Positions 1 through 64,000 of a DNA stretch of 64,000 bases are shown here, piece after piece. The notes beneath the pieces were generated by a model, which saw nothing but the letters and a program-made list of their open reading frames with translations, made no database searches and had not been told where the DNA came from. The DNA comes from Acidobacteriota bacterium (GTDB lineage Bacteria > Acidobacteriota > UBA6911). The stretch is from assembly GCA_963664705.1 (NCBI GenBank), contig OY761556.1, positions 4,608,001-4,672,000 of the forward strand, read 5' to 3'. Each line of letters begins with the position of its first letter. Position 1 is the first letter of the stretch. The translations under genes were made by a program, and so were the position numbers.

Positions 1-1
1 T

Positions 2-70
2 CTGAGACGGCAGGAATCCCGGAATGAAATTTTTGATGCAGCCCGTCATGCTATTCAAGGACTACCCTAG
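2..70 (+). CDS. 3' end of an upstream gene, truncated by the window edge (possibly a PTS EIIA-type protein, as often precedes Ehr operons)
   Basis: Open frame LRRQESRNEIFDAARHAIQGLP* ends at TAG 68-70, 21 nt before hyfB. The identity is a guess from context only. Confidence 0.3.
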   Translation: MRRQESRNEIFDAARHAIQGLP

Positions 71-91
71 TGCCCTTTCCAAGAGAATGAG

Positions 92-2071
92 ATGTCCCTG
101 ATCTTACTGGCGGTTTTGATACAGCTTCTTTGCGGATCCGCAGCATTTCTGATCCGCCGCAGCGATCGCATGTCCTCCGGTCTTGGAGCCGCGGGACCGG
201 TGATCGGGTTGCTGCTGGTGTTGTCTCCCGCGTTGAACGCCCTGCGGGGGACTCAGATTCCCGCTATCCGCGCACCCTGGAACATGCCTCTTGGCTCGAT
301 TGTCCTCGGGCTGGATGGACTTTCCGCAATATTCCTGATTCCGATCCTCGGCTTGGGCGCCTTCGCAGCTATCTATGGGTATGGCTATCTTCGACCCTAC
401 CGGGAAACCAGATTTCTCGGCACTGCCTGGTTTTTCTTTAACACGCTGATTGCCAGCATGGCGCTGCTGGTACTCGCACGCAGCGTCCTGCTCTTTCTCC
501 TGGCCTGGGAAGTCATGTCGCTTTCCTCCTTCTTCCTGGTAGCCTTTGAAAGTGAGAAGAGCCAGGCACGGCAGGCAGCCTGGACATACCTGGTCGCAAC
601 GCATCTGGGAACGGCCTTTCTGCTCGCCATGTTTCTTCTGCTGGGAGCTCATTCGGAGACTCTTGATTTTTCCCAGTTGGGTGGACTGTCTCCTCATCTG
701 GCCGGATTGTGTTTTGTGCTTGCGGTGATCGGATTTGGCACCAAGGCGGGCATTCTGCCCTTTCATGTGTGGCTGCCCGAGGCGCACCCGGCTGCCCCAA
801 GCCACGTGTCTGCACTCATGTCCGGCGTGATGATCAAAACCGGGATTTATGGGATTCTGCGCATACTCACCTTTCTCGGACCGCCTCCTGCATGGTGGGG
901 TCTCGCGCTGATTGCCCTGGGATTGATATCGGGCATTGTTGGCGTGCTGTTTGCCATGGCGCAGCACGATTTGAAGAGACTTCTCGCCTACAGCAGCGTA
1001 GAGAATATCGGCATCATCGTAACGGGCATAGGGGCAGGGCTCTTCGGCATCAGTATTGGATCCCCGGTCCTGTCCATCCTCGGTTTTGCCGGCAGCCTGG
1101 TTCATATCGTCAATCACTCCATATTCAAAGGCCTCCTCTTTATGGGCGCAGGTTCTGTACTGCACAGAACTCATACGCTTGAAATCGACCATCTTGGCGG
1201 GCTAATCAAAAAAATGCCCTGGACCGCCGCCACCTTTTGCATTGGAGCGGTAGCCATCTCGGGGTTGCCTCCGCTGAACGGCTTTGTCAGCGAATTCCTC
1301 ATTTACATGGGCGCATTCAAAGGCGCAACACTGCTCAAAGGCGGATCCACGGTTGCACTCCTTGCGATTATTGCGGGACTCTCTCTGATCGGGGGATTGG
1401 CAACGGCTTGTTTTACAAAGGCATTCGGGATCGTGTTTCTTGGGGAACCGCGCTCCGAGCATACGGCACATGCAGTGGAGTCTGAGAAAAGCCTCCTCCT
1501 GCCCATGGTTCTCCTGTCCGCCGGGTGTCTTGCAGTCGGCTTGACCGGTTTTCAGATTGTCCGGTCGCTGCCATTTGTTCTCAAGGATCTTGTGCCCTAT
1601 GAAGCCGCCGCCATCAGCGCGCAGCTGTCCCTGGCTTCCGGCGCTCTCATTTCTTTTGCAGTTGGCGCTTTGATTTTACTCGCGTTGATTGCCCTGATTG
1701 TGTTTTCCCGTTCCGCGCTTCTGTCCGGCCGCACGGTACGCAGGGCGGGTGTTTGGGATTGCGGCTACATCAAACCAACCGCTCGGATGCAATATACGGC
1801 CTCTTCCTTTTCCCAGCCGCTGATCGATCTGTTCAACGTCTTCCAGCATGGACGCAAGCGGTTCAAGGCACCCAAAGGCTATTTCCCCGCGGCGGCATCC
1901 TTTGAAACCGCTACGTTGGACACATCGAGGGAAAATGTCTACCGGCCCCTGTTTAAAGGTGTCGAAGGAATGCTGGCAAAAATGAAAGTAATGCAGCACG
2001 GACGGATTCAGCTTTACGTTCTGTATATCGTTTTTACTCTGGCCGTCCTGTTGTTTTGGAAACTGCGATGA
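92..2071 (+). CDS. hyfB: Hydrogenase-4 component B-like antiporter membrane subunit (NuoL/MrpA family) of an Ehr complex
   Basis: Many TM helices; motifs AWEVMSLSS, GFGTKAG..PFHVWLPEAHPAAPSHVSALMSG, KRLLAYSSVEN, GLPPLNGFVSE and WDCGY. Confidence 0.9.
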   Translation: MSLILLAVLIQLLCGSAAFLIRRSDRMSSGLGAAGPVIGLLLVLSPALNALRGTQIPAIRAPWNMPLGSIVLGLDGLSAIFLIPILGLGAFAAIYGYGYLRPYRETRFLGTAWFFFNTLIASMALLVLARSVLLFLLAWEVMSLSSFFLVAFESEKSQARQAAWTYLVATHLGTAFLLAMFLLLGAHSETLDFSQLGGLSPHLAGLCFVLAVIGFGTKAGILPFHVWLPEAHPAAPSHVSALMSGVMIKTGIYGILRILTFLGPPPAWWGLALIALGLISGIVGVLFAMAQHDLKRLLAYSSVENIGIIVTGIGAGLFGISIGSPVLSILGFAGSLVHIVNHSIFKGLLFMGAGSVLHRTHTLEIDHLGGLIKKMPWTAATFCIGAVAISGLPPLNGFVSEFLIYMGAFKGATLLKGGSTVALLAIIAGLSLIGGLATACFTKAFGIVFLGEPRSEHTAHAVESEKSLLLPMVLLSAGCLAVGLTGFQIVRSLPFVLKDLVPYEAAAISAQLSLASGALISFAVGALILLALIALIVFSRSALLSGRTVRRAGVWDCGYIKPTARMQYTASSFSQPLIDLFNVFQHGRKRFKAPKGYFPAAASFETATLDTSRENVYRPLFKGVEGMLAKMKVMQHGRIQLYVLYIVFTLAVLLFWKLR

Positions 2072-2085
2072 AACGGGTTTCATAA

Positions 2086-2997
2086 ATGAGCTTACAGTCC
2101 GTAATCCACCCTGCTTTAGCATTGCTGATGGCACCCCTGCTCCTTGGCGTGATCAATCGCGTCAAAGCTGTCTTTGCAGGAAGGACTGGACAGCCGCTGC
2201 TTCAGGCTTATCGCGATATTGTCAAACTCCTTCGCAAGAGCGCCGTCTATAGCCATACGAGTTCATGGGTTTTTAAGGCAGGTCCAACGGTTGGACTTGC
2301 CTCCGTTCTGCTGGCGCTTGCAGTCACACCATTGGGCGGCGCCCAGGCGCTGCTGAATTTTCAGGGAGATCTCCTGCTGCTCGCCTATGTGCTGGGATTA
2401 ATGCGCTTCTTTACGGTGGCAGCCGCATTGGATACGGGATCTGCTTTTGAAGGAATGGGGGCCAGCCGCGAAGTTCAATTTTCTGCCCTGGCGGAACCCT
2501 GCCTGTTTTTATGTATGGCGGCCATCGCATGCAAGATGCAGAGTATTTCGCTCTCCACCATGATCCCTGGAATGAATCTCGGAACATGGCTCCAGGAGGG
2601 TCCTGCGCTGGCCATGATCGCGGTGGCAATGATGACGGTCCTCCTTGCGGAAAACGCCCGTATTCCGGTCGATGATCCCAATACACATCTTGAACTGACG
2701 ATGATTCACGAAGTCATGGTCTTGGACCATTCCGGGCCCGATCTGGCATTTATCCTGTATTCCTCCGCACTGAAACTCTGGGTCCTGGGAGCGCTGCTGG
2801 TCGGAATCATTCTTCCGGTTCGCACAGGAAATCTGCTGATCGACATTCCTGCGGCACTGGCGGGAATGTTGTTTATAGCAATCGTGATTGGAGTCATCGA
2901 ATCCACAACGGCCAGGCTCCGCTTACTCCATATTCCCCAGCTCCTGGTGGGAGCCGCGGTCATTGCCGTGATCGCGCTCATTCTTATCCTGAGGTGA
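2086..2997 (+). CDS. hyfC: Hydrogenase-4 component C-like subunit (NuoH/HycD family)
   Basis: GRTGQPLLQAYRDIVKLLRK, GSAFEGMGASRE, ENARIPVDDPNTHLELTMIHE. Confidence 0.9.
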   Translation: MSLQSVIHPALALLMAPLLLGVINRVKAVFAGRTGQPLLQAYRDIVKLLRKSAVYSHTSSWVFKAGPTVGLASVLLALAVTPLGGAQALLNFQGDLLLLAYVLGLMRFFTVAAALDTGSAFEGMGASREVQFSALAEPCLFLCMAAIACKMQSISLSTMIPGMNLGTWLQEGPALAMIAVAMMTVLLAENARIPVDDPNTHLELTMIHEVMVLDHSGPDLAFILYSSALKLWVLGALLVGIILPVRTGNLLIDIPAALAGMLFIAIVIGVIESTTARLRLLHIPQLLVGAAVIAVIALILILR

Positions 2998-3647
2998 TGA
3001 ATATGCATGAATGGCTGGAACTTGTAACAGTGCTGCTCTTCCTCACCAACCTGGCCATGCTCGGTCTGAGCGAATTGGGGGCCTGTGTACGCACGGTTGC
3101 CATTCAAGGAATCCTTCTGGGTGTTTTCACGCTGATTGCCCGGGAAGACGGCCTGTCTGCACGATTGCTTATCCTCAGCCTATTGAGCATTGGACTCAAA
3201 GGTTTTGTCTTCCCGTTCCTGCTGCTGCGAAGCATTCGCGAGGCCGGCGTGCGTCGCGAAGTCGAGCCATTCGTGGGTTATGTCACTTCCATCATTGCCG
3301 GCCTGGGCATGCTGGCCGCCGCAATCTGGCTATCCGGGTACATCCCGGTGCCCTTGACGGGAATGTCCTCTTTTCAGATACCGGTCGCCCTTTCGACTAT
3401 TTTCACCGGGTTGTTTCTCGTCATTAGTCGAAGAAAAGCCCTGAATCAGGTCATCGGGTATCTTGTCTTTGAAAGCGGGATCTACCTGTTCGGCATCACC
3501 GCAGTAGGAGAAATACCTTTTCTCGTCGAGTTTGGAGTTCTGCTGGACGTGTTCGTGGCGGTATTCGTAATGGGGATTGCGATGAATCATATCAATCGCG
3601 AATTTGATCATATTGATGCCGATCAGCTCAGCTCATTGAAAGGTTAG
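2997..3647 (+). CDS. hyfE: Hydrogenase-4 component E-like membrane subunit
   Basis: Hydrophobic; RRKALNQVIGYLVFESGI and VEFGVLLDV motifs; start overlaps the hyfC stop. Confidence 0.88.
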   Translation: MNMHEWLELVTVLLFLTNLAMLGLSELGACVRTVAIQGILLGVFTLIAREDGLSARLLILSLLSIGLKGFVFPFLLLRSIREAGVRREVEPFVGYVTSIIAGLGMLAAAIWLSGYIPVPLTGMSSFQIPVALSTIFTGLFLVISRRKALNQVIGYLVFESGIYLFGITAVGEIPFLVEFGVLLDVFVAVFVMGIAMNHINREFDHIDADQLSSLKG

Positions 3648-3655
3648 CTCTGGAT

Positions 3656-5134
3656 ATGGATAACGCCCTGCTGATCGGATTACTGCTTGTTGTCCCCTGC
3701 GCCGGCGGAGCCATCAGTGCATCCATGCGCAAGCCCCGTGGTATTCTCGCGGCGATGTGTACCGCCGTTGGCCTCTGGGCATTGGTGGCCGGCACCGTCA
3801 GCGGGCGCGCATTCCTTGGAGGTCCTTTCCAGGCCGCCGACGGTGCAGTCTATGTCGATGCGCTGTCTGCCTATCACCTTGGCGTAATGATAGTGGTCTT
3901 CGTCGCTGCTTCCCTGTTTGCCATCGGCTACTTCAACCGGGAACTCGATGCCGGACACATCTCCCCCAGAGGGCTGCGCCAGTTTGCCGGATTATGGTGC
4001 GGTTCTCTCGCTGCCATGACCCTGTCGCTGATTTCCAACAACCTCGGGATCATGTGGGTCGGGATTGAGGCAACAACACTGCTTACGGCTTTCCTGATCT
4101 GCATACCCCGGAAGCGGGCATCCCTGGAAGCGATGTGGAAATACCTGATGATTTGCTCGATCGGAGTGGCATTTGCCTTTCTCGGCACGCTGATCATTGC
4201 CATGTCTTCGAGTGGTATCCACATGGGGCTATCCAAAGCGCTCCTCTGGACCGAGTTACTGAATAGCGCCTCCATTCTGAATCCGAAGCTTTTGAAGCTG
4301 GGGTTCCTATGCCTTCTCGTCGGCTATGGTACAAAGGCGGGATTGGCGCCCATGCACAGCTGGTTGCCGGATGCCCACAGCCAGGCACCGGCCCCCGTTT
4401 CCGCCATGTTCTCCGGATTCATGTTGAATGCAGCGCTTTACTGCATCCTGCGGTATGTTCCGATTGTTGAAAAGGCGACGGGTCGAGTGGGCTGGAGCCT
4501 CGAGCTGCTCGCGTTGTTCGGTATCATCTCCATTCTTGTTGCTGCAGCCTTCATTGTCTTTCAGCGCGATGCAAAAAGGCTGCTCGCATATTCCAGCGTG
4601 GAACACATCGGGATCATCACCCTTGCTTTCGGACTGGGAGGCATTGGGACTTTCGCGGCGCTATTCCATACCCTGAATCACTCCATCTGTAAATCACTGG
4701 CCTTCTTCGCGACGGGAAGACTGGGACAGACCTACGGCTCTTACGACATGACGAAGATGTCCGGATCGGTTGCGGGGGCTCCCGTGTGGGGGCGCGGATT
4801 ATTCGGAAGCCTGCTCACGCTGATCGGCGTGGCACCCTTTGCAATTTTCATGAGCGAATTCCAGGTTTTGAAAGCAGCCATGGATAAACACTGGACACTC
4901 GGAGTCCTTTTGTTTTTGGGCGGAAGCGGAGTGGTGTTTGTCGGTGCGCTCCGGCACGCGATCGCAATGGCCTGGGGCAAGCCCAGCCCGGTTGCAGCAC
5001 AGGAACAGGCCGGAGTCATTGAAAAGGCCCTTGCGTTTGTGCCTTTGCTGATTCTGCTTGGCCTTGGCCTCTGGATACCCGGGCCGCTCCTTCATTTGCT
5101 GAAGCAGGCTGCATCCATCCTGGGGACATACTGA
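3656..5134 (+). CDS. hyfF: Hydrogenase-4 component F-like antiporter subunit
   Basis: WVGIEATTL, SLEAMWKY, GYGTKAGLAPMHSWLPDAHSQAP, KRLLAYSSVEH. Confidence 0.9.
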   Translation: MDNALLIGLLLVVPCAGGAISASMRKPRGILAAMCTAVGLWALVAGTVSGRAFLGGPFQAADGAVYVDALSAYHLGVMIVVFVAASLFAIGYFNRELDAGHISPRGLRQFAGLWCGSLAAMTLSLISNNLGIMWVGIEATTLLTAFLICIPRKRASLEAMWKYLMICSIGVAFAFLGTLIIAMSSSGIHMGLSKALLWTELLNSASILNPKLLKLGFLCLLVGYGTKAGLAPMHSWLPDAHSQAPAPVSAMFSGFMLNAALYCILRYVPIVEKATGRVGWSLELLALFGIISILVAAAFIVFQRDAKRLLAYSSVEHIGIITLAFGLGGIGTFAALFHTLNHSICKSLAFFATGRLGQTYGSYDMTKMSGSVAGAPVWGRGLFGSLLTLIGVAPFAIFMSEFQVLKAAMDKHWTLGVLLFLGGSGVVFVGALRHAIAMAWGKPSPVAAQEQAGVIEKALAFVPLLILLGLGLWIPGPLLHLLKQAASILGTY

Positions 5135-6642
5135 TGAACGAGCGCGCCCTTTGTGTAATTCGAAATTGTGACACGGTTCCGATCTCGAGAATCCCTGTGC
5201 TCTCCATGTCGGAGTTCAGCCGCACCGTGAAGGAAAAGATCCAGGCCGGAGAGCGGCTGTCTGCCCTTTTCGGCAGGCCCATGGAAAAAATGGGCATTCG
5301 GCTGATTGCCGTCATCGCCCGGGACGAATCCTCGACCTTATCGCTACTCTCAACCGACGCTGAGAATTCCTACCCATCCCTGACGCCCGATTGCCCCCAG
5401 GCACACTGGTTTGAACGGGAAATTGCCGAACAATGGGGCCTCATTCCGGCCGGGCATCCGTGGCTTAAGCCGATCCGTTTCCACGCACCCTACCAATCCG
5501 GATTGGCAACGGGTGCAACCGCACCTATCGGCCTGACCGATTTTTTCCAGGTCAGTGGCGCTGAAGTACATGAGGTGGCCGTTGGACCCGTTCACGCGGG
5601 AGTCATCGAGCCGGGACATTTTCGCTTTCAGTGCCATGGCGAGAATGTGTATCACCTGGAAATTTCGCTCGGCTACCAGCATCGCGGCATAGAAAAAGCT
5701 CTGATCGAAAAACCGGAAAAGCGCAGGATTCATCTGATCGAAACCACGGCCGGCGATACAACGGTAGGACATACAACCGCCTACTGCCACGCCATGGAAT
5801 CGCTGTCAGGCAACCGCGCACCCGCCAGGCCCGCTTTTCTGAGAGGCATCGCGCTCGAACTCGAGCGGCTGGCAAACCACACCGGCGATCTCGGAGCGCT
5901 TGCCGGAGACGTGGGTTATCTGCCCTCCATGTCGTACTGCGGCAGGATTCGCGGCGATTTTTTAAACATGACGGCTCTCTTTTGCGGGAATCGATTTGGT
6001 CGCGGATTGATTCGCCCTGGCGGCATCAGTGTGGAAATTGAGGAATCCCGAATTGAGGAGCTGTTGAGCCGGATCGAAAAAGCATCGGAAGACCTGTCCG
6101 GCGCGGTCGAGCTGATGTTCGAATCTCCATCGGTGCTCGCGAGATTCGAGGGAACCGGCGAGATCACGCAACAGGTCTGCAAAGAACTCGGTCTGGTGGG
6201 CCCCATGGCCCGGGCCTGCGGCGAGCGTCTGGATGTCCGACACGATTTCCCGATCTCGGTTTTCCGTTTTGCCCAAATCCCGGTTTCCACCTGGCACACG
6301 GGGGATGTCTTTTCACGGGCACTTGTTCGCTGGCTTGAGATTCAGCGATCCATTCAGTTTATTCGCGACCAACTGACCGCGATCCCGGAAGGCGCCGCCC
6401 GTATCGAAACGGGATCTCTGTCGCCGGCATCGATGGTCGTTTCGCTGGTGGAAGGCTGGCGCGGGGAGATTTGCCACATAGCGACAACGGACGATACCGG
6501 CAAACTCGTCCACTACAAGATTGTGGACCCCTCATTCCATAACTGGTTCGGGCTCGCCTTCGCGCTGCGAAACCAGCAAATCTCGGACTTCCCCCTGTGC
6601 AATAAAAGCGCAAACCTGTCGTATTGCGGACACGATCTCTGA
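5134..6642 (+). CDS. hyfG: Ehr large subunit (NuoC+NuoD/HycE-like) lacking the Ni-Fe ligands
   Basis: WFEREIAE, GPVHAGVIEPGHFRF, GYQHRGIE and EGWRGE motifs. The L1 site reads ETTAGDT and the C-terminus NKSANLSYCGHDL; neither has CxxC. Confidence 0.88.
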   Translation: MNERALCVIRNCDTVPISRIPVLSMSEFSRTVKEKIQAGERLSALFGRPMEKMGIRLIAVIARDESSTLSLLSTDAENSYPSLTPDCPQAHWFEREIAEQWGLIPAGHPWLKPIRFHAPYQSGLATGATAPIGLTDFFQVSGAEVHEVAVGPVHAGVIEPGHFRFQCHGENVYHLEISLGYQHRGIEKALIEKPEKRRIHLIETTAGDTTVGHTTAYCHAMESLSGNRAPARPAFLRGIALELERLANHTGDLGALAGDVGYLPSMSYCGRIRGDFLNMTALFCGNRFGRGLIRPGGISVEIEESRIEELLSRIEKASEDLSGAVELMFESPSVLARFEGTGEITQQVCKELGLVGPMARACGERLDVRHDFPISVFRFAQIPVSTWHTGDVFSRALVRWLEIQRSIQFIRDQLTAIPEGAARIETGSLSPASMVVSLVEGWRGEICHIATTDDTGKLVHYKIVDPSFHNWFGLAFALRNQQISDFPLCNKSANLSYCGHDL

Positions 6643-6650
6643 GGTGAATG

Positions 6651-7409
6651 ATGACCAATATCCTGAATGTGCGCGCGCACCAGAAAAAGCGCACCATCGC
6701 CTATCCCGATGCGGAACCTCAGATGCCGGATCGTTTTCGCGGCCGACCGCAGATTGAAAGATCCAGGTGCGCCGACGGCTGCTTACGATGCTCCGGAGCA
6801 TGCCCGACGGATGCCATCGCATTGGGAGCAGATGGACTGACGCTGGATCTTGGACGATGCCTTTTCTGCGGGGAATGCGCAACCGTGTGTCCGTCCGAAG
6901 CCATCACCTATACCGGGGACTATCGCCTGTCGGCGCGAAAACGCGAGGATCTGATTCTAAATAGCCGGGAAATGCCGCTGGCCGCGGCTCTTCAGCGCGA
7001 ATCGCAACGGCTGTTTGGTCGCTCGCTCAAACTGCGTGAGGTCAGCGCGGCGGGCTGCAATGCCTGTGAAGCCGATGTCAACGTGCTGAGCACTGTTGTA
7101 TTTGACCTAGGCCGTTTTGGAATTCAATTTGTAGCATCGCCTCGCCATGCGGACGGGATCCTGGTTACAGGTTGCGTAAGCCACAACATGCTCCTTGGAC
7201 TGCAGAAAACCTACGAGGCTGTTCCCGATCCGAAAATTGTAATAGCCGTCGGCGCTTGCGCGATTTCCGGGGGACCATTTATAGATCATCCCGAGATACA
7301 CAACGGCGTTGAATCCATGATTCCCGTTGATCTTTATATTCCCGGCTGCCCGCCGCACCCGATCACCATTCTGGATGGGCTGCTCCGGCTTCTCGGAAGA
7401 ATCCGATAA
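6651..7409 (+). CDS. hyfI: Ehr small subunit: 2x[4Fe-4S] ferredoxin domain fused to a NuoB/HyfI domain
   Basis: CLRCSGACP and CLFCGECATVCP, then GCNACE, ASPRHADG, GACAISGG and IPGCPP. Confidence 0.88.
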   Translation: MTNILNVRAHQKKRTIAYPDAEPQMPDRFRGRPQIERSRCADGCLRCSGACPTDAIALGADGLTLDLGRCLFCGECATVCPSEAITYTGDYRLSARKREDLILNSREMPLAAALQRESQRLFGRSLKLREVSAAGCNACEADVNVLSTVVFDLGRFGIQFVASPRHADGILVTGCVSHNMLLGLQKTYEAVPDPKIVIAVGACAISGGPFIDHPEIHNGVESMIPVDLYIPGCPPHPITILDGLLRLLGRIR

Positions 7410-7434
7410 CTCCGCTCTCCCCGAAATGGCGATG

Positions 7435-9039
7435 CTACGCACCGCGCGCCTGGAAGGATTGAGGGTCAATCCCATATTTGGTAATGCGCAGCCGCATCAG
7501 CTTCTTGGTGATTCCGAGGGCTTGCGCAGCGCAGGCCACATTTCCACCCGCCGACCTCAGGGCATCCACGATCAGTTCCGATTCAAGCGCGGCAAGTGAG
7601 ACCTGCAGATTCCCACCATGCCTTGTATTGGTGGATTCGGCAGTCTGAATTGATGGAGGAAGCAGATGCGCATGAATGACACCGTCCGTGCTTAGAAGCA
7701 CCGCCTGGTCAATACAGCCTTCCAGTTCTCTGATATTTCCAGGCCAGTTGTAGCTCATCAACATGTCTATGGCTGACGAGGAAATCCGGCTGACGGATTT
7801 GCCGAACTTGTCGCTGGCGCGCTTGATGAAATGGTTCGCCAACTGCAGGATATCGGTTTTGCGCTCGCGCAAGGGCGGGACAAAAATGGGAAATACATTG
7901 AGTCGATAATACAGATCTTGCCTGAATTGAAAACTCCGAGTCAGGTCTTCAAGATTTTTGTCTGTCGCGGAAATAATTCTCGTGTCCGCGCGAATCGCGG
8001 TACTGCCGCCGGACCTTTCAAATTCCTTTTCCTGTAGAAATCGTAAAAGGCGGACTTGCGCAGACATCGGCAATCGGTCGACTTCATTTAGAAATAAGGT
8101 ACCCCCATCCGCCATCTCGAGCTGGCCCTTGCGTTCCCTCGCGCCAGGATGGATGCCGGACGACTGCCCGAAAAGCTCTCTTTCAATCGCGCCTTCGGAC
8201 AATGCCGCCAGGCTGATAGTGAGAAACTGTTTTGCCGCCCGAGGACTGTTCACGTGAATGGCTTCTGCCACAAGCTCCTTGCCCGCTCCGCTTTCTCCCG
8301 TAATGAACACGCTTGCCTGGCTCGAAGCGACCTGGTTCACGAGACGGCAAACTTGTCGGATTACGTGTGAATTGCCTACAATATTGGCGGGATTGAAATG
8401 ACTCAGAGCTTCGCTCCGTAATCGCGAGTTTTCTTCCTGAAGCATCCGCTCACGCTCGTTCGCTTCACGCCGTATCTCAATCGCCTGCGCAAGCAAGGGA
8501 GCAACGGTCCCCAGCAAACGCACATCGTCATCGAGGGAAGAGCCGTCCAAAAGAGAACAACCTGCGCTTACCGCGCCAATCACACCATTCCTTCCGCAGA
8601 TCGGCACGGAAATGTATGAAACGGCATCTCGCCTGTCACAGGAACCGCTTGGCGGAGCGGTCGGTTTGCCTTGAATGAGCGCCTCTTTTAAAACGCTGGC
8701 AACAATCGCGGGGACTCCGGTTTCGACAACCTTGCGCGCAATCGCGGCAGCCCACCGGTTGCCCATTCTCGATGAATCTTCCCGGGAAAATCCGTAGGTC
8801 AGATCCACCTCGATTTCACCGGTATCCGGCGTCATCAGGGTGATGGAACTGCATACCTGCCCGAAATAGTCGAAGAGCAGTGTCAGCACCGGCTGCATCA
8901 TCTCTTCCAGATTCAGGCTTCTGTTCAAAGCCTGCGAGATGTCGAACAAAAGTTGAACAAAGCGGAGCTCACGATGAATGCGAGACAGTCCGCCTTCTTT
9001 GCCGCCAAAAGTCAGATCCCCGGATATCGGTCCAGTCAT
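7435..9039 (-). CDS. NifA-like GAF-AAA+-HTH sigma54 enhancer-binding protein with degenerate motifs
   Basis: GAF N-terminus, Walker A GESGAGKE, FRQDLYYRLNV, WPGNIREL and a Fis-type HTH. The GAFTGA loop reads GIHPGA and Walker B reads LFLNEV. Confidence 0.88.
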   Translation of the reverse strand: MTGPISGDLTFGGKEGGLSRIHRELRFVQLLFDISQALNRSLNLEEMMQPVLTLLFDYFGQVCSSITLMTPDTGEIEVDLTYGFSREDSSRMGNRWAAAIARKVVETGVPAIVASVLKEALIQGKPTAPPSGSCDRRDAVSYISVPICGRNGVIGAVSAGCSLLDGSSLDDDVRLLGTVAPLLAQAIEIRREANERERMLQEENSRLRSEALSHFNPANIVGNSHVIRQVCRLVNQVASSQASVFITGESGAGKELVAEAIHVNSPRAAKQFLTISLAALSEGAIERELFGQSSGIHPGARERKGQLEMADGGTLFLNEVDRLPMSAQVRLLRFLQEKEFERSGGSTAIRADTRIISATDKNLEDLTRSFQFRQDLYYRLNVFPIFVPPLRERKTDILQLANHFIKRASDKFGKSVSRISSSAIDMLMSYNWPGNIRELEGCIDQAVLLSTDGVIHAHLLPPSIQTAESTNTRHGGNLQVSLAALESELIVDALRSAGGNVACAAQALGITKKLMRLRITKYGIDPQSFQARGA

Positions 9040-9238
9040 ATGTTCCCGTGCCGCATTCGGTTGTTTTTCACACCGATCTCCCCCGAATTCTCCTGCCCGG
9101 CATTTATCATTGCAAAGTCCGTACCAATATTGAATATTCGAATCCCTATCCCAACCGGATCAACGCATCCTGTTGATAAATATGATGAAATCCATCGCAA
9201 TCCCAGTACGGTATCTGGCAGGGTCCCGCTGCGCTGGA

Positions 9239-9283
9239 TGACTATTTTGTATTTCATTGGGCTTGAAGGATACGGATTTGTAG
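9239..9283. promoter_or_regulatory. Paired imperfect palindromic enhancer sites (ATAC-N6-GTAT type)
   Basis: TGACTATTTTGTAT (9239) and ATACGGATTTGTAG (9270), 31 bp apart, upstream of a sigma54 promoter. Confidence 0.5.
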
Positions 9284-9373
9284 GAGTGTCGCAGGAAAAG
9301 CCTTCTCTGGGAAACTGAGATAAACCGCTATCCGATCAGGGGATCTGAACAATAATCCTACCGGCTTTCCCTT

Positions 9374-9389
9374 TGGCACACATCGTGCT
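9374..9389 (+). promoter_or_regulatory. sigma54 (-24/-12) promoter
   Basis: TGGCACACATCGTGCT = GG-N10-GC, about 100 bp before the transporter start. Confidence 0.75.
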
Positions 9390-9486
9390 ATGGGATAGAG
9401 TGAGCGTTTGAGTCCGTAATATGAGGAAGCGGATCGGGTGGAATTCAGACCAAAGCTTTTCCGCCGGATACAGCAGGAGGCATTGA

Positions 9487-10776
9487 ATGAATGAAACAGC
9501 ATTTTTTCCCACCTGGAGCCTTGCGCCGTTTGTCGCTATGCTGCTTTCGATGGCCATTCTCCCGATGGTAATTCCCGGCTGGTGGAACAGCAATCGAAAC
9601 AAGGCAATCGCAAGCGTGGTGATATCGATCCCGGTCTTGGTATTGGTCCTCAGGCAAAAGCCGTCTTTGCTTGGACATGCCATGCTGGACTACCTGTCCT
9701 TCATCATCCTGCTCGGATCTCTGTTTGTAATCTCAGGCGGCATTCATATCCGTGGCGCATGGGCGGGAACGCCGATCGTAAATACCACTTTTCTTGCGGT
9801 GGGCGCGGTATTTGCAAACCTGATCGGGACAACCGGCGCCTCCATGCTGCTGATCCGCCCGTATATGCGAGCCAACCACCGTCGGCAGAAAAGATCGCAC
9901 CTCATTCTTTTCTTCATCTTCATCGTCAGCAATATCGGAGGTCTATTGACACCGCTCGGAGATCCGCCGCTGTTTTTGGGATTTCTGCGCGGAGTCCCAT
10001 TTTTCTGGACTCTGAAGCTGTTTCCCCAATGGGCCTGCGCCGTTGGAATATTGCTGGTTGTGTTCAATTTCATTGATCAGTACATTTTCAATAAAGAGGA
10101 TCTTGAAACCCCGGGCCCATTGGTTGAGGATGTGATGCCCCGTAGACATGTCCACATCGATGGAGCGCAAAACCTGCTGTATCTTCTGGGAGTCATGGCG
10201 GCCGCGCCGCTTAGCAGTTATTTCGGCTGGCCTCGAGGTATTCAGGAAGTCATCATGATCGCCATGGCGCTGTTCTGCTGGTTTGGAACCTCCGACGCCA
10301 TCCATAAGGCGAATCACTTTCATTTTGACCCGATCACGGAAGTCGCGGCTCTGTTTCTCGGCATTTTCATCACCATGGTCCCCGCGCTGGAAGTTCTGAG
10401 CCAGAAAGCCGCCGGATGGAATCTCCATTATTCCTGGCAGTATTTCTGGCTGACGGGAGCGCTCTCCAGCGTGCTGGACAACGCTCCGACATATCTCACC
10501 TTTGCCGCTATCGCGACCGGAGCTTTTGGCGGGAGCATTGAAAACCTGGGCGCGCTTGCCACATCTATCGCCGGACAGAAATTCCTTTATGCCATTTCCT
10601 GCGGAGCCGTGTTCATGGGGGCCAATACCTATATAGGAAACGGGCCGAATCTGATGGTGCGAAGCATTGCCGAACACTCTGGAATCAAAATGCCCTCCTT
10701 TGCCGGTTACCTGCTTTATTCATGCCTGATACTGATTCCGCTGTTCCTGCTGATTTCTCTGCTGTTTTTCCGGTGA
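9487..10776 (+). CDS. Ion-transporter (IT) superfamily protein, putative Na+/H+ antiporter (CitMHS_2-like)
   Basis: Multi-TM; IGTTGASMLLIRP, SNIGGLLTPLGDPPLFLGFLRG, LDNAPTY, GANTYIGNGPN. Confidence 0.8.
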   Translation: MNETAFFPTWSLAPFVAMLLSMAILPMVIPGWWNSNRNKAIASVVISIPVLVLVLRQKPSLLGHAMLDYLSFIILLGSLFVISGGIHIRGAWAGTPIVNTTFLAVGAVFANLIGTTGASMLLIRPYMRANHRRQKRSHLILFFIFIVSNIGGLLTPLGDPPLFLGFLRGVPFFWTLKLFPQWACAVGILLVVFNFIDQYIFNKEDLETPGPLVEDVMPRRHVHIDGAQNLLYLLGVMAAAPLSSYFGWPRGIQEVIMIAMALFCWFGTSDAIHKANHFHFDPITEVAALFLGIFITMVPALEVLSQKAAGWNLHYSWQYFWLTGALSSVLDNAPTYLTFAAIATGAFGGSIENLGALATSIAGQKFLYAISCGAVFMGANTYIGNGPNLMVRSIAEHSGIKMPSFAGYLLYSCLILIPLFLLISLLFFR

Positions 10777-10848
10777 TGATGGTTTGGTCAGTGGGATTCA
10801 CGGCATATAGCCTGCCGCGAATCCCACGAAAAATGTTGCGGAAGTCTG

Positions 10849-11616
10849 CTAGAAGGTCACTCCGTAATAGAGGAAGAGATAGCGATTCCGTGATGCATTG
10901 CTGTCCGCATAGCTGTCATTACCGATGCTGTAGCCTGCATTCAACAAGCCGTTCTTCGGAAGTGTGATCGAAACTCCCGGAGTAAAATATCCGAGGTTGT
11001 TCTTTCCGCTGAACCAGTCGGCTACAAAACTGATACGTTTGGACAAAGGCTGCTCGTACCCCAAGATCGCGCCGGCGCGTCTGCCGACAAAGCTGACCGG
11101 ACCACTGCCAACATCCTGATTGGCTGACACAACTCCAAAAATACCTCCGTGAAAACGCGGACCATAATCGCTGCTCTTGACCTTTTTGCTGACCAATCCA
11201 TAGAGCATACCCCAGGAATCCTGCGAACTGCGATTGTTCAGAGGTGTATTCAGCAGCGCTCCGGCAGCCACTCCTATGCCAGCCTTCTCATTGTCGTAAA
11301 ACTTCCACTTAATGTTGGGCTGAAAATATCCATTGCTTGCCGAATCCCCGGAAGCTCTGACGTTCGTTATAGGAAAGTTCACTCCCACCTCCACATTGCC
11401 TGGAAGTCCAACCACCAGGCGTGGATTGTAAAGATAGATCCGTGAGGAGTCTGCTCCGGGTATCTGCGGCAGGAAATCGAATTCGGCATAGGCCTTGCCC
11501 TTCGACACCGTATCCGTTGTCGGAATATTGAAAATGGTCGACTGCGCCAGCACCTGACTGCTGCATGCCACCAGTATCAGAAAAATAAATTGCGCCAGCA
11601 CTCTGTATTTTTTCAC
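10849..11616 (-). CDS. Putative outer-membrane beta-barrel protein
   Basis: GTG start after an AGGAG-containing leader; signal peptide ending VLA-QST; amphipathic beta strands; C-terminal YYGVTF beta-signal. Confidence 0.7.
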   Translation of the reverse strand: MKKYRVLAQFIFLILVACSSQVLAQSTIFNIPTTDTVSKGKAYAEFDFLPQIPGADSSRIYLYNPRLVVGLPGNVEVGVNFPITNVRASGDSASNGYFQPNIKWKFYDNEKAGIGVAAGALLNTPLNNRSSQDSWGMLYGLVSKKVKSSDYGPRFHGGIFGVVSANQDVGSGPVSFVGRRAGAILGYEQPLSKRISFVADWFSGKNNLGYFTPGVSITLPKNGLLNAGYSIGNDSYADSNASRNRYLFLYYGVTF

Positions 11617-11755
11617 CGCTGAACCCGCCTTTCTCCTATTGTTTTGAAATGCAGTCACGCTCCCAGTTGCCTGAAGGAGCAACAAATTTTCTATCGGGCA
11701 AACACCCACCCGCCACCCATGATGAATCTCCCGTTCGGTGGCTGGCTATTCCCTT

Positions 11756-11771
11756 TGCAAACTGCGTTCCA
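11756..11771 (-). promoter_or_regulatory. sigma54 promoter for the beta-barrel gene
   Basis: Minus strand TGGAACGCAGTTTGCA = GG-N10-GC with TTGCA. Confidence 0.7.
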
Positions 11772-11871
11772 AAAGTGATGACTTCGCGGAATTTAGCGCT
11801 ATCTCCATATGACAAAGCACTTTACTCATGGCAATTTCCATCCGATCAACATGGAGGGCAACCGTGGATTC

Positions 11872-11915
11872 ATTCCTATATGTATAAAATGTGGAGACAA
11901 TATACATTTTTGTAT
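11872..11915. promoter_or_regulatory. Paired palindromic enhancer sites
   Basis: ATTCCTATATGTAT (11872) and perfect ATACA-TTTT-TGTAT (11902), 30 bp apart. Confidence 0.55.
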
Positions 11916-12123
11916 TATCTGGCATCTGGAGATATTTGGGAGTTCAAGGAAAATTCGAAGAGGCACCGGAACCCGTCCCGAATCGCGTCACAAGGCAGGC
12001 AACGAAGCAAAAACTCGGGCATTGCCAGGCCGGGAAATTGGTTGCACCGGCAATCCCTGCTCATAATGACACGCACAAGCCCGACATTGGCCGCATTGCC
12101 GGCGCGGAGCAGGCGCCACACTA

Positions 12124-12167
12124 TTACAATTATGTATTTATTTTTCTTATTATATACTATTACGTAT
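12124..12167. promoter_or_regulatory. Paired palindromic enhancer sites
   Basis: TTACAATTATGTAT (12124) and ATACTATTACGTAT (12154), 30 bp apart. Confidence 0.55.
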
Positions 12168-12268
12168 CAATTCACTTTCCCGCTCTCGATCACATCGAAG
12201 CGCTACACAGCACCAAATAGCGGGGCAATTTCGAACGATTCCGAGTTAATCCTCTCAATTTGAAGGTA

Positions 12269-12284
12269 TGGCATAGCATTTGCA
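12269..12284 (+). promoter_or_regulatory. sigma54 promoter for the APC transporter
   Basis: TGGCATAGCATTTGCA, near consensus. Confidence 0.8.
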
Positions 12285-12348
12285 CTAATTCCTTCTTTTG
12301 AAAGAAATCGATTCAGTTGCGCGCAGTCTATTCCCGGAGTTCCTATTC

Positions 12349-14583
12349 ATGTCTAGTGTTTACTCTTCAAAGACAACAAAAGTCGTTGTTGCAACCACTG
12401 TAATGCTGGCCTTCATATCCTTTTGGCGGGCAGCGGCCATCGTTCTCTGTGATCTTGCGTCGTCAGCCTATTACGCGGGAGGCTTGGCAGAGGGATTCAT
12501 CGGCAAGTCTGCACCATGGTTTATCCTTGCAATTATGGTGTTTTCCACGGCAGTCAGAGCTGTCTATGTGGAAAGTTGCAGTATGTTTGTGCGCGGAGGC
12601 GTGTATCGTGTGGTCCGAGAGGCCCTGGGCCCTTCTCTCGCAAAGTTCTCCGTTTCCGCCCTTATGTTTGACTATATCCTTACCGGTCCGATCAGCGGGG
12701 TGAGCGCCGGCCTTTATCTTGCAGGACTCATTAATGAAACCGCCGATTTGATTCACACGCCCGGCATCAAGGTTTACCCCCCGTATTTTGCAGCTCTATT
12801 TACGGTCCTCATCCTTCTCTATTTCTGGCGGAAAAACATTATTGGCATGCATGAATCAAGTCAGAAAGCGTTGAGAATCATGCAGGCAACCACAATAATG
12901 GTGATCATCCTGATTTTCTGGTGCCTCGCCACCATCATCCACCGAGGGTACAATCCGGTTCCCTTTCCAAGCCTATCGACGATTCGCTTCAGCCATGATG
13001 CCGTCGGCTGGCTGAAAGGTACGATTCTGCCCAATATAACCGCCATTGCAGTCCTGATCGGATTAGGGCACGCCGTTCTCGCGATGAGCGGAGAGGAAAG
13101 CCTTGCGCAGGTAAATCGTGAGATCGCATCGCCAAAATTGAAAAATCTCAAACGCGCCGCAGTCGTCATTTTCGTATACAGCATGATGTTCACCGCACTG
13201 GTTTCCTTTTTTGCGGTCATGTTGATTCCCGATTCCGAGCGGATTGACAAATACCTGGACAATCTTATCGGCGGGCTGGCAATGAACGTCGTCGGGCCTC
13301 TTCCCCTTCGCCTGCTCTTCCACGCGTTTGTGGTTGTTATGGGAACCATCCTGCTATCCGGCGCGGTCAATACAGCCATTATCGGATCGAATGGAGTTCT
13401 GAATCGGATCGCCGAGGACAAGGTTCTACCCGACTGGTTTCGCAAACCACATCGGCAATATGGAACATCGGCCCGCATCATTACAATGATTGTCGGGTTT
13501 CAAATTGTAACGATTCTTCTCACCCGTGGAGACATTCAACTCCTTGGCGATGCATATGCCTTCGGAATAGTCTGGAGTTTTGCCATGCAAGGCCTTTCCG
13601 TTCTCGTGCTGCGCTTTAAGAAGCCCGAAGAGCCGGGATGGAAAGTTCCGCTGAATCTGAGGATCAGAGGAAGAGAATGGCCCCTGGGCTTGGGATTCAT
13701 TACATTAATTCTATTTTCCATTGCACTCGTGAATCTGGTAACCAAAAAGGTGGCCACCATCTGGGGAACGGTATTTACAGTGGGCATTTTTCTTGTCTTC
13801 GTCATCAGCGAACGCATTAACAAACGCGGCGCAGCGGGACGGCAACCCGAGCTTGAGAAATTCCGGCTTGTAACCGGCGAAACTCTGGCGCAGGAATCCA
13901 TCAACGCCCGCTCCGGCAATGTGCTCGTTGCGATCCGTAATCCCAACCAACTGGATCACCTCGAAAAAGTGCTGGTACGAACAGACACAAGGAAGATAGA
14001 TATCGTCGTCCTCACCGTGAAGAGGCTTTCAAGCCAGGGTTCGGGTGGATATGACTTGCATGCGGATCAGATTTTTTCGGACCAGGTCGCCACTCTTTTC
14101 AGCAGGGTCGTTGCGGTGGCGGAGAAAGCCGGCAAGCATGTAGAATTGTTGGTCGTGCCCGGACGAGAATACAATCGAGCCACCCTGGAAGTGGCGCAAC
14201 AATTGCAGTCAAACCTGGTGGTCATGGGGTTGTCTGCCAAAATGAGCCCGTCCGAACAGGCAAAAGCCTTTGGAGATGCATGGGAGTTGCTCCCTCCGCC
14301 ACGCCCACAACTTTCTCTTGAGATTCTCGATCAGCAAACGCAAAAGCAGCTCTTCTTTAACCTGGGACCTCATCCACCTCGACTCTGGCCTGAGGACGTT
14401 GAATTTCTGCACAGGTTATGGCGAGACATTTCCGCTTCGGGGCCTGGCCACAGGCTTCATCACAGAGATGTTGTACGCGTAGCCTTGAGGCGACTCGAGG
14501 TTGCGCTGAATTCATCCGACCGCAAGAGTATTATGGAAGAAATTGAAATGGAGACGTTTCACGAAAAAGCGGCAACAGAGTGA
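12349..14583 (+). CDS. APC-superfamily permease with a cytoplasmic USP-like C-terminal domain; KimA-like K+ transporter candidate
   Basis: About 12 TM helices; DLASSAYY, GGVY, FDYILT and SGEES motifs; soluble C-terminal region of roughly 250 aa. Confidence 0.8.
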   Translation: MSSVYSSKTTKVVVATTVMLAFISFWRAAAIVLCDLASSAYYAGGLAEGFIGKSAPWFILAIMVFSTAVRAVYVESCSMFVRGGVYRVVREALGPSLAKFSVSALMFDYILTGPISGVSAGLYLAGLINETADLIHTPGIKVYPPYFAALFTVLILLYFWRKNIIGMHESSQKALRIMQATTIMVIILIFWCLATIIHRGYNPVPFPSLSTIRFSHDAVGWLKGTILPNITAIAVLIGLGHAVLAMSGEESLAQVNREIASPKLKNLKRAAVVIFVYSMMFTALVSFFAVMLIPDSERIDKYLDNLIGGLAMNVVGPLPLRLLFHAFVVVMGTILLSGAVNTAIIGSNGVLNRIAEDKVLPDWFRKPHRQYGTSARIITMIVGFQIVTILLTRGDIQLLGDAYAFGIVWSFAMQGLSVLVLRFKKPEEPGWKVPLNLRIRGREWPLGLGFITLILFSIALVNLVTKKVATIWGTVFTVGIFLVFVISERINKRGAAGRQPELEKFRLVTGETLAQESINARSGNVLVAIRNPNQLDHLEKVLVRTDTRKIDIVVLTVKRLSSQGSGGYDLHADQIFSDQVATLFSRVVAVAEKAGKHVELLVVPGREYNRATLEVAQQLQSNLVVMGLSAKMSPSEQAKAFGDAWELLPPPRPQLSLEILDQQTQKQLFFNLGPHPPRLWPEDVEFLHRLWRDISASGPGHRLHHRDVVRVALRRLEVALNSSDRKSIMEEIEMETFHEKAATE

Positions 14584-14718
14584 ACTGCATCCTTGCAGGG
14601 TGAGCATTCCGGGCTGTTCCTCGACCTCCAGTAGTCTGAGCGCTAACCTCAAAGACTCCTGGAATCGAGGAATCAGCCCGCTTTCTTTGGAGGCAAAGCG
14701 GAGCACATTGTGTTACCA

Positions 14719-15057
14719 CTATAGGGATTCATCTCCCGATTCGCCGGTCCGAATTCGAATAGTGTCGGCAAGCTCATAAATAAAGATCTTGCCATCGCCA
14801 ACTTCGCCGGTATGCGCCGCCTTCTGAATTGCTTTGGCCGCCTCTTCATACTGACTATCCGAAACACCCACCTCAAGCTTGATCTTTGAGATTAAATCCA
14901 GGTTATATTCCGAACCTCGGTACCTCTCAACCTGCCCTTTTTGCCGTCCGGCGCCGCGCACGTCGGTGATTGTCAGCCCGGCAACTCCGACATCTGCGAG
15001 AGCCTTTTTAACCTCCTCAAGCTTATGCGGCCGAATCATAGCGCAAATCATCTTCAT
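14719..15057 (-). CDS. glnB: Nitrogen regulatory protein P-II (GlnB/GlnK)
   Basis: 112 aa; IRPHKL, GRQKG, T-loop ERYRGSEY, TGEVGDGKIF, RIRTGE. Confidence 0.93.
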   Translation of the reverse strand: MKMICAMIRPHKLEEVKKALADVGVAGLTITDVRGAGRQKGQVERYRGSEYNLDLISKIKLEVGVSDSQYEEAAKAIQKAAHTGEVGDGKIFIYELADTIRIRTGESGDESL

Positions 15058-15138
15058 CGCTCATAGTCCTTTCTCCGAGTTATCAATTTAAAAGGAATTG
15101 TTCAACACTTTCTACTGGCGACATCCTTCGCCACCTTC

Positions 15139-15154
15139 TGCAAGGCGCGCGCCC
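15139..15154 (-). promoter_or_regulatory. Possible sigma54 promoter for the P-II gene
   Basis: Minus strand GGGCGCGCGCCTTGCA = GG-N10-GC with TTGCA, about 80 bp upstream of the start. Confidence 0.45.
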
Positions 15155-15184
15155 ACTGAGGCTCCCCTAGGGCTCCGGATTGAT

Positions 15185-16312
15185 TTATGCGGCATTCTTC
15201 CCCAGACGAATCACGATGCGACAGAATTCGTCATCGGTTAAGGCCCGTTTGTATGCTGCCGCCTGGGCCCTTACTTCGGTCAACAAGCTGGGAAGAAGCC
15301 GCTTGGAAAGCCGGAGGTTGCGCTGCCTTATTGCATATTCCAATTGCCTTGTGCCCGAATGGCGCCCTATAAAAATTGCCGAGCTGGAATTGCCGACATC
15401 TTCCGGTGGAAACGGCTCGTAAGTGCGTCTATCCACGGCCAGACCTGCACAGTGAATCCCCGACTCATGGTGAAAAGCAGCGGGACCCACAATCGGCTTG
15501 TTCTCCGGCACAGATCTGCCTGAGGCATGGGCCACCAGGCTGCTCAGCATGGAAAGCCGCCGCCTATCGATCCCGCAGTCTTGCCGAAGGGAGACATGCA
15601 GAGCCATAACCACTTCTTCCAGCGCTGCATTTCCCGCCCGCTCACCGATACCGTTCACTGTTACGCTAATGGCCTGGCCTCCTGCAGACAGGGCTGCAAT
15701 GCTGTTGCCAACTGCCATCCCAAGATCGTTATGGGCATGAAACTCCAAAGGCAAGTCTGATGTGGCAGCCCGAACCTCTCTTACCAGGGCATACGACTGC
15801 ATGGGATTGAGCACGCCAACCGTATCCGTAATCCGCAGCCGGCTCATTCCTGCTTCCTGAGCGGCCACCGCAAATTCCCGGAGGAACGCCATGTCGGCGC
15901 GAGACGCATCCTGTGCTCCGATCGTCATGTATCCAAATGAATCCCGGAACTCTCGCACGAGATGTTTCAGAGTACTCAGAACCCATCCCCGGCTCTTCTG
16001 CCATGCCCTCAGATGAATATCCGAAACAGGGAATGAGATATGCACGCCATGCACCCTGCAGCATTTCGCTGCCTTCAGATCTGACCTCGTTGCACGGCAC
16101 CACGCAAGCAGACGAGTCGGCAATCCCAGATCGGCAATAGCGTTGATGTTGTCGATCTCCTCCTGTCCCATGGAAGGAATTCCGACTTCCAGTTCCGGTA
16201 CTCCGGCAAGCGCCAGTTCCTTTGCCATTGCCACCTTTTCAGCACGGGAAAAGACAACCCCTGCTGCCTGTTCTCCATCACGCAGCGTTGTATCGATTAA
16301 CCATGGTTTCAT
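15185..16312 (-). CDS. nifV: Homocitrate synthase
   Basis: [40 protein letters not shown]; lies in the nif operon. Confidence 0.92.
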
Positions 16313-16353
16313 ACAAGATCCATCTATACGATCTTCACCGTACGCGGCGCAAT

Positions 16354-16656
16354 TCACGCCAGAATGTTCTTTTCGCAAATAGAGTCGTTTTCAAGAGCGT
16401 CAAGGATTTCACTCGCCAAATGCTCATCTACTTTCCCGTACCAGACATTATGCGGGTATAGGATCACCACCGGGCCCTCATCACAGGCTTTAAGACAGCC
16501 GGTGCTTGAGACCATAATGTCGTCGAGGCCCCGATCGCTAATCTCCTCCTCAAAGTATTGAAGCAGCTGAGCGGAATCCTTTTTGTGGCAGATTCCCTGG
16601 GGAGTTCCTCGCCGATAGCTGCCGCATACCAGTATGTGTTTTGAAGGCTTATTCAT
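16354..16656 (-). CDS. Thioredoxin-like [2Fe-2S] ferredoxin (nif-associated)
   Basis: [26 protein letters not shown]; AAGGAG RBS. Confidence 0.88.
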
Positions 16657-16682
16657 CTTTTCTCCTTTATTGGGGGTAGTCC

Positions 16683-17966
16683 CTAACCACAACCGGTTCC
16701 ATTGCCGCGGCAACTGATCCCCTGCAAACAGCCGGCGAAACGCCGCATCATGGTTTTCGGGATGTTCTTTTTTGAATAGATCGCGGCCAAAGCCTCCTCA
16801 ATGAAACCTTCCATTTCAATTACTTTTAAGCCGTGCGATGACAGGATCTTCTTCGGGTTCGGCCCCGCAGCTTTAACCAGCAACACCCGGCAGTCGACGA
16901 GCATCTTTGCAAGCTCAATCCATCTCTCATCTCCGCTGCCCGATTCAGGCGTGACCCGGTGTTCTTTCAGGTCAAAAACCTCGGGATTTTCAGGATTCTG
17001 CCCAAAGATCAGGACCGATGCCGCTTCACCCAGATGTTGATTGACAAGCGTGCCTTCGCAGGAAGCAACCGCAACATACGGCCGATTTCCCACACCATCC
17101 TGCCGGCCGGATTCATGCGCGTAAGCCTGAATTCGATGAAGCATCTCTGTTGTTACCGGCTCAGTCAGGAGTCCTGCCGCATCAGCGCGGCAACGGGTAC
17201 AATGATTCATCTGCGGCAGTATCTCTTTACAGGATTGCCGGATGCTTTCCGTTAGGGTGTGTTCCGGCGATGATATTCCTTGAAAGACCGCGCCTTCGAC
17301 CGGTGCCATCGGCATGCAATTCATCAAATCAACACCTAATTTTGAAACCGTCCTGGCTATTTCGATAATGTGCCCGTCGTTGATTCCCGGAATAATGATG
17401 CTGTTGACTTTCACTGTTATCCCGTGCCGTTTGAGCGCACAAATGGCTTCCAGTTGTCTTCGAAGCAGCAGGGCCCCGGCCATTTCTCCCCGCATTGGAC
17501 GCTTTCCGTCTCGAATCCAGGAATAGATTTTGGAGGCAATGATCGGATCAACCGCATTAATGGTGATCGTAACGTGACTAACCTGAAGCGATGCCAGCTC
17601 CTCGATGTAGGGTCCGATAGCCAGTCCATTGGTGGCAACACAAAGGATCATCTCCGGGAACTCGCGCCGGACCAGCCGCAGGGTCTGCATCGTCTCCTCT
17701 GGATTAGCGAAAGGATCGCCCGGCCCGGCAAGCCCAACCACCGTCAATCGGGGTTGCCGCACAACAGTTTCGCGAAGATAACGCAGAGCCTGATCGGGAG
17801 TGAGCACGGCGCTGGTAACGCCAGGATGACTCTCGTTCAGACAATCATATTTCCGATTACAGAAGTTGCATTGCATATTGCACCGAGGTGCAACCGGAAG
17901 ATGAATCCTGCCGGAACTGTGCTTGGCTGCTTCGCTAAAGCAAGGGTGTTTTGAATGGTCTATCAT
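16683..17966 (-). CDS. nifB: Nitrogenase cofactor radical-SAM protein NifB with C-terminal NifX-like domain
   Basis: HPCF, HLPVAPRCNMQCNFC, AGPGDP, CTRCRADA, VNQHLGEA. Confidence 0.95.
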   Translation of the reverse strand: MIDHSKHPCFSEAAKHSSGRIHLPVAPRCNMQCNFCNRKYDCLNESHPGVTSAVLTPDQALRYLRETVVRQPRLTVVGLAGPGDPFANPEETMQTLRLVRREFPEMILCVATNGLAIGPYIEELASLQVSHVTITINAVDPIIASKIYSWIRDGKRPMRGEMAGALLLRRQLEAICALKRHGITVKVNSIIIPGINDGHIIEIARTVSKLGVDLMNCMPMAPVEGAVFQGISSPEHTLTESIRQSCKEILPQMNHCTRCRADAAGLLTEPVTTEMLHRIQAYAHESGRQDGVGNRPYVAVASCEGTLVNQHLGEAASVLIFGQNPENPEVFDLKEHRVTPESGSGDERWIELAKMLVDCRVLLVKAAGPNPKKILSSHGLKVIEMEGFIEEALAAIYSKKNIPKTMMRRFAGCLQGISCRGNGTGCG

Positions 17967-19312
17967 AAGTAGCTATACCCGACGTTTGAGTGGTCCTGCT
18001 TTCTTTCCAGTAGTGCATTGACCAGGCGATCATATAATTCCTGGGCTCCCTGATAGCCCAGGTGGAGGATTCGCTGTCCGCCTATCCGATCGTGGATAGG
18101 AAAGCCCGCGCGTATCAATGGAATATCCAGCTTTCGGGCCAGGTGATACCCTTTACTCGATCCGATCAGGAGGTCCGGACGACAATCGGCTGCAATTTCA
18201 GCCATGTCGGCAAAATCGCAATCGCCCCGGATCATTGTTTCTGCTGGAAGATCCGGCACAGCCTTTTTCAGGGTTGGTGAGAAGATTCCACTTTTTCCAC
18301 CGCTGGCACAAAGAACGGGAACCACGCCGATCTCGCACAGGAAGGCTGTCAGGCCGATCACAAGATCTTCTTCTCCGTACACGATGGCTCGTTTTTCAAA
18401 AACATATTTGTGTCCATCGATGTAGGAATCCAATAGCCGTCCCCGTTGCTTTGCATATTTGGCCGGCATGGAACGGTCGGACACCTTCTCCAGAATTCCC
18501 ATAAACCTATCGGTCTCTTTCATTCCGATGGGCAAGCCAATCAAGTGCCGGGGAACTCCAAATTTTTCGTCGAGCACACGGCCGGCAGTGAGAACAGATT
18601 CCGTGGTCAAACCAAACTCAACCGTGGCCCGACTCTGTCCCGCGAGCACAATATCTTTCACGGGCGTGCCGCCCGGCTGAAGTTTTTCATATTTATCCCA
18701 GGTTTCCCCATCCATGCTTTCGGAATAATCCGGCAAGATCGTGAGGGGGAACTCAAAGTCCGAGAGTATCTCCTTCAATAGACGCAGATCGGCCGACGAA
18801 ACCATCCCTGGAAACAGGTTCAACCGGTTGGTTCTGATTCCTCCAGCCGCAAACCGATTTACAACCGCGCTCACTGCGGCGTGAAACCCGTCGATATGGG
18901 TGCCCCGATAGCTCGCCGTCGAAACAGAAACCAGGGGCGCCTTATCCCCATGCCGTGTGGCATAATCGAGAAGCAGCCGGGGCATATCCTCGCCAATGGT
19001 TTCGGCAAGACAGGTTGTGGCAATACCGACCATTTCCGGCCGGTATTGCCGGATCACATTGGCAACGCCCTGCTGAAAAATGTCAGAACCGCCGAAAACG
19101 GCACTCTCTTCGTGGAAGTTGGAAGAGGCAATATCGATCGGCTCACGAAAGTGGCTGATGAGATATCGCCGGATATAGGTCGCACAACCCTGTGATCCAT
19201 GAAGGAAAGGGATACAACCTTCGATTCCCCTGAACACAAGGCATGCACCAAGCGGTGTGCATAGCTTGCACGCATTCTGCGTGACGGGCATGGAAGTACG
19301 TGCCCCGGTCAT
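17963..19312 (-). CDS. nifN: FeMo-cofactor scaffold NifN
   Basis: NACKLCTPLGA, HGSQGCATY, HFREP, TTCLAETIGED, GFPIHDR; ATGA overlap with nifE. Confidence 0.9.
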   Translation of the reverse strand: MTGARTSMPVTQNACKLCTPLGACLVFRGIEGCIPFLHGSQGCATYIRRYLISHFREPIDIASSNFHEESAVFGGSDIFQQGVANVIRQYRPEMVGIATTCLAETIGEDMPRLLLDYATRHGDKAPLVSVSTASYRGTHIDGFHAAVSAVVNRFAAGGIRTNRLNLFPGMVSSADLRLLKEILSDFEFPLTILPDYSESMDGETWDKYEKLQPGGTPVKDIVLAGQSRATVEFGLTTESVLTAGRVLDEKFGVPRHLIGLPIGMKETDRFMGILEKVSDRSMPAKYAKQRGRLLDSYIDGHKYVFEKRAIVYGEEDLVIGLTAFLCEIGVVPVLCASGGKSGIFSPTLKKAVPDLPAETMIRGDCDFADMAEIAADCRPDLLIGSSKGYHLARKLDIPLIRAGFPIHDRIGGQRILHLGYQGAQELYDRLVNALLERKQDHSNVGYSYL

Positions 19313-20676
19313 GACGCCACCTCCCGATAGACCGAAGCGCGTCTTGGGACCAGTTTCCATACGGGGCTTGCAACCGATGCATAGACTTCACGAGCAAAAT
19401 TCAGCATGCCGACAAAGCCGGCAAGCGGTTCTTTGCGTTCATGATTGTGATCGCAGAAACCTATCCCGAGCTTATAGGCAATCGGCCGCTCTTTGACGCC
19501 GCCAATAAACAGATCCACATCTTTTTCCAGGCAGAATTTGGCCAATTCAAGAGGATTGGAATCGTCGACGATGATTGTACCGGGATCAGAAATCTCATGG
19601 AGTTGTCGATAATCATTCCTATCCCCCGTCTGCGATCCTACTACTGCTGTTTGCATACCCAGAAGGCGCAGCGCTCGGATCAGCGAGAAGGCTTTGAAAG
19701 CGCCTCCCACATAAATGGCAGCCTTTTTGCCGGCCAGTTTTTGGCGATAGCGTTTCAACTCGGGATAAACCGTGCCGCATTCCTCGCTCACCACAGCCTG
19801 CGCGCGCTTCATCAATACCGGTTGCTTAAAAAAGCGAACCGTTTCATAAAGGGCATCGGCCATATCTTCAATGCCAAAAAACGAAACGCGCTTGAATGGG
19901 ATGCCGTAATCGCGCTCCATCATGCGGGCGAGATACATCATGGATCCGGAGCATTGAACCAGGTTCAGTCGTGCACCATGACAGCGCGCAATATCAGCTA
20001 CGCGAGCATCTCCGGTAATGCAGGAGACAACTTCAATCCCGATACGCTTGAAGTAATCGCGAATGATCCAGGTTTCACCCGCGAGATTAAAATCTCCGAG
20101 TATATTGATGCTGCAATCGCCGATTTCGGTACAATCACCGGTTCCTACAATCCGGTGCAAAGCTTCACAGGCGGCCCTGTATCCATCCTTTTTGGTCCCT
20201 TTAAAACCCTCGGAATCAACCGGGAGAACTGGAATGCCCGTTTTCCGGGACACGCGATGGCACACTGCCGCGACATCATCCCCAATAAGCCCCACGATGC
20301 AGGTTGAATACACAAAAGCAGCTTTCGGATCGTATCGGCCGATCAAATCGTAAAGGGCTGCCTCGAGTTTTCTTTCTCCGCCATAAATAATGTCGAGTTC
20401 CTGAAGGTCCGTGGAGAAGCTGTTGCGATGTAATTGGGGACCGCTGGAGAGTGCGCCCCGAATATCCCAGGTATATGCGGCACATCCGATGGGCCCATGC
20501 ACCAGGTGTATTGCATCTGCGACCGGGTAAAGTACGACGCGGGAACCGCAGAAAACACATGCGCGTTGACTGACGGAACCGGAAAGGCTTACCTTGTCGC
20601 AAGCTATTGCATCAATGCGATCCGTACCATCCTTGCAAATGACCTGTCCTTCACGCTCTCTCAGCAGTTCTATCAT
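19309..20676 (-). CDS. nifE: FeMo-cofactor scaffold NifE
   Basis: SQRACVFCG, HGPIGCA, TCIVGLIGDD, LNLVQCS, CDHNHER. Confidence 0.93.
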   Translation of the reverse strand: MIELLREREGQVICKDGTDRIDAIACDKVSLSGSVSQRACVFCGSRVVLYPVADAIHLVHGPIGCAAYTWDIRGALSSGPQLHRNSFSTDLQELDIIYGGERKLEAALYDLIGRYDPKAAFVYSTCIVGLIGDDVAAVCHRVSRKTGIPVLPVDSEGFKGTKKDGYRAACEALHRIVGTGDCTEIGDCSINILGDFNLAGETWIIRDYFKRIGIEVVSCITGDARVADIARCHGARLNLVQCSGSMMYLARMMERDYGIPFKRVSFFGIEDMADALYETVRFFKQPVLMKRAQAVVSEECGTVYPELKRYRQKLAGKKAAIYVGGAFKAFSLIRALRLLGMQTAVVGSQTGDRNDYRQLHEISDPGTIIVDDSNPLELAKFCLEKDVDLFIGGVKERPIAYKLGIGFCDHNHERKEPLAGFVGMLNFAREVYASVASPVWKLVPRRASVYREVAS

Positions 20677-20755
20677 GATTGCCCCGTACGATTCTGTGGA
20701 GCACTCCAGGCTCCCGTTCTCCCGGCGATGACTCGGTGTCCATTCTGATCATTGT

Positions 20756-22129
20756 TTATTGCACCAACTCAAAGCGCTCCTCTGGACACTCGCGATCCGC
20801 TTTATCCAAAAGTGCATCGAGCATCTTTTCCATCAGTCTCATAGCGCCTCGATAGCCGACGGTTGGAAACATCCGATGTCCAACCCTGTCGAGTATTGGA
20901 AATCCGAAACGCACAAACGGCACGTTTTCCGCACGGGCAATGTATTTGCAATAGGTGTTTCCTATAAGCAGATCAACCGGGTCGTTTTTCATCCATTGAT
21001 GCAGTTCAAACAAATCCGCATTTTGTTTTACCGCCGCGTGTTCGGCCTGGTTCCCGAGTATTGCATTCACACGTGTCTCAAAATGCTGCCCATGGGAACC
21101 CGTAATGACATGAACAGGCTTCATGTCCAAATCCATAAGGAACTGCACAAGAGCGATTACATGATCAGGGTCCCCTGCGATCGCAACGCGTCGGCCATGA
21201 AGGTACTGTTGCATATCGCTCATGAGATCGAGCAGCCGACCGCGTTCGAGAGTTACCGATTCGGGGACAACTACTTCCGCACACGAACGCAGCGCATCTA
21301 CAAATTGATCGGTATGGGTAATCCCGATAGGCAGTTCAAGCGAAGCCGAAGGGACAGAGCACTTGCCTTCCAGATGCACACCTGCCGCATTGGATGCAAA
21401 AAAGCCAAGGGCCAGAGTTGCAATGCTGTCGCCTGACGACTTCAGCGCCTCCATCGTAACGCCGCCTCGCGGGTACATGGAGTAGAGTCCGGTTTGCGGT
21501 TGATCCAGAACATCGGTGGTATCCGGGAACATCAGCAAACTCACACCAAGTTCGCCGGCAACTCTTTTCATCTCACGCATGTCGCTGGGATCAACAAATC
21601 CCGGCACAAGGTTTATTTGTCTTTTGGTGTTTCCCGTCCGCTCGCACAGGTACTGAACAATGGCTTTTGTCATGTTACTGAAACCGGTAACATGCGACCC
21701 CACAAAACTTGGAGTATTCGCATGAATCACAGTTTTGCCGGCTGGAATGATTTTTTCGTCCTGCGCCTTTCGAATCATCATTGGAATGTCATCGCCAATC
21801 ACCTCCGAAAGGCAGGTCGTATGCACAGCCACAATATCCGGGTTGTAGATATTGAAGATGTTGTTTAGCGCCTGAATCATGTTTGTCAGGCCTCCAAATA
21901 CGGAAGCGCCCTCGGTAAAAGAACTGCTGGTTGCAACCACCGGTTCTTTGAAGTGCCGGGTCAGGTGGCTGCGATGATAGGCGCAGCATCCCTGGGAACC
22001 GTGGCTGTGCGGCATGCAGCCATGAATACCCAGGGAGGCGTACATGGCGCCGATTGGCTGACATGTCTTTGCGGGGTTTATTCGCAGGGCTTCCCGGTCT
22101 TTTATTTGCCTAGGTGTAGCATCAAGCAT
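20756..22129 (-). CDS. nifK: Nitrogenase MoFe protein beta chain
   Basis: NPAKTCQPIGA, HGSQGCC, TTCLSEVIGDD, TPSFVGSH, GFPILDR. Confidence 0.95.
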   Translation of the reverse strand: MLDATPRQIKDREALRINPAKTCQPIGAMYASLGIHGCMPHSHGSQGCCAYHRSHLTRHFKEPVVATSSSFTEGASVFGGLTNMIQALNNIFNIYNPDIVAVHTTCLSEVIGDDIPMMIRKAQDEKIIPAGKTVIHANTPSFVGSHVTGFSNMTKAIVQYLCERTGNTKRQINLVPGFVDPSDMREMKRVAGELGVSLLMFPDTTDVLDQPQTGLYSMYPRGGVTMEALKSSGDSIATLALGFFASNAAGVHLEGKCSVPSASLELPIGITHTDQFVDALRSCAEVVVPESVTLERGRLLDLMSDMQQYLHGRRVAIAGDPDHVIALVQFLMDLDMKPVHVITGSHGQHFETRVNAILGNQAEHAAVKQNADLFELHQWMKNDPVDLLIGNTYCKYIARAENVPFVRFGFPILDRVGHRMFPTVGYRGAMRLMEKMLDALLDKADRECPEERFELVQ

Positions 22130-22198
22130 ACGTATCCCTTCTTCTCTGGAATTGCATCAATTGTTCGGTGATTTAGAATGCGACCAGTCCGGATGGAA

Positions 22199-23848
22199 TC
22201 ACTGGTTCTGCTGTGGTATGGACCGGGAAGCGTTCTCAGCAGGCTGTGAGCCGGCAATCCATGGAGGTACGACAAATTTCCATATCTTTGAGCTCAGCAT
22301 GCGGTCGATTTCGCGATAAAAATTGGCGGCACCGGTGAATCCGGCATAGGGTCCCCCGTAGTCATAGCTGTGGAGCTGCTTGCAGGGAATTCCCATTTTT
22401 TCAATTACAAACTTATCTTTGATTCCAGAACAGATAATATCCGGCCTATATATTTCGATGAGCTTCTCCATCTCATAGTGACTGATGTCATCAATGACAA
22501 GTACGTTCTTTTTCATTTCCGCCATCATTCCTTCGTAATCCGAGAAACTGAATCCGCTCGCCTCGAGAGCCCCCTTTTGTCCAGCTGTGATCCGTTGCCT
22601 GTAGAGGGCGGGATCGGGCTCGACGTGCAATTCCTCAATATTCCGACTGTCGGCATCCACCCTAATGCCAGGCAACACACGCCGCCCTTCATAGTCATCC
22701 CGGTGGGCAAACTCGTACCCTGCCGCCACAATCTCCATTCCGATATCCTTGAACAGGTCCTGGTAATGATGGGCACGCGAACCGCCGACAAACAACGCCA
22801 CCTTTTTGCCCTTGCATCGCGATGTGACTCCATCGCGTACCTGCTTCAGGGCGGCCATTCCCCTCGCGATCACCGACTCAACACGCTCGGACAGCGCTGG
22901 ATTGTCAAAATAGCGTGCTATTTTGCGCAGTGACTTTGCCGTCGATTCAGCGCCGATAAAGTTGACTTTGGTCCAGGGTATTCCGAATTTTTTCTCCATC
23001 ATCTCTGCAATGTAATTGATTGAGCGGTGGCACATGACGGTGTTCAGTTGTGCCGTGTGCGCGCGAGCGACCTGTGAATAGTTCACATCGCCGCTCAGTG
23101 TTGCGGTCACGCGGATACCGCACTCGCGCAGAAGCTCATCGATCTCCCACGCGTCCCCGCCTATGTTGTATTCACCCAGAATATTGATGGCAAATTCCGC
23201 ATCATCCGTGGAATCGTCCAGCCCAATAATGTTCTTAAAAACGCCGTTATTTGCAATATGATGCCCGGCGGACTGGCTGACGCCCTTATATCCTTCACAG
23301 CTGAAAGCGATCACATTAATGCCAAGCTTCTCTTTCATCTGCCTGGCGATGGTATGGATATCATCCCCAATCAGGCCGACCGGGCAGGTGGCCAGAATGG
23401 CAATAGCCTTCGGCTTGAATATGTCGTAAGCCTCTTCGATTGCGCGCGCCAGTTTTTTTTCGCCGCCGAACACAATCTGATCTTCCTGCATATCTGTTGT
23501 CATGCAGTATTGAAGGAAGTTATGCTCCCCTTTTTGGGGCCTTGCGAGATTACGCCGGGATTGCCAGGCATAGAAACCGCAACCCACGGGTCCGTGCGTA
23601 ATCTGGAGAAGATCATAGATTGGGCCCATAACTACTCCGCGGCATCCCGCATAGGTACAACCGCGCTGCGTGACAATGCCCGGAACCGTACGGCTATTGG
23701 CTCCGATTTCAGGCGGGTTTTCCGGATCATTGACTATAATCTGCTTTGCGCGCTTTCTTCTCGTCTTGACGGGATAAGGCTTGAGCATTTCATCCCGCAC
23801 CGCTTCTGGATTCTCCATCAACCTCTTTGCTGAAAAATCGTCCATCAT
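22199..23848 (-). CDS. nifD: Nitrogenase MoFe protein alpha chain (group II)
   Basis: RGCTYAGC, HGPVGC, TCPVGLIGDD, SQSAGHH, VMCHRS (Cys275 equivalent), LHSYDY (His442 equivalent); group-II insertion after GYEFAHRDDY. Confidence 0.96.
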   Translation of the reverse strand: MMDDFSAKRLMENPEAVRDEMLKPYPVKTRRKRAKQIIVNDPENPPEIGANSRTVPGIVTQRGCTYAGCRGVVMGPIYDLLQITHGPVGCGFYAWQSRRNLARPQKGEHNFLQYCMTTDMQEDQIVFGGEKKLARAIEEAYDIFKPKAIAILATCPVGLIGDDIHTIARQMKEKLGINVIAFSCEGYKGVSQSAGHHIANNGVFKNIIGLDDSTDDAEFAINILGEYNIGGDAWEIDELLRECGIRVTATLSGDVNYSQVARAHTAQLNTVMCHRSINYIAEMMEKKFGIPWTKVNFIGAESTAKSLRKIARYFDNPALSERVESVIARGMAALKQVRDGVTSRCKGKKVALFVGGSRAHHYQDLFKDIGMEIVAAGYEFAHRDDYEGRRVLPGIRVDADSRNIEELHVEPDPALYRQRITAGQKGALEASGFSFSDYEGMMAEMKKNVLVIDDISHYEMEKLIEIYRPDIICSGIKDKFVIEKMGIPCKQLHSYDYGGPYAGFTGAANFYREIDRMLSSKIWKFVVPPWIAGSQPAENASRSIPQQNQ

Positions 23849-23904
23849 GCACCTCTGAGACCGAATTGAACAATCCGGTTTTTTTCACATATGATCCGGC
23901 CCAA

Positions 23905-24762
<858 letters not shown>

Positions 24763-24780
24763 TTACACGCTCGTGAATAA

Positions 24781-24796
24781 TGCACGCAGCATGCCA
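24781..24796 (-). promoter_or_regulatory. sigma54 promoter of nifH
   Basis: Minus strand TGGCATGCTGCGTGCA = GG-N10-GC, about 50 bp upstream of the ATG. Confidence 0.8.
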
Positions 24797-24938
24797 AAGC
24801 CTATCCAACAGACATTGAATCTGCCGAAACTGAGGGCGAGTATTTCTTGATCACTGTTTAAGCGTGGTTGAGCGGCCTCGTAGCATTGCTATGGCAAATT
24901 TCGAGGCAAATGCTGGCTTTCATTCTCGCAAGCCGCGC

Positions 24939-25072
24939 TGACATATTTGTCACGCTCAAAAGGCGGAGGGCAGATCAAAAGAGCGTCGAGTCGATAAAAC
25001 CGCTGGAAGAGGCGCTGTAACCGGAAGTGACAATTTTGGAAGATGAATACGGCTAAAGTGAAATTTTTGTCA
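24939..25072. promoter_or_regulatory. Candidate nifH upstream activator sites (TGACA-N4-TGTCA)
   Basis: Perfect TGACATATTTGTCA (24939); TGACAATTTTGGAA (25028); TGAAATTTTTGTCA (25059). Confidence 0.5.
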
Positions 25073-26662
25073 TTCGGCACTATCCGCCATGGGCTCGATA
25101 CGGCTGAAGAACTTTCGATAATCGATTCCCAGTTTCTGAATCTTATATCGGACCATTCGTGCGGTGAGGCCCAGATCGCGAGCCGCCGCAGCCACATTGC
25201 CTTCAGATCGTTTGAGCGCGTCAATGATCGCATCCTTCTCCAGAATATGGATGCGTGCTTTCAGCGCGGAGGCCGCGGGTTCATGGGCAGCATCAGGAAT
25301 CTGCAGCGTCGGAGGCAAGTGGTGACCATGGATCACGCCATCGGTGCTCAACAAAACTGCATACTCCAGACAATTCTCCAATTCGCGAACATTGCCGGGC
25401 CAGTGGTATGCAAGCATCATATTGATGGCCATGGTGGAAATGCGACGAACCGGCCGCCCCATCTTCTTGCCATATTTCTGAACGAGATGATCTGCCAAAA
25501 GCAGCAAATCATCCTTCCTCTCTCTGAGCGCAGGGAGAAAAATCGGAAAAACATTGATACGGTAAAACAGATCCTGCCTGAATTGCGCGGCAGCCACCGC
25601 TGCCTCGAGATCGCGATTTGTGGCAGCAATGATGCGCACATCCGCTTTTTGCGTATGATTGCTCCCCACGCGTTGGAACTCTCTTTCCTGAATGACTCTC
25701 AAAAGCATGACTTGCACACTTGGAGAGAAATCGCCAATCTCATCCAGAAAAAGCGTCCCGCCTTCAGCTTCCTCGATGCGTCCAATGCGCTCCCGCAATG
25801 CGCCTGTGAATGAACCCTTTTCATGCCCAAACAGCTCGCTCTCAATTAATGTCTCACTGAGAGCCGCACAATTTACCTTCACCAAGGCCTGCTTGGCACG
25901 TGAGCCATTGTAGTGAATTGCAGACGCAACCAGTTCCTTCCCTGTACCACTCTCACCCCGAATCAGAACCGTCGTATCCGATGCTGCCACCTGCGAGATC
26001 CGTTCATAGACAACCCGCATGGCATGTGAATTCCCCAATATATTTTCGGGACGGAACTGATCAGCGACAACGCTCCGCAACCTTCTGTTCTCCGCTTCCA
26101 GCGCAAGGCGTGCCGTGTTCGCTTCCCGACGCACGCGTGTATCATTTGCAATCATGCTGGCAACAATCTGAAGTATCTGCCGCGTGTCTTCCAGCGCATC
26201 CGGTATCGGAGAGGTCAAATCCACCGACAGCGTTCCGATTACTTCCTGGCCAAGCAGGATCGGTACGCAAATGAAACCGTCTTGGTCTGATCCTGCCATC
26301 CTGCGCTGATAGATGCGGTCACAGAATTCCGGTTCCCTGGAAATGCACGGAATCACGGCCGGGACTCCGGTCTTTAAAACTCTGCCTACAATGCCTTCCC
26401 CTCTGCGATACCGAATGGCTTCCTGTTCCGGAAGGACCGGATCGCTGAGTGCCTCGACCGATAACTCACTCCCATCAGGCGAGAGCAGCAGAACCGTGCC
26501 ACGCCTCATGCCGAAGTGAAGCTCCAGAGCCCCCAGAACAGCATTCAATGAGTGGTGGTTTCCCTGCTGGCCGTTTAGCAAACTGGCCACGGCACAAAGG
26601 CCCTTGATGATTTGTTCTCTCGTCAGATATCCCCGAAGTTGGCATTCCCCTGCATTCAGCAT
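25070..26662 (-). CDS. nifA: NifA-like sigma54 transcriptional activator (GAF-AAA+-HTH)
   Basis: GEGIVG GAF motif, [41 protein letters not shown]; directly upstream of nifH. Start uncertain. Confidence 0.88.
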
Positions 26663-26873
26663 CTTTCCACACCCTAACCAAACGGCCGGAATCCAGATGG
26701 CCATGAAAGACAATGCAACTGCCGCGCCAATCTTCAGGATTGTTTGGGCTAAAATCCTATCTTCTGCTAAAGGCCTTTTTACAAGGACATGAGGAGGGCG
26801 GTGCAGCGAATGCGCAGAACAATCGAGTGCGCCTGTTATTCATTTATGTATTTATCTTACCTATGTAAGACAT

Positions 26874-27455
26874 TTATGTAGAGATGGATTCGTAGCAGGT
26901 TGAGGCTGCCGGCGCTACCGCGATGTCGGGTTGTTCGGGAAAGAGCCGCTCGATTCCAGTCACTTCGTCGACAACCACTTTGACAAACTCAATGCGGCTG
27001 AATGCGGAGATGAGAAAGCGCAGTCTCTGATCAAACCGGTCCAGGCAGGCGGGAATATTCAGCAGATCCATCTGTTTGACTCGAGCCTGAGTAAATGTCT
27101 GCCGGATGGTGCAGGTGCCGCAGTGGATGGTATGGCCACATCCCTCCGGAAGACAGGCGTGGCGGCATTGTAAAAGCTCTCCACCCAACAGCCCCAAAGA
27201 CTGATCTCTTGTCGTCTGCAGGAACCCCGTCATTGCGCTGTTAATGCCAATGACGCGCCCCTCCTCATCCACCATGATCACAGGCACCGCATACTGTTCC
27301 AGGTGATCACTGAGATTCATTTCCGTGATCTTGGGCATGTGAAAGTCCAGGCAGGCCTCACAAATCCCATGGCTGATTGCTTTGTTTTCATAGGGCGCTT
27401 TTTCGCCTATAACCTGTCGACAGTAGGAACAGATGGATATCACGTTAGCCCTCAA
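26874..27455 (-). CDS. Cys-rich zinc-ribbon plus PAS-like domain protein
   Basis: CSYC...SHGICEAC, PAS-like VIMVDEEGRVIGIN, then CRHACLPEGCGHTIHCGTC. Confidence 0.75.
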   Translation of the reverse strand: MRANVISICSYCRQVIGEKAPYENKAISHGICEACLDFHMPKITEMNLSDHLEQYAVPVIMVDEEGRVIGINSAMTGFLQTTRDQSLGLLGGELLQCRHACLPEGCGHTIHCGTCTIRQTFTQARVKQMDLLNIPACLDRFDQRLRFLISAFSRIEFVKVVVDEVTGIERLFPEQPDIAVAPAASTCYESIST

Positions 27456-27545
27456 GGTAAAACTTATTGCTCCTCAGGTTCCTTTTCGACCTTTTTGTCC
27501 ATTTTGATAAGTGCAAGGGAGGATTTTTTTGCTGCGGGCGAAGAA

Positions 27546-28757
27546 TTACAGGTTTGCAGAGACGCAATGGCCTTCTGCCGGAAGTGCAATGGTAAATGCG
27601 GTGCCCTTTCCTATTTCGCTTCTGGCACTGATACCCCCGCCCATCAGCTGGGCGAGCTTCAGGCTGATCGCGAGGCCCAATCCCGTTCCGCCATATTTGC
27701 GCTCCGTGCCGGCATCCGCCTGGATGAAAGGACTGAAAACCCTCTGCAACTGGCTTTCACTCATTCCGATTCCGCTGTCCATGACATTGAAGTGGATCCA
27801 CGCGCGGCCGCAATCCTGAACGCGGCGGGCCTGGAGGCAGATCGTCCCATTCTCGGTAAATTTTGCGGCATTCCCGAGAATATTGACCAGAATCTGGCGA
27901 ACCTTTACCGGATCCGCGATCATCCTGCCCGGATTGCCTTCGCACTCCAGAGTCAGAGCATTATTATTTTTTTCAACAACAGGCTTCACCGTCCCAAGCA
28001 CTTCATTGGCCAGGGCCTGCACATCAAATTCCTCGAGTGAAAGAGTGGTCTTTCCCGCTTCGATTTTGGAAAGGTCGAGGATATTGCTGACGAGGTTCTG
28101 CAAATGCCTGGCGGCGTTGCAGATCTTCTGCAGATCCGGGATAAACCGGGCAAGTTCCGATGACTCCTCATCGACGGCTTCTTCCTGAAGCATCTCACTG
28201 TACCCGATGATGGCATTCAAGGGAGTTCGCAGTTCATGGCTGATATTGGCGACAAATTCGCTCTTGGCCCGGTTGGCCGCTTCCGCCTTCTCGGCCGCGA
28301 TCCGTGAATCTTCCAGCTCGATGCGCGAGCGCAGGTCAATCACCGTTTCAATCAACAGCTTCCGCCCATCCTTGACGAACGGAACGACTGTCTTGAGAAC
28401 CGGGATCCTCACTCCGCCGCAGGCAAGAAGCGCTCTTTCCGAATGATCCAGCTTTTTGCCCAGATCGGTGATCGGGCATTTGCCGACCTCGGCAGGGCAA
28501 ACCACACCATGACAAACGCTGCCGATCAAATCGTCTTTCTTCCGGCCTATCAACTGCAGCGCAAAGGAGTTGAGATCAACAATCGTATGCGTTTCGGGGT
28601 CCATGACGATGATTCCGACAGGAATCGCATTCAAAAGAGCCGTCAGATAGAACACGTTAGACTTCAATTCCCCCGAATCGGCCGAAAGCCCTTCATATAA
28701 AAAGGCTTCCATTGCTTTCACATCGGCCCCTGCTTCATTCTGATGGTACAGCAACAT
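27546..28757 (-). CDS. Cytoplasmic PAS sensor histidine kinase
   Basis: PAS domain with [14 protein letters not shown]; [10 protein letters not shown]-box; NAAKFT, DSGIG, GGTGLGL. Confidence 0.9.
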
Positions 28758-29070
28758 CGTACGAAAACTCCCCTATTCCAACATTTGTTGCCCGAGCCGC
28801 CGGCACACAGAGTCTGCCCGAGCTCCCCCTTGACTATCGGAAGATATCTGACGGCACATCAGTATAATTTTGCCTCGAAATGGTATTTTTTAACCATATG
28901 GATCCTTCATCTGGCAGTTGGGCGGAACAAAGCGGTTTCTTCAATATTTTTCAACAAGTTACGACAGATACACCGATGAATTATCGATGCGTTCAGAGGA
29001 TCGCCATGGAGCAAGAAAACTGGGCGTCGCGGGGCGGCTAATGCTACACGCTTTTTGTCGAAGGCACAGA

Positions 29071-29236
29071 ACCGCGAAGACCTCGAAGACCGCAAAGTAA
29101 GGTTTTTGGGCTCATCTTGCTGCCGGTGGCAATCCATACAGCGCCCGGCCAGGATTGTTTGAGTCCAGCGTATGCTCTGGCGAGAACGATAGGCCGCAAA
29201 GCCTAGAAAAATATTTTCTTCGCGGTCTTTGCGGTT
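29071..29236. repeat. Inverted clusters of 9-bp repeats
   Basis: accgcgaag-acctcgaag-accgcaaag (29071-29097) and the reverse complement cttcgcggt-ctttgcggt (29218-29235). Confidence 0.6.
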
Positions 29237-29422
29237 ATCGAAAGCCCTTTCATAGCGTTTCGGCTTTTATTGATTTTCAAAGGCGGAAGCAGGACGATGG
29301 CATTCCCGGTGGAGGAACCGGGGATTAATCCTTGCTATAATGTTGTCCGACACTTCGGTATGAATTCCACGCCCTGGTTTCTCCCCGAGACAGGGGCTCT
29401 ATTAAAGAAATGGAGAACTCCC

Positions 29423-30937
29423 GTGACCGATATCCTGGAAAATGCTTATGGCCGACGCCGGTTCATCAAAGATGTTGCGGTGATGTCCGCAGGGCTCTCG
29501 ATCGGACCCTTCTTCACTTTTGGCAAAGACCCGGATTTCAAGCCACTGAAACGCCCGATGGGCAGACTTGGTTTTGAAGCCACAACCCTCGGGCTCGGCG
29601 GGCAAGGTTCGCTGCAGTGGACTCCTGCCGATGTCGATGCCATGAAGATCATCCTGAAGGCATTTGATCTGGGAGTGAATTACTTCGACACATCCAACGT
29701 GTATGGCCCGAGCCAGTCCTACTACGGCAAAGCCTTTCGTGAGTTGCATCTGATTCCCGGCCAACCCGGATATCAGGAATCCCGGCGGCGATCCTTTTTC
29801 CTGACAAGCAAGACCATGCTGCGTTTTGGAAAGGGGGGTTGGAAAAAGGATGACATGTTCAACTGGAGTGACGGAGCGCCAGGATCGCACGCCGTCGATG
29901 ATATCAAGCGCACCCTGTCACTGATTTTCGGAGATGGCAAGGGCTCTTATCCTTCCGGCGCCTATCTGGATATGGTCCTTATTCATGGAATCGGCAGCCA
30001 GGCGGATGTAGATGCTGTTTACGAAGGATACGATAGGCCGGATCCCAAGGCCGAACATATTGGCGCACTGGCAATGCTGATTGATTATCGCGATGGCACC
30101 AACCTCACGGGGCTCAATCCGAAAGAAGAAAAGCTGATTCGCCATATCGGGTTCTCGGGCCATGATTCGCCTGCCGTGATGATGGACATGATACAGCGCG
30201 ATACGCGCGGCGTCCTCGACGGGATGCTGGTAGCTATTAACGCGAACGATCGTCTGCACTTCAACATGCAGTACAACGTTATCCCGGTAGCCGCCGCAAA
30301 TAACATGGGAATCATCGCGATGAAGGTCTTTGCGGACGGCGCCATGTATACCAAGGAAGCCACCTGGACAAAAGGTCCGGAAATGGTGGTGCGAAAGGTG
30401 GGAAGCGCAGCCCTGCCCAGCCGCAAACTCGTCGAGTACACCCTGACGACGCCTGGCATCCATACGGCCATTATCGGAACTGGACACATTGATTCTGATC
30501 CGGCGCTTTGCCAGCTGAAACAGAATTTTGCCGCGGCTCAAATCGCCCCGAACGGTCTCCGTGTCTCTGACCGGAGGGAGATCGAAAAATTGGCCCTCAC
30601 AGCCAAACAGGGGAAGACCAACTACTTCCAGGCTGCCGCAAAAGCGCTTGGAGCCGCCCGCACCCCTGCCGTCACGCAGGAAATGCGTGGGCAGAAGCGA
30701 TCCGTCATGCTGAAGTGGCAAACCGCCTACGCGGGCGATGAGCCGATCGTCCGATACGAGATATTGCGCGATCACAATAAAGCCGGACAGATAATCCACA
30801 AACCGCAAAGAACCCGTGCTCCGTTCCAGTTTGAAGAAACGCTTTCCGATAAGGCTGTCCACACATACCAGATCGTGACAGTAGATGGAGCCGGGCGTAC
30901 CGCGAAAACGGAGGAGATGACGATTCCCGCAGTTTAG
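29423..30937 (+). CDS. Aldo/keto reductase with twin-arginine-like leader and C-terminal FN3-like domain (paralog 1)
   Basis: GTG after GGAG; GRRRFIK; FDTSNVYG, LTSK, LIHG, RHIGFSGH, IIAMKVFA; WQTAYAG..YEI..YQIVTVDGAG. Confidence 0.85.
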   Translation: MTDILENAYGRRRFIKDVAVMSAGLSIGPFFTFGKDPDFKPLKRPMGRLGFEATTLGLGGQGSLQWTPADVDAMKIILKAFDLGVNYFDTSNVYGPSQSYYGKAFRELHLIPGQPGYQESRRRSFFLTSKTMLRFGKGGWKKDDMFNWSDGAPGSHAVDDIKRTLSLIFGDGKGSYPSGAYLDMVLIHGIGSQADVDAVYEGYDRPDPKAEHIGALAMLIDYRDGTNLTGLNPKEEKLIRHIGFSGHDSPAVMMDMIQRDTRGVLDGMLVAINANDRLHFNMQYNVIPVAAANNMGIIAMKVFADGAMYTKEATWTKGPEMVVRKVGSAALPSRKLVEYTLTTPGIHTAIIGTGHIDSDPALCQLKQNFAAAQIAPNGLRVSDRREIEKLALTAKQGKTNYFQAAAKALGAARTPAVTQEMRGQKRSVMLKWQTAYAGDEPIVRYEILRDHNKAGQIIHKPQRTRAPFQFEETLSDKAVHTYQIVTVDGAGRTAKTEEMTIPAV

Positions 30938-31137
30938 CAGTCAGTGGCGCGGTCGTCGCCGAAAAGGGTTGGAAGGAAGTTCCGTACACGCTACACTCTT
31001 GTTCTGAAACAATGTTTCAGCTTCCATAGCGTCACGGGAGTGTGCGGGTTATTCTGCGCTCCGGGGACGTCGCCGCTATTGGAGAGGCTGCAAAGCTCAG
31101 GCGTCCCAGGTACGCACGATATAAAAGGAGAATTGCC

Positions 31138-32652
31138 GTGGCTGATCTTCTGGACAATATGTTTTCCCGACGCCGTTTCATCCAAAGTGTTGCGCTGACT
31201 TCTGCCAGCCTGTCAATGGGGCCCTTTTTTACTTTCGGTAAACCTGCGGCTCTGAAGCCGGTAAAGCGCGTCATGGGGCGCCTCGGATTTGAAACCACGA
31301 CGCTCGGCCTGGGCGGGCAGGCATCCTTGGAATGGACACCGGCGGGGGTTGATCCGACCAAAATCATCCTGAAGGCTTTTGACTTGGGAGTAAATTATTA
31401 CGACACTTCCAATGTATACGACGGAAGCCAGGAGAATTACGGAAAGGCATTTCGTGAATTGCATCTGATTCCCGACCAGCCGGGATACAATGAACGGCTC
31501 CGCAGCTCGATCTTCCTGACCAGCAAAACCGCACTTCGCTTCGGCAAAGGTGGTTGGAACAAACAGGGGTTGATCAATGTAACCAACGGAGCGCCCGGCT
31601 CGCATGCGGCGGACGACCTCCGACGGACACTTTCACAGATATTTGGTGACGGTCGAGGCTCTTACCCCAAAGGGGCCTACCTCAATATGGTCTTGCTCCA
31701 TAGCGTTTCGAGTACGGCAGACATCGATGCTCTTTATGAGGGGTACAACAATACCGATGCCAAGGCGGAGACGATCGGCACGCTGGCCACGTTGATTGAT
31801 TACCGTGACGGCACCAACCTGACGGGGCTCAATCCCAGGGAAGAAAAGCTGATCCGGCATATTGGATTTTCGGGACACGCGACTCCTGCGGTCATGATGG
31901 AAATGATTCAACGGGACACGCGCGGCGCGCTGGAAGGCATGCTGGTGGCGATCAACGCCAATGATCGTCTCAATTTCAGCATGCAATACAATGTCATCCC
32001 TGTCGCTGCGGCCAATAATATGGGCCTGATCGCAATGAAGGTTTTTGCCGACGGAGCGATGTATGCAAAAGACGCGGTTTTTACTTCGAAGCCGGAGCAG
32101 GTGGTTCGAACCGTCGGAAGCAAAACGCTGCCGAGCCGCCAATTGATTGAATATTCATTGAGCACACCTGGAATCCACACGGCCATCATCGGTACCGGTC
32201 ACATCGATTCCGATCCCGAAGCGTGCCAGTTGAATCAAAATCTCATCGCGGCACAAATCAAGCCCAACGGCCTCGCCGTCTCTGATCGGAGGGAAATTGA
32301 AAAACTGGCCGGTGCTGTCAAGGGAGGAAAAACCAATTACTTCCAAGCGCCCGCCCAACCACTCACGGCTCCGCGCAATGCAGCGGTCAAACAGGAAATG
32401 CAGGGGCAGAAACGCGTAGCTAAGCTGCAATGGCAGACCGCCTACGCGGGCGACGAACCCATCGCACATTACGAAATATGGCGTGACCAGAAGAAGGCGG
32501 GCCAGATTATACACAAGCCGCAGGTTACCCTAGCTCCATTTGCGTTTGAAGAAGCTCTGTCGGACAAAGGAGCGCATCGTTACCAGGTTGTGTCGGTGGA
32601 TGCGGCCGGGCGCAATGCCAAAACCGAAGAGATTCTGCTCCCATCCCTCTAG
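31138..32652 (+). CDS. Aldo/keto reductase with twin-arginine-like leader and C-terminal FN3-like domain (paralog 2)
   Basis: GTG after AAGGAG; SRRRFIQ; same motifs as, and colinear with, paralog 1. Confidence 0.85.
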   Translation: MADLLDNMFSRRRFIQSVALTSASLSMGPFFTFGKPAALKPVKRVMGRLGFETTTLGLGGQASLEWTPAGVDPTKIILKAFDLGVNYYDTSNVYDGSQENYGKAFRELHLIPDQPGYNERLRSSIFLTSKTALRFGKGGWNKQGLINVTNGAPGSHAADDLRRTLSQIFGDGRGSYPKGAYLNMVLLHSVSSTADIDALYEGYNNTDAKAETIGTLATLIDYRDGTNLTGLNPREEKLIRHIGFSGHATPAVMMEMIQRDTRGALEGMLVAINANDRLNFSMQYNVIPVAAANNMGLIAMKVFADGAMYAKDAVFTSKPEQVVRTVGSKTLPSRQLIEYSLSTPGIHTAIIGTGHIDSDPEACQLNQNLIAAQIKPNGLAVSDRREIEKLAGAVKGGKTNYFQAPAQPLTAPRNAAVKQEMQGQKRVAKLQWQTAYAGDEPIAHYEIWRDQKKAGQIIHKPQVTLAPFAFEEALSDKGAHRYQVVSVDAAGRNAKTEEILLPSL

Positions 32653-32666
32653 ATTCGTTCGCATAA

Positions 32667-32715
32667 TCCGTGAAATTCGTGGCCGTCGGCGCCTTTTTGC
32701 CACGAATTTCACGGA
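32667..32715. repeat. Perfect 17-bp inverted repeat (dispersed palindrome family, possible terminator)
   Basis: tccgtgaaattcgtggc ... gccacgaatttcacgga. Confidence 0.75.
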
Positions 32716-32879
32716 GCTGCCCAAGATCCGGCAAAAGATAAATCCATGTAAATTCCAGACTCGCGCAGCTCGGCGCCGGCGTTTTGTTGCAACTTTTTGG
32801 GACCGGCATTCGTATTGATTGCTGTTGTGAATGAAACGAAGGGCTTTCAGGAGCTTCTTTCCTGATACGGAGATCGAAA

Positions 32880-33167
32880 ATGCTGTCCGTCGTCGCAAAA
32901 ATGGATCGAGAAAGTCTGGTCAGGGAAATTTTCGCTGCGCTGCATCAATGGCCTGAGCTGGATCGCCATATCTTCTCTCAAGCTCATTATCATGGGCAAT
33001 CACTGGAGACGATTTCTCGCTCTGTCCAGTTGAGCGTTGAAGAAGTAAGCGGGATTCTCAGACGGTGTGACCGGCAGTTGCATGAATCGTTGAAAGCGTT
33101 CCGAAAGGATAGCGACTGCGGGAAGTCTTTTCCCTTCGACAGTGCAATTTCGCGTCCGGCAGCCTGA
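32880..33167 (+). CDS. Small sigma70 region-4-like HTH protein
   Basis: ALHQWPELDRHIF..HYHGQSLETISRSVQLSVEEV..LRR resembles sigma region 4. Confidence 0.55.
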   Translation: MLSVVAKMDRESLVREIFAALHQWPELDRHIFSQAHYHGQSLETISRSVQLSVEEVSGILRRCDRQLHESLKAFRKDSDCGKSFPFDSAISRPAA

Positions 33168-33186
33168 AGAGTGCAACCCTCCGAAG

Positions 33187-33702
33187 CTACCGCCCGCCGT
33201 TGAGGGGTTTATCGAGGGTGAGCGGTTTCATGCGCATGTGAATTTCGGTCCCCCCCTTCTCAAACCGGACCTCATCCGCCAGTTGATTGATCAGGTAGAT
33301 GCCGCGGCCGCCGGCCGAAAAAAGGTTCTGGCCGGCAATGGGGCTCGGAATGGATTTGGGATCAAATCCGGGTCCGGGATCACGAACAATAATCAGCATG
33401 CCTCGCTGCTGATCGCAGGCAACACAGCATTGGACCTGCTTCGCAGGGTCGTTGGCACTCCCATGCCGGATTGCATTGGCAAGAGCTTCGGATAATACCA
33501 GCTCAATTTCAAATTCGCGTCCCGCGGCGCAACCCATCCCGCTGATTACTGCCATGATCTTCTGGACAACACCGGCAATCGCGCCAATCTCTCCCGGCAG
33601 GATTACCTCGAGTTTCACCAGGAGATTACTGCAATCGAAATCACAGTGCGTAACGGATTCGGTCAACATGTCGGCGATCCTCATACCCGCTTCCGGGCAC
33701 AC
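33187..33702 (-). CDS. RsbW-like anti-sigma factor / Ser-Thr kinase (HATPase_c_2)
   Basis: LVLSEALANAIRHG, RDPGPGFDP, GGRGIYLI..LADEV. Start uncertain. Confidence 0.85.
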   Translation of the reverse strand: MCPEAGMRIADMLTESVTHCDFDCSNLLVKLEVILPGEIGAIAGVVQKIMAVISGMGCAAGREFEIELVLSEALANAIRHGSANDPAKQVQCCVACDQQRGMLIIVRDPGPGFDPKSIPSPIAGQNLFSAGGRGIYLINQLADEVRFEKGGTEIHMRMKPLTLDKPLNGGR

Positions 33703-33888
33703 CCGCTCAAATAAAAACTCTCTTTCTCCTTTATCGGTGCTTTGGCATATTCTGTTTACCTGACTGGAGTATATAACGATCGCTTATCGACGGCAAATTG
33801 GAGGCCGCTTTTCAATGATGTGCTCGGCCGCCGGGAATTGAGCCGCGGACTCAGGCACGCGCCGGAAGGCGGCGCAACGTTTCCCAAA

Positions 33889-34638
33889 ATGAAGACACTT
33901 CACCGCACCAAGGGACTTGTCCAGGAGCTGCACGTCACCAGCAATGGCCCGATGGTTACGCTGTGGTCTGAAGCGGGAATCCGCCATACGGTCTTGGATA
34001 GTGTTTCTCCTCATACGCCCGGGCTTGAATACGCGCGTAATATGCTGGCGGTACTCGCGTTTTGCCCGCGGCCTCAATCATGCCTGATCCTGGGACTGGG
34101 CGGAGGATCCATTCCACGCATGCTGATGGCGGCATGTCCTCATTTGCAGGTGGATGCGGTTGAGATTGATCCTGCGGTTGTGAGGTTGGCCGCGGAATAC
34201 TTTAGCATCGGTTCACTGCCCCGCCTCGCAATTCACCTGGATGACGCGGCCGCGTTCCTGCATCGCTGCACAACACGATATTCATTGATCATCATCGACA
34301 CCTATATCGGAGAACGATTCCCCGACCAATGCACGACGCGGGAGTTTATTGTGGATGCCCGGAAATGCCTGATTGACAACGGCGTGCTGGCTTTGAACTG
34401 GTTGAGTGATGACCTGCAGATTCGGGATCAGCTGTTGGACTGTCTCGAATCATTGATTGGGCCGGTCTGGCAATTGCCCTGCCTGGACTCCGGGAATATG
34501 CTGTATTTCGCTACGGAGGCGGCGCATACAAGATCTACGATCATTTCCGCCGCGGGGGCCGTCGGAGCCGAACTCCCTTTCGAGAATTCGCTCAAACGGC
34601 TCTCGCAGCGGTTGCGGAAGGACACGAGAGGAGATTGA
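33889..34638 (+). CDS. Spermidine-synthase-like SAM-dependent methyltransferase
   Basis: LILGLGGGS, AVEIDP, DDAAAFL, IIIDTY, GVLALN. Confidence 0.78.
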   Translation: MKTLHRTKGLVQELHVTSNGPMVTLWSEAGIRHTVLDSVSPHTPGLEYARNMLAVLAFCPRPQSCLILGLGGGSIPRMLMAACPHLQVDAVEIDPAVVRLAAEYFSIGSLPRLAIHLDDAAAFLHRCTTRYSLIIIDTYIGERFPDQCTTREFIVDARKCLIDNGVLALNWLSDDLQIRDQLLDCLESLIGPVWQLPCLDSGNMLYFATEAAHTRSTIISAAGAVGAELPFENSLKRLSQRLRKDTRGD

Positions 34639-34707
34639 GACTGGATTTCGTTAACGCTACATTCCAAGGGCTCGGACGCACTATCCGAGCCCGAAAGTTT
34701 TTTTACT

Positions 34708-36666
34708 TTACCTGGAGGGATAAAACCAGGCTCCCTGTGGACCGAGGACAAGTCCGGAGATAGAACCGCTTGTCCCTTTACACAAAACGCTCTCACCGGA
34801 ATCAACCATTGAATTGGGATCAAGCAGCGCCGGATACCATTGCAAGGAGGTAGCCGTTCGGATCTTTCCCGTGCTTGCTTTGCCCTGTAGCAAGACACTG
34901 GACCCGCTGACAAAGCCATCCCCCCACAGGACGCCGTCACCCCACAGAACGCCGGTTCCAAAAGCGTTCTGCTTGATTTTCATCAATGAATCACCCCACA
35001 GGACACCATCGCCCCACAGAACACCATCGCCCCACAGGACGCCATCGCCCCACAGAACGCCGTCACCCCACAGGACGCCATCGCCCCACAGGACGCCATC
35101 GCCCCATAGAACACCGTCGCCCCACAAGACAGACTGGCCGCTGATAGTGCTGTAGTTCTTGACGGCCGAAGGATTTGCGATCAGTTGCGTCCCGACGGCC
35201 AGGGTATTTGAATTCTGCGAGATCGCTGAAGCCAGCCGCACTGCCCCTTCCGCATTGAGATAGCCATTGCCCTGCTCAATAATGCTGGGAGTGGTCATCC
35301 TTTGCGCGGTATAGGCAAGAACCGCTTTCACCAGGTTCGGCGTTAATGAAGGGTTGGCCTCCAACATGAGCGCCACCGTTCCTGAAACGGCCGGCGCAGC
35401 CATCGATGTTCCGCTCAATGTAAAGTAAGCATAGGAATCCACATTCTGCCCGGTGGGATATACGCGATTGGCCGGATTGTTAACAAAAAGGCTGGAGCCT
35501 TCATTGATAAAGGCAACCACCTTGTTGCCCGGAGCCACGAGGTCGGGCTTTACAATTCCGTCAATCACCGTCGGCCCACGCGAACTGTAACTGGCAACCG
35601 TATCATCACTGCGAATGCTGGTGCCTTTGGTGTCGGTGGCCCCGACGGTGATGACCGCAGGGTCGTTGGCCGGGCTCAGGATGCTTCCATACGCCTTTGC
35701 ACCATTGCCCGTCTGGCCATAATTGCCTGCAGCAACGACCACAACGATTCCCGCTTTGACACATCTTTCCACAGCCTGGCAGAGAGGATCCGTCTTGTAG
35801 GACTCGTATACCGGATGCCCTAAAGACAGATTGATGATCCGGATGTTATAGGCGCTCTTGTTGGCGATGCACCAGTCCAGAGAGGCAATGACATCCGAGG
35901 TACTGCCTGAACCAAGCTTGGTGAGAACTTTGAGATTGATGAATTTGACTTTAGGCGCCACGCCCTTATAGGTATGGCTTGCACCAAGAGAACTCCAGGT
36001 TGCGCGGATTCCATCCCCGCCAATGATGCTGGCAACGTGCGTTCCGTGGCCATAATCATCATAGGTTGTTCCCGAATGGGAAAAATCCGCCGCAGCAACC
36101 ACGCGCTGAACATCCGAATAACCGGCGTTGCCCGAATCGATAATGGCAACGCCAATTCCATTGCCGGTCAATGCCTTCCCGGTAGAGGCTCCGCTCCACA
36201 CCTGGTCGGCCCCAATAGAGGTGGTCGTATTGAAGATGCTGCCTTTGATTTCGTGGTCGATGGAAATCCGAGTCACGTGGGGATGCTTCTCAAGGTTCTT
36301 CAATTCCCCGAAGTGAACCCTGGCCACGGCGATCGGCAGGTTTTCAAATTCCTTCGACACGCTTCCGCCGGCATCGAGAATCGCCTGCTTGCGGGCAATT
36401 TTGGCTGCCTGCCGGAGTTCTCTTTCTCCTGCCGCCGCCCTCACAATGGATTCATCATCCAGGTACTGAACAATCACATCGGCGGTGGCATTGGGATCCA
36501 CCTTGGAGCCGTCAAGAACTTCCAGTGCCGGCTCAAGTTTGCCTAGCCCCAATGTCTGGTTATGCCTGCTTTGCGACTGGCCGATGCCGGCCATGGCAAT
36601 GCACAAAGCAAGTATGGCGAAAACGCCAAGTATGGATTTCGTGCGGACCGCTTTTTGAGCGCTCAT
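34708..36666 (-). CDS. Secreted S8 subtilisin-like (AprX-like) peptidase with C-terminal GVLWGD repeats
   Basis: Signal peptide and pro-region; catalytic triad IIDSG, GHGTHV, SGTSMAAP; AAGN oxyanion motif. Confidence 0.92.
   Translation of the reverse strand: MSAQKAVRTKSILGVFAILALCIAMAGIGQSQSRHNQTLGLGKLEPALEVLDGSKVDPNATADVIVQYLDDESIVRAAAGERELRQAAKIARKQAILDAGGSVSKEFENLPIAVARVHFGELKNLEKHPHVTRISIDHEIKGSIFNTTTSIGADQVWSGASTGKALTGNGIGVAIIDSGNAGYSDVQRVVAAADFSHSGTTYDDYGHGTHVASIIGGDGIRATWSSLGASHTYKGVAPKVKFINLKVLTKLGSGSTSDVIASLDWCIANKSAYNIRIINLSLGHPVYESYKTDPLCQAVERCVKAGIVVVVAAGNYGQTGNGAKAYGSILSPANDPAVITVGATDTKGTSIRSDDTVASYSSRGPTVIDGIVKPDLVAPGNKVVAFINEGSSLFVNNPANRVYPTGQNVDSYAYFTLSGTSMAAPAVSGTVALMLEANPSLTPNLVKAVLAYTAQRMTTPSIIEQGNGYLNAEGAVRLASAISQNSNTLAVGTQLIANPSAVKNYSTISGQSVLWGDGVLWGDGVLWGDGVLWGDGVLWGDGVLWGDGVLWGDGVLWGDSLMKIKQNAFGTGVLWGDGVLWGDGFVSGSSVLLQGKASTGKIRTATSLQWYPALLDPNSMVDSGESVLCKGTSGSISGLVLGPQGAWFYPSR
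34918..35134 (-). repeat. 18-bp coding tandem repeat (8 copies at 34991-35134 plus 2 at about 34918-34953) encoding GVLWGD
   Basis: tcrccccayargacrccr-like units that vary almost only at synonymous positions. Confidence 0.92.
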
Positions 36667-36903
36667 ATCATTCCTCGAGAAAGGTAATCGTTCTTTTACA
36701 CTTGCCTTCTCGACGGATCGAAAGCCCAACTATATGGGACAATATTCTCATTTTTTTTAAGCTCTTTGTGTCGGATGGAGGGTTGTCAATGAGGCACAGT
36801 TCGCCTACCCCGGCTGGCACATTTGTGCCAGGCGTTCGCAAATGTGCTGGCAAAAGCAACGGTTGTAGACAACAATCGCCTGAACAATCAGAGGGAGATA
36901 ACG

Positions 36904-38565
36904 ATGGCTTTGAGCCGCAGGGCCTTTTTGACACAAGTTTCTCTGGCTGCGAGTGTGGCATCCACCTCTTTCTCTCGGAGAGCTGTTGCCTTCGCCCAAA
37001 CCCCGCCCAAAGAGATCCTGGGCAAAACGATCTACGGTCGTGTCCGAGGCATGCGGAATAATGGAGTCTGCATCTTTAAGGGAATTCCCTATTCCGGATC
37101 ACCCGCCGGAATCAATCGATTCAAACCCGCACCGAAACTCAAGCCCTGGACGGGTATCCACGATGCCACCTGCTATGGCGCGCAGTCCATTCAGCCGGCG
37201 GATCCGGCATGGCCGAAGGAATGGAAGCCGGCCATTTCTAGTGAAGACTGTCTCTATCTGAATGTCTGGACTCCGCGCGTGGGGAAAGGCAGCAAAAGGC
37301 CTGTCATGTTTTACTCACACGGGGGAGGATTTGCGACCGGAAACGGCGGTGCCGATGTGGCACCTCAGGATGCCTTTCATGACGGGGCTGCGCTTGCCCG
37401 GGATTACGACGTGGTGGTTGTCACCCATAATCATCGTTTGGGACTGATGGGATACCTCTATCTCGGGGAACTGCTGGGAGACGAATATGCCGCGTCGGGC
37501 GCGGCCGGCATGATGGATATTGCCGCTGCACTCGAATGGGTACGCGACAACATCGAGGAATTCGGCGGGGATCCCGGCAATGTCATGATCTGGGGAGAAT
37601 CGGGCGGCGGCGCCAAGACCACAACCCTTACCGCGCTTCCCAGGGCGAAGGGCCTGTTTCACAAGGCGAGTATAGAAAGCGGCGCCACCCTGCGCTTGCG
37701 TAGCCGCGAATCGGCGGTCGAAACCACTCTGGCAGTATTGAATGCGCTCGGATTGAAGGAAAGCCAGGCACGCAATCTGCTCACCCTGCCGGCTGAAAGG
37801 CTCTGCGCTGTGCAGCAGGAACTTCCCCGGCGCGCATCGCCAACAACATCGGTTTCCAGGGCGCTGGCTGAGGGACTGGGCTTCAGCCCGGTAGTGGATG
37901 GGCATCATGTCCCAAGCCACCCCTATGATCCGGCTGCACCGGCCATGTCTGCCGGTATCCCAATGATTGTCGGGACGAATAAGGATGAAACGCTCTTCAT
38001 GTTCCGCTCGATGCCCGAGCTTTTTTCAATGGATGAGGCGGGCCTTCGCCGGAGGCTGCAGGAGGCGTATAGGGACAACTCGGACAGAATCCTTGCTGTC
38101 TATCGCCGATCAAGGCCCGGGGCATCTCCCACCGACCTGTATGTGGCAATCACAACCGCTCAATGGATGGGAATGAACGCGATTACCATGGCTGAGCGCA
38201 AAGCCGCTTTAAGGGCAGGCCCGGTTTTCATGTACATATTTGCCTATGAATCCGATACTCCTGTTGCACCCGGAATTTCCTACCGGATGAAAGCGGCTCA
38301 TGCATCCGAGATCCCGTTTAAGTTCAACCATCCTGAATCCAATGCATCGGATTCGCGACAGGCTGAGCTGCGGCAGGCGACCAGGAATATGAGCAAAGCC
38401 TGGGCTACATTCGCGCACACAGAAAACCCCAGCCATGCGGATATTCCGAACTGGCCGGCATACACCCTCGACCGGCGTGCAACGATGATACTGGATGCTC
38501 AATGCAGGGTTGTGGACGATCCTTATCGCGAGGAGCGCCTGCTTTGGAATGAGCTTCGGCCGTAA
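36904..38565 (+). CDS. Tat-exported type-B carboxylesterase (PnbA-like)
   Basis: LSRRAFL Tat motif; FKGIPY, SEDCLYLNVW, HGGG, WGESGG, GTNKDE, AAHASEI. Confidence 0.92.
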   Translation: MALSRRAFLTQVSLAASVASTSFSRRAVAFAQTPPKEILGKTIYGRVRGMRNNGVCIFKGIPYSGSPAGINRFKPAPKLKPWTGIHDATCYGAQSIQPADPAWPKEWKPAISSEDCLYLNVWTPRVGKGSKRPVMFYSHGGGFATGNGGADVAPQDAFHDGAALARDYDVVVVTHNHRLGLMGYLYLGELLGDEYAASGAAGMMDIAAALEWVRDNIEEFGGDPGNVMIWGESGGGAKTTTLTALPRAKGLFHKASIESGATLRLRSRESAVETTLAVLNALGLKESQARNLLTLPAERLCAVQQELPRRASPTTSVSRALAEGLGFSPVVDGHHVPSHPYDPAAPAMSAGIPMIVGTNKDETLFMFRSMPELFSMDEAGLRRRLQEAYRDNSDRILAVYRRSRPGASPTDLYVAITTAQWMGMNAITMAERKAALRAGPVFMYIFAYESDTPVAPGISYRMKAAHASEIPFKFNHPESNASDSRQAELRQATRNMSKAWATFAHTENPSHADIPNWPAYTLDRRATMILDAQCRVVDDPYREERLLWNELRP

Positions 38566-38596
38566 ACGGTTTTCCTGGCCATCTTGCGAATCCGCG

Positions 38597-39460
38597 TTAC
38601 CTCAATTGGGAACGCATTTTTGCGAGCCGATCGGACAATGCCAGCTTTTCATCAATGACACGCCTGGGATTCGGAATAACGCCCGGCAGAGGCGCAGGCG
38701 CGTCCGAAATCAGTTTCTGCAACATCGGCAGTTCGGCGGGCTTGTTGAGAATCTCCAGATACGCGGGCGTGATCTTCGCCATTATCGGCGGGGCCTGGGC
38801 ATTGATGCCTCTCAAAAGATCCAATTCGCGCCGAATTGCCGATTGCCAATCAGGTCCATCACCCAGTCGGCTCACGGCTTTCAGCAGATCAGTGCGCTGG
38901 CCGGCAGAAAGCTGCGGCGCACGCAGGGCTGATTCGATGGCCCCCAGATGTTGAATAATGAGCCCCTTCGCCGCAAGGGCCGAGAATAGAGTCCCGCCAG
39001 TCGCCACATCGCTTGAAAAACGCAGGCCGCCGGCCAGCGTGCGCACGGCGTGGTCCTTCTCTCCGGCAAGTAACAGATGAAAGCCATACAGCACATTCAA
39101 CCGGCCTAAAGCCAATGCCTTTCGAACGTACTCCACCGGCGTGTTGGCCCCAAGTTGATAATCCAGACCCCAGTCGCATTCGGGAAGAGTGGTGCCACGA
39201 AGCATAGCTTCCAATGCAGGCCGGTTCCTTTCAACAAGGCTCCGATATTTCGCGTCAGCATAGGGGGTTGTTCCTTCCAGAACAGCCGTTAGCGCTTTTG
39301 CCTGTTCATCCGGCATGGCCGCATCCTGCATTTGAGCGAAGGCCGACCAATAGCGAAGGGCGGCATTCGCACCAAGCCCAGCCCTTTGTTCAGTAGAAAA
39401 CCCACTCAATGAAAAGGTCAGAAGAATAATTGCGGGATAGATCTTGCGCGTCCTCATCAT
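38597..39460 (-). CDS. Secreted helical hypothetical protein
   Basis: GAGG RBS; signal peptide; NAALRYW and CDWG segments; 287 aa. Confidence 0.7.
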   Translation of the reverse strand: MMRTRKIYPAIILLTFSLSGFSTEQRAGLGANAALRYWSAFAQMQDAAMPDEQAKALTAVLEGTTPYADAKYRSLVERNRPALEAMLRGTTLPECDWGLDYQLGANTPVEYVRKALALGRLNVLYGFHLLLAGEKDHAVRTLAGGLRFSSDVATGGTLFSALAAKGLIIQHLGAIESALRAPQLSAGQRTDLLKAVSRLGDGPDWQSAIRRELDLLRGINAQAPPIMAKITPAYLEILNKPAELPMLQKLISDAPAPLPGVIPNPRRVIDEKLALSDRLAKMRSQLR

Positions 39461-39726
39461 CGATATCCTCCTAAAACCCTGCAGCCAATCTTTTCGCCTG
39501 CCACCGGGGTGCGGGAAGCATTCTTACCTGGTTCTATTCATGCACCATCCTTATCGGCAGAATTCGCAGGCTGATACCGGGGATTGGGCAGAACACAGAA
39601 AAAGAAAGATGCGGGCAAAATCAGGGAAATCCGCTCCAGAACATGCTTTGCGCCAAGAAATACATACATACGGGAACAAATTGGGCTCTCCGACGTCTAT
39701 TAAAACTATCCTGAAAGGCCAGTTCT

Positions 39727-41265
39727 ATGTCCTGTTCTAAAGCCCTGATTCAGATTTGCCTTCTTTGTTCCGTCCTCGTACTGATGGCCTGCAAACCAAA
39801 ACCGGTCACTGTTGCGACGCCTGCCATTCGCCCGGAGGTTGCCGAAATTGTGGCCCAGGCAAATGCCCGAATGCGGGAATCGCACCTTTACGCATGGAAG
39901 CAGGCTGAATCCCTATATCAAAAAGCCTATGCGCTCGCGCCCGCCAAAGAGATCCAAAGCGACCTGATGCTGGCTCGTTTTCTGACTCTCGTTCGACAGA
40001 TCGATGAAGATATCCCCTGCCCTGAAGCGGAGACACTCATTAGGGAGTTGGGGACGGGTGATGCATATCAGAGAAATCTGGGCATCATGGCAGAGTGGAT
40101 TCTGAATGGAAGAAAAGTGGGGCAACTCAAACTCAACGCGCCCATCTTCAGAGGACAGGACCCGGCGCTCGAAAGCTATATCAACCTGCTTCTGTTCGAA
40201 GCAACGCCCAGGTTTGACGCATTTTCTTCCCAAAGCCCACAGCCAACCGCCCAGGAATCGCCCCTATTTCTCTATCTGAACACGGCAAAGCTGACCTCCA
40301 TCGATTCGGCGGAATTTGAAAGACGGTATCCGCAGTTTGCCGAAGGATATGCATGCCTGGCGGATCACTATTATCAGAAGAAGCAATATCGTAAGGCTTT
40401 GAGCTTTTACGAGAAAGCCGTCGATCTTATCCCGGAATACATCAATGCACTGGTCGGACTGGGCAACCTGAATTTCTATATCCTCGAAGACTATGCACGC
40501 GCGATGCGTTATTACGACACGGCTATCAAACGGGACACTTCAAGCGCCGCGGCTCTGTTTGGCAAAAGCCTGGTGCTGCAGCAATTGGAGGAATATTCGG
40601 AATCGAACGCCCTCCTTGACCGGATGCTGTCCGGCAGACTCGCGCGTCACAGGTGGATCGAGGGCGTGCCGGATGCGCAGTATTACCAGGGCGAAGGACA
40701 CTATCTGAAGGCTTATAACCATTATCTGATGAACGATCCGGTCAAGGCGCGCGAGTATGTCGATATCGCTGCCAAATTCCTTCCGGATGCCGCGGAAATC
40801 CGCTACCTGTCCGGACTTCTATATTACGAATCAAAGAACATGGAACCCGCGCGCAGAGACTTCCTGCATGTCACCCAAATGGGGAACTACAACTGTAACG
40901 CACAAATGAATCTCGGATTCATCTACGAGCAGTTCAAAGAGACCTACGGGACTCAGCCATTGCCAGGTGACAAAGAACCTGCCGCAAAGAAGTCCCTCCA
41001 GTATTTTGTGGCTGCGGCCGGGTGCATGGAGGCTGTTTCCGGTTCCCTGAGCTACCAGATAAAAAACCTGAACACCCTCGATCTGGACCCAAAGGAAATT
41101 GCCGCTCTCAAGGTGCGGCTGGAGCAAAAATTGACGGATGTTCGGTCGTCATCTGCCACAAACATCGGGAAAATCACCAGCCGCGTTTCGGCAAGTTCCG
41201 AACCTGAGAAAGATGTATTCCTAAAGCACCTGCAGGATATTCTTACGCGCCTCCGCTCCACTTAG
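39727..41265 (+). CDS. Tetratricopeptide-repeat lipoprotein
   Basis: Lipobox-like VLMAC; repeated TPR patterns such as ALSFYEKAVDLIPEYINALVGLG. Confidence 0.8.
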   Translation: MSCSKALIQICLLCSVLVLMACKPKPVTVATPAIRPEVAEIVAQANARMRESHLYAWKQAESLYQKAYALAPAKEIQSDLMLARFLTLVRQIDEDIPCPEAETLIRELGTGDAYQRNLGIMAEWILNGRKVGQLKLNAPIFRGQDPALESYINLLLFEATPRFDAFSSQSPQPTAQESPLFLYLNTAKLTSIDSAEFERRYPQFAEGYACLADHYYQKKQYRKALSFYEKAVDLIPEYINALVGLGNLNFYILEDYARAMRYYDTAIKRDTSSAAALFGKSLVLQQLEEYSESNALLDRMLSGRLARHRWIEGVPDAQYYQGEGHYLKAYNHYLMNDPVKAREYVDIAAKFLPDAAEIRYLSGLLYYESKNMEPARRDFLHVTQMGNYNCNAQMNLGFIYEQFKETYGTQPLPGDKEPAAKKSLQYFVAAAGCMEAVSGSLSYQIKNLNTLDLDPKEIAALKVRLEQKLTDVRSSSATNIGKITSRVSASSEPEKDVFLKHLQDILTRLRST

Positions 41266-41280
41266 GTCTCTTTTTGCGGG

Positions 41281-41399
41281 ATTTCAGATTCCAGATTCCA
41301 GATTTCAGATTTCAGATTCCAGATTCCAGATTCCAGATTCCGGATTCCAGATTCCGGATTCCGGATTTCAGATTCCGGATTTCAGATTCCGGATTCAAG
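41281..41399. repeat. Intergenic heptamer tandem array, 17 x ATTYCRG
   Basis: atttcag, attccag and attccgg units counted directly; the last unit is attcaag. Confidence 0.95.
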
Positions 41400-41426
41400 A
41401 CTGGAACTTGAATCGCAATGCATATC

Positions 41427-41520
41427 AGCCCCGGAGGGGCGATCAGAAAGTAGCCAGGGGTGAGCGCAGCGAACCCCTGGTAAAACAGTGAAAAAATAGC
41501 AGCCCTGAAGGGGCGAAAGA
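41427..41520. repeat. REP-like element
   Basis: agccccggaggggcga and agccctgaaggggcga flank a ccaggggt...acccctgg hairpin; related copy at 46345. Confidence 0.6.
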
Positions 41521-41560
41521 ACGGCAATTGCAAAAAGGCAAATGGCATTAGGCGAAAATA

Positions 41561-42613
41561 TCAACCGCAGGAACAGCCGCCGCCGGACCCGCAGTCCGAT
41601 TCCCCGGAGGCACTCTCAAACGGACCATAATGGATGCTGGTATCGCCCAGCACCCTGAAGTGCTTGCGATACCGTGTCTCGCTGATCATCGCCGCGGTAT
41701 TGCCACAGACCAGCATGGGTTTGTTGGTCTCAAACGTATGCTGATTATCCAGCGTGAACTGGAACGGACAATCGGCGATGGTGCCGAGATAGCAGGCTAC
41801 CTGGCCATAGTCTTCACAGATATCTTCCAACGACGATAGCTTGAAAGCTCGCACGGTCAGGGAGAAGAAATCTATCATCCCGACTTTCGCTTCAATGTCA
41901 GGATTGCCTATATGAACTGGGGTTGCAGACAGGATCCGATGATCCATGCACCCAACGTTACGCAGGAGTCTTCGGAAGTCCTCGATATACATGGCGCCGC
42001 CAAAACGTTCCCGCAACAGTATCAGATCGTCACTCAAAGCCGGTGGAACGCGGCGACCGGCAAAGATATCGGCAAACAGAAGCTCTCCGCCCGGCTTCAA
42101 AACGCGGAAAATTTCGGAGAAAACCTTCTCCTTCATTGGAGAAAGGTTGATAACGCAGTTGGAGATCACCACATCGATGGAATTGTCTTCAATGCCCGCA
42201 GAAGCGAGATCTTCAATATATCCCACTCGAAAATCGACATTGGATTTCTTCAATCCAAATCGTTTTGCCTGTCGCGCCTGATGCCGTCTGGCTACCTTTA
42301 TCTGTTCACTGGTCATGTCAATACCAATGACCGAGCCTTTCGGACCTACAAGCTTGGACGCGAGGTACACATCCCTTCCGCTGCCACAACCCAGATCCAA
42401 AACCGTGCAACCTTCAAGATCGGAGGGTATGGGGGAGCCGCAGCCATAGTATTTCTTGAGGACTTCATCATCGATCTCGGACAGGATCCTCCGATGGCTT
42501 TCCAAAGGAAAGTCTCCGCACATGCAGGCATTGCTCTTTAGGTCGGCGGTCTTTTTCAGAATCTTGCCATAGTACTTTTTTACATTTTCCAGTACGGCCC
42601 CGGCATTTTGCAT
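41561..42613 (-). CDS. arsM: Arsenite S-adenosylmethionine methyltransferase (ArsM/AS3MT-like)
   Basis: [54 protein letters not shown]; Cys-rich tail; AGGAG RBS. Confidence 0.82.
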
Positions 42614-42916
42614 CACTCCTCCTGACAGTAGTGGCGATCTACTCAACGTGCAATTAAATCCCAAATGTATTTGTGTTATCAAGAACTGATCGATGAAAAA
42701 CCGCTGGAGTAGAGGGAGGAATCTCTTGAGATTCGCGAGAAATAGGCGCCCTTTTTGAGGCAAATTTCACAAAATGCAAACTCGTAGCCTGGATCTCGCT
42801 AGGTAGTTTTGCCCCCGCGCAATTGCGTATTCCCCTCAATTGATCCAGGACCTTTCATCGCATCTAATGCACAACATATTTGTTCTGCTTCGGAGGCGGG
42901 TAACCGGACAGCAGCG

Positions 42917-43270
42917 ATGAGATATGTCACGGCGGCAATAATAGGGATTCTATTCGTGGGCAGTTTCTCCATGTCCATGATTGCCATGCTTCCGGACCAG
43001 CCTTTTGAAGATGCAGTCTGCTCCTGCCCGATGTGCAAGTTGGGTGATCCGGGTCATCATTGCAGTTGCTGCCTCAAAGGTCCAACCTGTACCTGCCGGA
43101 TGTCGACAGGAACTCCGGATCAGCCGCATTCGCAGGCATGGAAGCCGGCACTTCTGCGTGCCTTCTCGGGGCTTCTTCCAAAGCAGGTATTTGGAATTCT
43201 CCTTTTGCCTCTGTCCATTTCTTTGCGCTCGCCATTCCTTCCCGTTCCAACCCCACCTCCCAAGTTTTAG
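42917..43270 (+). CDS. Cys-rich exported leader protein, DUF2946/CruR/CutF-like
   Basis: Hydrophobic N-terminus; CSCPMC, HHCSCC and CTC clusters; C-terminal PVPTPPPKF; upstream of a copper receptor. Confidence 0.7.
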   Translation: MRYVTAAIIGILFVGSFSMSMIAMLPDQPFEDAVCSCPMCKLGDPGHHCSCCLKGPTCTCRMSTGTPDQPHSQAWKPALLRAFSGLLPKQVFGILLLPLSISLRSPFLPVPTPPPKF

Positions 43271-43436
43271 CCTGCAATCATAACGCGCCCATCACACGTG
43301 ATCAGGGATAGTCGAACTCGACCGACTCGCTTCGATATGCGGACAACGTCTGTACCTGATCATACTTCCAATGGATCCGTCCCTTACGAGGGAGCGAGGA
43401 GAGAACCCTCTCTTTCGCTTAAAAAACGGAGGCATT

Positions 43437-45743
43437 ATGCATACGACTATCCGCATCACGCTTCTATTTGTTTTGTTGATTGCCGCCACTGCAGGCATAT
43501 CCGCTCAATCCGCGCAGGGTGGAAGCATTGCCGTGACCCTGAAAGACCCGAATGGATCGGTTATCCGCGGGGGCGAGGTACTTATCAGAAACCTGGATTC
43601 TGAAACAACCGAATCTGCCTTTACCGACCAGGAAGGATGGCACATCTTTAAGTCTGTTCGTGCGGGAAGGTACCGCGTTTCGGCCTCCTATGAGGGCTTT
43701 GAAACGGCGGCCCGGGAGAATGTATCCGTTTCCGAGAAGAAAACATCTGTCGTGGATTTTGTGCTGAGCGTGCGTCAGAAAAACATTACGGTCGTTGTGA
43801 CGGCCCCCGCAATGATCCGGCCACTGATGGTGGAAACGGACCCCAGGGCACCCCGTCAACCCATCCCTGCCCAGGATGGAGCGGACTATCTGCAATCCGT
43901 TCCCGGTTTTTCCACCATCCGCAAGGGAGGTACGGACGGAGATCCTGTATTGCGCGGCATGGCCGGCTCGCGTCTGAATTTTCTATTGGACGGCCAGCAG
44001 ATTCTGGGCGGCTGTGGCGGCCGGATGGATCCGCCTACCGCCTATGTTTTTCCTGATGTTTACAAACGAATTACTGTGCTGAAAGGACCCCAGACTGTTT
44101 TGTATGGCCCCGGTGCATCGGCCGGAACGGTCCTGTTCGAAAGAGAGAGAAGGCGTGCGGAACTGGCGGAAATCAGGCTGGACAGTTCCGGCACCGTGGG
44201 CAGCTATGGCCGCCATGACGAAATGGTGGATGTGCGAACCGCGCTTCCGGCAGGATATGTTCAGGGAATTGCCACACGCTCTCATTCAGACAATTATCGC
44301 GATGGTACAGGAGCAGCGATCCATTCCTTCTACACCAAATGGAGTGGCAGCGCGGAATTAGGCTGGACGCCCGGCCCCGACACATCTCTTGCCGTATCGT
44401 TCCTGAAAAGCGATGGAGAGGCTGCCTACGCTGACCGCACAATGGATGGCTCCAAGTTCGCGCGCGATACTCTTAGCCTCCGCTTTGACAGGCAGCACAT
44501 TTCGTCTTTGCTGGATCGCCTGGAAACACAGGTTTTTTATAATTACATAGACCATGTAATGGACAACTACAACCTGCGCACACCCAGCATGATGTTTTCG
44601 GCCATGAACCCCGATCGTCAGACGATGGGTGGCCGCGCGGCCGCGACCCTATCGGTAAGCAAAACAACAACGCTGGTGATTGGGCTGGACTCCCAGCGCA
44701 ACATTCACAGAGGACGCAGTATCATGGGGGGAACATCAGCCAGCCAGGCAACAGCAGCCCTTTATGCATCCACTCGAAGAGAAGACATGCGCTTCTCGCA
44801 AATCGGAGTTTTTGGAGAGATCACGCATTTCTTTGGTACACGCAGCCGGCTGATTGGCGGTGTCCGGTCTGATTGGTTCAAGGCGACCGATAACAGGATG
44901 TGCGTGAATGCCATGATGTGCCCGGGAGCTTCACCGCTCAAGAATGATACGATGGGCGCGACAGATCGCAGGGCACTCCCGAGCGGATTCGCAAGGTTCG
45001 AGCGCGATTTCCGTCGAGGCAGTACCTTTTATATTGGGATGGGTCATGCAGAACGATCTCCGGACTACTGGGAGCGGCTCTACCAGGACTCGGTAACACT
45101 CAAAAGCGCCTTCCTGTCCACAAAACCTGAAAAGACTACGCAGCTTGACACGGGAATCGTCTGGAAATCGGATTCCTTATCGGGATCCATTTCGGGCTTT
45201 TACGGCAAAATAGGTGATTACATCCTGATTCGATGGAATCCGGCCCCGGTGCTGACCCGCAATGTCGACGCCACAACCATGGGAGCCGAAGGCGACGTGA
45301 CCTACAGGATCACGGACAATCTCAAAAGCAATGTCACCCTTGCCTACGTGCGATCCGACAATGACACAGATAATAAACCGCTGGCCCAGCAACCTCCGCT
45401 CGAAGCCATGATTGGATTGAATTACGACAACCATGCCTATTCCATCGGAGCCCTGGCCCGCCTGGTCGGAGCACAGCACCGCGTAGACATCGGTTCCGGG
45501 AACATTGTAGCCAACGGCATGGACTTGGGCTCAACGCCGGGATTCTCCATTTTCTCAATCAACGGCGGGTACCGGATCCGGCATGCAGTATTGTTTTCAG
45601 CCGGAATCGATAATCTGCTGAACAAAACCTATGCCGAGCACTTGAGCAAATCCGGAGCTCCAATTCCCGGATTTATCAGTCAACTGCGGATTCATGAACC
45701 GGGAAGAACCTTCTGGCTCAAAGCAAATTTCCTTATGGATTGA
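43437..45743 (+). CDS. oprC: TonB-dependent copper receptor (OprC/NosA family) with N-terminal carboxypeptidase-regulatory-like domain
   Basis: DPRAPRQPIPA.DGADYL, GGCGGRMDPPT (CxxxM), DHVMDNY (HxM), RSPDYWE, EPGRTFW. Confidence 0.9.
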   Translation: MHTTIRITLLFVLLIAATAGISAQSAQGGSIAVTLKDPNGSVIRGGEVLIRNLDSETTESAFTDQEGWHIFKSVRAGRYRVSASYEGFETAARENVSVSEKKTSVVDFVLSVRQKNITVVVTAPAMIRPLMVETDPRAPRQPIPAQDGADYLQSVPGFSTIRKGGTDGDPVLRGMAGSRLNFLLDGQQILGGCGGRMDPPTAYVFPDVYKRITVLKGPQTVLYGPGASAGTVLFERERRRAELAEIRLDSSGTVGSYGRHDEMVDVRTALPAGYVQGIATRSHSDNYRDGTGAAIHSFYTKWSGSAELGWTPGPDTSLAVSFLKSDGEAAYADRTMDGSKFARDTLSLRFDRQHISSLLDRLETQVFYNYIDHVMDNYNLRTPSMMFSAMNPDRQTMGGRAAATLSVSKTTTLVIGLDSQRNIHRGRSIMGGTSASQATAALYASTRREDMRFSQIGVFGEITHFFGTRSRLIGGVRSDWFKATDNRMCVNAMMCPGASPLKNDTMGATDRRALPSGFARFERDFRRGSTFYIGMGHAERSPDYWERLYQDSVTLKSAFLSTKPEKTTQLDTGIVWKSDSLSGSISGFYGKIGDYILIRWNPAPVLTRNVDATTMGAEGDVTYRITDNLKSNVTLAYVRSDNDTDNKPLAQQPPLEAMIGLNYDNHAYSIGALARLVGAQHRVDIGSGNIVANGMDLGSTPGFSIFSINGGYRIRHAVLFSAGIDNLLNKTYAEHLSKSGAPIPGFISQLRIHEPGRTFWLKANFLMD

Positions 45744-46028
45744 GGGCAAAACGAAAGGATGACCTGACGCATCGACGCGGATGCATTTGACATGGAGACC
45801 TGTTGCTCCATACAATAGCGCCGTTATGTGCGACATGCACCGCATCTACTCTATCCTGATTCGAGGTACCGTCGTCCGCCCGGACGACTTTCCGGATTTT
45901 ATGGCGGCTTAGTGCCTTTCTGCCTGGGCAACTCAATATAGGAAACTGAATGAGGCACTTTGCCGCCTGATCGGCTATTCCTGCCCGCAATTGAATTATC
46001 TGCAATCCATTGAGACAGGAGACGGTTG

Positions 46029-46301
46029 ATGAGTACTTTGAAGACAAGAACCATTAAGGAAATGGTGGAGAATAATCAGAAGGTTAGGTTCCGGTTTTAT
46101 CGCGATGGACAGCTCTGGTACGGAACGGAATGCGGTTTTGAGTTTCCGGTTCCCATCGCCGATGCCGGCACAGCCACCTTCCTGGCTGAAGACAAGGCGA
46201 TTCTTTTCATGCGCTATATTCGGAAACACCTGGAGTTCCTGAAGAAAAGTATAGAACAAAAGGGGAGTCTCGAATTCGGCGAAGGATCGATCCCTTCTTA
46301 G
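46029..46301 (+). CDS. Small hypothetical protein
   Basis: AGGAG RBS; YRDGQLWY..GFEFPVPI.D.G.ATFL.EDKAILFMRYIRK looks like a real globular protein. Confidence 0.72.
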   Translation: MSTLKTRTIKEMVENNQKVRFRFYRDGQLWYGTECGFEFPVPIADAGTATFLAEDKAILFMRYIRKHLEFLKKSIEQKGSLEFGEGSIPS

Positions 46302-46344
46302 TGTAGTCGGTAAGAAGTCCCTTGCCATTTGGGCTTCATTTATT

Positions 46345-46391
46345 AGCGCCGGAGGGGCGAAAGAAAATTGCTTCTTTCGCCCTTCCAGCGC
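46345..46391. repeat. REP-like inverted repeat related to the 41427 element
   Basis: agcgccggaggggcgaaaga ... tctttcgcccttccagcgc. Confidence 0.6.
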
Positions 46392-46520
46392 CCGGTAATT
46401 CCTCCTTCAGATCCGGGGTTCACAACGCAGGGATGACCTGACCCGGACTTTCTTGTTCTCTTGCAGAAGACAAACTGCTAGCCTAGAACCATGTCCGAAA
46501 ATTAGGATACCGTTTCGCCC

Positions 46521-46862
46521 ATGCACGAACAGAGCATCGTTGAATCGATTCTGACGCTGGCACTCCAGAATGCCGAGAAGGCTGACGCCCATAAGATCAT
46601 ACGCATCGATCTCGTGGTTGGCGATTTCACCGGCGTAGTTGAGGATGCAGTTAATTTCTATTTCGGTTTCCTGAGCCAGAACACTATTGCGGCCGGAGCC
46701 GCAATCCGCTACACACATGTTGCCGCGCAACTGCGCTGTCGCGACTGCGATCTGCTTTTCCCGCTGCAAAAGCGCAACTATCGCTGTCCCAAATGCGATG
46801 GCGTACGAGTAGAGATCGTCGGCGGGAGAGAGCTTTATATCGAGAATATGGAGGTGGAATAA
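46521..46862 (+). CDS. hypA: Nickel metallochaperone HypA
   Basis: MHE N-terminus, CRDC and CPKC zinc motifs, GRELYIENMEVE. Confidence 0.93.
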   Translation: MHEQSIVESILTLALQNAEKADAHKIIRIDLVVGDFTGVVEDAVNFYFGFLSQNTIAAGAAIRYTHVAAQLRCRDCDLLFPLQKRNYRCPKCDGVRVEIVGGRELYIENMEVE

Positions 46863-47524
46863 TGGCCGCCAGGACATTGACCATCAAAGCAAATATCCTC
46901 GGTGCGAATGCGGAAAAAGCCGAAGGCATCCACCAGTTGTTAAACCGTCATAATGTGCGGATGATCAACCTCATGTCCGCGCCGGGCTCCGGCAAAACCA
47001 GCCTCATTCTGCGAGCCATTGAACGATTGCGCGAAAAATACAGAATTGCCGTAATAGAAGGCGCCATTGCTTCATCCATCGATGCCGACCGGATTGCCAA
47101 ACAGAATATTCCCGCCATCCAAATCAACCCCGAAGGGGGATGCCATTTGGACGCGATCATGGTCCAGAAGGCTCTGCATGCTTTGGACCTGGATCACCTC
47201 GACCTGATATTTCTCGAAAACGTGGGCAACCTGGTCTGCACAGCCGACTTTGATCTGGGCGCACACAAAAATGTCGTGATTTTGAGCATACCGGAAGGGG
47301 ATGACAAGCCGCACAAATATCCAATCGTGTTTGTAGACGCAGATATTGTCCTGGTGAACAAGATCGATGTTCTACCCTATTTTGATTTTGATCTGAAAGC
47401 CTTTCCCGGGATAATCAGCGGCATGAATCCCACGGCCAGAGTTTTTGCCGTTTCTGCCAAAACAGGGGAAGGCATGGAAAACTGGCTGACATGGATTGAA
47501 AAAATGCTGTCATGTACCGTATAG
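46862..47524 (+). CDS. hypB: Nickel-insertion GTPase HypB
   Basis: SAPGSGKT, GCHLDA, ENVGNLVC, EGDDKPHKYP, NKID, SAKTG. Confidence 0.92.
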   Translation: MAARTLTIKANILGANAEKAEGIHQLLNRHNVRMINLMSAPGSGKTSLILRAIERLREKYRIAVIEGAIASSIDADRIAKQNIPAIQINPEGGCHLDAIMVQKALHALDLDHLDLIFLENVGNLVCTADFDLGAHKNVVILSIPEGDDKPHKYPIVFVDADIVLVNKIDVLPYFDFDLKAFPGIISGMNPTARVFAVSAKTGEGMENWLTWIEKMLSCTV

Positions 47525-47540
47525 CATCTGGGAGGAGCTT

Positions 47541-48644
47541 ATGGTGGGCAATAGCTATAAAGAGCTGTCTGATAAACTGGGAGTCTGGGAATCCGAGCGT
47601 TTCCTGAAAATACTGGCCGAGATGATGACGGCCGAAGAGGCAAAGATCTGCCTGGAATTGTTTGAGCCCGCCACCTGCAAGGAGTTAGCAGACAGACTGA
47701 GCTTGAGCGAGAAGGATCTCTCCGGACAGCTGGATGTTCTGGTGGATAAAGGAATGCTGACCAGGGGATTAACTCAATACGCTTTCCACACTACCCTGCT
47801 GGCATTTCATCATGAATGCGTCGCCGACACAGCACCGCACACCGGACCTTACGCCCTGTCTCAGAAAGCCAAAGAACTCTGGGCCGACTTTTTTTACAAC
47901 GAGTGGTCGTACCACTTCCTGACCCATTGGGAGGAATTCGTAAAGAAGACCGGCCGAAGTCTCCCGATTTGGCCGGCCATAGGAGCGCTGGAACGAAGTC
48001 CCAATATCAAACCGGAAGATCTTCTCCCTGAAGAAAACTGGAAACTGCGGATTGAAAACGCCAAAAGCAGAATTCTGGCGCCGTGCGGATGCCGGATATC
48101 CTGGGGACACCAATGTGACCTGCCGCTGATGACCTGTTTTGCCTGCTTTGACCGGCCCAGGGGCGAATATTACCTCAATCAGCCCGGCAGGCTTCTGAAA
48201 GAGGTCACACTGGAAGAGTCTCTTGAAATTGTAAAGCAGGCAGAAGAGGCCGGACTGGTCCATTGGGGAGACTGCTATTGCTGTGATTGCTGCTGTGAGA
48301 ACCTTTATCCGGTAAAACGGGATAAACGTTGGGATCTGATGACGCCAAATCGGTTTTTGGCGGTGGTGGACGAAGAGACCTGCACCGGCTGCGGGATATG
48401 CGTTGATCGTTGCCCGTTTGAAGCAATCGAGATGAAGCCTGACGCATCTTCAAGCGAACAGAAATGCTCCGTCAATCCGGAGCGGTGCAAAGGTTGCGGT
48501 CTTTGTATCATCACCTGCGCCCCCAATGCCCTGACCTATGAGATCGTTAGACCGCCGGAATACCTGAAGCCAAAGCCTCCCGAAGGACAATCGGAGGAGC
48601 CCGTACACTTTATCCCTGTCTGGGGACAATATTTCCTCAAATAA
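47541..48644 (+). CDS. 4Fe-4S dicluster protein with N-terminal HTH-like region
   Basis: GGAGG RBS; PCGCR, CYCCDCCC, CTGCGICVDRCP, CKGCGLCIITC. Confidence 0.85.
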   Translation: MVGNSYKELSDKLGVWESERFLKILAEMMTAEEAKICLELFEPATCKELADRLSLSEKDLSGQLDVLVDKGMLTRGLTQYAFHTTLLAFHHECVADTAPHTGPYALSQKAKELWADFFYNEWSYHFLTHWEEFVKKTGRSLPIWPAIGALERSPNIKPEDLLPEENWKLRIENAKSRILAPCGCRISWGHQCDLPLMTCFACFDRPRGEYYLNQPGRLLKEVTLEESLEIVKQAEEAGLVHWGDCYCCDCCCENLYPVKRDKRWDLMTPNRFLAVVDEETCTGCGICVDRCPFEAIEMKPDASSSEQKCSVNPERCKGCGLCIITCAPNALTYEIVRPPEYLKPKPPEGQSEEPVHFIPVWGQYFLK

Positions 48645-48656
48645 GCGCTTTGTCCA

Positions 48657-48698
48657 ATTTGAGAAATTCGTGGCTTTTGCGCCACGAATTTCTCAAAT
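48657..48698. terminator. Perfect 18-bp inverted repeat between convergent genes (same family as 32667)
   Basis: atttgagaaattcgtggc ttttgc gccacgaatttctcaaat. Confidence 0.65.
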
Positions 48699-48709
48699 GC
48701 AGCGTCTCG

Positions 48710-51037
48710 CTATCTGGATCTTTTGTATTTTTCAGTGCGGCTGTCCCGGATAGCCCCGCTCCAGTTCAGTCCATATCCGAAATCGTACGCATTGCCGGCA
48801 GAATCCACGTAGCACCTGAGATCGAAGGGAACATCCTCTTTCTGCTCCTCCACGGTTTTCATGTCTGCCGGCATCTGCAGAGGCAACAATCCGGAAGGCT
48901 CCACAACCCCTGTGAGGACATCCATCAGCGCCTGATCCTGGACATCGAAAGCAGCCACAATCGCATCTGCCTCTTTCTCAAACTCACCGAAGATCATGGG
49001 CTTGGAAATATTGACGATGACGATGACCGGCTTTCCTCGCATGACTTTCCTGGCATCCAAAACCATCTTGAGGTCTCCCGCGTTGGTCGAGACAACCGAC
49101 TTGCCTTTGTAGGTTCGGTTGGTGAATTGTTCAAAGGGATCGCCGCCGGCCAGGCTCGGATCACGCGCATCGGTCGCCCTATAGGGACTGTACTGCAAAC
49201 TGATCGGTACATATCCGGTTCCTCCCTTTGAAACATCAGTCCCGTCATAACCGCTGCCCGCATTGGGGCTGTTGATGACAACCAGGGCAAAGTCCGCCTC
49301 AGCCGGATTATCGGTAACCGGGAAAAACTTTCCCACAATGGCCATGTTGATGGGGTATGCGAGAGAGGCGGGTGTTTCCATGCCAAAGAAGTCTCTGCCC
49401 GCCGGCGTGAACCTCTTTGGCACATAAACGATTTTGCGGCTGCGGATGGGAAGAGCCTTGTCTCTGTTCTTCAGCATCACGAGCGATTTCAACTGCGCAG
49501 CATAGCCTTGCCTCATAAAGTCCGGATTCCCTACCGTAGACTTGGTTGCGGCGACATCCAGGTAGGGATTCTCAAACAGACCGACACGAAACATGTTCCG
49601 CAGCAGGCGAACCGCCGATAGTTCCATGCGTGCACGCATCAGCTTTTCGCCATGCTCCTTGACGCCCATGTTGTAGGCTTCAATTACCGGTCCGGCTTCA
49701 TTATTTCCTCCGAACTGGTCGACCCCGGCCATGATGATTTTGTAGTGCCTTTGAACAACCGTCAGCTTTTCTGAGCCCCAGCAGGTGGTTCCGAAACTCG
49801 TAACGGCCGCTTCGTCTTTGGTGACCCCCCAATCGGTGCAGACCACGCCGTCATAGGAATACCTTCCGCGCAGCAGGTCGCTGATCAGGTATTTGCTGTA
49901 GCTGTTGCCCACATTTTCCTTGCTGGCGGCATCGATACCATAGGAGATTGTGTAGTATGGCATGACCGCTGCGGCCATATGAGTACTTCCCGCAAGTTTG
50001 AATGCGCCTTCCGTAAACGGAATCAGGTGATCGGCAAAATTGTTGCCCGGATACACGGCATATTTGCCATAGGCAAAATGGGCGTCCCGGCCGCCTTCTT
50101 CCGGTCCGCCACCCGGCCAATGCTTCACCATGGCATTCACGCTGGCATAACCCCAGCCTGCCGAAATTTCCTTATCTCCCGTGGAGGTTTGAAATCCATC
50201 GACATAGGCGCGAGCCATGTCCGCGGAAAGCTGCGGGCTTTCGCCAAAAGTTCCGCTCACGCGGCTCCACCGCGGCTCCGTGGCAAGATCAATTTGAGGC
50301 GACAGTGCCGTCGTGATACCCAGCGCGCGATATTCTCTCGCCGCGATCTTCCCGAATTGTCGCACCAGTTCCGGATCAAAAGTGGCGGCCATGCCCAGGG
50401 ATCCCGGCCACATCGATATTTTTCCGCCGGAACCCGCATTGTACTCGGCGTCTGCCACTGTCCGATGCCGAGGGTCAGAACTGTTATTGGCCGGGATCCC
50501 AAGCGGGAGGCTCTCGCACAGGGCCTGCACGTTATTATTCCAGCGGGCCGCGATTTCCGGACTTTCCACCGTGGTGATGAGAATGTGCCGAAGATTGTCC
50601 TCGGTGAGGAATTTCTTCTGGTTGTCGGTCAGATCGGAGGCATCAGCGCCGCTCTCCGCAAAGGGTTTGCCTCCGTAGGTAGCGGCAAACCTCCCTCCCG
50701 CAGCCGGTATAGCCTGGTGGGCACTGTAGAGCATGAGTCCGGCGATTTGCCGGATGTCCAACCTGGAGGCAAGATCCCTCGCTCTCTCATCTGCCGACAA
50801 CCGCCAGTCCTCGTAAGGATCGAGCTTTCCATTCCGGTTCAGATCTTTGAAGGCAAAGCCCCCGGCAGTAAGCATCTTAACGCCTGAGGCAGTGGAGTAC
50901 GCCAGCGTCTGCCCGCCCTTGTTCACAACGGTTTTGATCGGACCATTGCCCGTTTCAGTCCACCGCTTGCAGCCGGATAGCGACAGACACGCCATCAATG
51001 CCGATATCAGAAAGAAACAACGCCATTCAGTTTTCAT
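48710..51037 (-). CDS. Glycoside hydrolase family 3 (beta-glucosidase/xylosidase) lipoprotein
   Basis: LSGC lipobox; EPRWSR, VKHWPG, VMPYY, VCTDWG nucleophile motif, PSGLLP. Confidence 0.92.
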   Translation of the reverse strand: MKTEWRCFFLISALMACLSLSGCKRWTETGNGPIKTVVNKGGQTLAYSTASGVKMLTAGGFAFKDLNRNGKLDPYEDWRLSADERARDLASRLDIRQIAGLMLYSAHQAIPAAGGRFAATYGGKPFAESGADASDLTDNQKKFLTEDNLRHILITTVESPEIAARWNNNVQALCESLPLGIPANNSSDPRHRTVADAEYNAGSGGKISMWPGSLGMAATFDPELVRQFGKIAAREYRALGITTALSPQIDLATEPRWSRVSGTFGESPQLSADMARAYVDGFQTSTGDKEISAGWGYASVNAMVKHWPGGGPEEGGRDAHFAYGKYAVYPGNNFADHLIPFTEGAFKLAGSTHMAAAVMPYYTISYGIDAASKENVGNSYSKYLISDLLRGRYSYDGVVCTDWGVTKDEAAVTSFGTTCWGSEKLTVVQRHYKIIMAGVDQFGGNNEAGPVIEAYNMGVKEHGEKLMRARMELSAVRLLRNMFRVGLFENPYLDVAATKSTVGNPDFMRQGYAAQLKSLVMLKNRDKALPIRSRKIVYVPKRFTPAGRDFFGMETPASLAYPINMAIVGKFFPVTDNPAEADFALVVINSPNAGSGYDGTDVSKGGTGYVPISLQYSPYRATDARDPSLAGGDPFEQFTNRTYKGKSVVSTNAGDLKMVLDARKVMRGKPVIVIVNISKPMIFGEFEKEADAIVAAFDVQDQALMDVLTGVVEPSGLLPLQMPADMKTVEEQKEDVPFDLRCYVDSAGNAYDFGYGLNWSGAIRDSRTEKYKRSR

Positions 51038-51187
51038 GTGCTATCTCCCGAACCCTCTCAGATTGTACCGTCCGACATCATAAGCATGTCCGCAAACTGC
51101 TTCATCAAAGGGCGCAATTCAAGTAGCCTCAAGTGTTGCTGCCGCCTGCAGCCTGTACGGTCATTATAGTTTCCTTATTCCGAATAT

Positions 51188-51205
51188 AATCCAATATTTT
51201 GGATT
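51188..51205. promoter_or_regulatory. Palindromic operator/enhancer candidate
   Basis: AATCCAA-TATT-TTGGATT, about 110 bp upstream of a sigma54 promoter. Confidence 0.5.
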
Positions 51206-51313
51206 GGCCAGGCGAATTTTCTACCTTATTTTCAAAATCTATCCCATCAACTACCCCAGGAAATTCTCGATAAACCCATACCTAATAAAGGATTACCTCC
51301 AATCCGACGCAAC

Positions 51314-51329
51314 TGGCATACTTTTTGCA
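51314..51329 (+). promoter_or_regulatory. sigma54 promoter
   Basis: TGGCATACTTTTTGCA = GG-N10-GC. Confidence 0.75.
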
Positions 51330-51362
51330 ATCTAATTTCATAAACACCCCTTCCGAAGGAAA

Positions 51363-54300
51363 ATGAATATGGTAGCCAAAGAAAGCATGAGAAACCCTTC
51401 CGGGGTTCTCTTCACAATACGAATGTGTGGCTGGGTATCGCTTCTTGCGATTGTGTGCGCAGCAGTCGCGCTCGGTCAGGGAGGGCCTACGGGAGCGATC
51501 ACAGGCACTGTCCAGGATTCGACCGGCGGAGTGATCCCGGGCGCATCCGTCAAAATTACCAGCCAGGAAACGGGAGTGATGGAAAGAACTCTTGTTACCG
51601 GCGACACCGGCAGCTTTACGGCAACGTTGCTTCCGGTTGGAAACTATAAAGTAGAGGTCACCATGCCCGGCTTTGCCACGGCCGTCGCATCCAACATCAA
51701 GGTTCGCGTCAGCGAAGTCTCGGGTATGACCGTGACGCTGCAAGTGGGAGAACTGAGTCAGAGCGTTGACGTTGTGGGAGCTCAAGCTGCTGTTCAGCTA
51801 TCGACACCGACCACCGGTCAAACCATTCAAAATGTCGGGACGCTCCCCCTGGCCACTCGAAATTTTCTCTCTTTGCTGGCGCTGTCCACCGGTGCCAGCG
51901 GGGAAATGGCTGACACCACTGCACTGGGACGGGGCGAAGTCGCCATTGAGGTCAACGGGCAGCGAGCCGGCAACAACAACGTCCAGCTTGATGGGATCAA
52001 CGTCAATGATGTGAACGTCCCGGTTTTTGATCAGATTCCACTCCCCAATCCGCAGACGGTCCAGGAATTCAACACGCAGACCTCTTTGTATGATGCGTCA
52101 CAGGGGCGCAACAGCGGAGGGAATGTGCAGGTAACCTTGAAATCCGGAACCGATCACTACCATGGCGATGTGTTTGAGTTCTTTCGCAACGACAAGCTGA
52201 ATGCAAACGACTTTTTCCTGAATCGCAATGGCCAGAACCGTCCGGTGCTCCGCCAGAATCAGTTTGGTTTCTCGCTGGGCGGACCGATTCCAATCGGGTC
52301 CAATTTCTTCTTTTTCGCGAATTACCAGGGGACGCGGGAAGCATCCGGGATTTCCGCCGGGACCACGATTGCGACGACAATCCCCGTGCTTCCGGCCAAC
52401 CGCTCGGCAGCAAATCTACAGTCGCTTTTCTTTCCAAGCGGTCTGCCGTCCGGCGCGAGCGGGCTGGATCCGGTGGCTTTAAGCTTCCTGAATCTGCCGG
52501 CCTCGAAATGTCCTGGTTTCAATGACGGCCAGTTTTGTATTCCATCGCTGGCGGGGACGCCCGGGCTGAGTTCCATGGGCACTATCAACAAGTCCAGCCT
52601 GCAGCTTTCCGGCCTCGGCACCTACGATGACAATCAGTACACCATTGCGATCGACAAGCAGATGGGCACAAAGGATCGCCTGACCGGGCGCTGGTTCAGC
52701 TCGGATTACACGAGCCTGCGCCCGTTTGGCACCGGTTCAAGTCTTGCATTCCCGAAAAGCTTTCCCAATTCCAACCGGTTTCTGAAGCTGGGATGGTCGC
52801 GGGAGTTCTCAGCAACCGTGGTGAATGATGTGCGATTCGGGTATAACCGGCACACATTTCTCGAAGACCCGACGGAGCCAATCCTGCTTAGTGATGTGGG
52901 AGCGGTGCGAGGCAATTCCTCGCAGTTCCCGGCAGCTTATCGCATTAACGTCCAGGGCGGCGGGTCCTTCTCACTTGGAACCGGCGTTAATGACAACCGA
53001 GGCGGCGCGATCAATACCTTTGAAGGTGCGGACGATTTCTCAATGGCCATGGGAAAGCACTCCCTCCGGGCAGGAGTGGTCACGGATCGCTATCAACTGA
53101 ACCGGTTCAATAATTTCTCGTCGCGCGGCAGCGTCACCTTTGGGGATTTTGGCGGCCTGACCGGATTCCAGAATTTCCTGCTGGGAAATGTCATTACGAC
53201 GCAAGGGGCTGCCGGGATTTTCAATAATGCATTTCGAGCCTTCGACGCCGCCGCCTATATCCAGGATGACTGGAAAGCGACGCGGAGGCTGACGTTAAAC
53301 CTTGGCATTCGATGGGAGGGCATGGATACGGCCCACGACATCAATAACGTGCTGTCCAATTTTGCGGGATTGAATGATGGCGAGGCCGGACTAATCCACA
53401 TTATCCATCCGCAAGACGCCGCCAATGTGGGCACTCCGGGAGTCTCCGGATGCACCCTGACAACATGCTTCAGTTGGCGCAACTTTGCCCCGCGCTTTGG
53501 TTTTGCCTGGGACATATTCGGCAACCATAAGACAGCCCTGCGCGGTGGGTATGGGATGTTCTATGATCGGGTTTCGAATCAGATCGCGCTTCAATCCACG
53601 GGCGGATTGCCGTTCCAGGAACTCCTTAGCGCAGCCCCGCTTTCAGTGACGACGCAAAACCCGTTTCCAAACGTTCTCCCGACCTCTGCCTTCCCGCTCC
53701 CAACGGACCAGGTGATTCCAAGTCTTGTTGCCTTTAACGGTTCGAATGGAGCGCCTATCTTTAATTCGTCGGATGGATCTCCAGCATCAGGCTTTTTCAC
53801 CTTTGCGGTACGCGATTTCAGACCGCCCTATGCCCAACAATGGAATCTGACGATTCAGCAGGAGATAGCCCATAACTGGGTTCTCGAACTGGGGTATGTG
53901 GGAACACGTGGTCTATTCCTGCCCGGACCCGGCAATGCGATGAATGCCGGACAGATATGCACAGCCGCGGCTCCTTGCGTTATTCCTGCCAACATCGGTG
54001 CCAATGTCATTGTTCCGAATGGTACGCCGGGAACGATCAAAAACGCCGACGGCAGCATTTCCATCACACAGAGCACAGCGGACAATATCGATGCTCGTGT
54101 TCCGTCGCTGTTCATGGGACTGGCGAACGGACGCGGTCAGTTCACTCAGAATGGGTCGAGTTCCATTTACAATTCCGCGCAGTTAAGCTTGAGCCACCGG
54201 TATAGCAACGGCCTCTATTTCCAGGGGGCGTACACCTTTTCGCGATCCATGGACAATGCCTCCGGTTCAACGCGCCAGGACGAAATCAACGGCAACACGC

Positions 54301-55019
54301 AATTCGGCAGCCTGCTGGATCTTCAAAGCAACCGCGGCCTGTCCGACTTTGACAGGACCCATCGATTGACGGTCAGCTATCAGTATGAGCTTCCTTTTGC
54401 CCGCTGGATGAATCTGCGAAACCAGGGACTGGGGAAGCTTTTCAACGGCTGGTCTATCCTCGGATTGACGACCTTCCAATCCGGAACGCCGTTTATGATC
54501 ATCGACTCCCGTGCCTTGACCCTTCAGGATACGGCCGGCGTTAACGCTCAGAACTTCGCTACGTTGGCGCCTGGGTACAATTTGAACGATGTGATTCCGT
54601 CGGGAAGCGTAAGGGATCGACTGGACAGCTTCATCAATTTGTCCGCTTTCCAGGTTGGCGGCAATTGTGTGAACTCGCAGAATGTTGTTGTCCCTGCCGG
54701 CGATCCGACGTGCACCGGCTTCGCCGCAGTCGGGGATGTTTCCCGCAACCGTTTCCGCGGGCCGTTCCAGCAGAATTGGGACATGTCTTTCATCAAGCAG
54801 ACCAAGGTGACTGAGAAGGTAAATGCGGAATTCCGGGCTGAGTTTTTCAACATCTTCAACCACCCGGCATTCCAGAGTCCGCAGGCAACCAACCTCACCG
54901 GATTCAATCCATTTCAACAGAACTATGGACTGGTGGATGTAGCCTCCGGCGACGCCTCCATTCTCGCAACAGTGAACCGGCCGCGCATCATCCAGTTCGC
55001 CATGAAGATCAATTTCTGA
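51363..55019 (+). CDS. Large Oar-like TonB-dependent receptor with carboxypeptidase-regulatory-like domain
   Basis: ITGTVQDSTGGVIPGA, QNQFG, YIQDDWK, APRFGFAWD, FRAEFFNIFNH, PRIIQFAMKINF. Confidence 0.92.
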   Translation: MNMVAKESMRNPSGVLFTIRMCGWVSLLAIVCAAVALGQGGPTGAITGTVQDSTGGVIPGASVKITSQETGVMERTLVTGDTGSFTATLLPVGNYKVEVTMPGFATAVASNIKVRVSEVSGMTVTLQVGELSQSVDVVGAQAAVQLSTPTTGQTIQNVGTLPLATRNFLSLLALSTGASGEMADTTALGRGEVAIEVNGQRAGNNNVQLDGINVNDVNVPVFDQIPLPNPQTVQEFNTQTSLYDASQGRNSGGNVQVTLKSGTDHYHGDVFEFFRNDKLNANDFFLNRNGQNRPVLRQNQFGFSLGGPIPIGSNFFFFANYQGTREASGISAGTTIATTIPVLPANRSAANLQSLFFPSGLPSGASGLDPVALSFLNLPASKCPGFNDGQFCIPSLAGTPGLSSMGTINKSSLQLSGLGTYDDNQYTIAIDKQMGTKDRLTGRWFSSDYTSLRPFGTGSSLAFPKSFPNSNRFLKLGWSREFSATVVNDVRFGYNRHTFLEDPTEPILLSDVGAVRGNSSQFPAAYRINVQGGGSFSLGTGVNDNRGGAINTFEGADDFSMAMGKHSLRAGVVTDRYQLNRFNNFSSRGSVTFGDFGGLTGFQNFLLGNVITTQGAAGIFNNAFRAFDAAAYIQDDWKATRRLTLNLGIRWEGMDTAHDINNVLSNFAGLNDGEAGLIHIIHPQDAANVGTPGVSGCTLTTCFSWRNFAPRFGFAWDIFGNHKTALRGGYGMFYDRVSNQIALQSTGGLPFQELLSAAPLSVTTQNPFPNVLPTSAFPLPTDQVIPSLVAFNGSNGAPIFNSSDGSPASGFFTFAVRDFRPPYAQQWNLTIQQEIAHNWVLELGYVGTRGLFLPGPGNAMNAGQICTAAAPCVIPANIGANVIVPNGTPGTIKNADGSISITQSTADNIDARVPSLFMGLANGRGQFTQNGSSSIYNSAQLSLSHRYSNGLYFQGAYTFSRSMDNASGSTRQDEINGNTQFGSLLDLQSNRGLSDFDRTHRLTVSYQYELPFARWMNLRNQGLGKLFNGWSILGLTTFQSGTPFMIIDSRALTLQDTAGVNAQNFATLAPGYNLNDVIPSGSVRDRLDSFINLSAFQVGGNCVNSQNVVVPAGDPTCTGFAAVGDVSRNRFRGPFQQNWDMSFIKQTKVTEKVNAEFRAEFFNIFNHPAFQSPQATNLTGFNPFQQNYGLVDVASGDASILATVNRPRIIQFAMKINF

Positions 55020-55039
55020 GGAGGAGATGCAGCGGGTTA

Positions 55040-55071
55040 ATCGGGAGGGGCCTGAAAAGGCTCCTCCCGAT
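55040..55071 (+). terminator. GC-rich hairpin after the receptor gene
   Basis: atcgggagg-ggcc...ggct-cctcccgat; no U-tract, so it may be a stabiliser rather than a terminator. Confidence 0.4.
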
Positions 55072-55100
55072 CCGCAACCTGCATTTCTGGAAAGGAGAAA

Positions 55101-55856
55101 ATGTTGTTCGAATCTCTAAACACTCCAAAGCCTCTGAGGAAAAGGATTCTCACACTTGTGATATCGATCATCCTTCACGGGATAGGTATTATCGCCGTCG
55201 TGATCATCCCGTTGATCTTTCATGACTCGCTTCCCCAATTCGCGCTGCTAACATTCCTGTCCCCGCCGATGTACTTTGCTCCACCGCCACCGCCTCCGCC
55301 GTCACCGCGCGTTGTGACCAGGCCCAGGGATATCAACACGACATACTCGGTTCCCAAGGAATTGCCGCGAACCATTCCGCCACCCGATACCGCGCCACCG
55401 CCTATAAACGCCCCTATATCCAATATGGACAGCATTGGCAGCGCTGCGGGATCGGTTGTTGGCGTGCCGGGAGGAATCCCTGGAGGGTTGGCAGAAAATC
55501 CTCTCCCTCCTCCGCCTCCGCCTCCAACCGTCAAACTGCCGCCGGAACCGCCTCCAAAGGCTGTCTCAAAACCGATCTACGTGGGCGGAGATATTCAGGA
55601 AGCAAAGCTGATTTACAAACAGCCGGTCGTCTATCCCGACCTTGCACTGAAGGCGCGGATTACCGGGATCGTACTACTGCGGATCACTGTTGATGAAGAA
55701 GGGAAGGTGGCGGATGTCAAAGTTATAAGCGGCCATCCGGTGCTGGTGCCGGCGGCCGTGGAAGCCGTAAGTCATTGGAAGTATTCGCCTACGATGCTGA
55801 ATGGTCAGGCGGTCCGCGTCATCGCAACGGTAGCGGTGAATTTTGCGCTGCGCTAG
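55101..55856 (+). CDS. tonB: Energy transducer TonB
   Basis: TM helix with SIILH, Pro-rich linker, YPDLA..G.V..G.V C-terminal domain. Confidence 0.92.
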   Translation: MLFESLNTPKPLRKRILTLVISIILHGIGIIAVVIIPLIFHDSLPQFALLTFLSPPMYFAPPPPPPPSPRVVTRPRDINTTYSVPKELPRTIPPPDTAPPPINAPISNMDSIGSAAGSVVGVPGGIPGGLAENPLPPPPPPPTVKLPPEPPPKAVSKPIYVGGDIQEAKLIYKQPVVYPDLALKARITGIVLLRITVDEEGKVADVKVISGHPVLVPAAVEAVSHWKYSPTMLNGQAVRVIATVAVNFALR

Positions 55857-55922
55857 ACGCCGCTCGTGAAATCCGTGGCTGACTGTTGTGTCGCAGACTC
55901 CACGAAGCCTGCCACTTGCTCA

Positions 55923-56264
55923 TCAGGCCACGAGACTGTTACTGTCTTTGATCTGGCGGCGCAATACATCGTGAATCAGATTACAGGCCTGCTTCACTTC
56001 CGGAATTGAGAGAGAACAGAAGACCCGCTTCCCTTCCCTGTGGGTATTGATCACGCCCGCGGACTTGAGTATCGCAAGGTGTTGCGAGATGTTTGGGACC
56101 GAAATCCCAAGCATTTGCTGCAACTCCGCCACTGACCAGTCCTGCTTCCCCAATTGATGCAGGATAAAAAGACGGATCGGATTTGCAAACGCTTTACAGA
56201 TCCTGGATTGTCTCTCGAAGATCTCCCAGTCGGGCTGTTCCTTTTTGGCTTTTTCCTTCTTCAT
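55923..56264 (-). CDS. ArsR/SmtB family transcriptional regulator
   Basis: KAFANPIRL, SVAEL, NISQHLAILKSAG, REGKRVF. Confidence 0.9.
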   Translation of the reverse strand: MKKEKAKKEQPDWEIFERQSRICKAFANPIRLFILHQLGKQDWSVAELQQMLGISVPNISQHLAILKSAGVINTHREGKRVFCSLSIPEVKQACNLIHDVLRRQIKDSNSLVA

Positions 56265-56502
56265 TGCTCAGTTGCTCCTGGAAGCCATAGATTACCACTC
56301 CTTGGCCGGTTCTGCATCGAAGATCCACATTATCTGAATGTGCTTCGCTCTTGCTCTCCTGAGCGCGGCCCAGGGCCGCAGCCATGACAAATACCATTAC
56401 TGCGAATAGAATTGGCCTTCCGTAACGCATGAAGGTAGCCGCTATTGTGAGTTCACCGCGTATACAATATTTCCGATCTGATGAGGCTGTTTTTATCATT
56501 AG

Positions 56503-56518
56503 TTGCGATAGTTCGCAA
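56503..56518. promoter_or_regulatory. Palindromic operator candidate (ArsR?)
   Basis: TTGCGA-TAGT-TCGCAA between the divergent arsR-family and cytochrome c genes. Confidence 0.4.
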
Positions 56519-56654
56519 GTAATATTTTTAACAAGTCAGATAGTTGCTATTAGTTTTGCATGGCGTCGGGAATTTATTTTGATCGTGGATATGGTATAAA
56601 ATCAGTCCGGGCTCCGATGGGGCCCGGACTATTGTTGATACGGGAGAAGATAAA

Positions 56655-56957
56655 ATGAAGAAGTTATGCATCCTCGCGGCCGTTGCTGTTTGTATTGCGA
56701 CCGCTGCCTTCGTGCTTTCTGCAGAAAATGGGGCAGCCCTCTACGACTCAAAATGCTCGATGTGTCATGGCGACAAGGGAGAGGGCAATCCCGGCGCGGG
56801 TCTGCCGGCAGTCAAGGGAACATCCTTTACCGCGGAAAAGCTGGTTGCCTACATTACGAAAGGGGACAAAAGTAAAACCATCCATGCAGAGCCGGTCGGC
56901 GATCTCAATGAAGACCAGGCGAAAACTCTTGCCGAATTCATAAAAAAGATGAAATAG
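56655..56957 (+). CDS. Monoheme class I cytochrome c (c553-like)
   Basis: Signal peptide, GAALY, CSMCHG heme motif. Confidence 0.88.
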   Translation: MKKLCILAAVAVCIATAAFVLSAENGAALYDSKCSMCHGDKGEGNPGAGLPAVKGTSFTAEKLVAYITKGDKSKTIHAEPVGDLNEDQAKTLAEFIKKMK

Positions 56958-57023
56958 ACCTGGACCTTACCTCGAAGCCTCAAGACCCGTGGCAACGGGA
57001 TTTTGAGCCTTCGAGGATGCCGG

Positions 57024-57725
57024 TCAATCGATCTTGCTGCGCAGTCTTCTGTAGTAGGATCCGGATTGATACAGAGCCGCCAGCGGGTTATGCCCCAGCA
57101 CTCTGTCCTTTACAGCCAACACCGTCAGCGGCACTTCGCAATATTTGATAAACAATGTATCGTGCCCGATGCAAAGTCCAAGCAGGATGGCCATATCCAC
57201 CCTGGCACGATTCAGAATCAGGGCCTGGGCAATAGGATTGCACATGCTCTCCCACTTATCCGGTCCCGCAATTTTCTCCTCGGCTCTGATGCCGATCTCT
57301 TCTTTCGGTACACAACCGGCCTTGCATTGAACGGAAAATACTTCAAAATCATTTTCTTCCAAAATGTCCGTCAAAACAGCTGCCTCTCTTGCCAACCCGC
57401 CGCAATGGGCGATCCCCAGCGTTTTATAGCTGCACTTTCTGGCAAACTGAATGAGCTCTTCGATGCGAGGCAGCTTTGCCCTGATACCATCCGAAAGTCG
57501 TTCAAAGCACTGAAACTCCTGAACGGATGCCAGCCGGGCAAATTCCTTAATTGCGGCTTTGTCGTATTCAACGGCAGCCTCGGCAAACACATCCGGCATC
57601 ACCTTCATGGGACAATAGGGCGGATACTGTTCGGGCAAGGGCGCTGCATCTTCCGCTGAAGCTCCCCGTTTTTCACATATTTTCACCGAACATCGCGCGC
57701 ATTGAAGGCTTCTTTTCTCTTCCAT
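57024..57725 (-). CDS. DUF1847-like Cys-rich metal-binding protein
   Basis: CARC, CPM, PRIEE, GIAHCGGL, CKAG, MCNPIAQA, GLCIGHD, KDRVLGHNP. Confidence 0.85.
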   Translation of the reverse strand: MEEKRSLQCARCSVKICEKRGASAEDAAPLPEQYPPYCPMKVMPDVFAEAAVEYDKAAIKEFARLASVQEFQCFERLSDGIRAKLPRIEELIQFARKCSYKTLGIAHCGGLAREAAVLTDILEENDFEVFSVQCKAGCVPKEEIGIRAEEKIAGPDKWESMCNPIAQALILNRARVDMAILLGLCIGHDTLFIKYCEVPLTVLAVKDRVLGHNPLAALYQSGSYYRRLRSKID

Positions 57726-57787
57726 CGGCTCATCCTATTCTGTGAAAAGCCTCAACGACCTCATTTGGCCGGGCCCGCGGCAAATAC

Positions 57788-58624
57788 TCAATCGAATTCG
57801 ACAATACTGCCAGCCTTGCAAAAAATAAATTCATCCCCAAATTGTTGAGACAAAAAGCTCATTGCTCTGAGATCCGTGCAATGGCATAAGCCCATCATCC
57901 GGACTCCAAACTCGCGCAAAGCAGCCACGGTTTGCAGGATTTGCTCCTGTTGAGCATCGAGGAGGTGCGATCCGCCGATTACCGCCAGTATCCGCGCTTC
58001 CCCGGTCAAACTCATCGCGTGCAACAAAGTATTCACCAACCCTCTGTGCGCACAACCTAAAAGCACTACTAAACCGCGGGCCGTTTTAACGATGAGTGCC
58101 TGGTCGTCCATTACCGGATCAGGTCGCAAACCGCCTTCATCTCTAACAAAAAGAGCGGAGTCTACCGCTTCGAATTCAGTAACCAGCGGGATCTCACCGG
58201 TTGTTACCATCGACCGGCTAATCTGAACTGGCCCTTTACTCGGAACAAACTCGGCACCCAGATTTTCCAGCTCCGCACGCGAAAATGGAATGCCTATATA
58301 CTTTCCCTGCTCCCCTTTCCGGAGTGAGAACTTGGCTTGCCATACATCGGGATGCGCAATTATCTCGATTTTCCTTCGCATCCGACGCAATACGTCATGC
58401 AATCCGCCCGTATGATCGAAATGGCCGTGACTGAGAACTATCTTGCTGACGCACCGCAGATCTATGCCGAGAGTATCGGCATTATACACACAGGAACTCC
58501 CTTTCCCCGCATCCAGAAGAACATTCCCTTCATCCGATTCAATGAGAATGCTCAGACCCCACTCCCCAATGTAATCTCCCATCGAGGCATTATTTTCGCT
58601 TAGCATTGTTACCCGTATTCCCAT
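57788..58624 (-). CDS. MBL-fold metallo-hydrolase (COG1237-like)
   Basis: SHGHFDHTGG, DDQAL, GCAHRG, GGSHL, CHCT. Confidence 0.88.
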   Translation of the reverse strand: MGIRVTMLSENNASMGDYIGEWGLSILIESDEGNVLLDAGKGSSCVYNADTLGIDLRCVSKIVLSHGHFDHTGGLHDVLRRMRRKIEIIAHPDVWQAKFSLRKGEQGKYIGIPFSRAELENLGAEFVPSKGPVQISRSMVTTGEIPLVTEFEAVDSALFVRDEGGLRPDPVMDDQALIVKTARGLVVLLGCAHRGLVNTLLHAMSLTGEARILAVIGGSHLLDAQQEQILQTVAALREFGVRMMGLCHCTDLRAMSFLSQQFGDEFIFCKAGSIVEFD

Positions 58625-58742
58625 ACCTCTCCCTGGGGCAGGACCGAAACATATCCATTATCTACAGCGACTTATTCCAATATAGGGCACTAAACTCTAT
58701 TTTCGCCCTAATTATCTGTACGGTTGATATCCTTAGGTTCGG

Positions 58743-59681
58743 TCAATCCGACCCTGCGACTGTCGGGTATCCCTTGCTGCGCCAGGCGTCCAGACCACCC
58801 TCCAGCGGACGGACGGGGTGAATCCCTTTACGCTTCAAAAGCAGCGCCACCCGTGCGCTCGTCGCCTCATTGGGTCACGTGCAGTAAAGAACCACCTCAC
58901 GATGGCGGGCAAACAGGGCACTTCCTTTTCCCACCTTCGATGCATCCATGCGAACGGCGCCGGGAATCATTTCCGGATCCTCATCGAAATCCAACGCGTC
59001 GCGCAAATCGATAATCACCGGGCGCTCGCCCTCGTCCAGTCGGCTCTTGAGCTCTTCCACGCTCATTCGGGCAACCCGCAACTTTTGCACGAATCTCCGG
59101 CGGGAGAAATATTTGTAGAAAATATACCCGGCCAATCCCAACCCTGCCAAAGCCACCAGTTTCCCGGCCAGAATCCCAACGACCTGGATAGCGCGCAGAA
59201 ACTCCTCGCTGAGCAGGTAGCCCATTCCGAGAAACACGCTGGACCAGATGAGAGTTCCGGTAATATCAAAAAGCAGGAAGCGCCGAAGCTTCATATTGAT
59301 CGCACCGGCCAGAGGCGAAGCCGCCGCGTTGAGTCCGGGAAAAAATTTTGATATCAGCAAGGACCGTGCGCCCTGCTTTAAATAGATCTCCGTTGTCCTG
59401 CGTACGCAGGAATCCGGCTCCAGCGAAATCCGGCACAAGAGCTTGAGGATCTTTTTCCCTTTTAGCCGTCCAAGGTAATACCAGATCAGATCGGCAGCGA
59501 CCGCGGCAAAAACGACGCTGGCGAATATCCTCGTCAAGTCCATCCGCCCTCTTCCCGCAAGAGCACCAGCCGACAGCAGCACAGGGATTGAGGGGATCGG
59601 GAAACCCAACTGTTCCGCAAATATCCATGCAACAATCAGACTGTAGCCATGATGAAAGAGAAAATCCGCAATAGAACTCAT
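58743..59681 (-). CDS. DedA/VTT-rhodanese fusion, probable selenoprotein (UGA at 58875-58877 read as Sec)
   Basis: DedA motifs EQLGFPIP and SKFFPG. The rhodanese domain continues in frame past the TGA: LYCT-U-PNEATSARVA...RPLEGGLDAW...GYP, with the next stop at 58743. Confidence 0.85.
58843..58860 (-). promoter_or_regulatory. SECIS-like hairpin
   Basis: AGCGC-ACGGGTG-GCGCT starts 16 nt after the UGA, with a G-rich apical loop. Confidence 0.5.
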
Positions 59682-59987
59682 CAAGACTGTATACCCCGCA
59701 GAACCGAATGATTCAAATTACATTTTCGTGATCCACCAGCGTGTGCATCGAATGCCCCTGGGGATGAACTAACACGGATGAACTCGACATCGTTCTGGCC
59801 CTGGCCAGGACAAGGAATTCCCTAAGAAACACCTAAGCCGGGCCGATATATCAAAGACAGTGCTTCCAGCACAAGCAACAGCAGGTTCTTTAGCAGCAGG
59901 CAGCTTGGATTCGGGGCATTGCATATCCTGCAGCGCATCATTGACGCTGTTCCGCAGGACATACATCCGAGATCTTGGAGAGGACTC

Positions 59988-61997
59988 ATGCGCCTAAAAG
60001 TCAGTCAGAAGATATTCATCATCGGGATGGTTCCCCTGATTGCGTTTATCGGCTTTGCCGCATTCCATATCTGGCGCAGCCTGGATGAATCTACCACGAT
60101 GCAGACGATGCTGCTCAACATCGATCTGGTCAAAGCTGCATCCTCTACGATTAACGATGTTCAGCGCGAGCGCGGGCGCACCGCCTTGTTTCTTTCAGGC
60201 ACGAGCAAGTTCGAGGAGGTTGAGGCACTACGAAAGACTACGGACCAGCACATGTCCGAACTCCTGCAGACTCTCTCGCATGCAAAAATACCGGACGAAG
60301 CCAAGCAGCCAGGCGCCGATATCGCCGCCAGGCTGGAATCCATGCGCCTCGAGTATAACCGACCCAATTCAGGCCTGCGCAAACAGGAAATCCGCCAGTA
60401 TACCGAATTCATAAAAACCCTGCTGCAGCTGCAAACAGGGGCGGCCAACGCCAAAACAACAAGAGGTTTCGGAAAGGTGCTGTCAAGCCTTACGCTGCTG
60501 GAAGCTGCCAAGGAAAGCGCAGGTCAGTTGCGGGCCTGGGGATCCAGCATTCTGGCCGAAGACAAGCCGCTCGGCGATGAGGAATTCTCAATCGTACTAA
60601 AACTAAAGGCGGAAACCGATGCCCACCTTGCGTCCCCGGCCCTTATTTTGAAAAAGGAAACCTCCACAAAACTGAAAGAGCTCTCGAAATCGGAATCGTG
60701 GGTTGAAACCGACAATATCCTGAAAACCATAATTTCAAAATCACGCACCGGGAATTATGGGATTTCAGGCAATACCTTTTTCTCAACAATTTCAAACAAG
60801 CTGGACGGGATTTCCGCGCTGGTAACGATGGAAATGGAGGCAATGTCAAGCCAGCTCAAATCCGATGCGGCGGACGTGCGCCAGAGCCAACTTGCGGTAT
60901 GGGCTACGGCGATCATAATCTGTGCATTTACCATCGCCATTATCTGGATATTCACCAAAGACACCATCAACCGGCTGAAAACATTGACCGCCTCGTTAAG
61001 AGATATTTCCGAAGGCGAAGGCAATCTGACCGTAAGACTGGATGCATCCGCGCAAGACGAAATAGGAATGCTATCCGCATATTTCAATAAGTTCGTTGAA
61101 AAGATCCAGAAACTGGTGGGCGGCATTGTGGAACAAACTCACACTCTTGCCTCAACAGCCCAGGTTCTGACCGGGGTTGCAAGTCATGTCTCCTCACGAT
61201 CCACGGAAACAACGGACCGCACCTCAACGGTTGCGGCGGCAGCGGAAGAAATGAGCGCCAACACCGCATCCGTAGCTTCGGGAGTGGAACAGGCAAGCAC
61301 AAATCTTACCTCTGTGGCCTGTGCCACCGAGGAAATGAGCGCAACCGTATCGGAGATTGCGGCCAACTCTGAGAAAGCCAGAGCCATCACGGAGCAGGCT
61401 TCCAATCAGGCTCAAAGCATCTCCTCTTTGATGGAGGAATTTGGGCGGGCGGCACGCGAAATCGGCAAGGTCGTCGAAACCATCACCGATATTTCCTCCC
61501 AAACAAACCTGCTGGCTCTCAACGCCACGATCGAAGCGGCCAGAGCGGGTGAAGCGGGGAAAGGATTTGCCGTTGTTGCCAACGAAATCAAGGAACTGGC
61601 GCGACAGACTGCGGCTGCGACTGAAGACATCAAAACCAAAATCACGGGAGTTCAAACCTCTTCCGGCAGTGCCATCTCGGATATCGAAAAGATCGTGGGC
61701 GTGATCAATGAAATCGGTGGAATCGTCACAGCCATTGCTGCTGCAATCGAGCAACAGGCGACGGTCACCAAAGAAGTGGCGGGCAATATCAGCCGGGCAA
61801 CAGAAGGCGTCAAAGATGCAAGCGATCGAGTGGGTCAAACGGCATCCGTTTCAAAATCCATTGCGCAGGATATCTCCAGCGTCAATGCAGCGGTGGAGGC
61901 AATCGCACAAAACGGCCAACAGGTCCAGGCCAGCGCCAGAGAGCTGTCCACACTTGCAGAACGCCTGAATACTCTGGCCGCTCAATTCAGTATCTAA
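59988..61997 (+). CDS. Methyl-accepting chemotaxis protein with NIT-like periplasmic sensor
   Basis: Two TM helices, DVQRERG and KESAGQLRA motifs, HAMP (DEIG), [27 protein letters not shown]. Confidence 0.92.
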
Positions 61998-63467
61998 ATG
62001 AACCTGTTCTTCACAAAACCACGCAGCGCAGCTTATCGGTACGGTATTGCGGTTCTTTGCGTCGTTGGTGGCATCGTCTTTCGCATCGGAGCGATGGGCA
62101 TCTTGGGCTCCCGTCTGCTCTATATCACCTTTTTCCCGGCCGTTATCCTGGCGTCTCTTTATGGCGGACTCTATGCCGGATTGCTGGCGACATTTTTATC
62201 CGCAATGGCTTCGCTCTGGTGGATGGAACCAACCACCAGTTTTTGGGCCGGAAGGCATCCGGCGGATCTCCTGGGATTTTTTGTTTTTGTCATCGCATGC
62301 ACGATGATCTCGATTGTCTGCGAAGCGATGCACCGGGCCCGGGCACAAGCGGCCGTTGCCGCTTCCTGGGCCAAGCTGGCGGATGATCGGAGAAGGGCCG
62401 AAGAAGCGGCCCGTGAGAGTGAAGCCCGATATCGCTTCCTTTCGGAAAATACCGGTGATGTCATCTGGCTCTTCGACATCGATCTCAACCGATTCACCTA
62501 TGTGAACCCTGCAGTGATTCGTTTGCGCGGATATACTCCCGCCGAAGTGATGGAACAGACCATGCAGGAGGTTTTAACGCCTGCTTCGTTCAAGATGGTC
62601 ACCGAATCCCTTCCGGCACGGATTGCCGCCATGGAATCAGGGGACGCTTCCGCCCACGTGCAGATGCATGAGGTCGATCAGCTGGGCAAGAATGGAACAA
62701 TTGTTCCCACTGAAGTCGTGACCACGCTGCTCCGGAATGACTCGGGAAAGGTGAAGCAGATCATCGGCATTTCCCGCGACATTTCCGAACGCAAAAAGGC
62801 GGCAGATGAATTGCGCCGGTCGCTCGATGAAAAGGTATCGCTGCTGAAGGAAGTGCATCATCGAGTTAAAAACAATCTGCAGGTTGTGGCCAGCCTTCTC
62901 GACCTTCAGGCCTGCCGTACCCAGGCGAAGGATGCACAGTTCGCCCTGCAGGAAACAAGGAACCGCGTGCGCTCAATGGCCCTTTTGCACGAAGTCCTTT
63001 ATCGATCCGGCAACTTCGCCAGCACCAATTTTTCGGCTTATGTCAGCGAATTGTGCAGTCAGCTTTTGGGATCCTTTGGCGTCTCCTCCGATCGAGTCAG
63101 ACTGCAGAATCTTGCATCCAGAATTGGAATGCCCCTGGACCAGGCGGTTCCCTGTGGCCTTATTATTAGTGAATTAGTCAGCAATGCGCTAAAACATGCG
63201 TTTCCCGATGAACGTCACGGTACAATTACCATTGAGTTTTTTTTAAGCGAGCCACGAATGCTCACGCTGCGCGTCAGCGACGACGGCATCGGGCTGCCGC
63301 AGGATGCAAACCGCTCCCAGGCTCGCACTTTAGGCCTTCAGTTAGTTGCCAATTTGGCCGATCAACTGAAAGGACGATTTTGTATTGAGCCCGGAATAGA
63401 TTCAGGAGTAGTCAGCACAATTGTTTTTCCAGATCCCGAGACTGTTCGTAGCAAGGGTGATTTATGA
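61998..63467 (+). CDS. Membrane sensor histidine kinase (DUF4118-like TM region, PAS, HisKA_2)
   Basis: EVHHRVKNNLQ, ELVSNALKHAF, DDGIG, LGL. Confidence 0.9.
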   Translation: MNLFFTKPRSAAYRYGIAVLCVVGGIVFRIGAMGILGSRLLYITFFPAVILASLYGGLYAGLLATFLSAMASLWWMEPTTSFWAGRHPADLLGFFVFVIACTMISIVCEAMHRARAQAAVAASWAKLADDRRRAEEAARESEARYRFLSENTGDVIWLFDIDLNRFTYVNPAVIRLRGYTPAEVMEQTMQEVLTPASFKMVTESLPARIAAMESGDASAHVQMHEVDQLGKNGTIVPTEVVTTLLRNDSGKVKQIIGISRDISERKKAADELRRSLDEKVSLLKEVHHRVKNNLQVVASLLDLQACRTQAKDAQFALQETRNRVRSMALLHEVLYRSGNFASTNFSAYVSELCSQLLGSFGVSSDRVRLQNLASRIGMPLDQAVPCGLIISELVSNALKHAFPDERHGTITIEFFLSEPRMLTLRVSDDGIGLPQDANRSQARTLGLQLVANLADQLKGRFCIEPGIDSGVVSTIVFPDPETVRSKGDL

Positions 63468-64000
63468 ATCCGGTAAGTATCCTGGTAGTCGAAGACGAAG
63501 CCATCGTTGCAATGAACATTGAAGAGCGACTGCTCGCAATGGGCTATGGGCCGATTGGCCGCGTTGCCAGTGGTGAAGACGCGTTGAGTCATATACAAGT
63601 CAAGCGTCCTCACCTGATTTTGATGGATATCCAGTTGCAGGGCGCTATGGACGGCATCGAAACGGCAACGGAGATTCGTCGGCATTTTCACATACCGGTC
63701 ATCTTCCTCACCGCGTACTCCGAGGACTCCACTCTTGATCGCGCAAAAGTTGCAGAACCATTCGGCTATATTCTGAAGCCATTTGAAAATCGGGAACTTA
63801 AATCCACAATTGAGATCGCCCTTTACAAACATCAGGCCGAGGAGGAAATCCGTCGGCTCAATCAACTGCACAGCGTTCTCAGCCAGGTAAATCAGGCCAT
63901 TGTCCGAAGCCAAACCAGGCAGCAATTGCTGGAGGCAGTCTGCCGCCTGATCGTTGAACGCGCCGCAATCGGCTTTGCCTGGATCGGGGAATTGGACGAA
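63464..64000 (+). CDS. Response-regulator receiver plus GAF protein (3'-truncated by the window edge)
   Basis: MNPVSILVVEDE, LILMDIQL, MDG, FLTAYS, YILKPF; ATGA overlap with the kinase. Confidence 0.88.
   Translation, partial: MNPVSILVVEDEAIVAMNIEERLLAMGYGPIGRVASGEDALSHIQVKRPHLILMDIQLQGAMDGIETATEIRRHFHIPVIFLTAYSEDSTLDRAKVAEPFGYILKPFENRELKSTIEIALYKHQAEEEIRRLNQLHSVLSQVNQAIVRSQTRQQLLEAVCRLIVERAAIGFAWIGELDE

Follow-up and report, generated by a model that had tools for sequence, protein, structure and literature searches.

Paired 14-bp palindromes in the window (the whole 64,000-nucleotide stretch of Acidobacteriota DNA analysed here) are probably enhancer sites of one NifA-family activator that would switch genes on under nitrogen shortage. 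Such pairs also front ammonium transporter, glutamine synthetase and nifA genes in the source genome and in its relatives, which makes the pair a likely marker of genes switched on by nitrogen shortage. Judged from sequence, the genes concerned most likely form a nitrogen-limitation regulon rather than a new ion-transport regulon, and the best candidate reader of the sites is a GAF-AAA-HTH activator encoded next to gltBD. A likely master switch for nitrogen starvation and its DNA site can be named, and a literature search found no such description for this bacterial group.

A direct reading of the window located the six 14-bp sites and three sigma54 -24/-12 elements of the original prediction where it had placed them (Table 1), including the minus-strand element given at 11756, although that number is its low end and the element itself spans 11757-11771. 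The sites had been described as ATAC-N6-GTAT palindromes; they are genuine, but only two of the six fit this form exactly while the other four carry one or two mismatches, and their actual consensus reads HTACA-W4-TGTAD, with the members of a pair spaced 29-31 bp. The proposed spacing of about three helical turns was borne out by distances of 30-31 bp at the three pairs. From the start of the proximal site to the start of the promoter the three promoters measured 104, 114 and 115 bp, and the site centres lie approximately 124-165 bp before the expected transcription start. This corresponds to the sigma54 upstream activator architecture, in which activator sites lie some 80-180 bp ahead of a GG-N10-GC -24/-12 element, and the genome encodes RpoN as well as an activator whose GAFTGA and Walker motifs are intact. 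The earlier reading of the pairs as upstream sites for a sigma54 enhancer-binding protein appears right. An IHF consensus between sites and promoters was not found in any of the five regions scanned. Two features of the window had been overlooked, namely a fourth pair with its own sigma54 element before nifA and a divergent sigma54 element that shares the first pair.

Table 1. Coordinates of the features described (window numbering unless indicated)
Feature	Position	Strand	Remarks
Site pair 1	9239-9252 TGACTATTTTGTAT and 9270-9283 ATACGGATTTGTAG		31 bp apart; flanked by divergent sigma54 elements
Site pair 2	11872-11885 ATTCCTATATGTAT and 11902-11915 ATACATTTTTGTAT		30 bp apart; read directly
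Site pair 3	12124-12137 TTACAATTATGTAT and 12154-12167 ATACTATTACGTAT		30 bp apart; read directly
Site pair 4	26838-26851 and 26868-26881		30 bp apart; before nifA
sigma54-type element TGGTACGGACTTTGC	9112-9126	-	Faces degenerate activator gene; 126 bp from pair 1
sigma54-type element TGGCACACATCGTGC	9374-9388	+	104 bp from pair 1
sigma54-type element TGGAACGCAGTTTGC	11757-11771	-	Barrel gene
sigma54-type element TGGCATAGCATTTGC	12269-12283	+	APC gene
sigma54-type element TGGCGCGGCAGTTGC	26715-26729	-	nifA
Variant site TGACAAATATGTCA	24939-24952		Upstream of nifH sigma54 element
nifH sigma54 element	24782-24796	-	
Weaker variant pair	25028-25072		
GAF-AAA-HTH activator paralogue	7435-9039	-	42% identical to candidate regulator
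Antiporter	9487-10776	+	PF16980 (CitMHS_2, IT superfamily) transporter
Outer-membrane beta-barrel	10849-11616	-	Uncharacterised; FapF/COG4313-like fold
APC transporter	12349-14583	+	KimA-like by fold and residue spacing
nifH-D-K-E-N-B-fdx-nifV and PII gene	14719-24744	-	Nitrogen-fixation cluster; adjoins the three genes
NifA-like activator gene	25070-26713	-	Likely start 26662
Candidate regulator (GAF-AAA-HTH)	G000:6127245-6128777 (source genome)		Just upstream of gltBD

As a background, 16 of the genome's 5654 upstream windows, training sites included, scored at least 15 bits. The top seven pairs obtained with the six-site matrix included those before an ATP-grasp operon, nifA and glnK-amtB, three others being the training pairs, while pairs before a third amt and glnA-III ranked lower. 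The same architecture precedes nifA, glnK-amtB, a second amt-PII operon, glutamine synthetase III and the ATP-grasp operon, the last with only two distant matches among 40 relatives. A second matrix was built from 108 sites of relatives; it was seeded by the six window sites, so a genome scan with it is not fully independent. Its eleven best pairs in the genome all lay before those nitrogen genes, the three window promoters or the candidate regulator. With spacings of 16-60 considered, 15 of 32 genome pairs were 29-31 bp apart, as were all eight pairs that had a sigma54 element at a distance of 90-140 bp. The promoter of the second amt (4078339) came from a loose mismatch scan and is absent from the pair list of the relatives' matrix, which also yielded no pair directly before gltB in the source genome.

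The pairs were conserved in relatives, preceding amtB at 19 of 24 loci (18 of 19 within the genus), glnA-III at 14 of 19, the barrel gene at seven of seven and the regulator at 16 of 27, the other 11 regulator upstream regions falling below threshold; the amtB windows were longer, at 1000 bp, than the background windows, at 550 bp. When spacing was left free, 46 of 50 pairs in relatives were 29-31 bp apart, and across 60 regions, in which kin are not independent, site-to-promoter distances clustered at 102-105, 114-118 and 125-128 bp, roughly one helical turn apart. A strict paired pattern occurred in five of 120 genomes sampled across the phylum, all of them among the 16 that encode the regulator and none among the 104 that lack it, and it flanked the regulator gene in four of the five; 11 of the 16 regulator-bearing genomes had no match to it. 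The reversed pattern was absent from all 121 genomes of the control. Regulator homologues adjoin amtB, PII, glnA or gltB in several phyla. Exceptions included one relative in which the regulator was present (59%) with no pair before amtB and a single site before glnA (G028), and another with glnA but no site (G014).

That the pairs are merely chance AT-rich sequence is hardly credible. Four of the six sites do deviate from the consensus first proposed, and a genome-wide scan allowing three mismatches showed no visible spacing peak, which is why matrices were needed. Chance is contradicted by the conservation, the spacing peak and the helical phasing described above and by shuffling, since a pair of at least 18 bits arose in 0 of 1000 and 1 of 1000 dinucleotide shuffles of two intergenic regions.

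The gene labels proposed for the three neighbouring genes hold: the antiporter belongs to PF16980 of the IT superfamily, the barrel has a FapF/COG4313 fold and the APC transporter is KimA-like on a low-confidence model. PDB sequence searches gave nothing for the antiporter or the APC protein, for which profiles returned only weak matches. The modelled barrel structure matches FapF/COG4313 channels, and its family comprises 1465 homologues with no Pfam family; all seven scorable loci carried pairs, some of them common to a divergent amtB. For the APC protein the predicted structure (pLDDT 59) gave KimA as best fold match (E 2.6e-14), while a sequence match to KimA was not found. Its D35, Y42, D108, Y109, T112, S116, S247, E250, Q254 and Y403 keep the local spacings of KimA D36, Y43, D117, Y118, T121, S125, T230, E233, N237 and Y377, as matched by spacing and not by alignment. 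Only the closest APC orthologue has a pair upstream, a weak one, and the two APC paralogues in the source genome have none.

The original prediction had joined these three genes in an ion-transport regulon, a view not sustained by the genome-wide ranking, in which the strongest sites precede nitrogen assimilation genes. A dedicated ion-homeostasis regulon linked to the Ehr operon would suit the KimA-like APC protein, the sodium:proton antiporter label given to the antiporter by automatic annotation and the adjacency of ehr. The suggested scan of the 602 bp upstream of that operon found neither a site pair nor a sigma54 element, and with the six-site matrix no upstream region of antiporter homologues (0/11) or APC homologues (0/25) reached 15 bits, making such a regulon very improbable. 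The antiporter's membership even in a nitrogen-limitation regulon is doubtful and, by the scores of its homologues' upstream regions, is not conserved directly.

In the candidate regulator's own promoter region a site pair overlies the promoter, and by eye its gene neighbours were judged to be gltBD downstream and a peptidyl-prolyl isomerase-like gene upstream. It scored 517.7 bits against the NifA model TIGR01817, under the cut-off of 528.85, and was found in 20 of 24 genus genomes. A nitrogen regulon in which the local NifA or the activator paralogue, and not the gltBD-linked protein, is the main reader of the window pairs is unlikely. We place all three proteins in one clade (99.8/100), the tree comprising 27 rows and omitting three long branches, the degenerate paralogue and the bulk of the regulator rows. 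Intact orthologues of the paralogue in two relatives (G012, G018) have amt/PII genes with site pairs as neighbours, and published sites of DVUA0143 overlap the motif, so that cross-reading is plausible. The paralogue of the window, however, has GIHPGA in place of GAFTGA and NE instead of DE in Walker B, and is predicted to be unable to activate because of these changes. It was found (E<=1e-135) in only three of 29 genus genomes, and was dropped as site reader for being degenerate here and rare. As for NifA, nifH exceeded its cut-off in one of 24 genus genomes, yet pairs stand before nearly all in-genus amtB loci, and the nifH promoters bear a GAC/GTC variant instead of TAC/GTA. The likely reader of those variant sites is the local NifA. 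The nitrogenase of the window scores best as NifD/NifK.

It is more improbable still that the reader is a two-component, receiver-type activator, comparable to NtrC or GnfM in other systems, or some other protein. The source genome encodes more than a dozen receiver-type activators and a GlnD-like gene below cut-off, and two relatives (G006, 98% complete; G007, 93%) have site pairs where an intact regulator match was not found. Against this, the GnfM/NtrC motif TGC-N11-GCA was not found in the regions scanned, no source-genome protein passed the NtrC cut-off (TIGR01818), and in distant families the palindrome motif flanks the gene of the GAF activator.

If the gltBD-linked activator is the reader, two of its dimers would bind the two sites on the same helix face, three turns apart, and would assemble an ATPase oligomer that loops to the sigma54 polymerase. 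The activator may repress its own sigma70-type promoter through the overlying pair and would start a cascade from nifA to nifH, where NifA would read the variant TGACA-W4-TGTCA. The barrel, the KimA-like transporter and the degenerate paralogue would be regulon members in this lineage. More speculatively, and with the odds clearly against it as a whole, a one-component NifA-family activator may take the place of NtrB/NtrC as the master regulator of nitrogen in much of the Acidobacteriota and several other phyla and represent the stock of the nif-specific activators. Here it could have recruited an ammonium-scavenging module, made of the new porin and one KimA-type K+ transporter copy used for NH4+, together with an ATPase-dead paralogue that the activator would induce to restrain its own action. 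For two unannotated transport genes, the porin family and one KimA-like copy, the motif points to a probable nitrogen role.

Several known systems resemble this arrangement. NtrB/NtrC and GnfL/GnfM of Geobacter fill the same role with the same layout, their paired sites lying 90-130 bp ahead of the sigma54 promoters that serve glnK-amtB, glnB and nif genes (PMC2995071). The Geobacter motif is the TGC-N11-GCA mentioned above (PMC2995071), and these regulators are receiver-domain proteins with a kinase whereas the candidate is GAF-AAA-HTH. Proteobacterial NifA shares the candidate's domain architecture but falls outside its clade in the 27-row tree, and its motif TGT-N10-ACA was not found in the six regions scanned. 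In Rhodobacter capsulatus, AnfA has been shown experimentally to bind two palindromic TAC-N6-GTA sites, full expression requiring the two together, and GTAC-N6-GTAC has been suggested for VnfA (PMC7294313). The combination of a GAF-AAA-HTH activator with a TAC-N6-GTA site pair is common to these and to the present case, as compared by published description and not by sequence; AnfA serves essentially one alternative nitrogenase promoter, while here the motif is genome-wide and occurs also where nifH was not found.

The closest counterpart is the DVU1949 regulon of Desulfovibrionales, a computational prediction (Kazakov et al. 2015; PMC4641369). DVU1949 is a single-component sigma54 activator of nitrogen metabolism and transport with predicted autoregulation, its predicted sites have the form TTACA-W4-TGTAA (e.g. 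TATACAATTTTGTAAC), and Desal_0518 and DvMF_2528, orthologues of DVUA0143, carry such sites 30 and 32 bp apart (PMC4641369). The regulon, first thought undescribed, is thus not so in kind, its motif and targets matching that prediction. The published motif agrees with the 108-site consensus when compared by eye; the targets in both are nitrogen metabolism and transport genes plus a nif activator, with the same cascade to the latter through the Desal_0518 and DvMF_2528 sites. Autoregulatory sites stand at the regulator's operon (16 of 27 relatives and the source genome), and a recognition-helix stretch R-x-x-NYKVKKY is common to both. The candidate and iorAB-linked Desulfovibrionaceae activators of DVU1949 type, used here as stand-ins for DVU1949 itself, are reciprocal best hits (46%) and fall in the same clade, whose internal order the tree does not settle. 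The systems differ in phylum and in context, iorAB there versus gltBD/amtB/glnA here, and iorAB co-transcription was not found for the candidate in the source genome. Spacings in the published table are 30, 32 and 41-53 against the fixed 29-31 bp here, and a barrel, a KimA-like transporter and a degenerate paralogue are unnamed among the published members. Our results lend independent comparative support to the 2015 prediction, for which we found no further publication under that name. What appears new, as far as sequence comparison can tell, is that the system extends to this lineage, that its spacing is fixed and that it has odd members, namely the KimA-like transporter, the porin and the degenerate paralogue.

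The paired palindromes in the window are a real feature, and genome-wide the motif marks nitrogen genes. All six reported 14-bp sites were present at the coordinates given, in pairs spaced 31, 30 and 30 bp apart, as were the three GG-N10-GC elements (table), while the proposed ATAC-N6-GTAT consensus was exact in two sites and carried one or two mismatches in the other four. When the two intergenic regions were dinucleotide-shuffled 1000 times each, one yielded no pair of at least 18 bits and the other yielded such a pair in a single shuffle. A suggested extension to the ehr-like operon failed, with neither motif nor sigma54 element upstream of it (G000:C1:4607403-4608070 on the host contig plus its window part); its first gene is small and, judged by eye, DNA-binding/PTS-IIA-like. 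The activator gene next to this operon is followed by the PF16980 transporter, an unannotated protein, the APC transporter and a PII gene, and beyond these by nifV-fdx-nifB-N-E-K-D-H and a nifA-like gene. The host probably belongs to Acidobacteriota, since the nearest named relatives of one of its conserved proteins come from records of that phylum.

Features of the window and paired sites elsewhere in the host genome
Feature	Position	Strand	Remark
ehr-like operon	window 92-7409		
GAF-AAA-HTH activator gene (paralogue)	window 7435-9039	-	
Divergent sigma54 element	window 9112-9126	-	faced by 9239/9270 pair
GG-N10-GC element (sigma54-type)	window 9374-9388	+	104 bp from nearer site's start
GG-N10-GC element (sigma54-type)	window 11757-11771	-	114 bp from nearer site's start
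GG-N10-GC element (sigma54-type)	window 12269-12283	+	115 bp from nearer site's start
Variant sites before nifH	window 24939-24952 and 25028-25072		TGACA-W4-TGTCA
Pair before nifA	window 26838/26868		six-site matrix
Pair before glnK-amtB	genome 73023		six-site matrix; second pair 72917
Pair before glutamine synthetase III	genome 4301964		six-site matrix
Pair before third amt (frameshifted) with PII	genome 6593121		six-site matrix; plus 6593226
Pair before CP-ATP-grasp/alpha-E operon	genome 6731441		six-site matrix

Genes outside the window were predicted with a crude gene caller (5656 genes in the genome). The first genome scan used a matrix from the six window sites alone, and each pair listed from it, the one before nifA included, had a sigma54 element at a distance of 103-133 bp. 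Nitrogen limitation is a condition to which ATP-grasp operons respond. A mismatch scan also picked up a second amt-PII promoter (4078339), which was absent from the later list. A second matrix was built from 108 relatives' sites, which were selected with the six-site matrix and so are not fully independent; each of its 11 top pairs in 6.9 Mb preceded one of these nitrogen or ATP-grasp genes, one of the three promoters in the window, or the gene of the candidate regulator. With spacings of 16-60 bp allowed, 15 of 32 pairs were spaced 29-31 bp, including all eight that had a sigma54 element at a distance of 90-140 bp. Seven weaker pairs (28-33 bp) had no promoter and may be due to chance.

The extra distal pairs at 72917 and 6593226 had 29-bp spacing and preceded the pairs nearest the promoters of their amt operons by about 105 bp; such double pairs also occurred in relatives. 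The third ammonium-transporter gene (G000:C1:6591615-6592860, minus strand) was split over two frames with two upstream pairs retained and a PII gene converging on it. Another pair (G000:C1:4076121) lay just past the end of the amt-PII operon and had no sigma54 element close to it, and an activator with an unusual N-terminal region (G000:C1:77469-79277) was near glnK-amtB, an oppositely oriented gene lying between.

Upstream windows in relatives (1000 bp for amtB, 550 bp for others) were scanned with the six-site matrix at a threshold, a pair of at least 15 bits at 29-32 bp, reached by 16 of 5654 background windows. Pairs were found at 19 of 24 amtB loci, 14 of 19 glnA-III loci (three further too short), 16 of 27 candidate regulator loci (two further short) and all seven barrel loci (one further short), where the pair was sometimes common to a divergent amtB and sometimes the barrel's own. 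The relatives' sites gave the consensus HTACA-W4-TGTAD, and 46 of 50 pairs fell at 29-31 when spacing was left free (10-70). Site-to-promoter distances in 60 regions peaked at 102-105, 114-118 and 125-128 bp, as helical-phase dependence would predict, with a best period of 11.5-12 bp in a statistic inflated by the relatedness of the regions.

Threshold pairs occurred in 0 of 25 upstream regions of APC homologues and 0 of 11 of antiporter homologues (two further short in each set). For the nearest APC orthologue (83%, relative G014) a sigma54 element was present together with a pair of lower score (9.2 + 9.8 bits, 30 bp), and both this orthologue and an 82% remnant in relative G007 adjoined degenerate copies of the activator paralogue. 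Membership of the antiporter is uncertain because its three in-genus orthologues had no pair of their own; in relative G013 the gene comes 260 bp after a co-oriented PII gene that has a pair and a promoter. The original observation was confirmed, and its reading as an undescribed regulon covering antiporter, barrel and K+-type APC transporter was partly supported.

The antiporter was assigned to PF16980 by family model. The barrel model (pLDDT 81) was almost wholly beta strands with FapF and a COG4313 channel as top structural matches; among its 1465 homologues, 0 of the 120 listed had a Pfam family. As K+ and NH4+ are similar in size, an ammonium role for the APC transporter can be guessed at. 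Its model was of low confidence with KimA as top structural match, and the residues that PMC6994465 names for the ion site of KimA had counterparts at matching spacing, both in the regulated copy and in the unregulated ones.

Among 24 activator-like proteins examined in the genome, the GAF-AAA-HTH activator at G000:6127245-6128777, with intact motifs and directly upstream of gltB-gltD, was chosen as candidate regulator, and as a whole it is quite likely that this protein reads the pairs marking a nitrogen-limitation regulon. Its gene carries a 31-bp pair directly before the start codon and after a TTGACG hexamer, and the recurrence of this TTGA-site-site-start layout in many genus genomes suggests that the regulator may repress its own gene. 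The regulator was present in 20 of 24 genus genomes and in nine of the 16 genomes from elsewhere in the class, while nifH exceeded its cut-off in 1 of 40 relatives and the neighbouring paralogue occurred in 3 of 29 genomes. Among 32 homologue loci scanned, many without marker or pair, homologues adjoined amtB, PII, glnA or gltB in records named Blastocatellia, Verrucomicrobia, Bacteroidales and others, and pairs frequently accompanied them. Of the 120 genomes in a phylum sample (regulator called at E<=1e-170 from no more than 12 scored candidates per genome), five contained the strict paired pattern; each of these was one of the 16 encoding the regulator, and none was among the other 104 (Fisher p 2e-5, from four families whose kin are not independent); the pattern flanked the regulator gene in four of the five, and the reversed control pattern was found in none of the sample. 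Counting against the candidate as reader, relatives G006 and G007 had pairs and no intact regulator match, G028 had the regulator and no pairs at amtB or glnA, and glnA of G014 had no pair.

At locus L154 (G027:C64) a regulator homologue was directly upstream of glnA-III with a pair between both genes; no in-frame N-terminal domain was readable, and a frameshift is possible.

The paralogue beside the antiporter has GIHPGA in place of GAFTGA and NE in place of the Walker B DE. Its counterparts in G012 and G018 were intact, whereas those in G007, where a stop precedes the HTH, and in G014, which lacks the GAF domain and has altered motifs, had been damaged independently. The simpler reading from these sequences would be a decaying gene, and the bolder a brake or anti-activator. 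It is unlikely that, jointly, a NifA-family activator substitutes for NtrB/NtrC across phyla, has recruited an ammonium-scavenging module and is held back by the paralogue.

Upon the directly observed sites, spacing, promoter elements, family-model gene identities, conservation and co-occurrence, a mechanism may be proposed. Sigma54 activators in general assemble from dimers into an ATPase ring that loops to sigma54 polymerase; by analogy, two dimers on one helical face would nucleate the ring, which would loop to the polymerase. The inducing condition would be nitrogen limitation, because the target genes are nitrogen genes. As for a signal to the GAF domain, the genome encodes PII proteins bearing Tyr51 and has a GlnD-like gene. 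The pair before nifA and the TGACA-W4-TGTCA variant sites preceding nifH in both diazotrophs seen point to a possible cascade from regulator to nifA to nitrogenase. The nifH layout was repeated in G013 (L169), and TGT-N10-ACA was not found at this region. One variant site overlaps the nifA stop codon. A 735-residue protein (G000:C1:6417765-6419972) contains a NifH-like domain that scores under the cut-off for nifH, and G018 has a similar protein.

The system resembles the NtrC regulon in its way of working, although its regulator is not NtrC. Its motif differs from that given for GnfM in PMC2995071, and AnfA binds two TAC-N6-GTA sites according to PMC7294313. The literature searched, which covers few subscription papers, listed neither a description of such a regulon in Acidobacteriota nor an experimental test of DVU1949, the single-component activator for which PMC4641369 predicts a nine-operon nitrogen regulon and which is co-transcribed with iorAB in some genomes. 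In that paper's supplementary DNA-binding-domain table, the first rows seem shifted by one relative to their labels (L252, L255, L257): under the label DVU1949 stands the C-terminus of the pDV plasmid activator, and under DVU0569 the end of the iorAB-linked proteins. In the tree, a single clade (99.8/100), whose internal branching order lacked support, comprised the candidate family, local NifA, paralogue and iorAB-linked proteins and excluded proteobacterial NifA. The predicted DVU1949 sites in PMC4641369 have the same form as the pairs here, the candidate and the Desulfovibrionaceae iorAB-linked activators are reciprocal best matches (46%), and the regulon probably belongs to the DVU1949 kind.

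Follow-up and report, generated by a model that had tools for sequence, protein, structure and literature searches.

An in-frame UGA predicted to encode selenocysteine in a DedA-rhodanese fusion of Acidobacteriota

A fusion of a DedA membrane domain with a rhodanese domain is encoded on the minus strand of a 64,000-nucleotide stretch of an Acidobacteriota genome (the window hereafter), and an in-frame UGA in its gene is very likely decoded as selenocysteine (Sec), which would yield a full-length protein of 312-313 residues. The called open reading frame (58875-59684) terminates with ...VVLYCT at a TGA codon in the context YCT*PNE. A first-pass annotation of the window had noticed that this frame continues for 43 codons, and the same 43-codon sequence was recovered here: beyond the TGA at 58877-58875 the frame is open for exactly 43 codons, the final stop being TGA 58745-58743 (minus strand). 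The candidate starts are ATG 59681 and, one codon upstream, TTG 59684; residue numbers given below count from the TTG and are lower by one in the ATG numbering.

58743..59684, minus strand: gene of the predicted DedA(VTT)-rhodanese selenoprotein, 313 codons from TTG 59684 (312 from ATG 59681) plus a TGA stop
58875..58877, minus strand: in-frame TGA, predicted Sec270 (C-T-U-P-N-E), codon 270 in the read-through frame

The bases around the TGA agree with contigs assembled from runs X1 and X3, which show 0 differences from the window over 58400-60000. This identity speaks against an assembly error, the two runs being one sample that is possibly the source of the window's DNA and not independent biology. 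A plus-strand reading of 58743..59681 was rejected, a continuous frame being absent, and a promoter and terminator scan around the gene returned nothing informative.

The codons past the TGA had been taken for the second half of a rhodanese fold, and Pfam bears this out with a near-complete rhodanese match of the read-through protein, spanning 101 of 102 profile positions.

59214..59597, minus strand: DedA/VTT membrane domain PF09335, residues 30-157 (Pfam, E 5.4e-13)
58776..59063, minus strand: rhodanese domain PF00581, residues 208-303 (Pfam, E 1.5e-12)

An AlphaFold2 model of the fusion, built from a 95-row alignment with Sec modelled as Cys, has a mean pLDDT of 89.4 and a pTM of 0.76. The Foldseek matches listed for the C-terminal domain at E <= 0.001 are rhodanese-like or unnamed structural-genomics chains, and the solved structures that match the fusion by Foldseek and HMMER alignment are rhodanese domains only, with no DedA fusion among them.

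Two other accounts, a true stop in a gene that is truncated or decaying and a variant code under which UGA means Cys or Trp, together appear very improbable. At column 270 of 88 homologous loci (30-66% identity to the window protein) the codon is TGA in 54, TGC or TGT in 31 and another sense codon in three, and TAA or TAG in none. The frame past the TGA stays open for 37-85 codons in 53 of the 54 TGA loci, the remaining one ending with its contig, and the aligned stretches of these loci contain no further stop codons. The expected alternation of Cys and TGA is present, with an intact downstream frame, and neither a decaying frame nor a TGA unique to the window's genome was seen among the 88 loci. 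Both the retention of TGA at such divergence and the complete absence of TAA and TAG argue against a stop. Moreover, 12 of the 13 full-length matches among 60 relatives carry one TGA, and lineages without Sec genes retain the fusion with Cys replacing Sec.

In a sample of the phylum, the fusion was found in 73 of 401 genomes and its TGA form in 45 (the tally includes the window's genome, G000, and an unpublished genome, G082, used nowhere else). On a FastTree tree of 167 rows, built with the loop masked, Sec rows are scattered and Cys groups are mostly nested among them; the tree implies 10 Sec/Cys changes, at least seven of them forced by well-supported branches. The pattern fits repeated Sec-to-Cys replacement on a tree whose root is not established and many of whose Sec rows were chosen by their TGA pattern. 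A DNA-pattern scan of GTDB gave at least 120 matches. Of the full-flank matches listed, 66 of 80 are DedA-fused, and these 66 comprise 49 from Acidobacteriota (four labelled Ca. Acidoferrum), eight from Rokubacteria/Methylomirabilota, four from Pseudomonadota, three from Myxococcota and one each from Binatota and Verrucomicrobiota.

The genome also contains the machinery that the first-pass annotation had named as a check, with selA, selB, selC and selD each present twice. Two selA, two selB and two selD score over curated cut-offs, and two tRNA-Sec genes were called by ARAGORN and confirmed by Rfam.

G000:C1 3072623-3078309, 3461774-3463132, 3657373-3659256, 2046792-2047721 and 6559014-6559112: two complete Sec gene sets, from profile searches

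One selD of this genome itself has an in-frame TGA. The first set is clustered and comprises selB, selA, a selD fused to a small Cys-rich/AhpD-like tail, and tRNA-Sec; the second is scattered. Two selA genes also occur in four genomes of the same genus (G002, G007, G012 and G020). Among genomes with the TGA form, selA is present in 51 of 51 and selB in 50 of 51, the selB-less genome (G047) being 94% complete in 490 contigs; among genomes without it, selA and selB are each present in 4 of 29. This search covered 80 of 82 eligible genomes, the two least complete being left out. The background in the phylum is 296 of 401 genomes, the 25 selA-lacking genomes without TGA belong to one family (f42), and an independent-pairs test found only four Sec/Cys pairs on the tree, none discordant, too few for significance.

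Since TGA terminates 1350 of the 3854 long open frames of the window's genome, it is a normal stop there, and genome-wide UGA reassignment was ruled out; the same count weighs against a variant code at the fusion. In favour of such a code one could point to a third tRNA-SeC call by ARAGORN, which is not tRNA-Sec by Rfam.

G000:C1 1625651-1625722, minus strand: 72-nt tRNA-like element with a UCA anticodon (ARAGORN), matching the generic Rfam tRNA model only, at 43 bits

Its acceptor stem is mispaired and CCA is absent; it is probably a degenerate tRNA.

By established Sec biology, SelB would very likely bind a hairpin downstream of the UGA and bring Sec-tRNA to it. A hairpin had been reported to begin 16 nt past the UGA, and a 5-bp stem does occur at 58859-58843.

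58843..58859, minus strand: predicted bacterial SECIS spanning +16 to +32 downstream of the UGA, with its loop G at +23 (58852), from folding and family conservation

Taken alone, this hairpin is weak, a point in favour of a true stop. It folds at -7.4 kcal/mol with z = -0.2 against shuffles, and longer segments fold otherwise. The published bSECIS model has a G in the first two loop positions, a spacing of 16-37 nt and a minimum free energy <= -7.5 kcal/mol (PMC13188914). The G of the window's hairpin takes the second loop position only when A21.G27 is the closing pair, a mismatch that occurs in 2 of 53 TGA genes. A loose scan of the genome for a hairpin plus Cys returned 721 sites. With z about 0 and so many loose-scan sites, the hairpin was rejected as stand-alone proof of Sec; its value as evidence lies in its conservation across the family alone. 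Pairs 19-29 and 20-28 are intact in 53 of 53 TGA genes; G23 followed by G or U at 24 is found in all 53 versus 3 of 31 Cys genes; and the mean fold energy of the region is -10.6 in TGA genes versus -4.8 in Cys genes. None of the 50 loop-forming Arg codons at +8 is CGC, versus 47% of the Arg codons elsewhere in those genes; judged by this usage, codon +8 is under synonymous constraint. Base +24, left free by the GTDB pattern, is G or T in 120 of 120 among the matches listed.

Gene callers were expected to truncate such a gene, and the window's own record indeed has 268 aa, ending at the UGA. The NCBI record of the nearest relative (MGD0100158.1) is likewise a 268-aa 'VTT domain-containing protein'. 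Among the best 120 protein matches, 109 read C-x-C-P-N-E and 11, including the window's record, end at YCT; the best 150 cluster representatives divide into 38 that stop at this motif, 87 that continue past it and 25 that are fragments or do not contain it, with U printed in none. The predicted Sec form is widespread and routinely truncated in records.

Whether this Sec form had already been catalogued was left undecided by the first-pass annotation; the answer is yes for the CxU domain, whereas the DedA fusion was not found in the published catalogues covered. The CxU rhodanese domain is an already catalogued selenoprotein form, namely form 3, NF041203, in a 2026 catalogue of 119 families (PMC13188914), and a CxU rhodanese selenoprotein is also described in PMC9312934. 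NF041203 (rhodanese_LYCAU, form 3 / COG0607 form 2, CxU; representative TKB26178.1) has the same LYCxUPNE loop with Sec at the equal position. No other NCBIfam model matches the window protein better, and all 95 aligned members are hit by it. Against it the window protein reaches 88.2 bits, short of the cut-off of 115, and none of the NCBIfam models is passed; the best E-value among the 95 members, 1.4e-30, would correspond to about 106 bits by scaling. The NF041203 representative consists of a short rhodanese domain standing alone, preceded by a hydrophobic N-terminal leader (126-position model; deep-Sep supplement); in the window protein, by contrast, the rhodanese domain follows a DedA domain and is predicted to be cytoplasmic.

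The terms DedA and VTT are absent from the main text of the BSepDB, SelCysML and deep-Sep papers. Together with SNARE they are also absent from the main text of PMC13188914 and PMC9312934, and as protein names from the available parts of the BSepDB and deep-Sep supplements, the BSepDB file being a partial genome list. A search of open full-text literature found no paper combining DedA, rhodanese and selenoprotein, and the papers it listed included none on the fusion. Since the CxU domain is catalogued, only the DedA fusion appears uncatalogued, and BSepDB itself, subscription papers, bioRxiv supplements or U-bearing RefSeq records may hold fusion sequences under form 3. The kind of recoding is not new and the Sec-bearing domain is known; the DedA fusion is a new architectural variant.

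Related fusions with Cys instead of Sec are annotated as 'DedA family protein/thiosulfate sulfurtransferase GlpE' fusions (QWQ14116.1; an ORF of strain CH34, NC_007974.2). They have the same architecture, with C-x8-C in the DedA domain and C-x-C-P in the rhodanese loop. P. aeruginosa PA1209 (311 aa, PF09335 plus PF00581; PMC12893004) is likened to the fusion by domain content only. Single-domain rhodaneses of the GlpE/PspE type have in common with the fusion the fold and the Cys that starts the loop, whereas the length and sequence of the fusion's active loop are non-canonical; the GlpE model matched 17 of 95 fusion members, weakly.

The first-pass annotation described a C-T-U active-site loop. 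The loop is as described, with the qualification that the canonical catalytic residue of rhodaneses corresponds to Cys268 and that Sec270 lies two residues on.

58881..58883, minus strand: Cys268, aligned by HMMER to the active-loop Cys of solved rhodanese domains
59406..59435, minus strand: Cys84-x8-Cys93 pair in the basic helix-loop-helix of the DedA domain (family alignment)

All 150 family rows have Cys268, 147 of them have Sec or Cys at position 270, and the core residues D226/R228/G297/W301 are retained in the family; Sec would mark the loop as redox-active. Compared with the solved rhodanese 3tp9_A, the active loop has about two more residues (two extra profile positions in the HMMER alignment), so that sulfurtransferase activity cannot be assumed. 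The pair in the DedA domain is nearly as constant: C84 and C93 are each found in 116 of 116 TGA forms, and in 34 and 32, respectively, of 34 non-TGA forms. Both cysteines are kept in 120 of the best 120 protein matches and in 128 of 149 cluster representatives longer than 200 aa, and they are also found in Cys forms from Ralstonia and Cupriavidus (C. metallidurans). C93 is missing in two rows only, both also without a thiol at 270 and both from one clade, a single event at most. The thiol at 270 has been lost in a divergent clade of second-copy fusions (L107, L113 and L116, from genomes G308, G208 and G322), two of which lack Cys93 as well. Residues 70-106 contain nine K/R, and the linker preceding the rhodanese domain is also rich in Lys and Arg. 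By the positive-inside rule, both the Cys84/Cys93 loop and the linker are likely cytoplasmic; the pair and the rhodanese domain are predicted to lie on the same cytoplasmic face.

We tentatively propose, with somewhat less than even confidence, that the fusion relays sulfane sulfur or selenium by thiol/selenol chemistry at the inner membrane, receiving the atom and handing it on. The Sec part of the first-pass proposal of a Sec-containing sulfur or selenium transferase is upheld by the TGA/Cys alternation, the Sec genes and the conserved hairpin; the transferase part is a suggestion of the kind made here. In such a relay, Cys268 would accept a sulfur or selenium atom as a persulfide or selenotrisulfide from donors such as thiosulfate, polysulfide or selenite-derived species. 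Sec270, the faster nucleophile, would resolve or release the atom from Cys268, and the Cys84/Cys93 pair would exchange it with the DedA membrane domain, or else re-reduce the C-x-U loop. The observations in favour of the relay are the Sec/Cys alternation at position 270, the conservation of the Cys84/Cys93 pair as far as Ralstonia and Cupriavidus, the joint loss of C93 and the thiol at 270, and, both described below, the lack of conservation of the flippase Asp and second Arg and the selenite link of a CH34 DedA. On the strength of the invariant Cys pair, the Cys268/Sec270 loop and the lost flippase residues, we favour the relay over three other readings, each of which accepts Sec insertion.

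One of these, which we consider unlikely, does without sulfur transfer: Cys84, Cys93, Cys268 and Sec270 would together bind a metal or metalloid (of the Zn, Cu, Hg or As type) at a single site, which would gate or load a transporter of the DedA type. Four conserved thiol or selenol groups predicted on one face would suit such a site, several Sec-containing metal-handling proteins are listed in the 2026 catalogue (PMC13188914), and a DedA has been linked to the extrusion of indium (PMC8679861). Both the window's genome and G002 have an ArsR-family gene close to the fusion. Against a metal site, Cys268 occupies the rhodanese active-loop position with the D226/R228/G297/W301 core retained, and conserved metal-resistance neighbours are absent across 150 loci with short flanks. 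The same loci (flanks of 1.5-2 kb) gave no sulfur or selenium clue either, the neighbour clusters being lineage-specific. Within these flanks no conserved operon was found around the fusion: of the window's neighbours the ArsR homolog alone recurred, once. In the window, the neighbours at 57024-58624 (minus strand) and 55923-56957 include same-strand downstream genes for an MBL-fold hydrolase and a Cys-rich DUF1847 protein and, nearby, a small cytochrome c gene and the ArsR/SmtB regulator gene, of which only the last recurs, in G002.

A second reading, in which a DedA lipid flippase or scramblase is switched by a redox-sensing rhodanese domain, seems to us rather unlikely. It is suggested by the family context, since the COG0586 subfamily, home of the UndP flippases, includes rhodanese fusions (PMC10127716); according to the same source, the connection of these fusions to UndP is unclear and UndP flippases are defined by four residues, two acidic ones at re-entrant helix 1 (E39 and D51 in YghB) and two basic ones at re-entrant helix 2 (R130 and R136). 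The COG0586 flippases (YghB/YqjA, UptA) share with the fusion PF09335, the first of the acidic residues and one of the basic ones; in the fusion Glu24 (98 of 116) and basic residue 113 (Lys in 115 of 116) are retained. In contrast to these flippases, the fusion has lost the equivalents of Asp51 and Arg136, has Lys for Arg130, and has gained the invariant Cys pair and the rhodanese domain. Position 33, the Asp51 equivalent, is mostly V/I/A/L/F, with Asp outside the five commonest residues, and position 119, the Arg136 equivalent, is S/N/G/A/Q in 116 of 116, with no Arg. These positions were mapped by way of a stand-alone DedA of the window's genome, whose motif presumably corresponds to the YghB residues. 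Also against a flippase, UptA and DedA equivalog models score 47-52 bits versus cut-offs of 236-300, and stand-alone DedAs are encoded separately in the genome, one of them with canonical motifs. The role of DedA-rhodanese fusions is treated as an open question in PMC10127716, and the Cys pair and the lost flippase residues offer specific testable residues for it.

The third reading, a membrane-anchored thiol-disulfide oxidoreductase whose C-x-U acts on disulfides of proteins or small molecules and has nothing to do with sulfane sulfur, we regard as improbable. Predicted bacterial selenoproteins are mostly thiol oxidoreductases (PMC13188914), and TsoB, a rhodanese/DsbD-like fusion selenoprotein, is a precedent; the fusion, however, has neither a thioredoxin fold nor a CxxC motif, its fold being that of a rhodanese. 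TsoB (NF045694) and the YeeE/YedE thiosulfate-transporter selenoproteins resemble the fusion in joining Sec chemistry to a likely membrane domain but have other membrane domains and other Sec motifs; only 2 of 95 members were matched by TsoB, and those weakly.

A broader extension of the relay, doubtful at present, is that the fusions are a distinct, ancestrally selenium-using branch of DedA that gave up lipid-carrier flipping and became transporter-enzymes for chalcogens (sulfane sulfur or selenite). In these, the membrane Cys84/Cys93 pair would give the atom to the Cys-x-Sec loop of the rhodanese domain. If so, they would be among the most widespread overlooked selenoproteins of Acidobacteriota, and an old link between DedA and selenite would be explained. 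Papers citing the original work relate that a DedA protein of C. metallidurans CH34 was linked to selenite uptake. CH34 (NC_007974.2) encodes a 324-aa ORF of the DedA-rhodanese fusion family, in the Cys form. The selenite-linked DedA may itself be a rhodanese fusion. In the passages covered of the CH34 genome paper, and in 12 of its 13 supplements, dedA is not mentioned.

Other putative Sec loci occur in the window's genome. A stand-alone rhodanese paralog has the same loop and hairpin, and immediately upstream of it is a formate dehydrogenase alpha gene, which contains an in-frame TGA of its own; the paralog is possibly a sulfur donor for the formate dehydrogenase cofactor.

G000:C1 4399494-4399835, minus strand: stand-alone rhodanese paralog, YCT*PNE plus the same hairpin, 90.3 bits on NF041203
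G000:C1 45074, minus strand: in-frame TGA followed by a hairpin, context C-C-E-F-U-A-Y, from the loose hairpin scan

A UGSC-related protein has expanded to 35 paralogous loci on G000:C1 (for example 6868825-6870747, minus strand; query about 600 aa). In 31 of these 35 tblastn loci TGA stands at the same U-x-x-C column, most of them with a hairpin about 10-26 nt downstream, and the copy tested scores 46 bits against NF041046 (cut-off 125). The C-C-E-F-U-A-Y locus resembles the hydrogenase delta-subunit selenoproteins.
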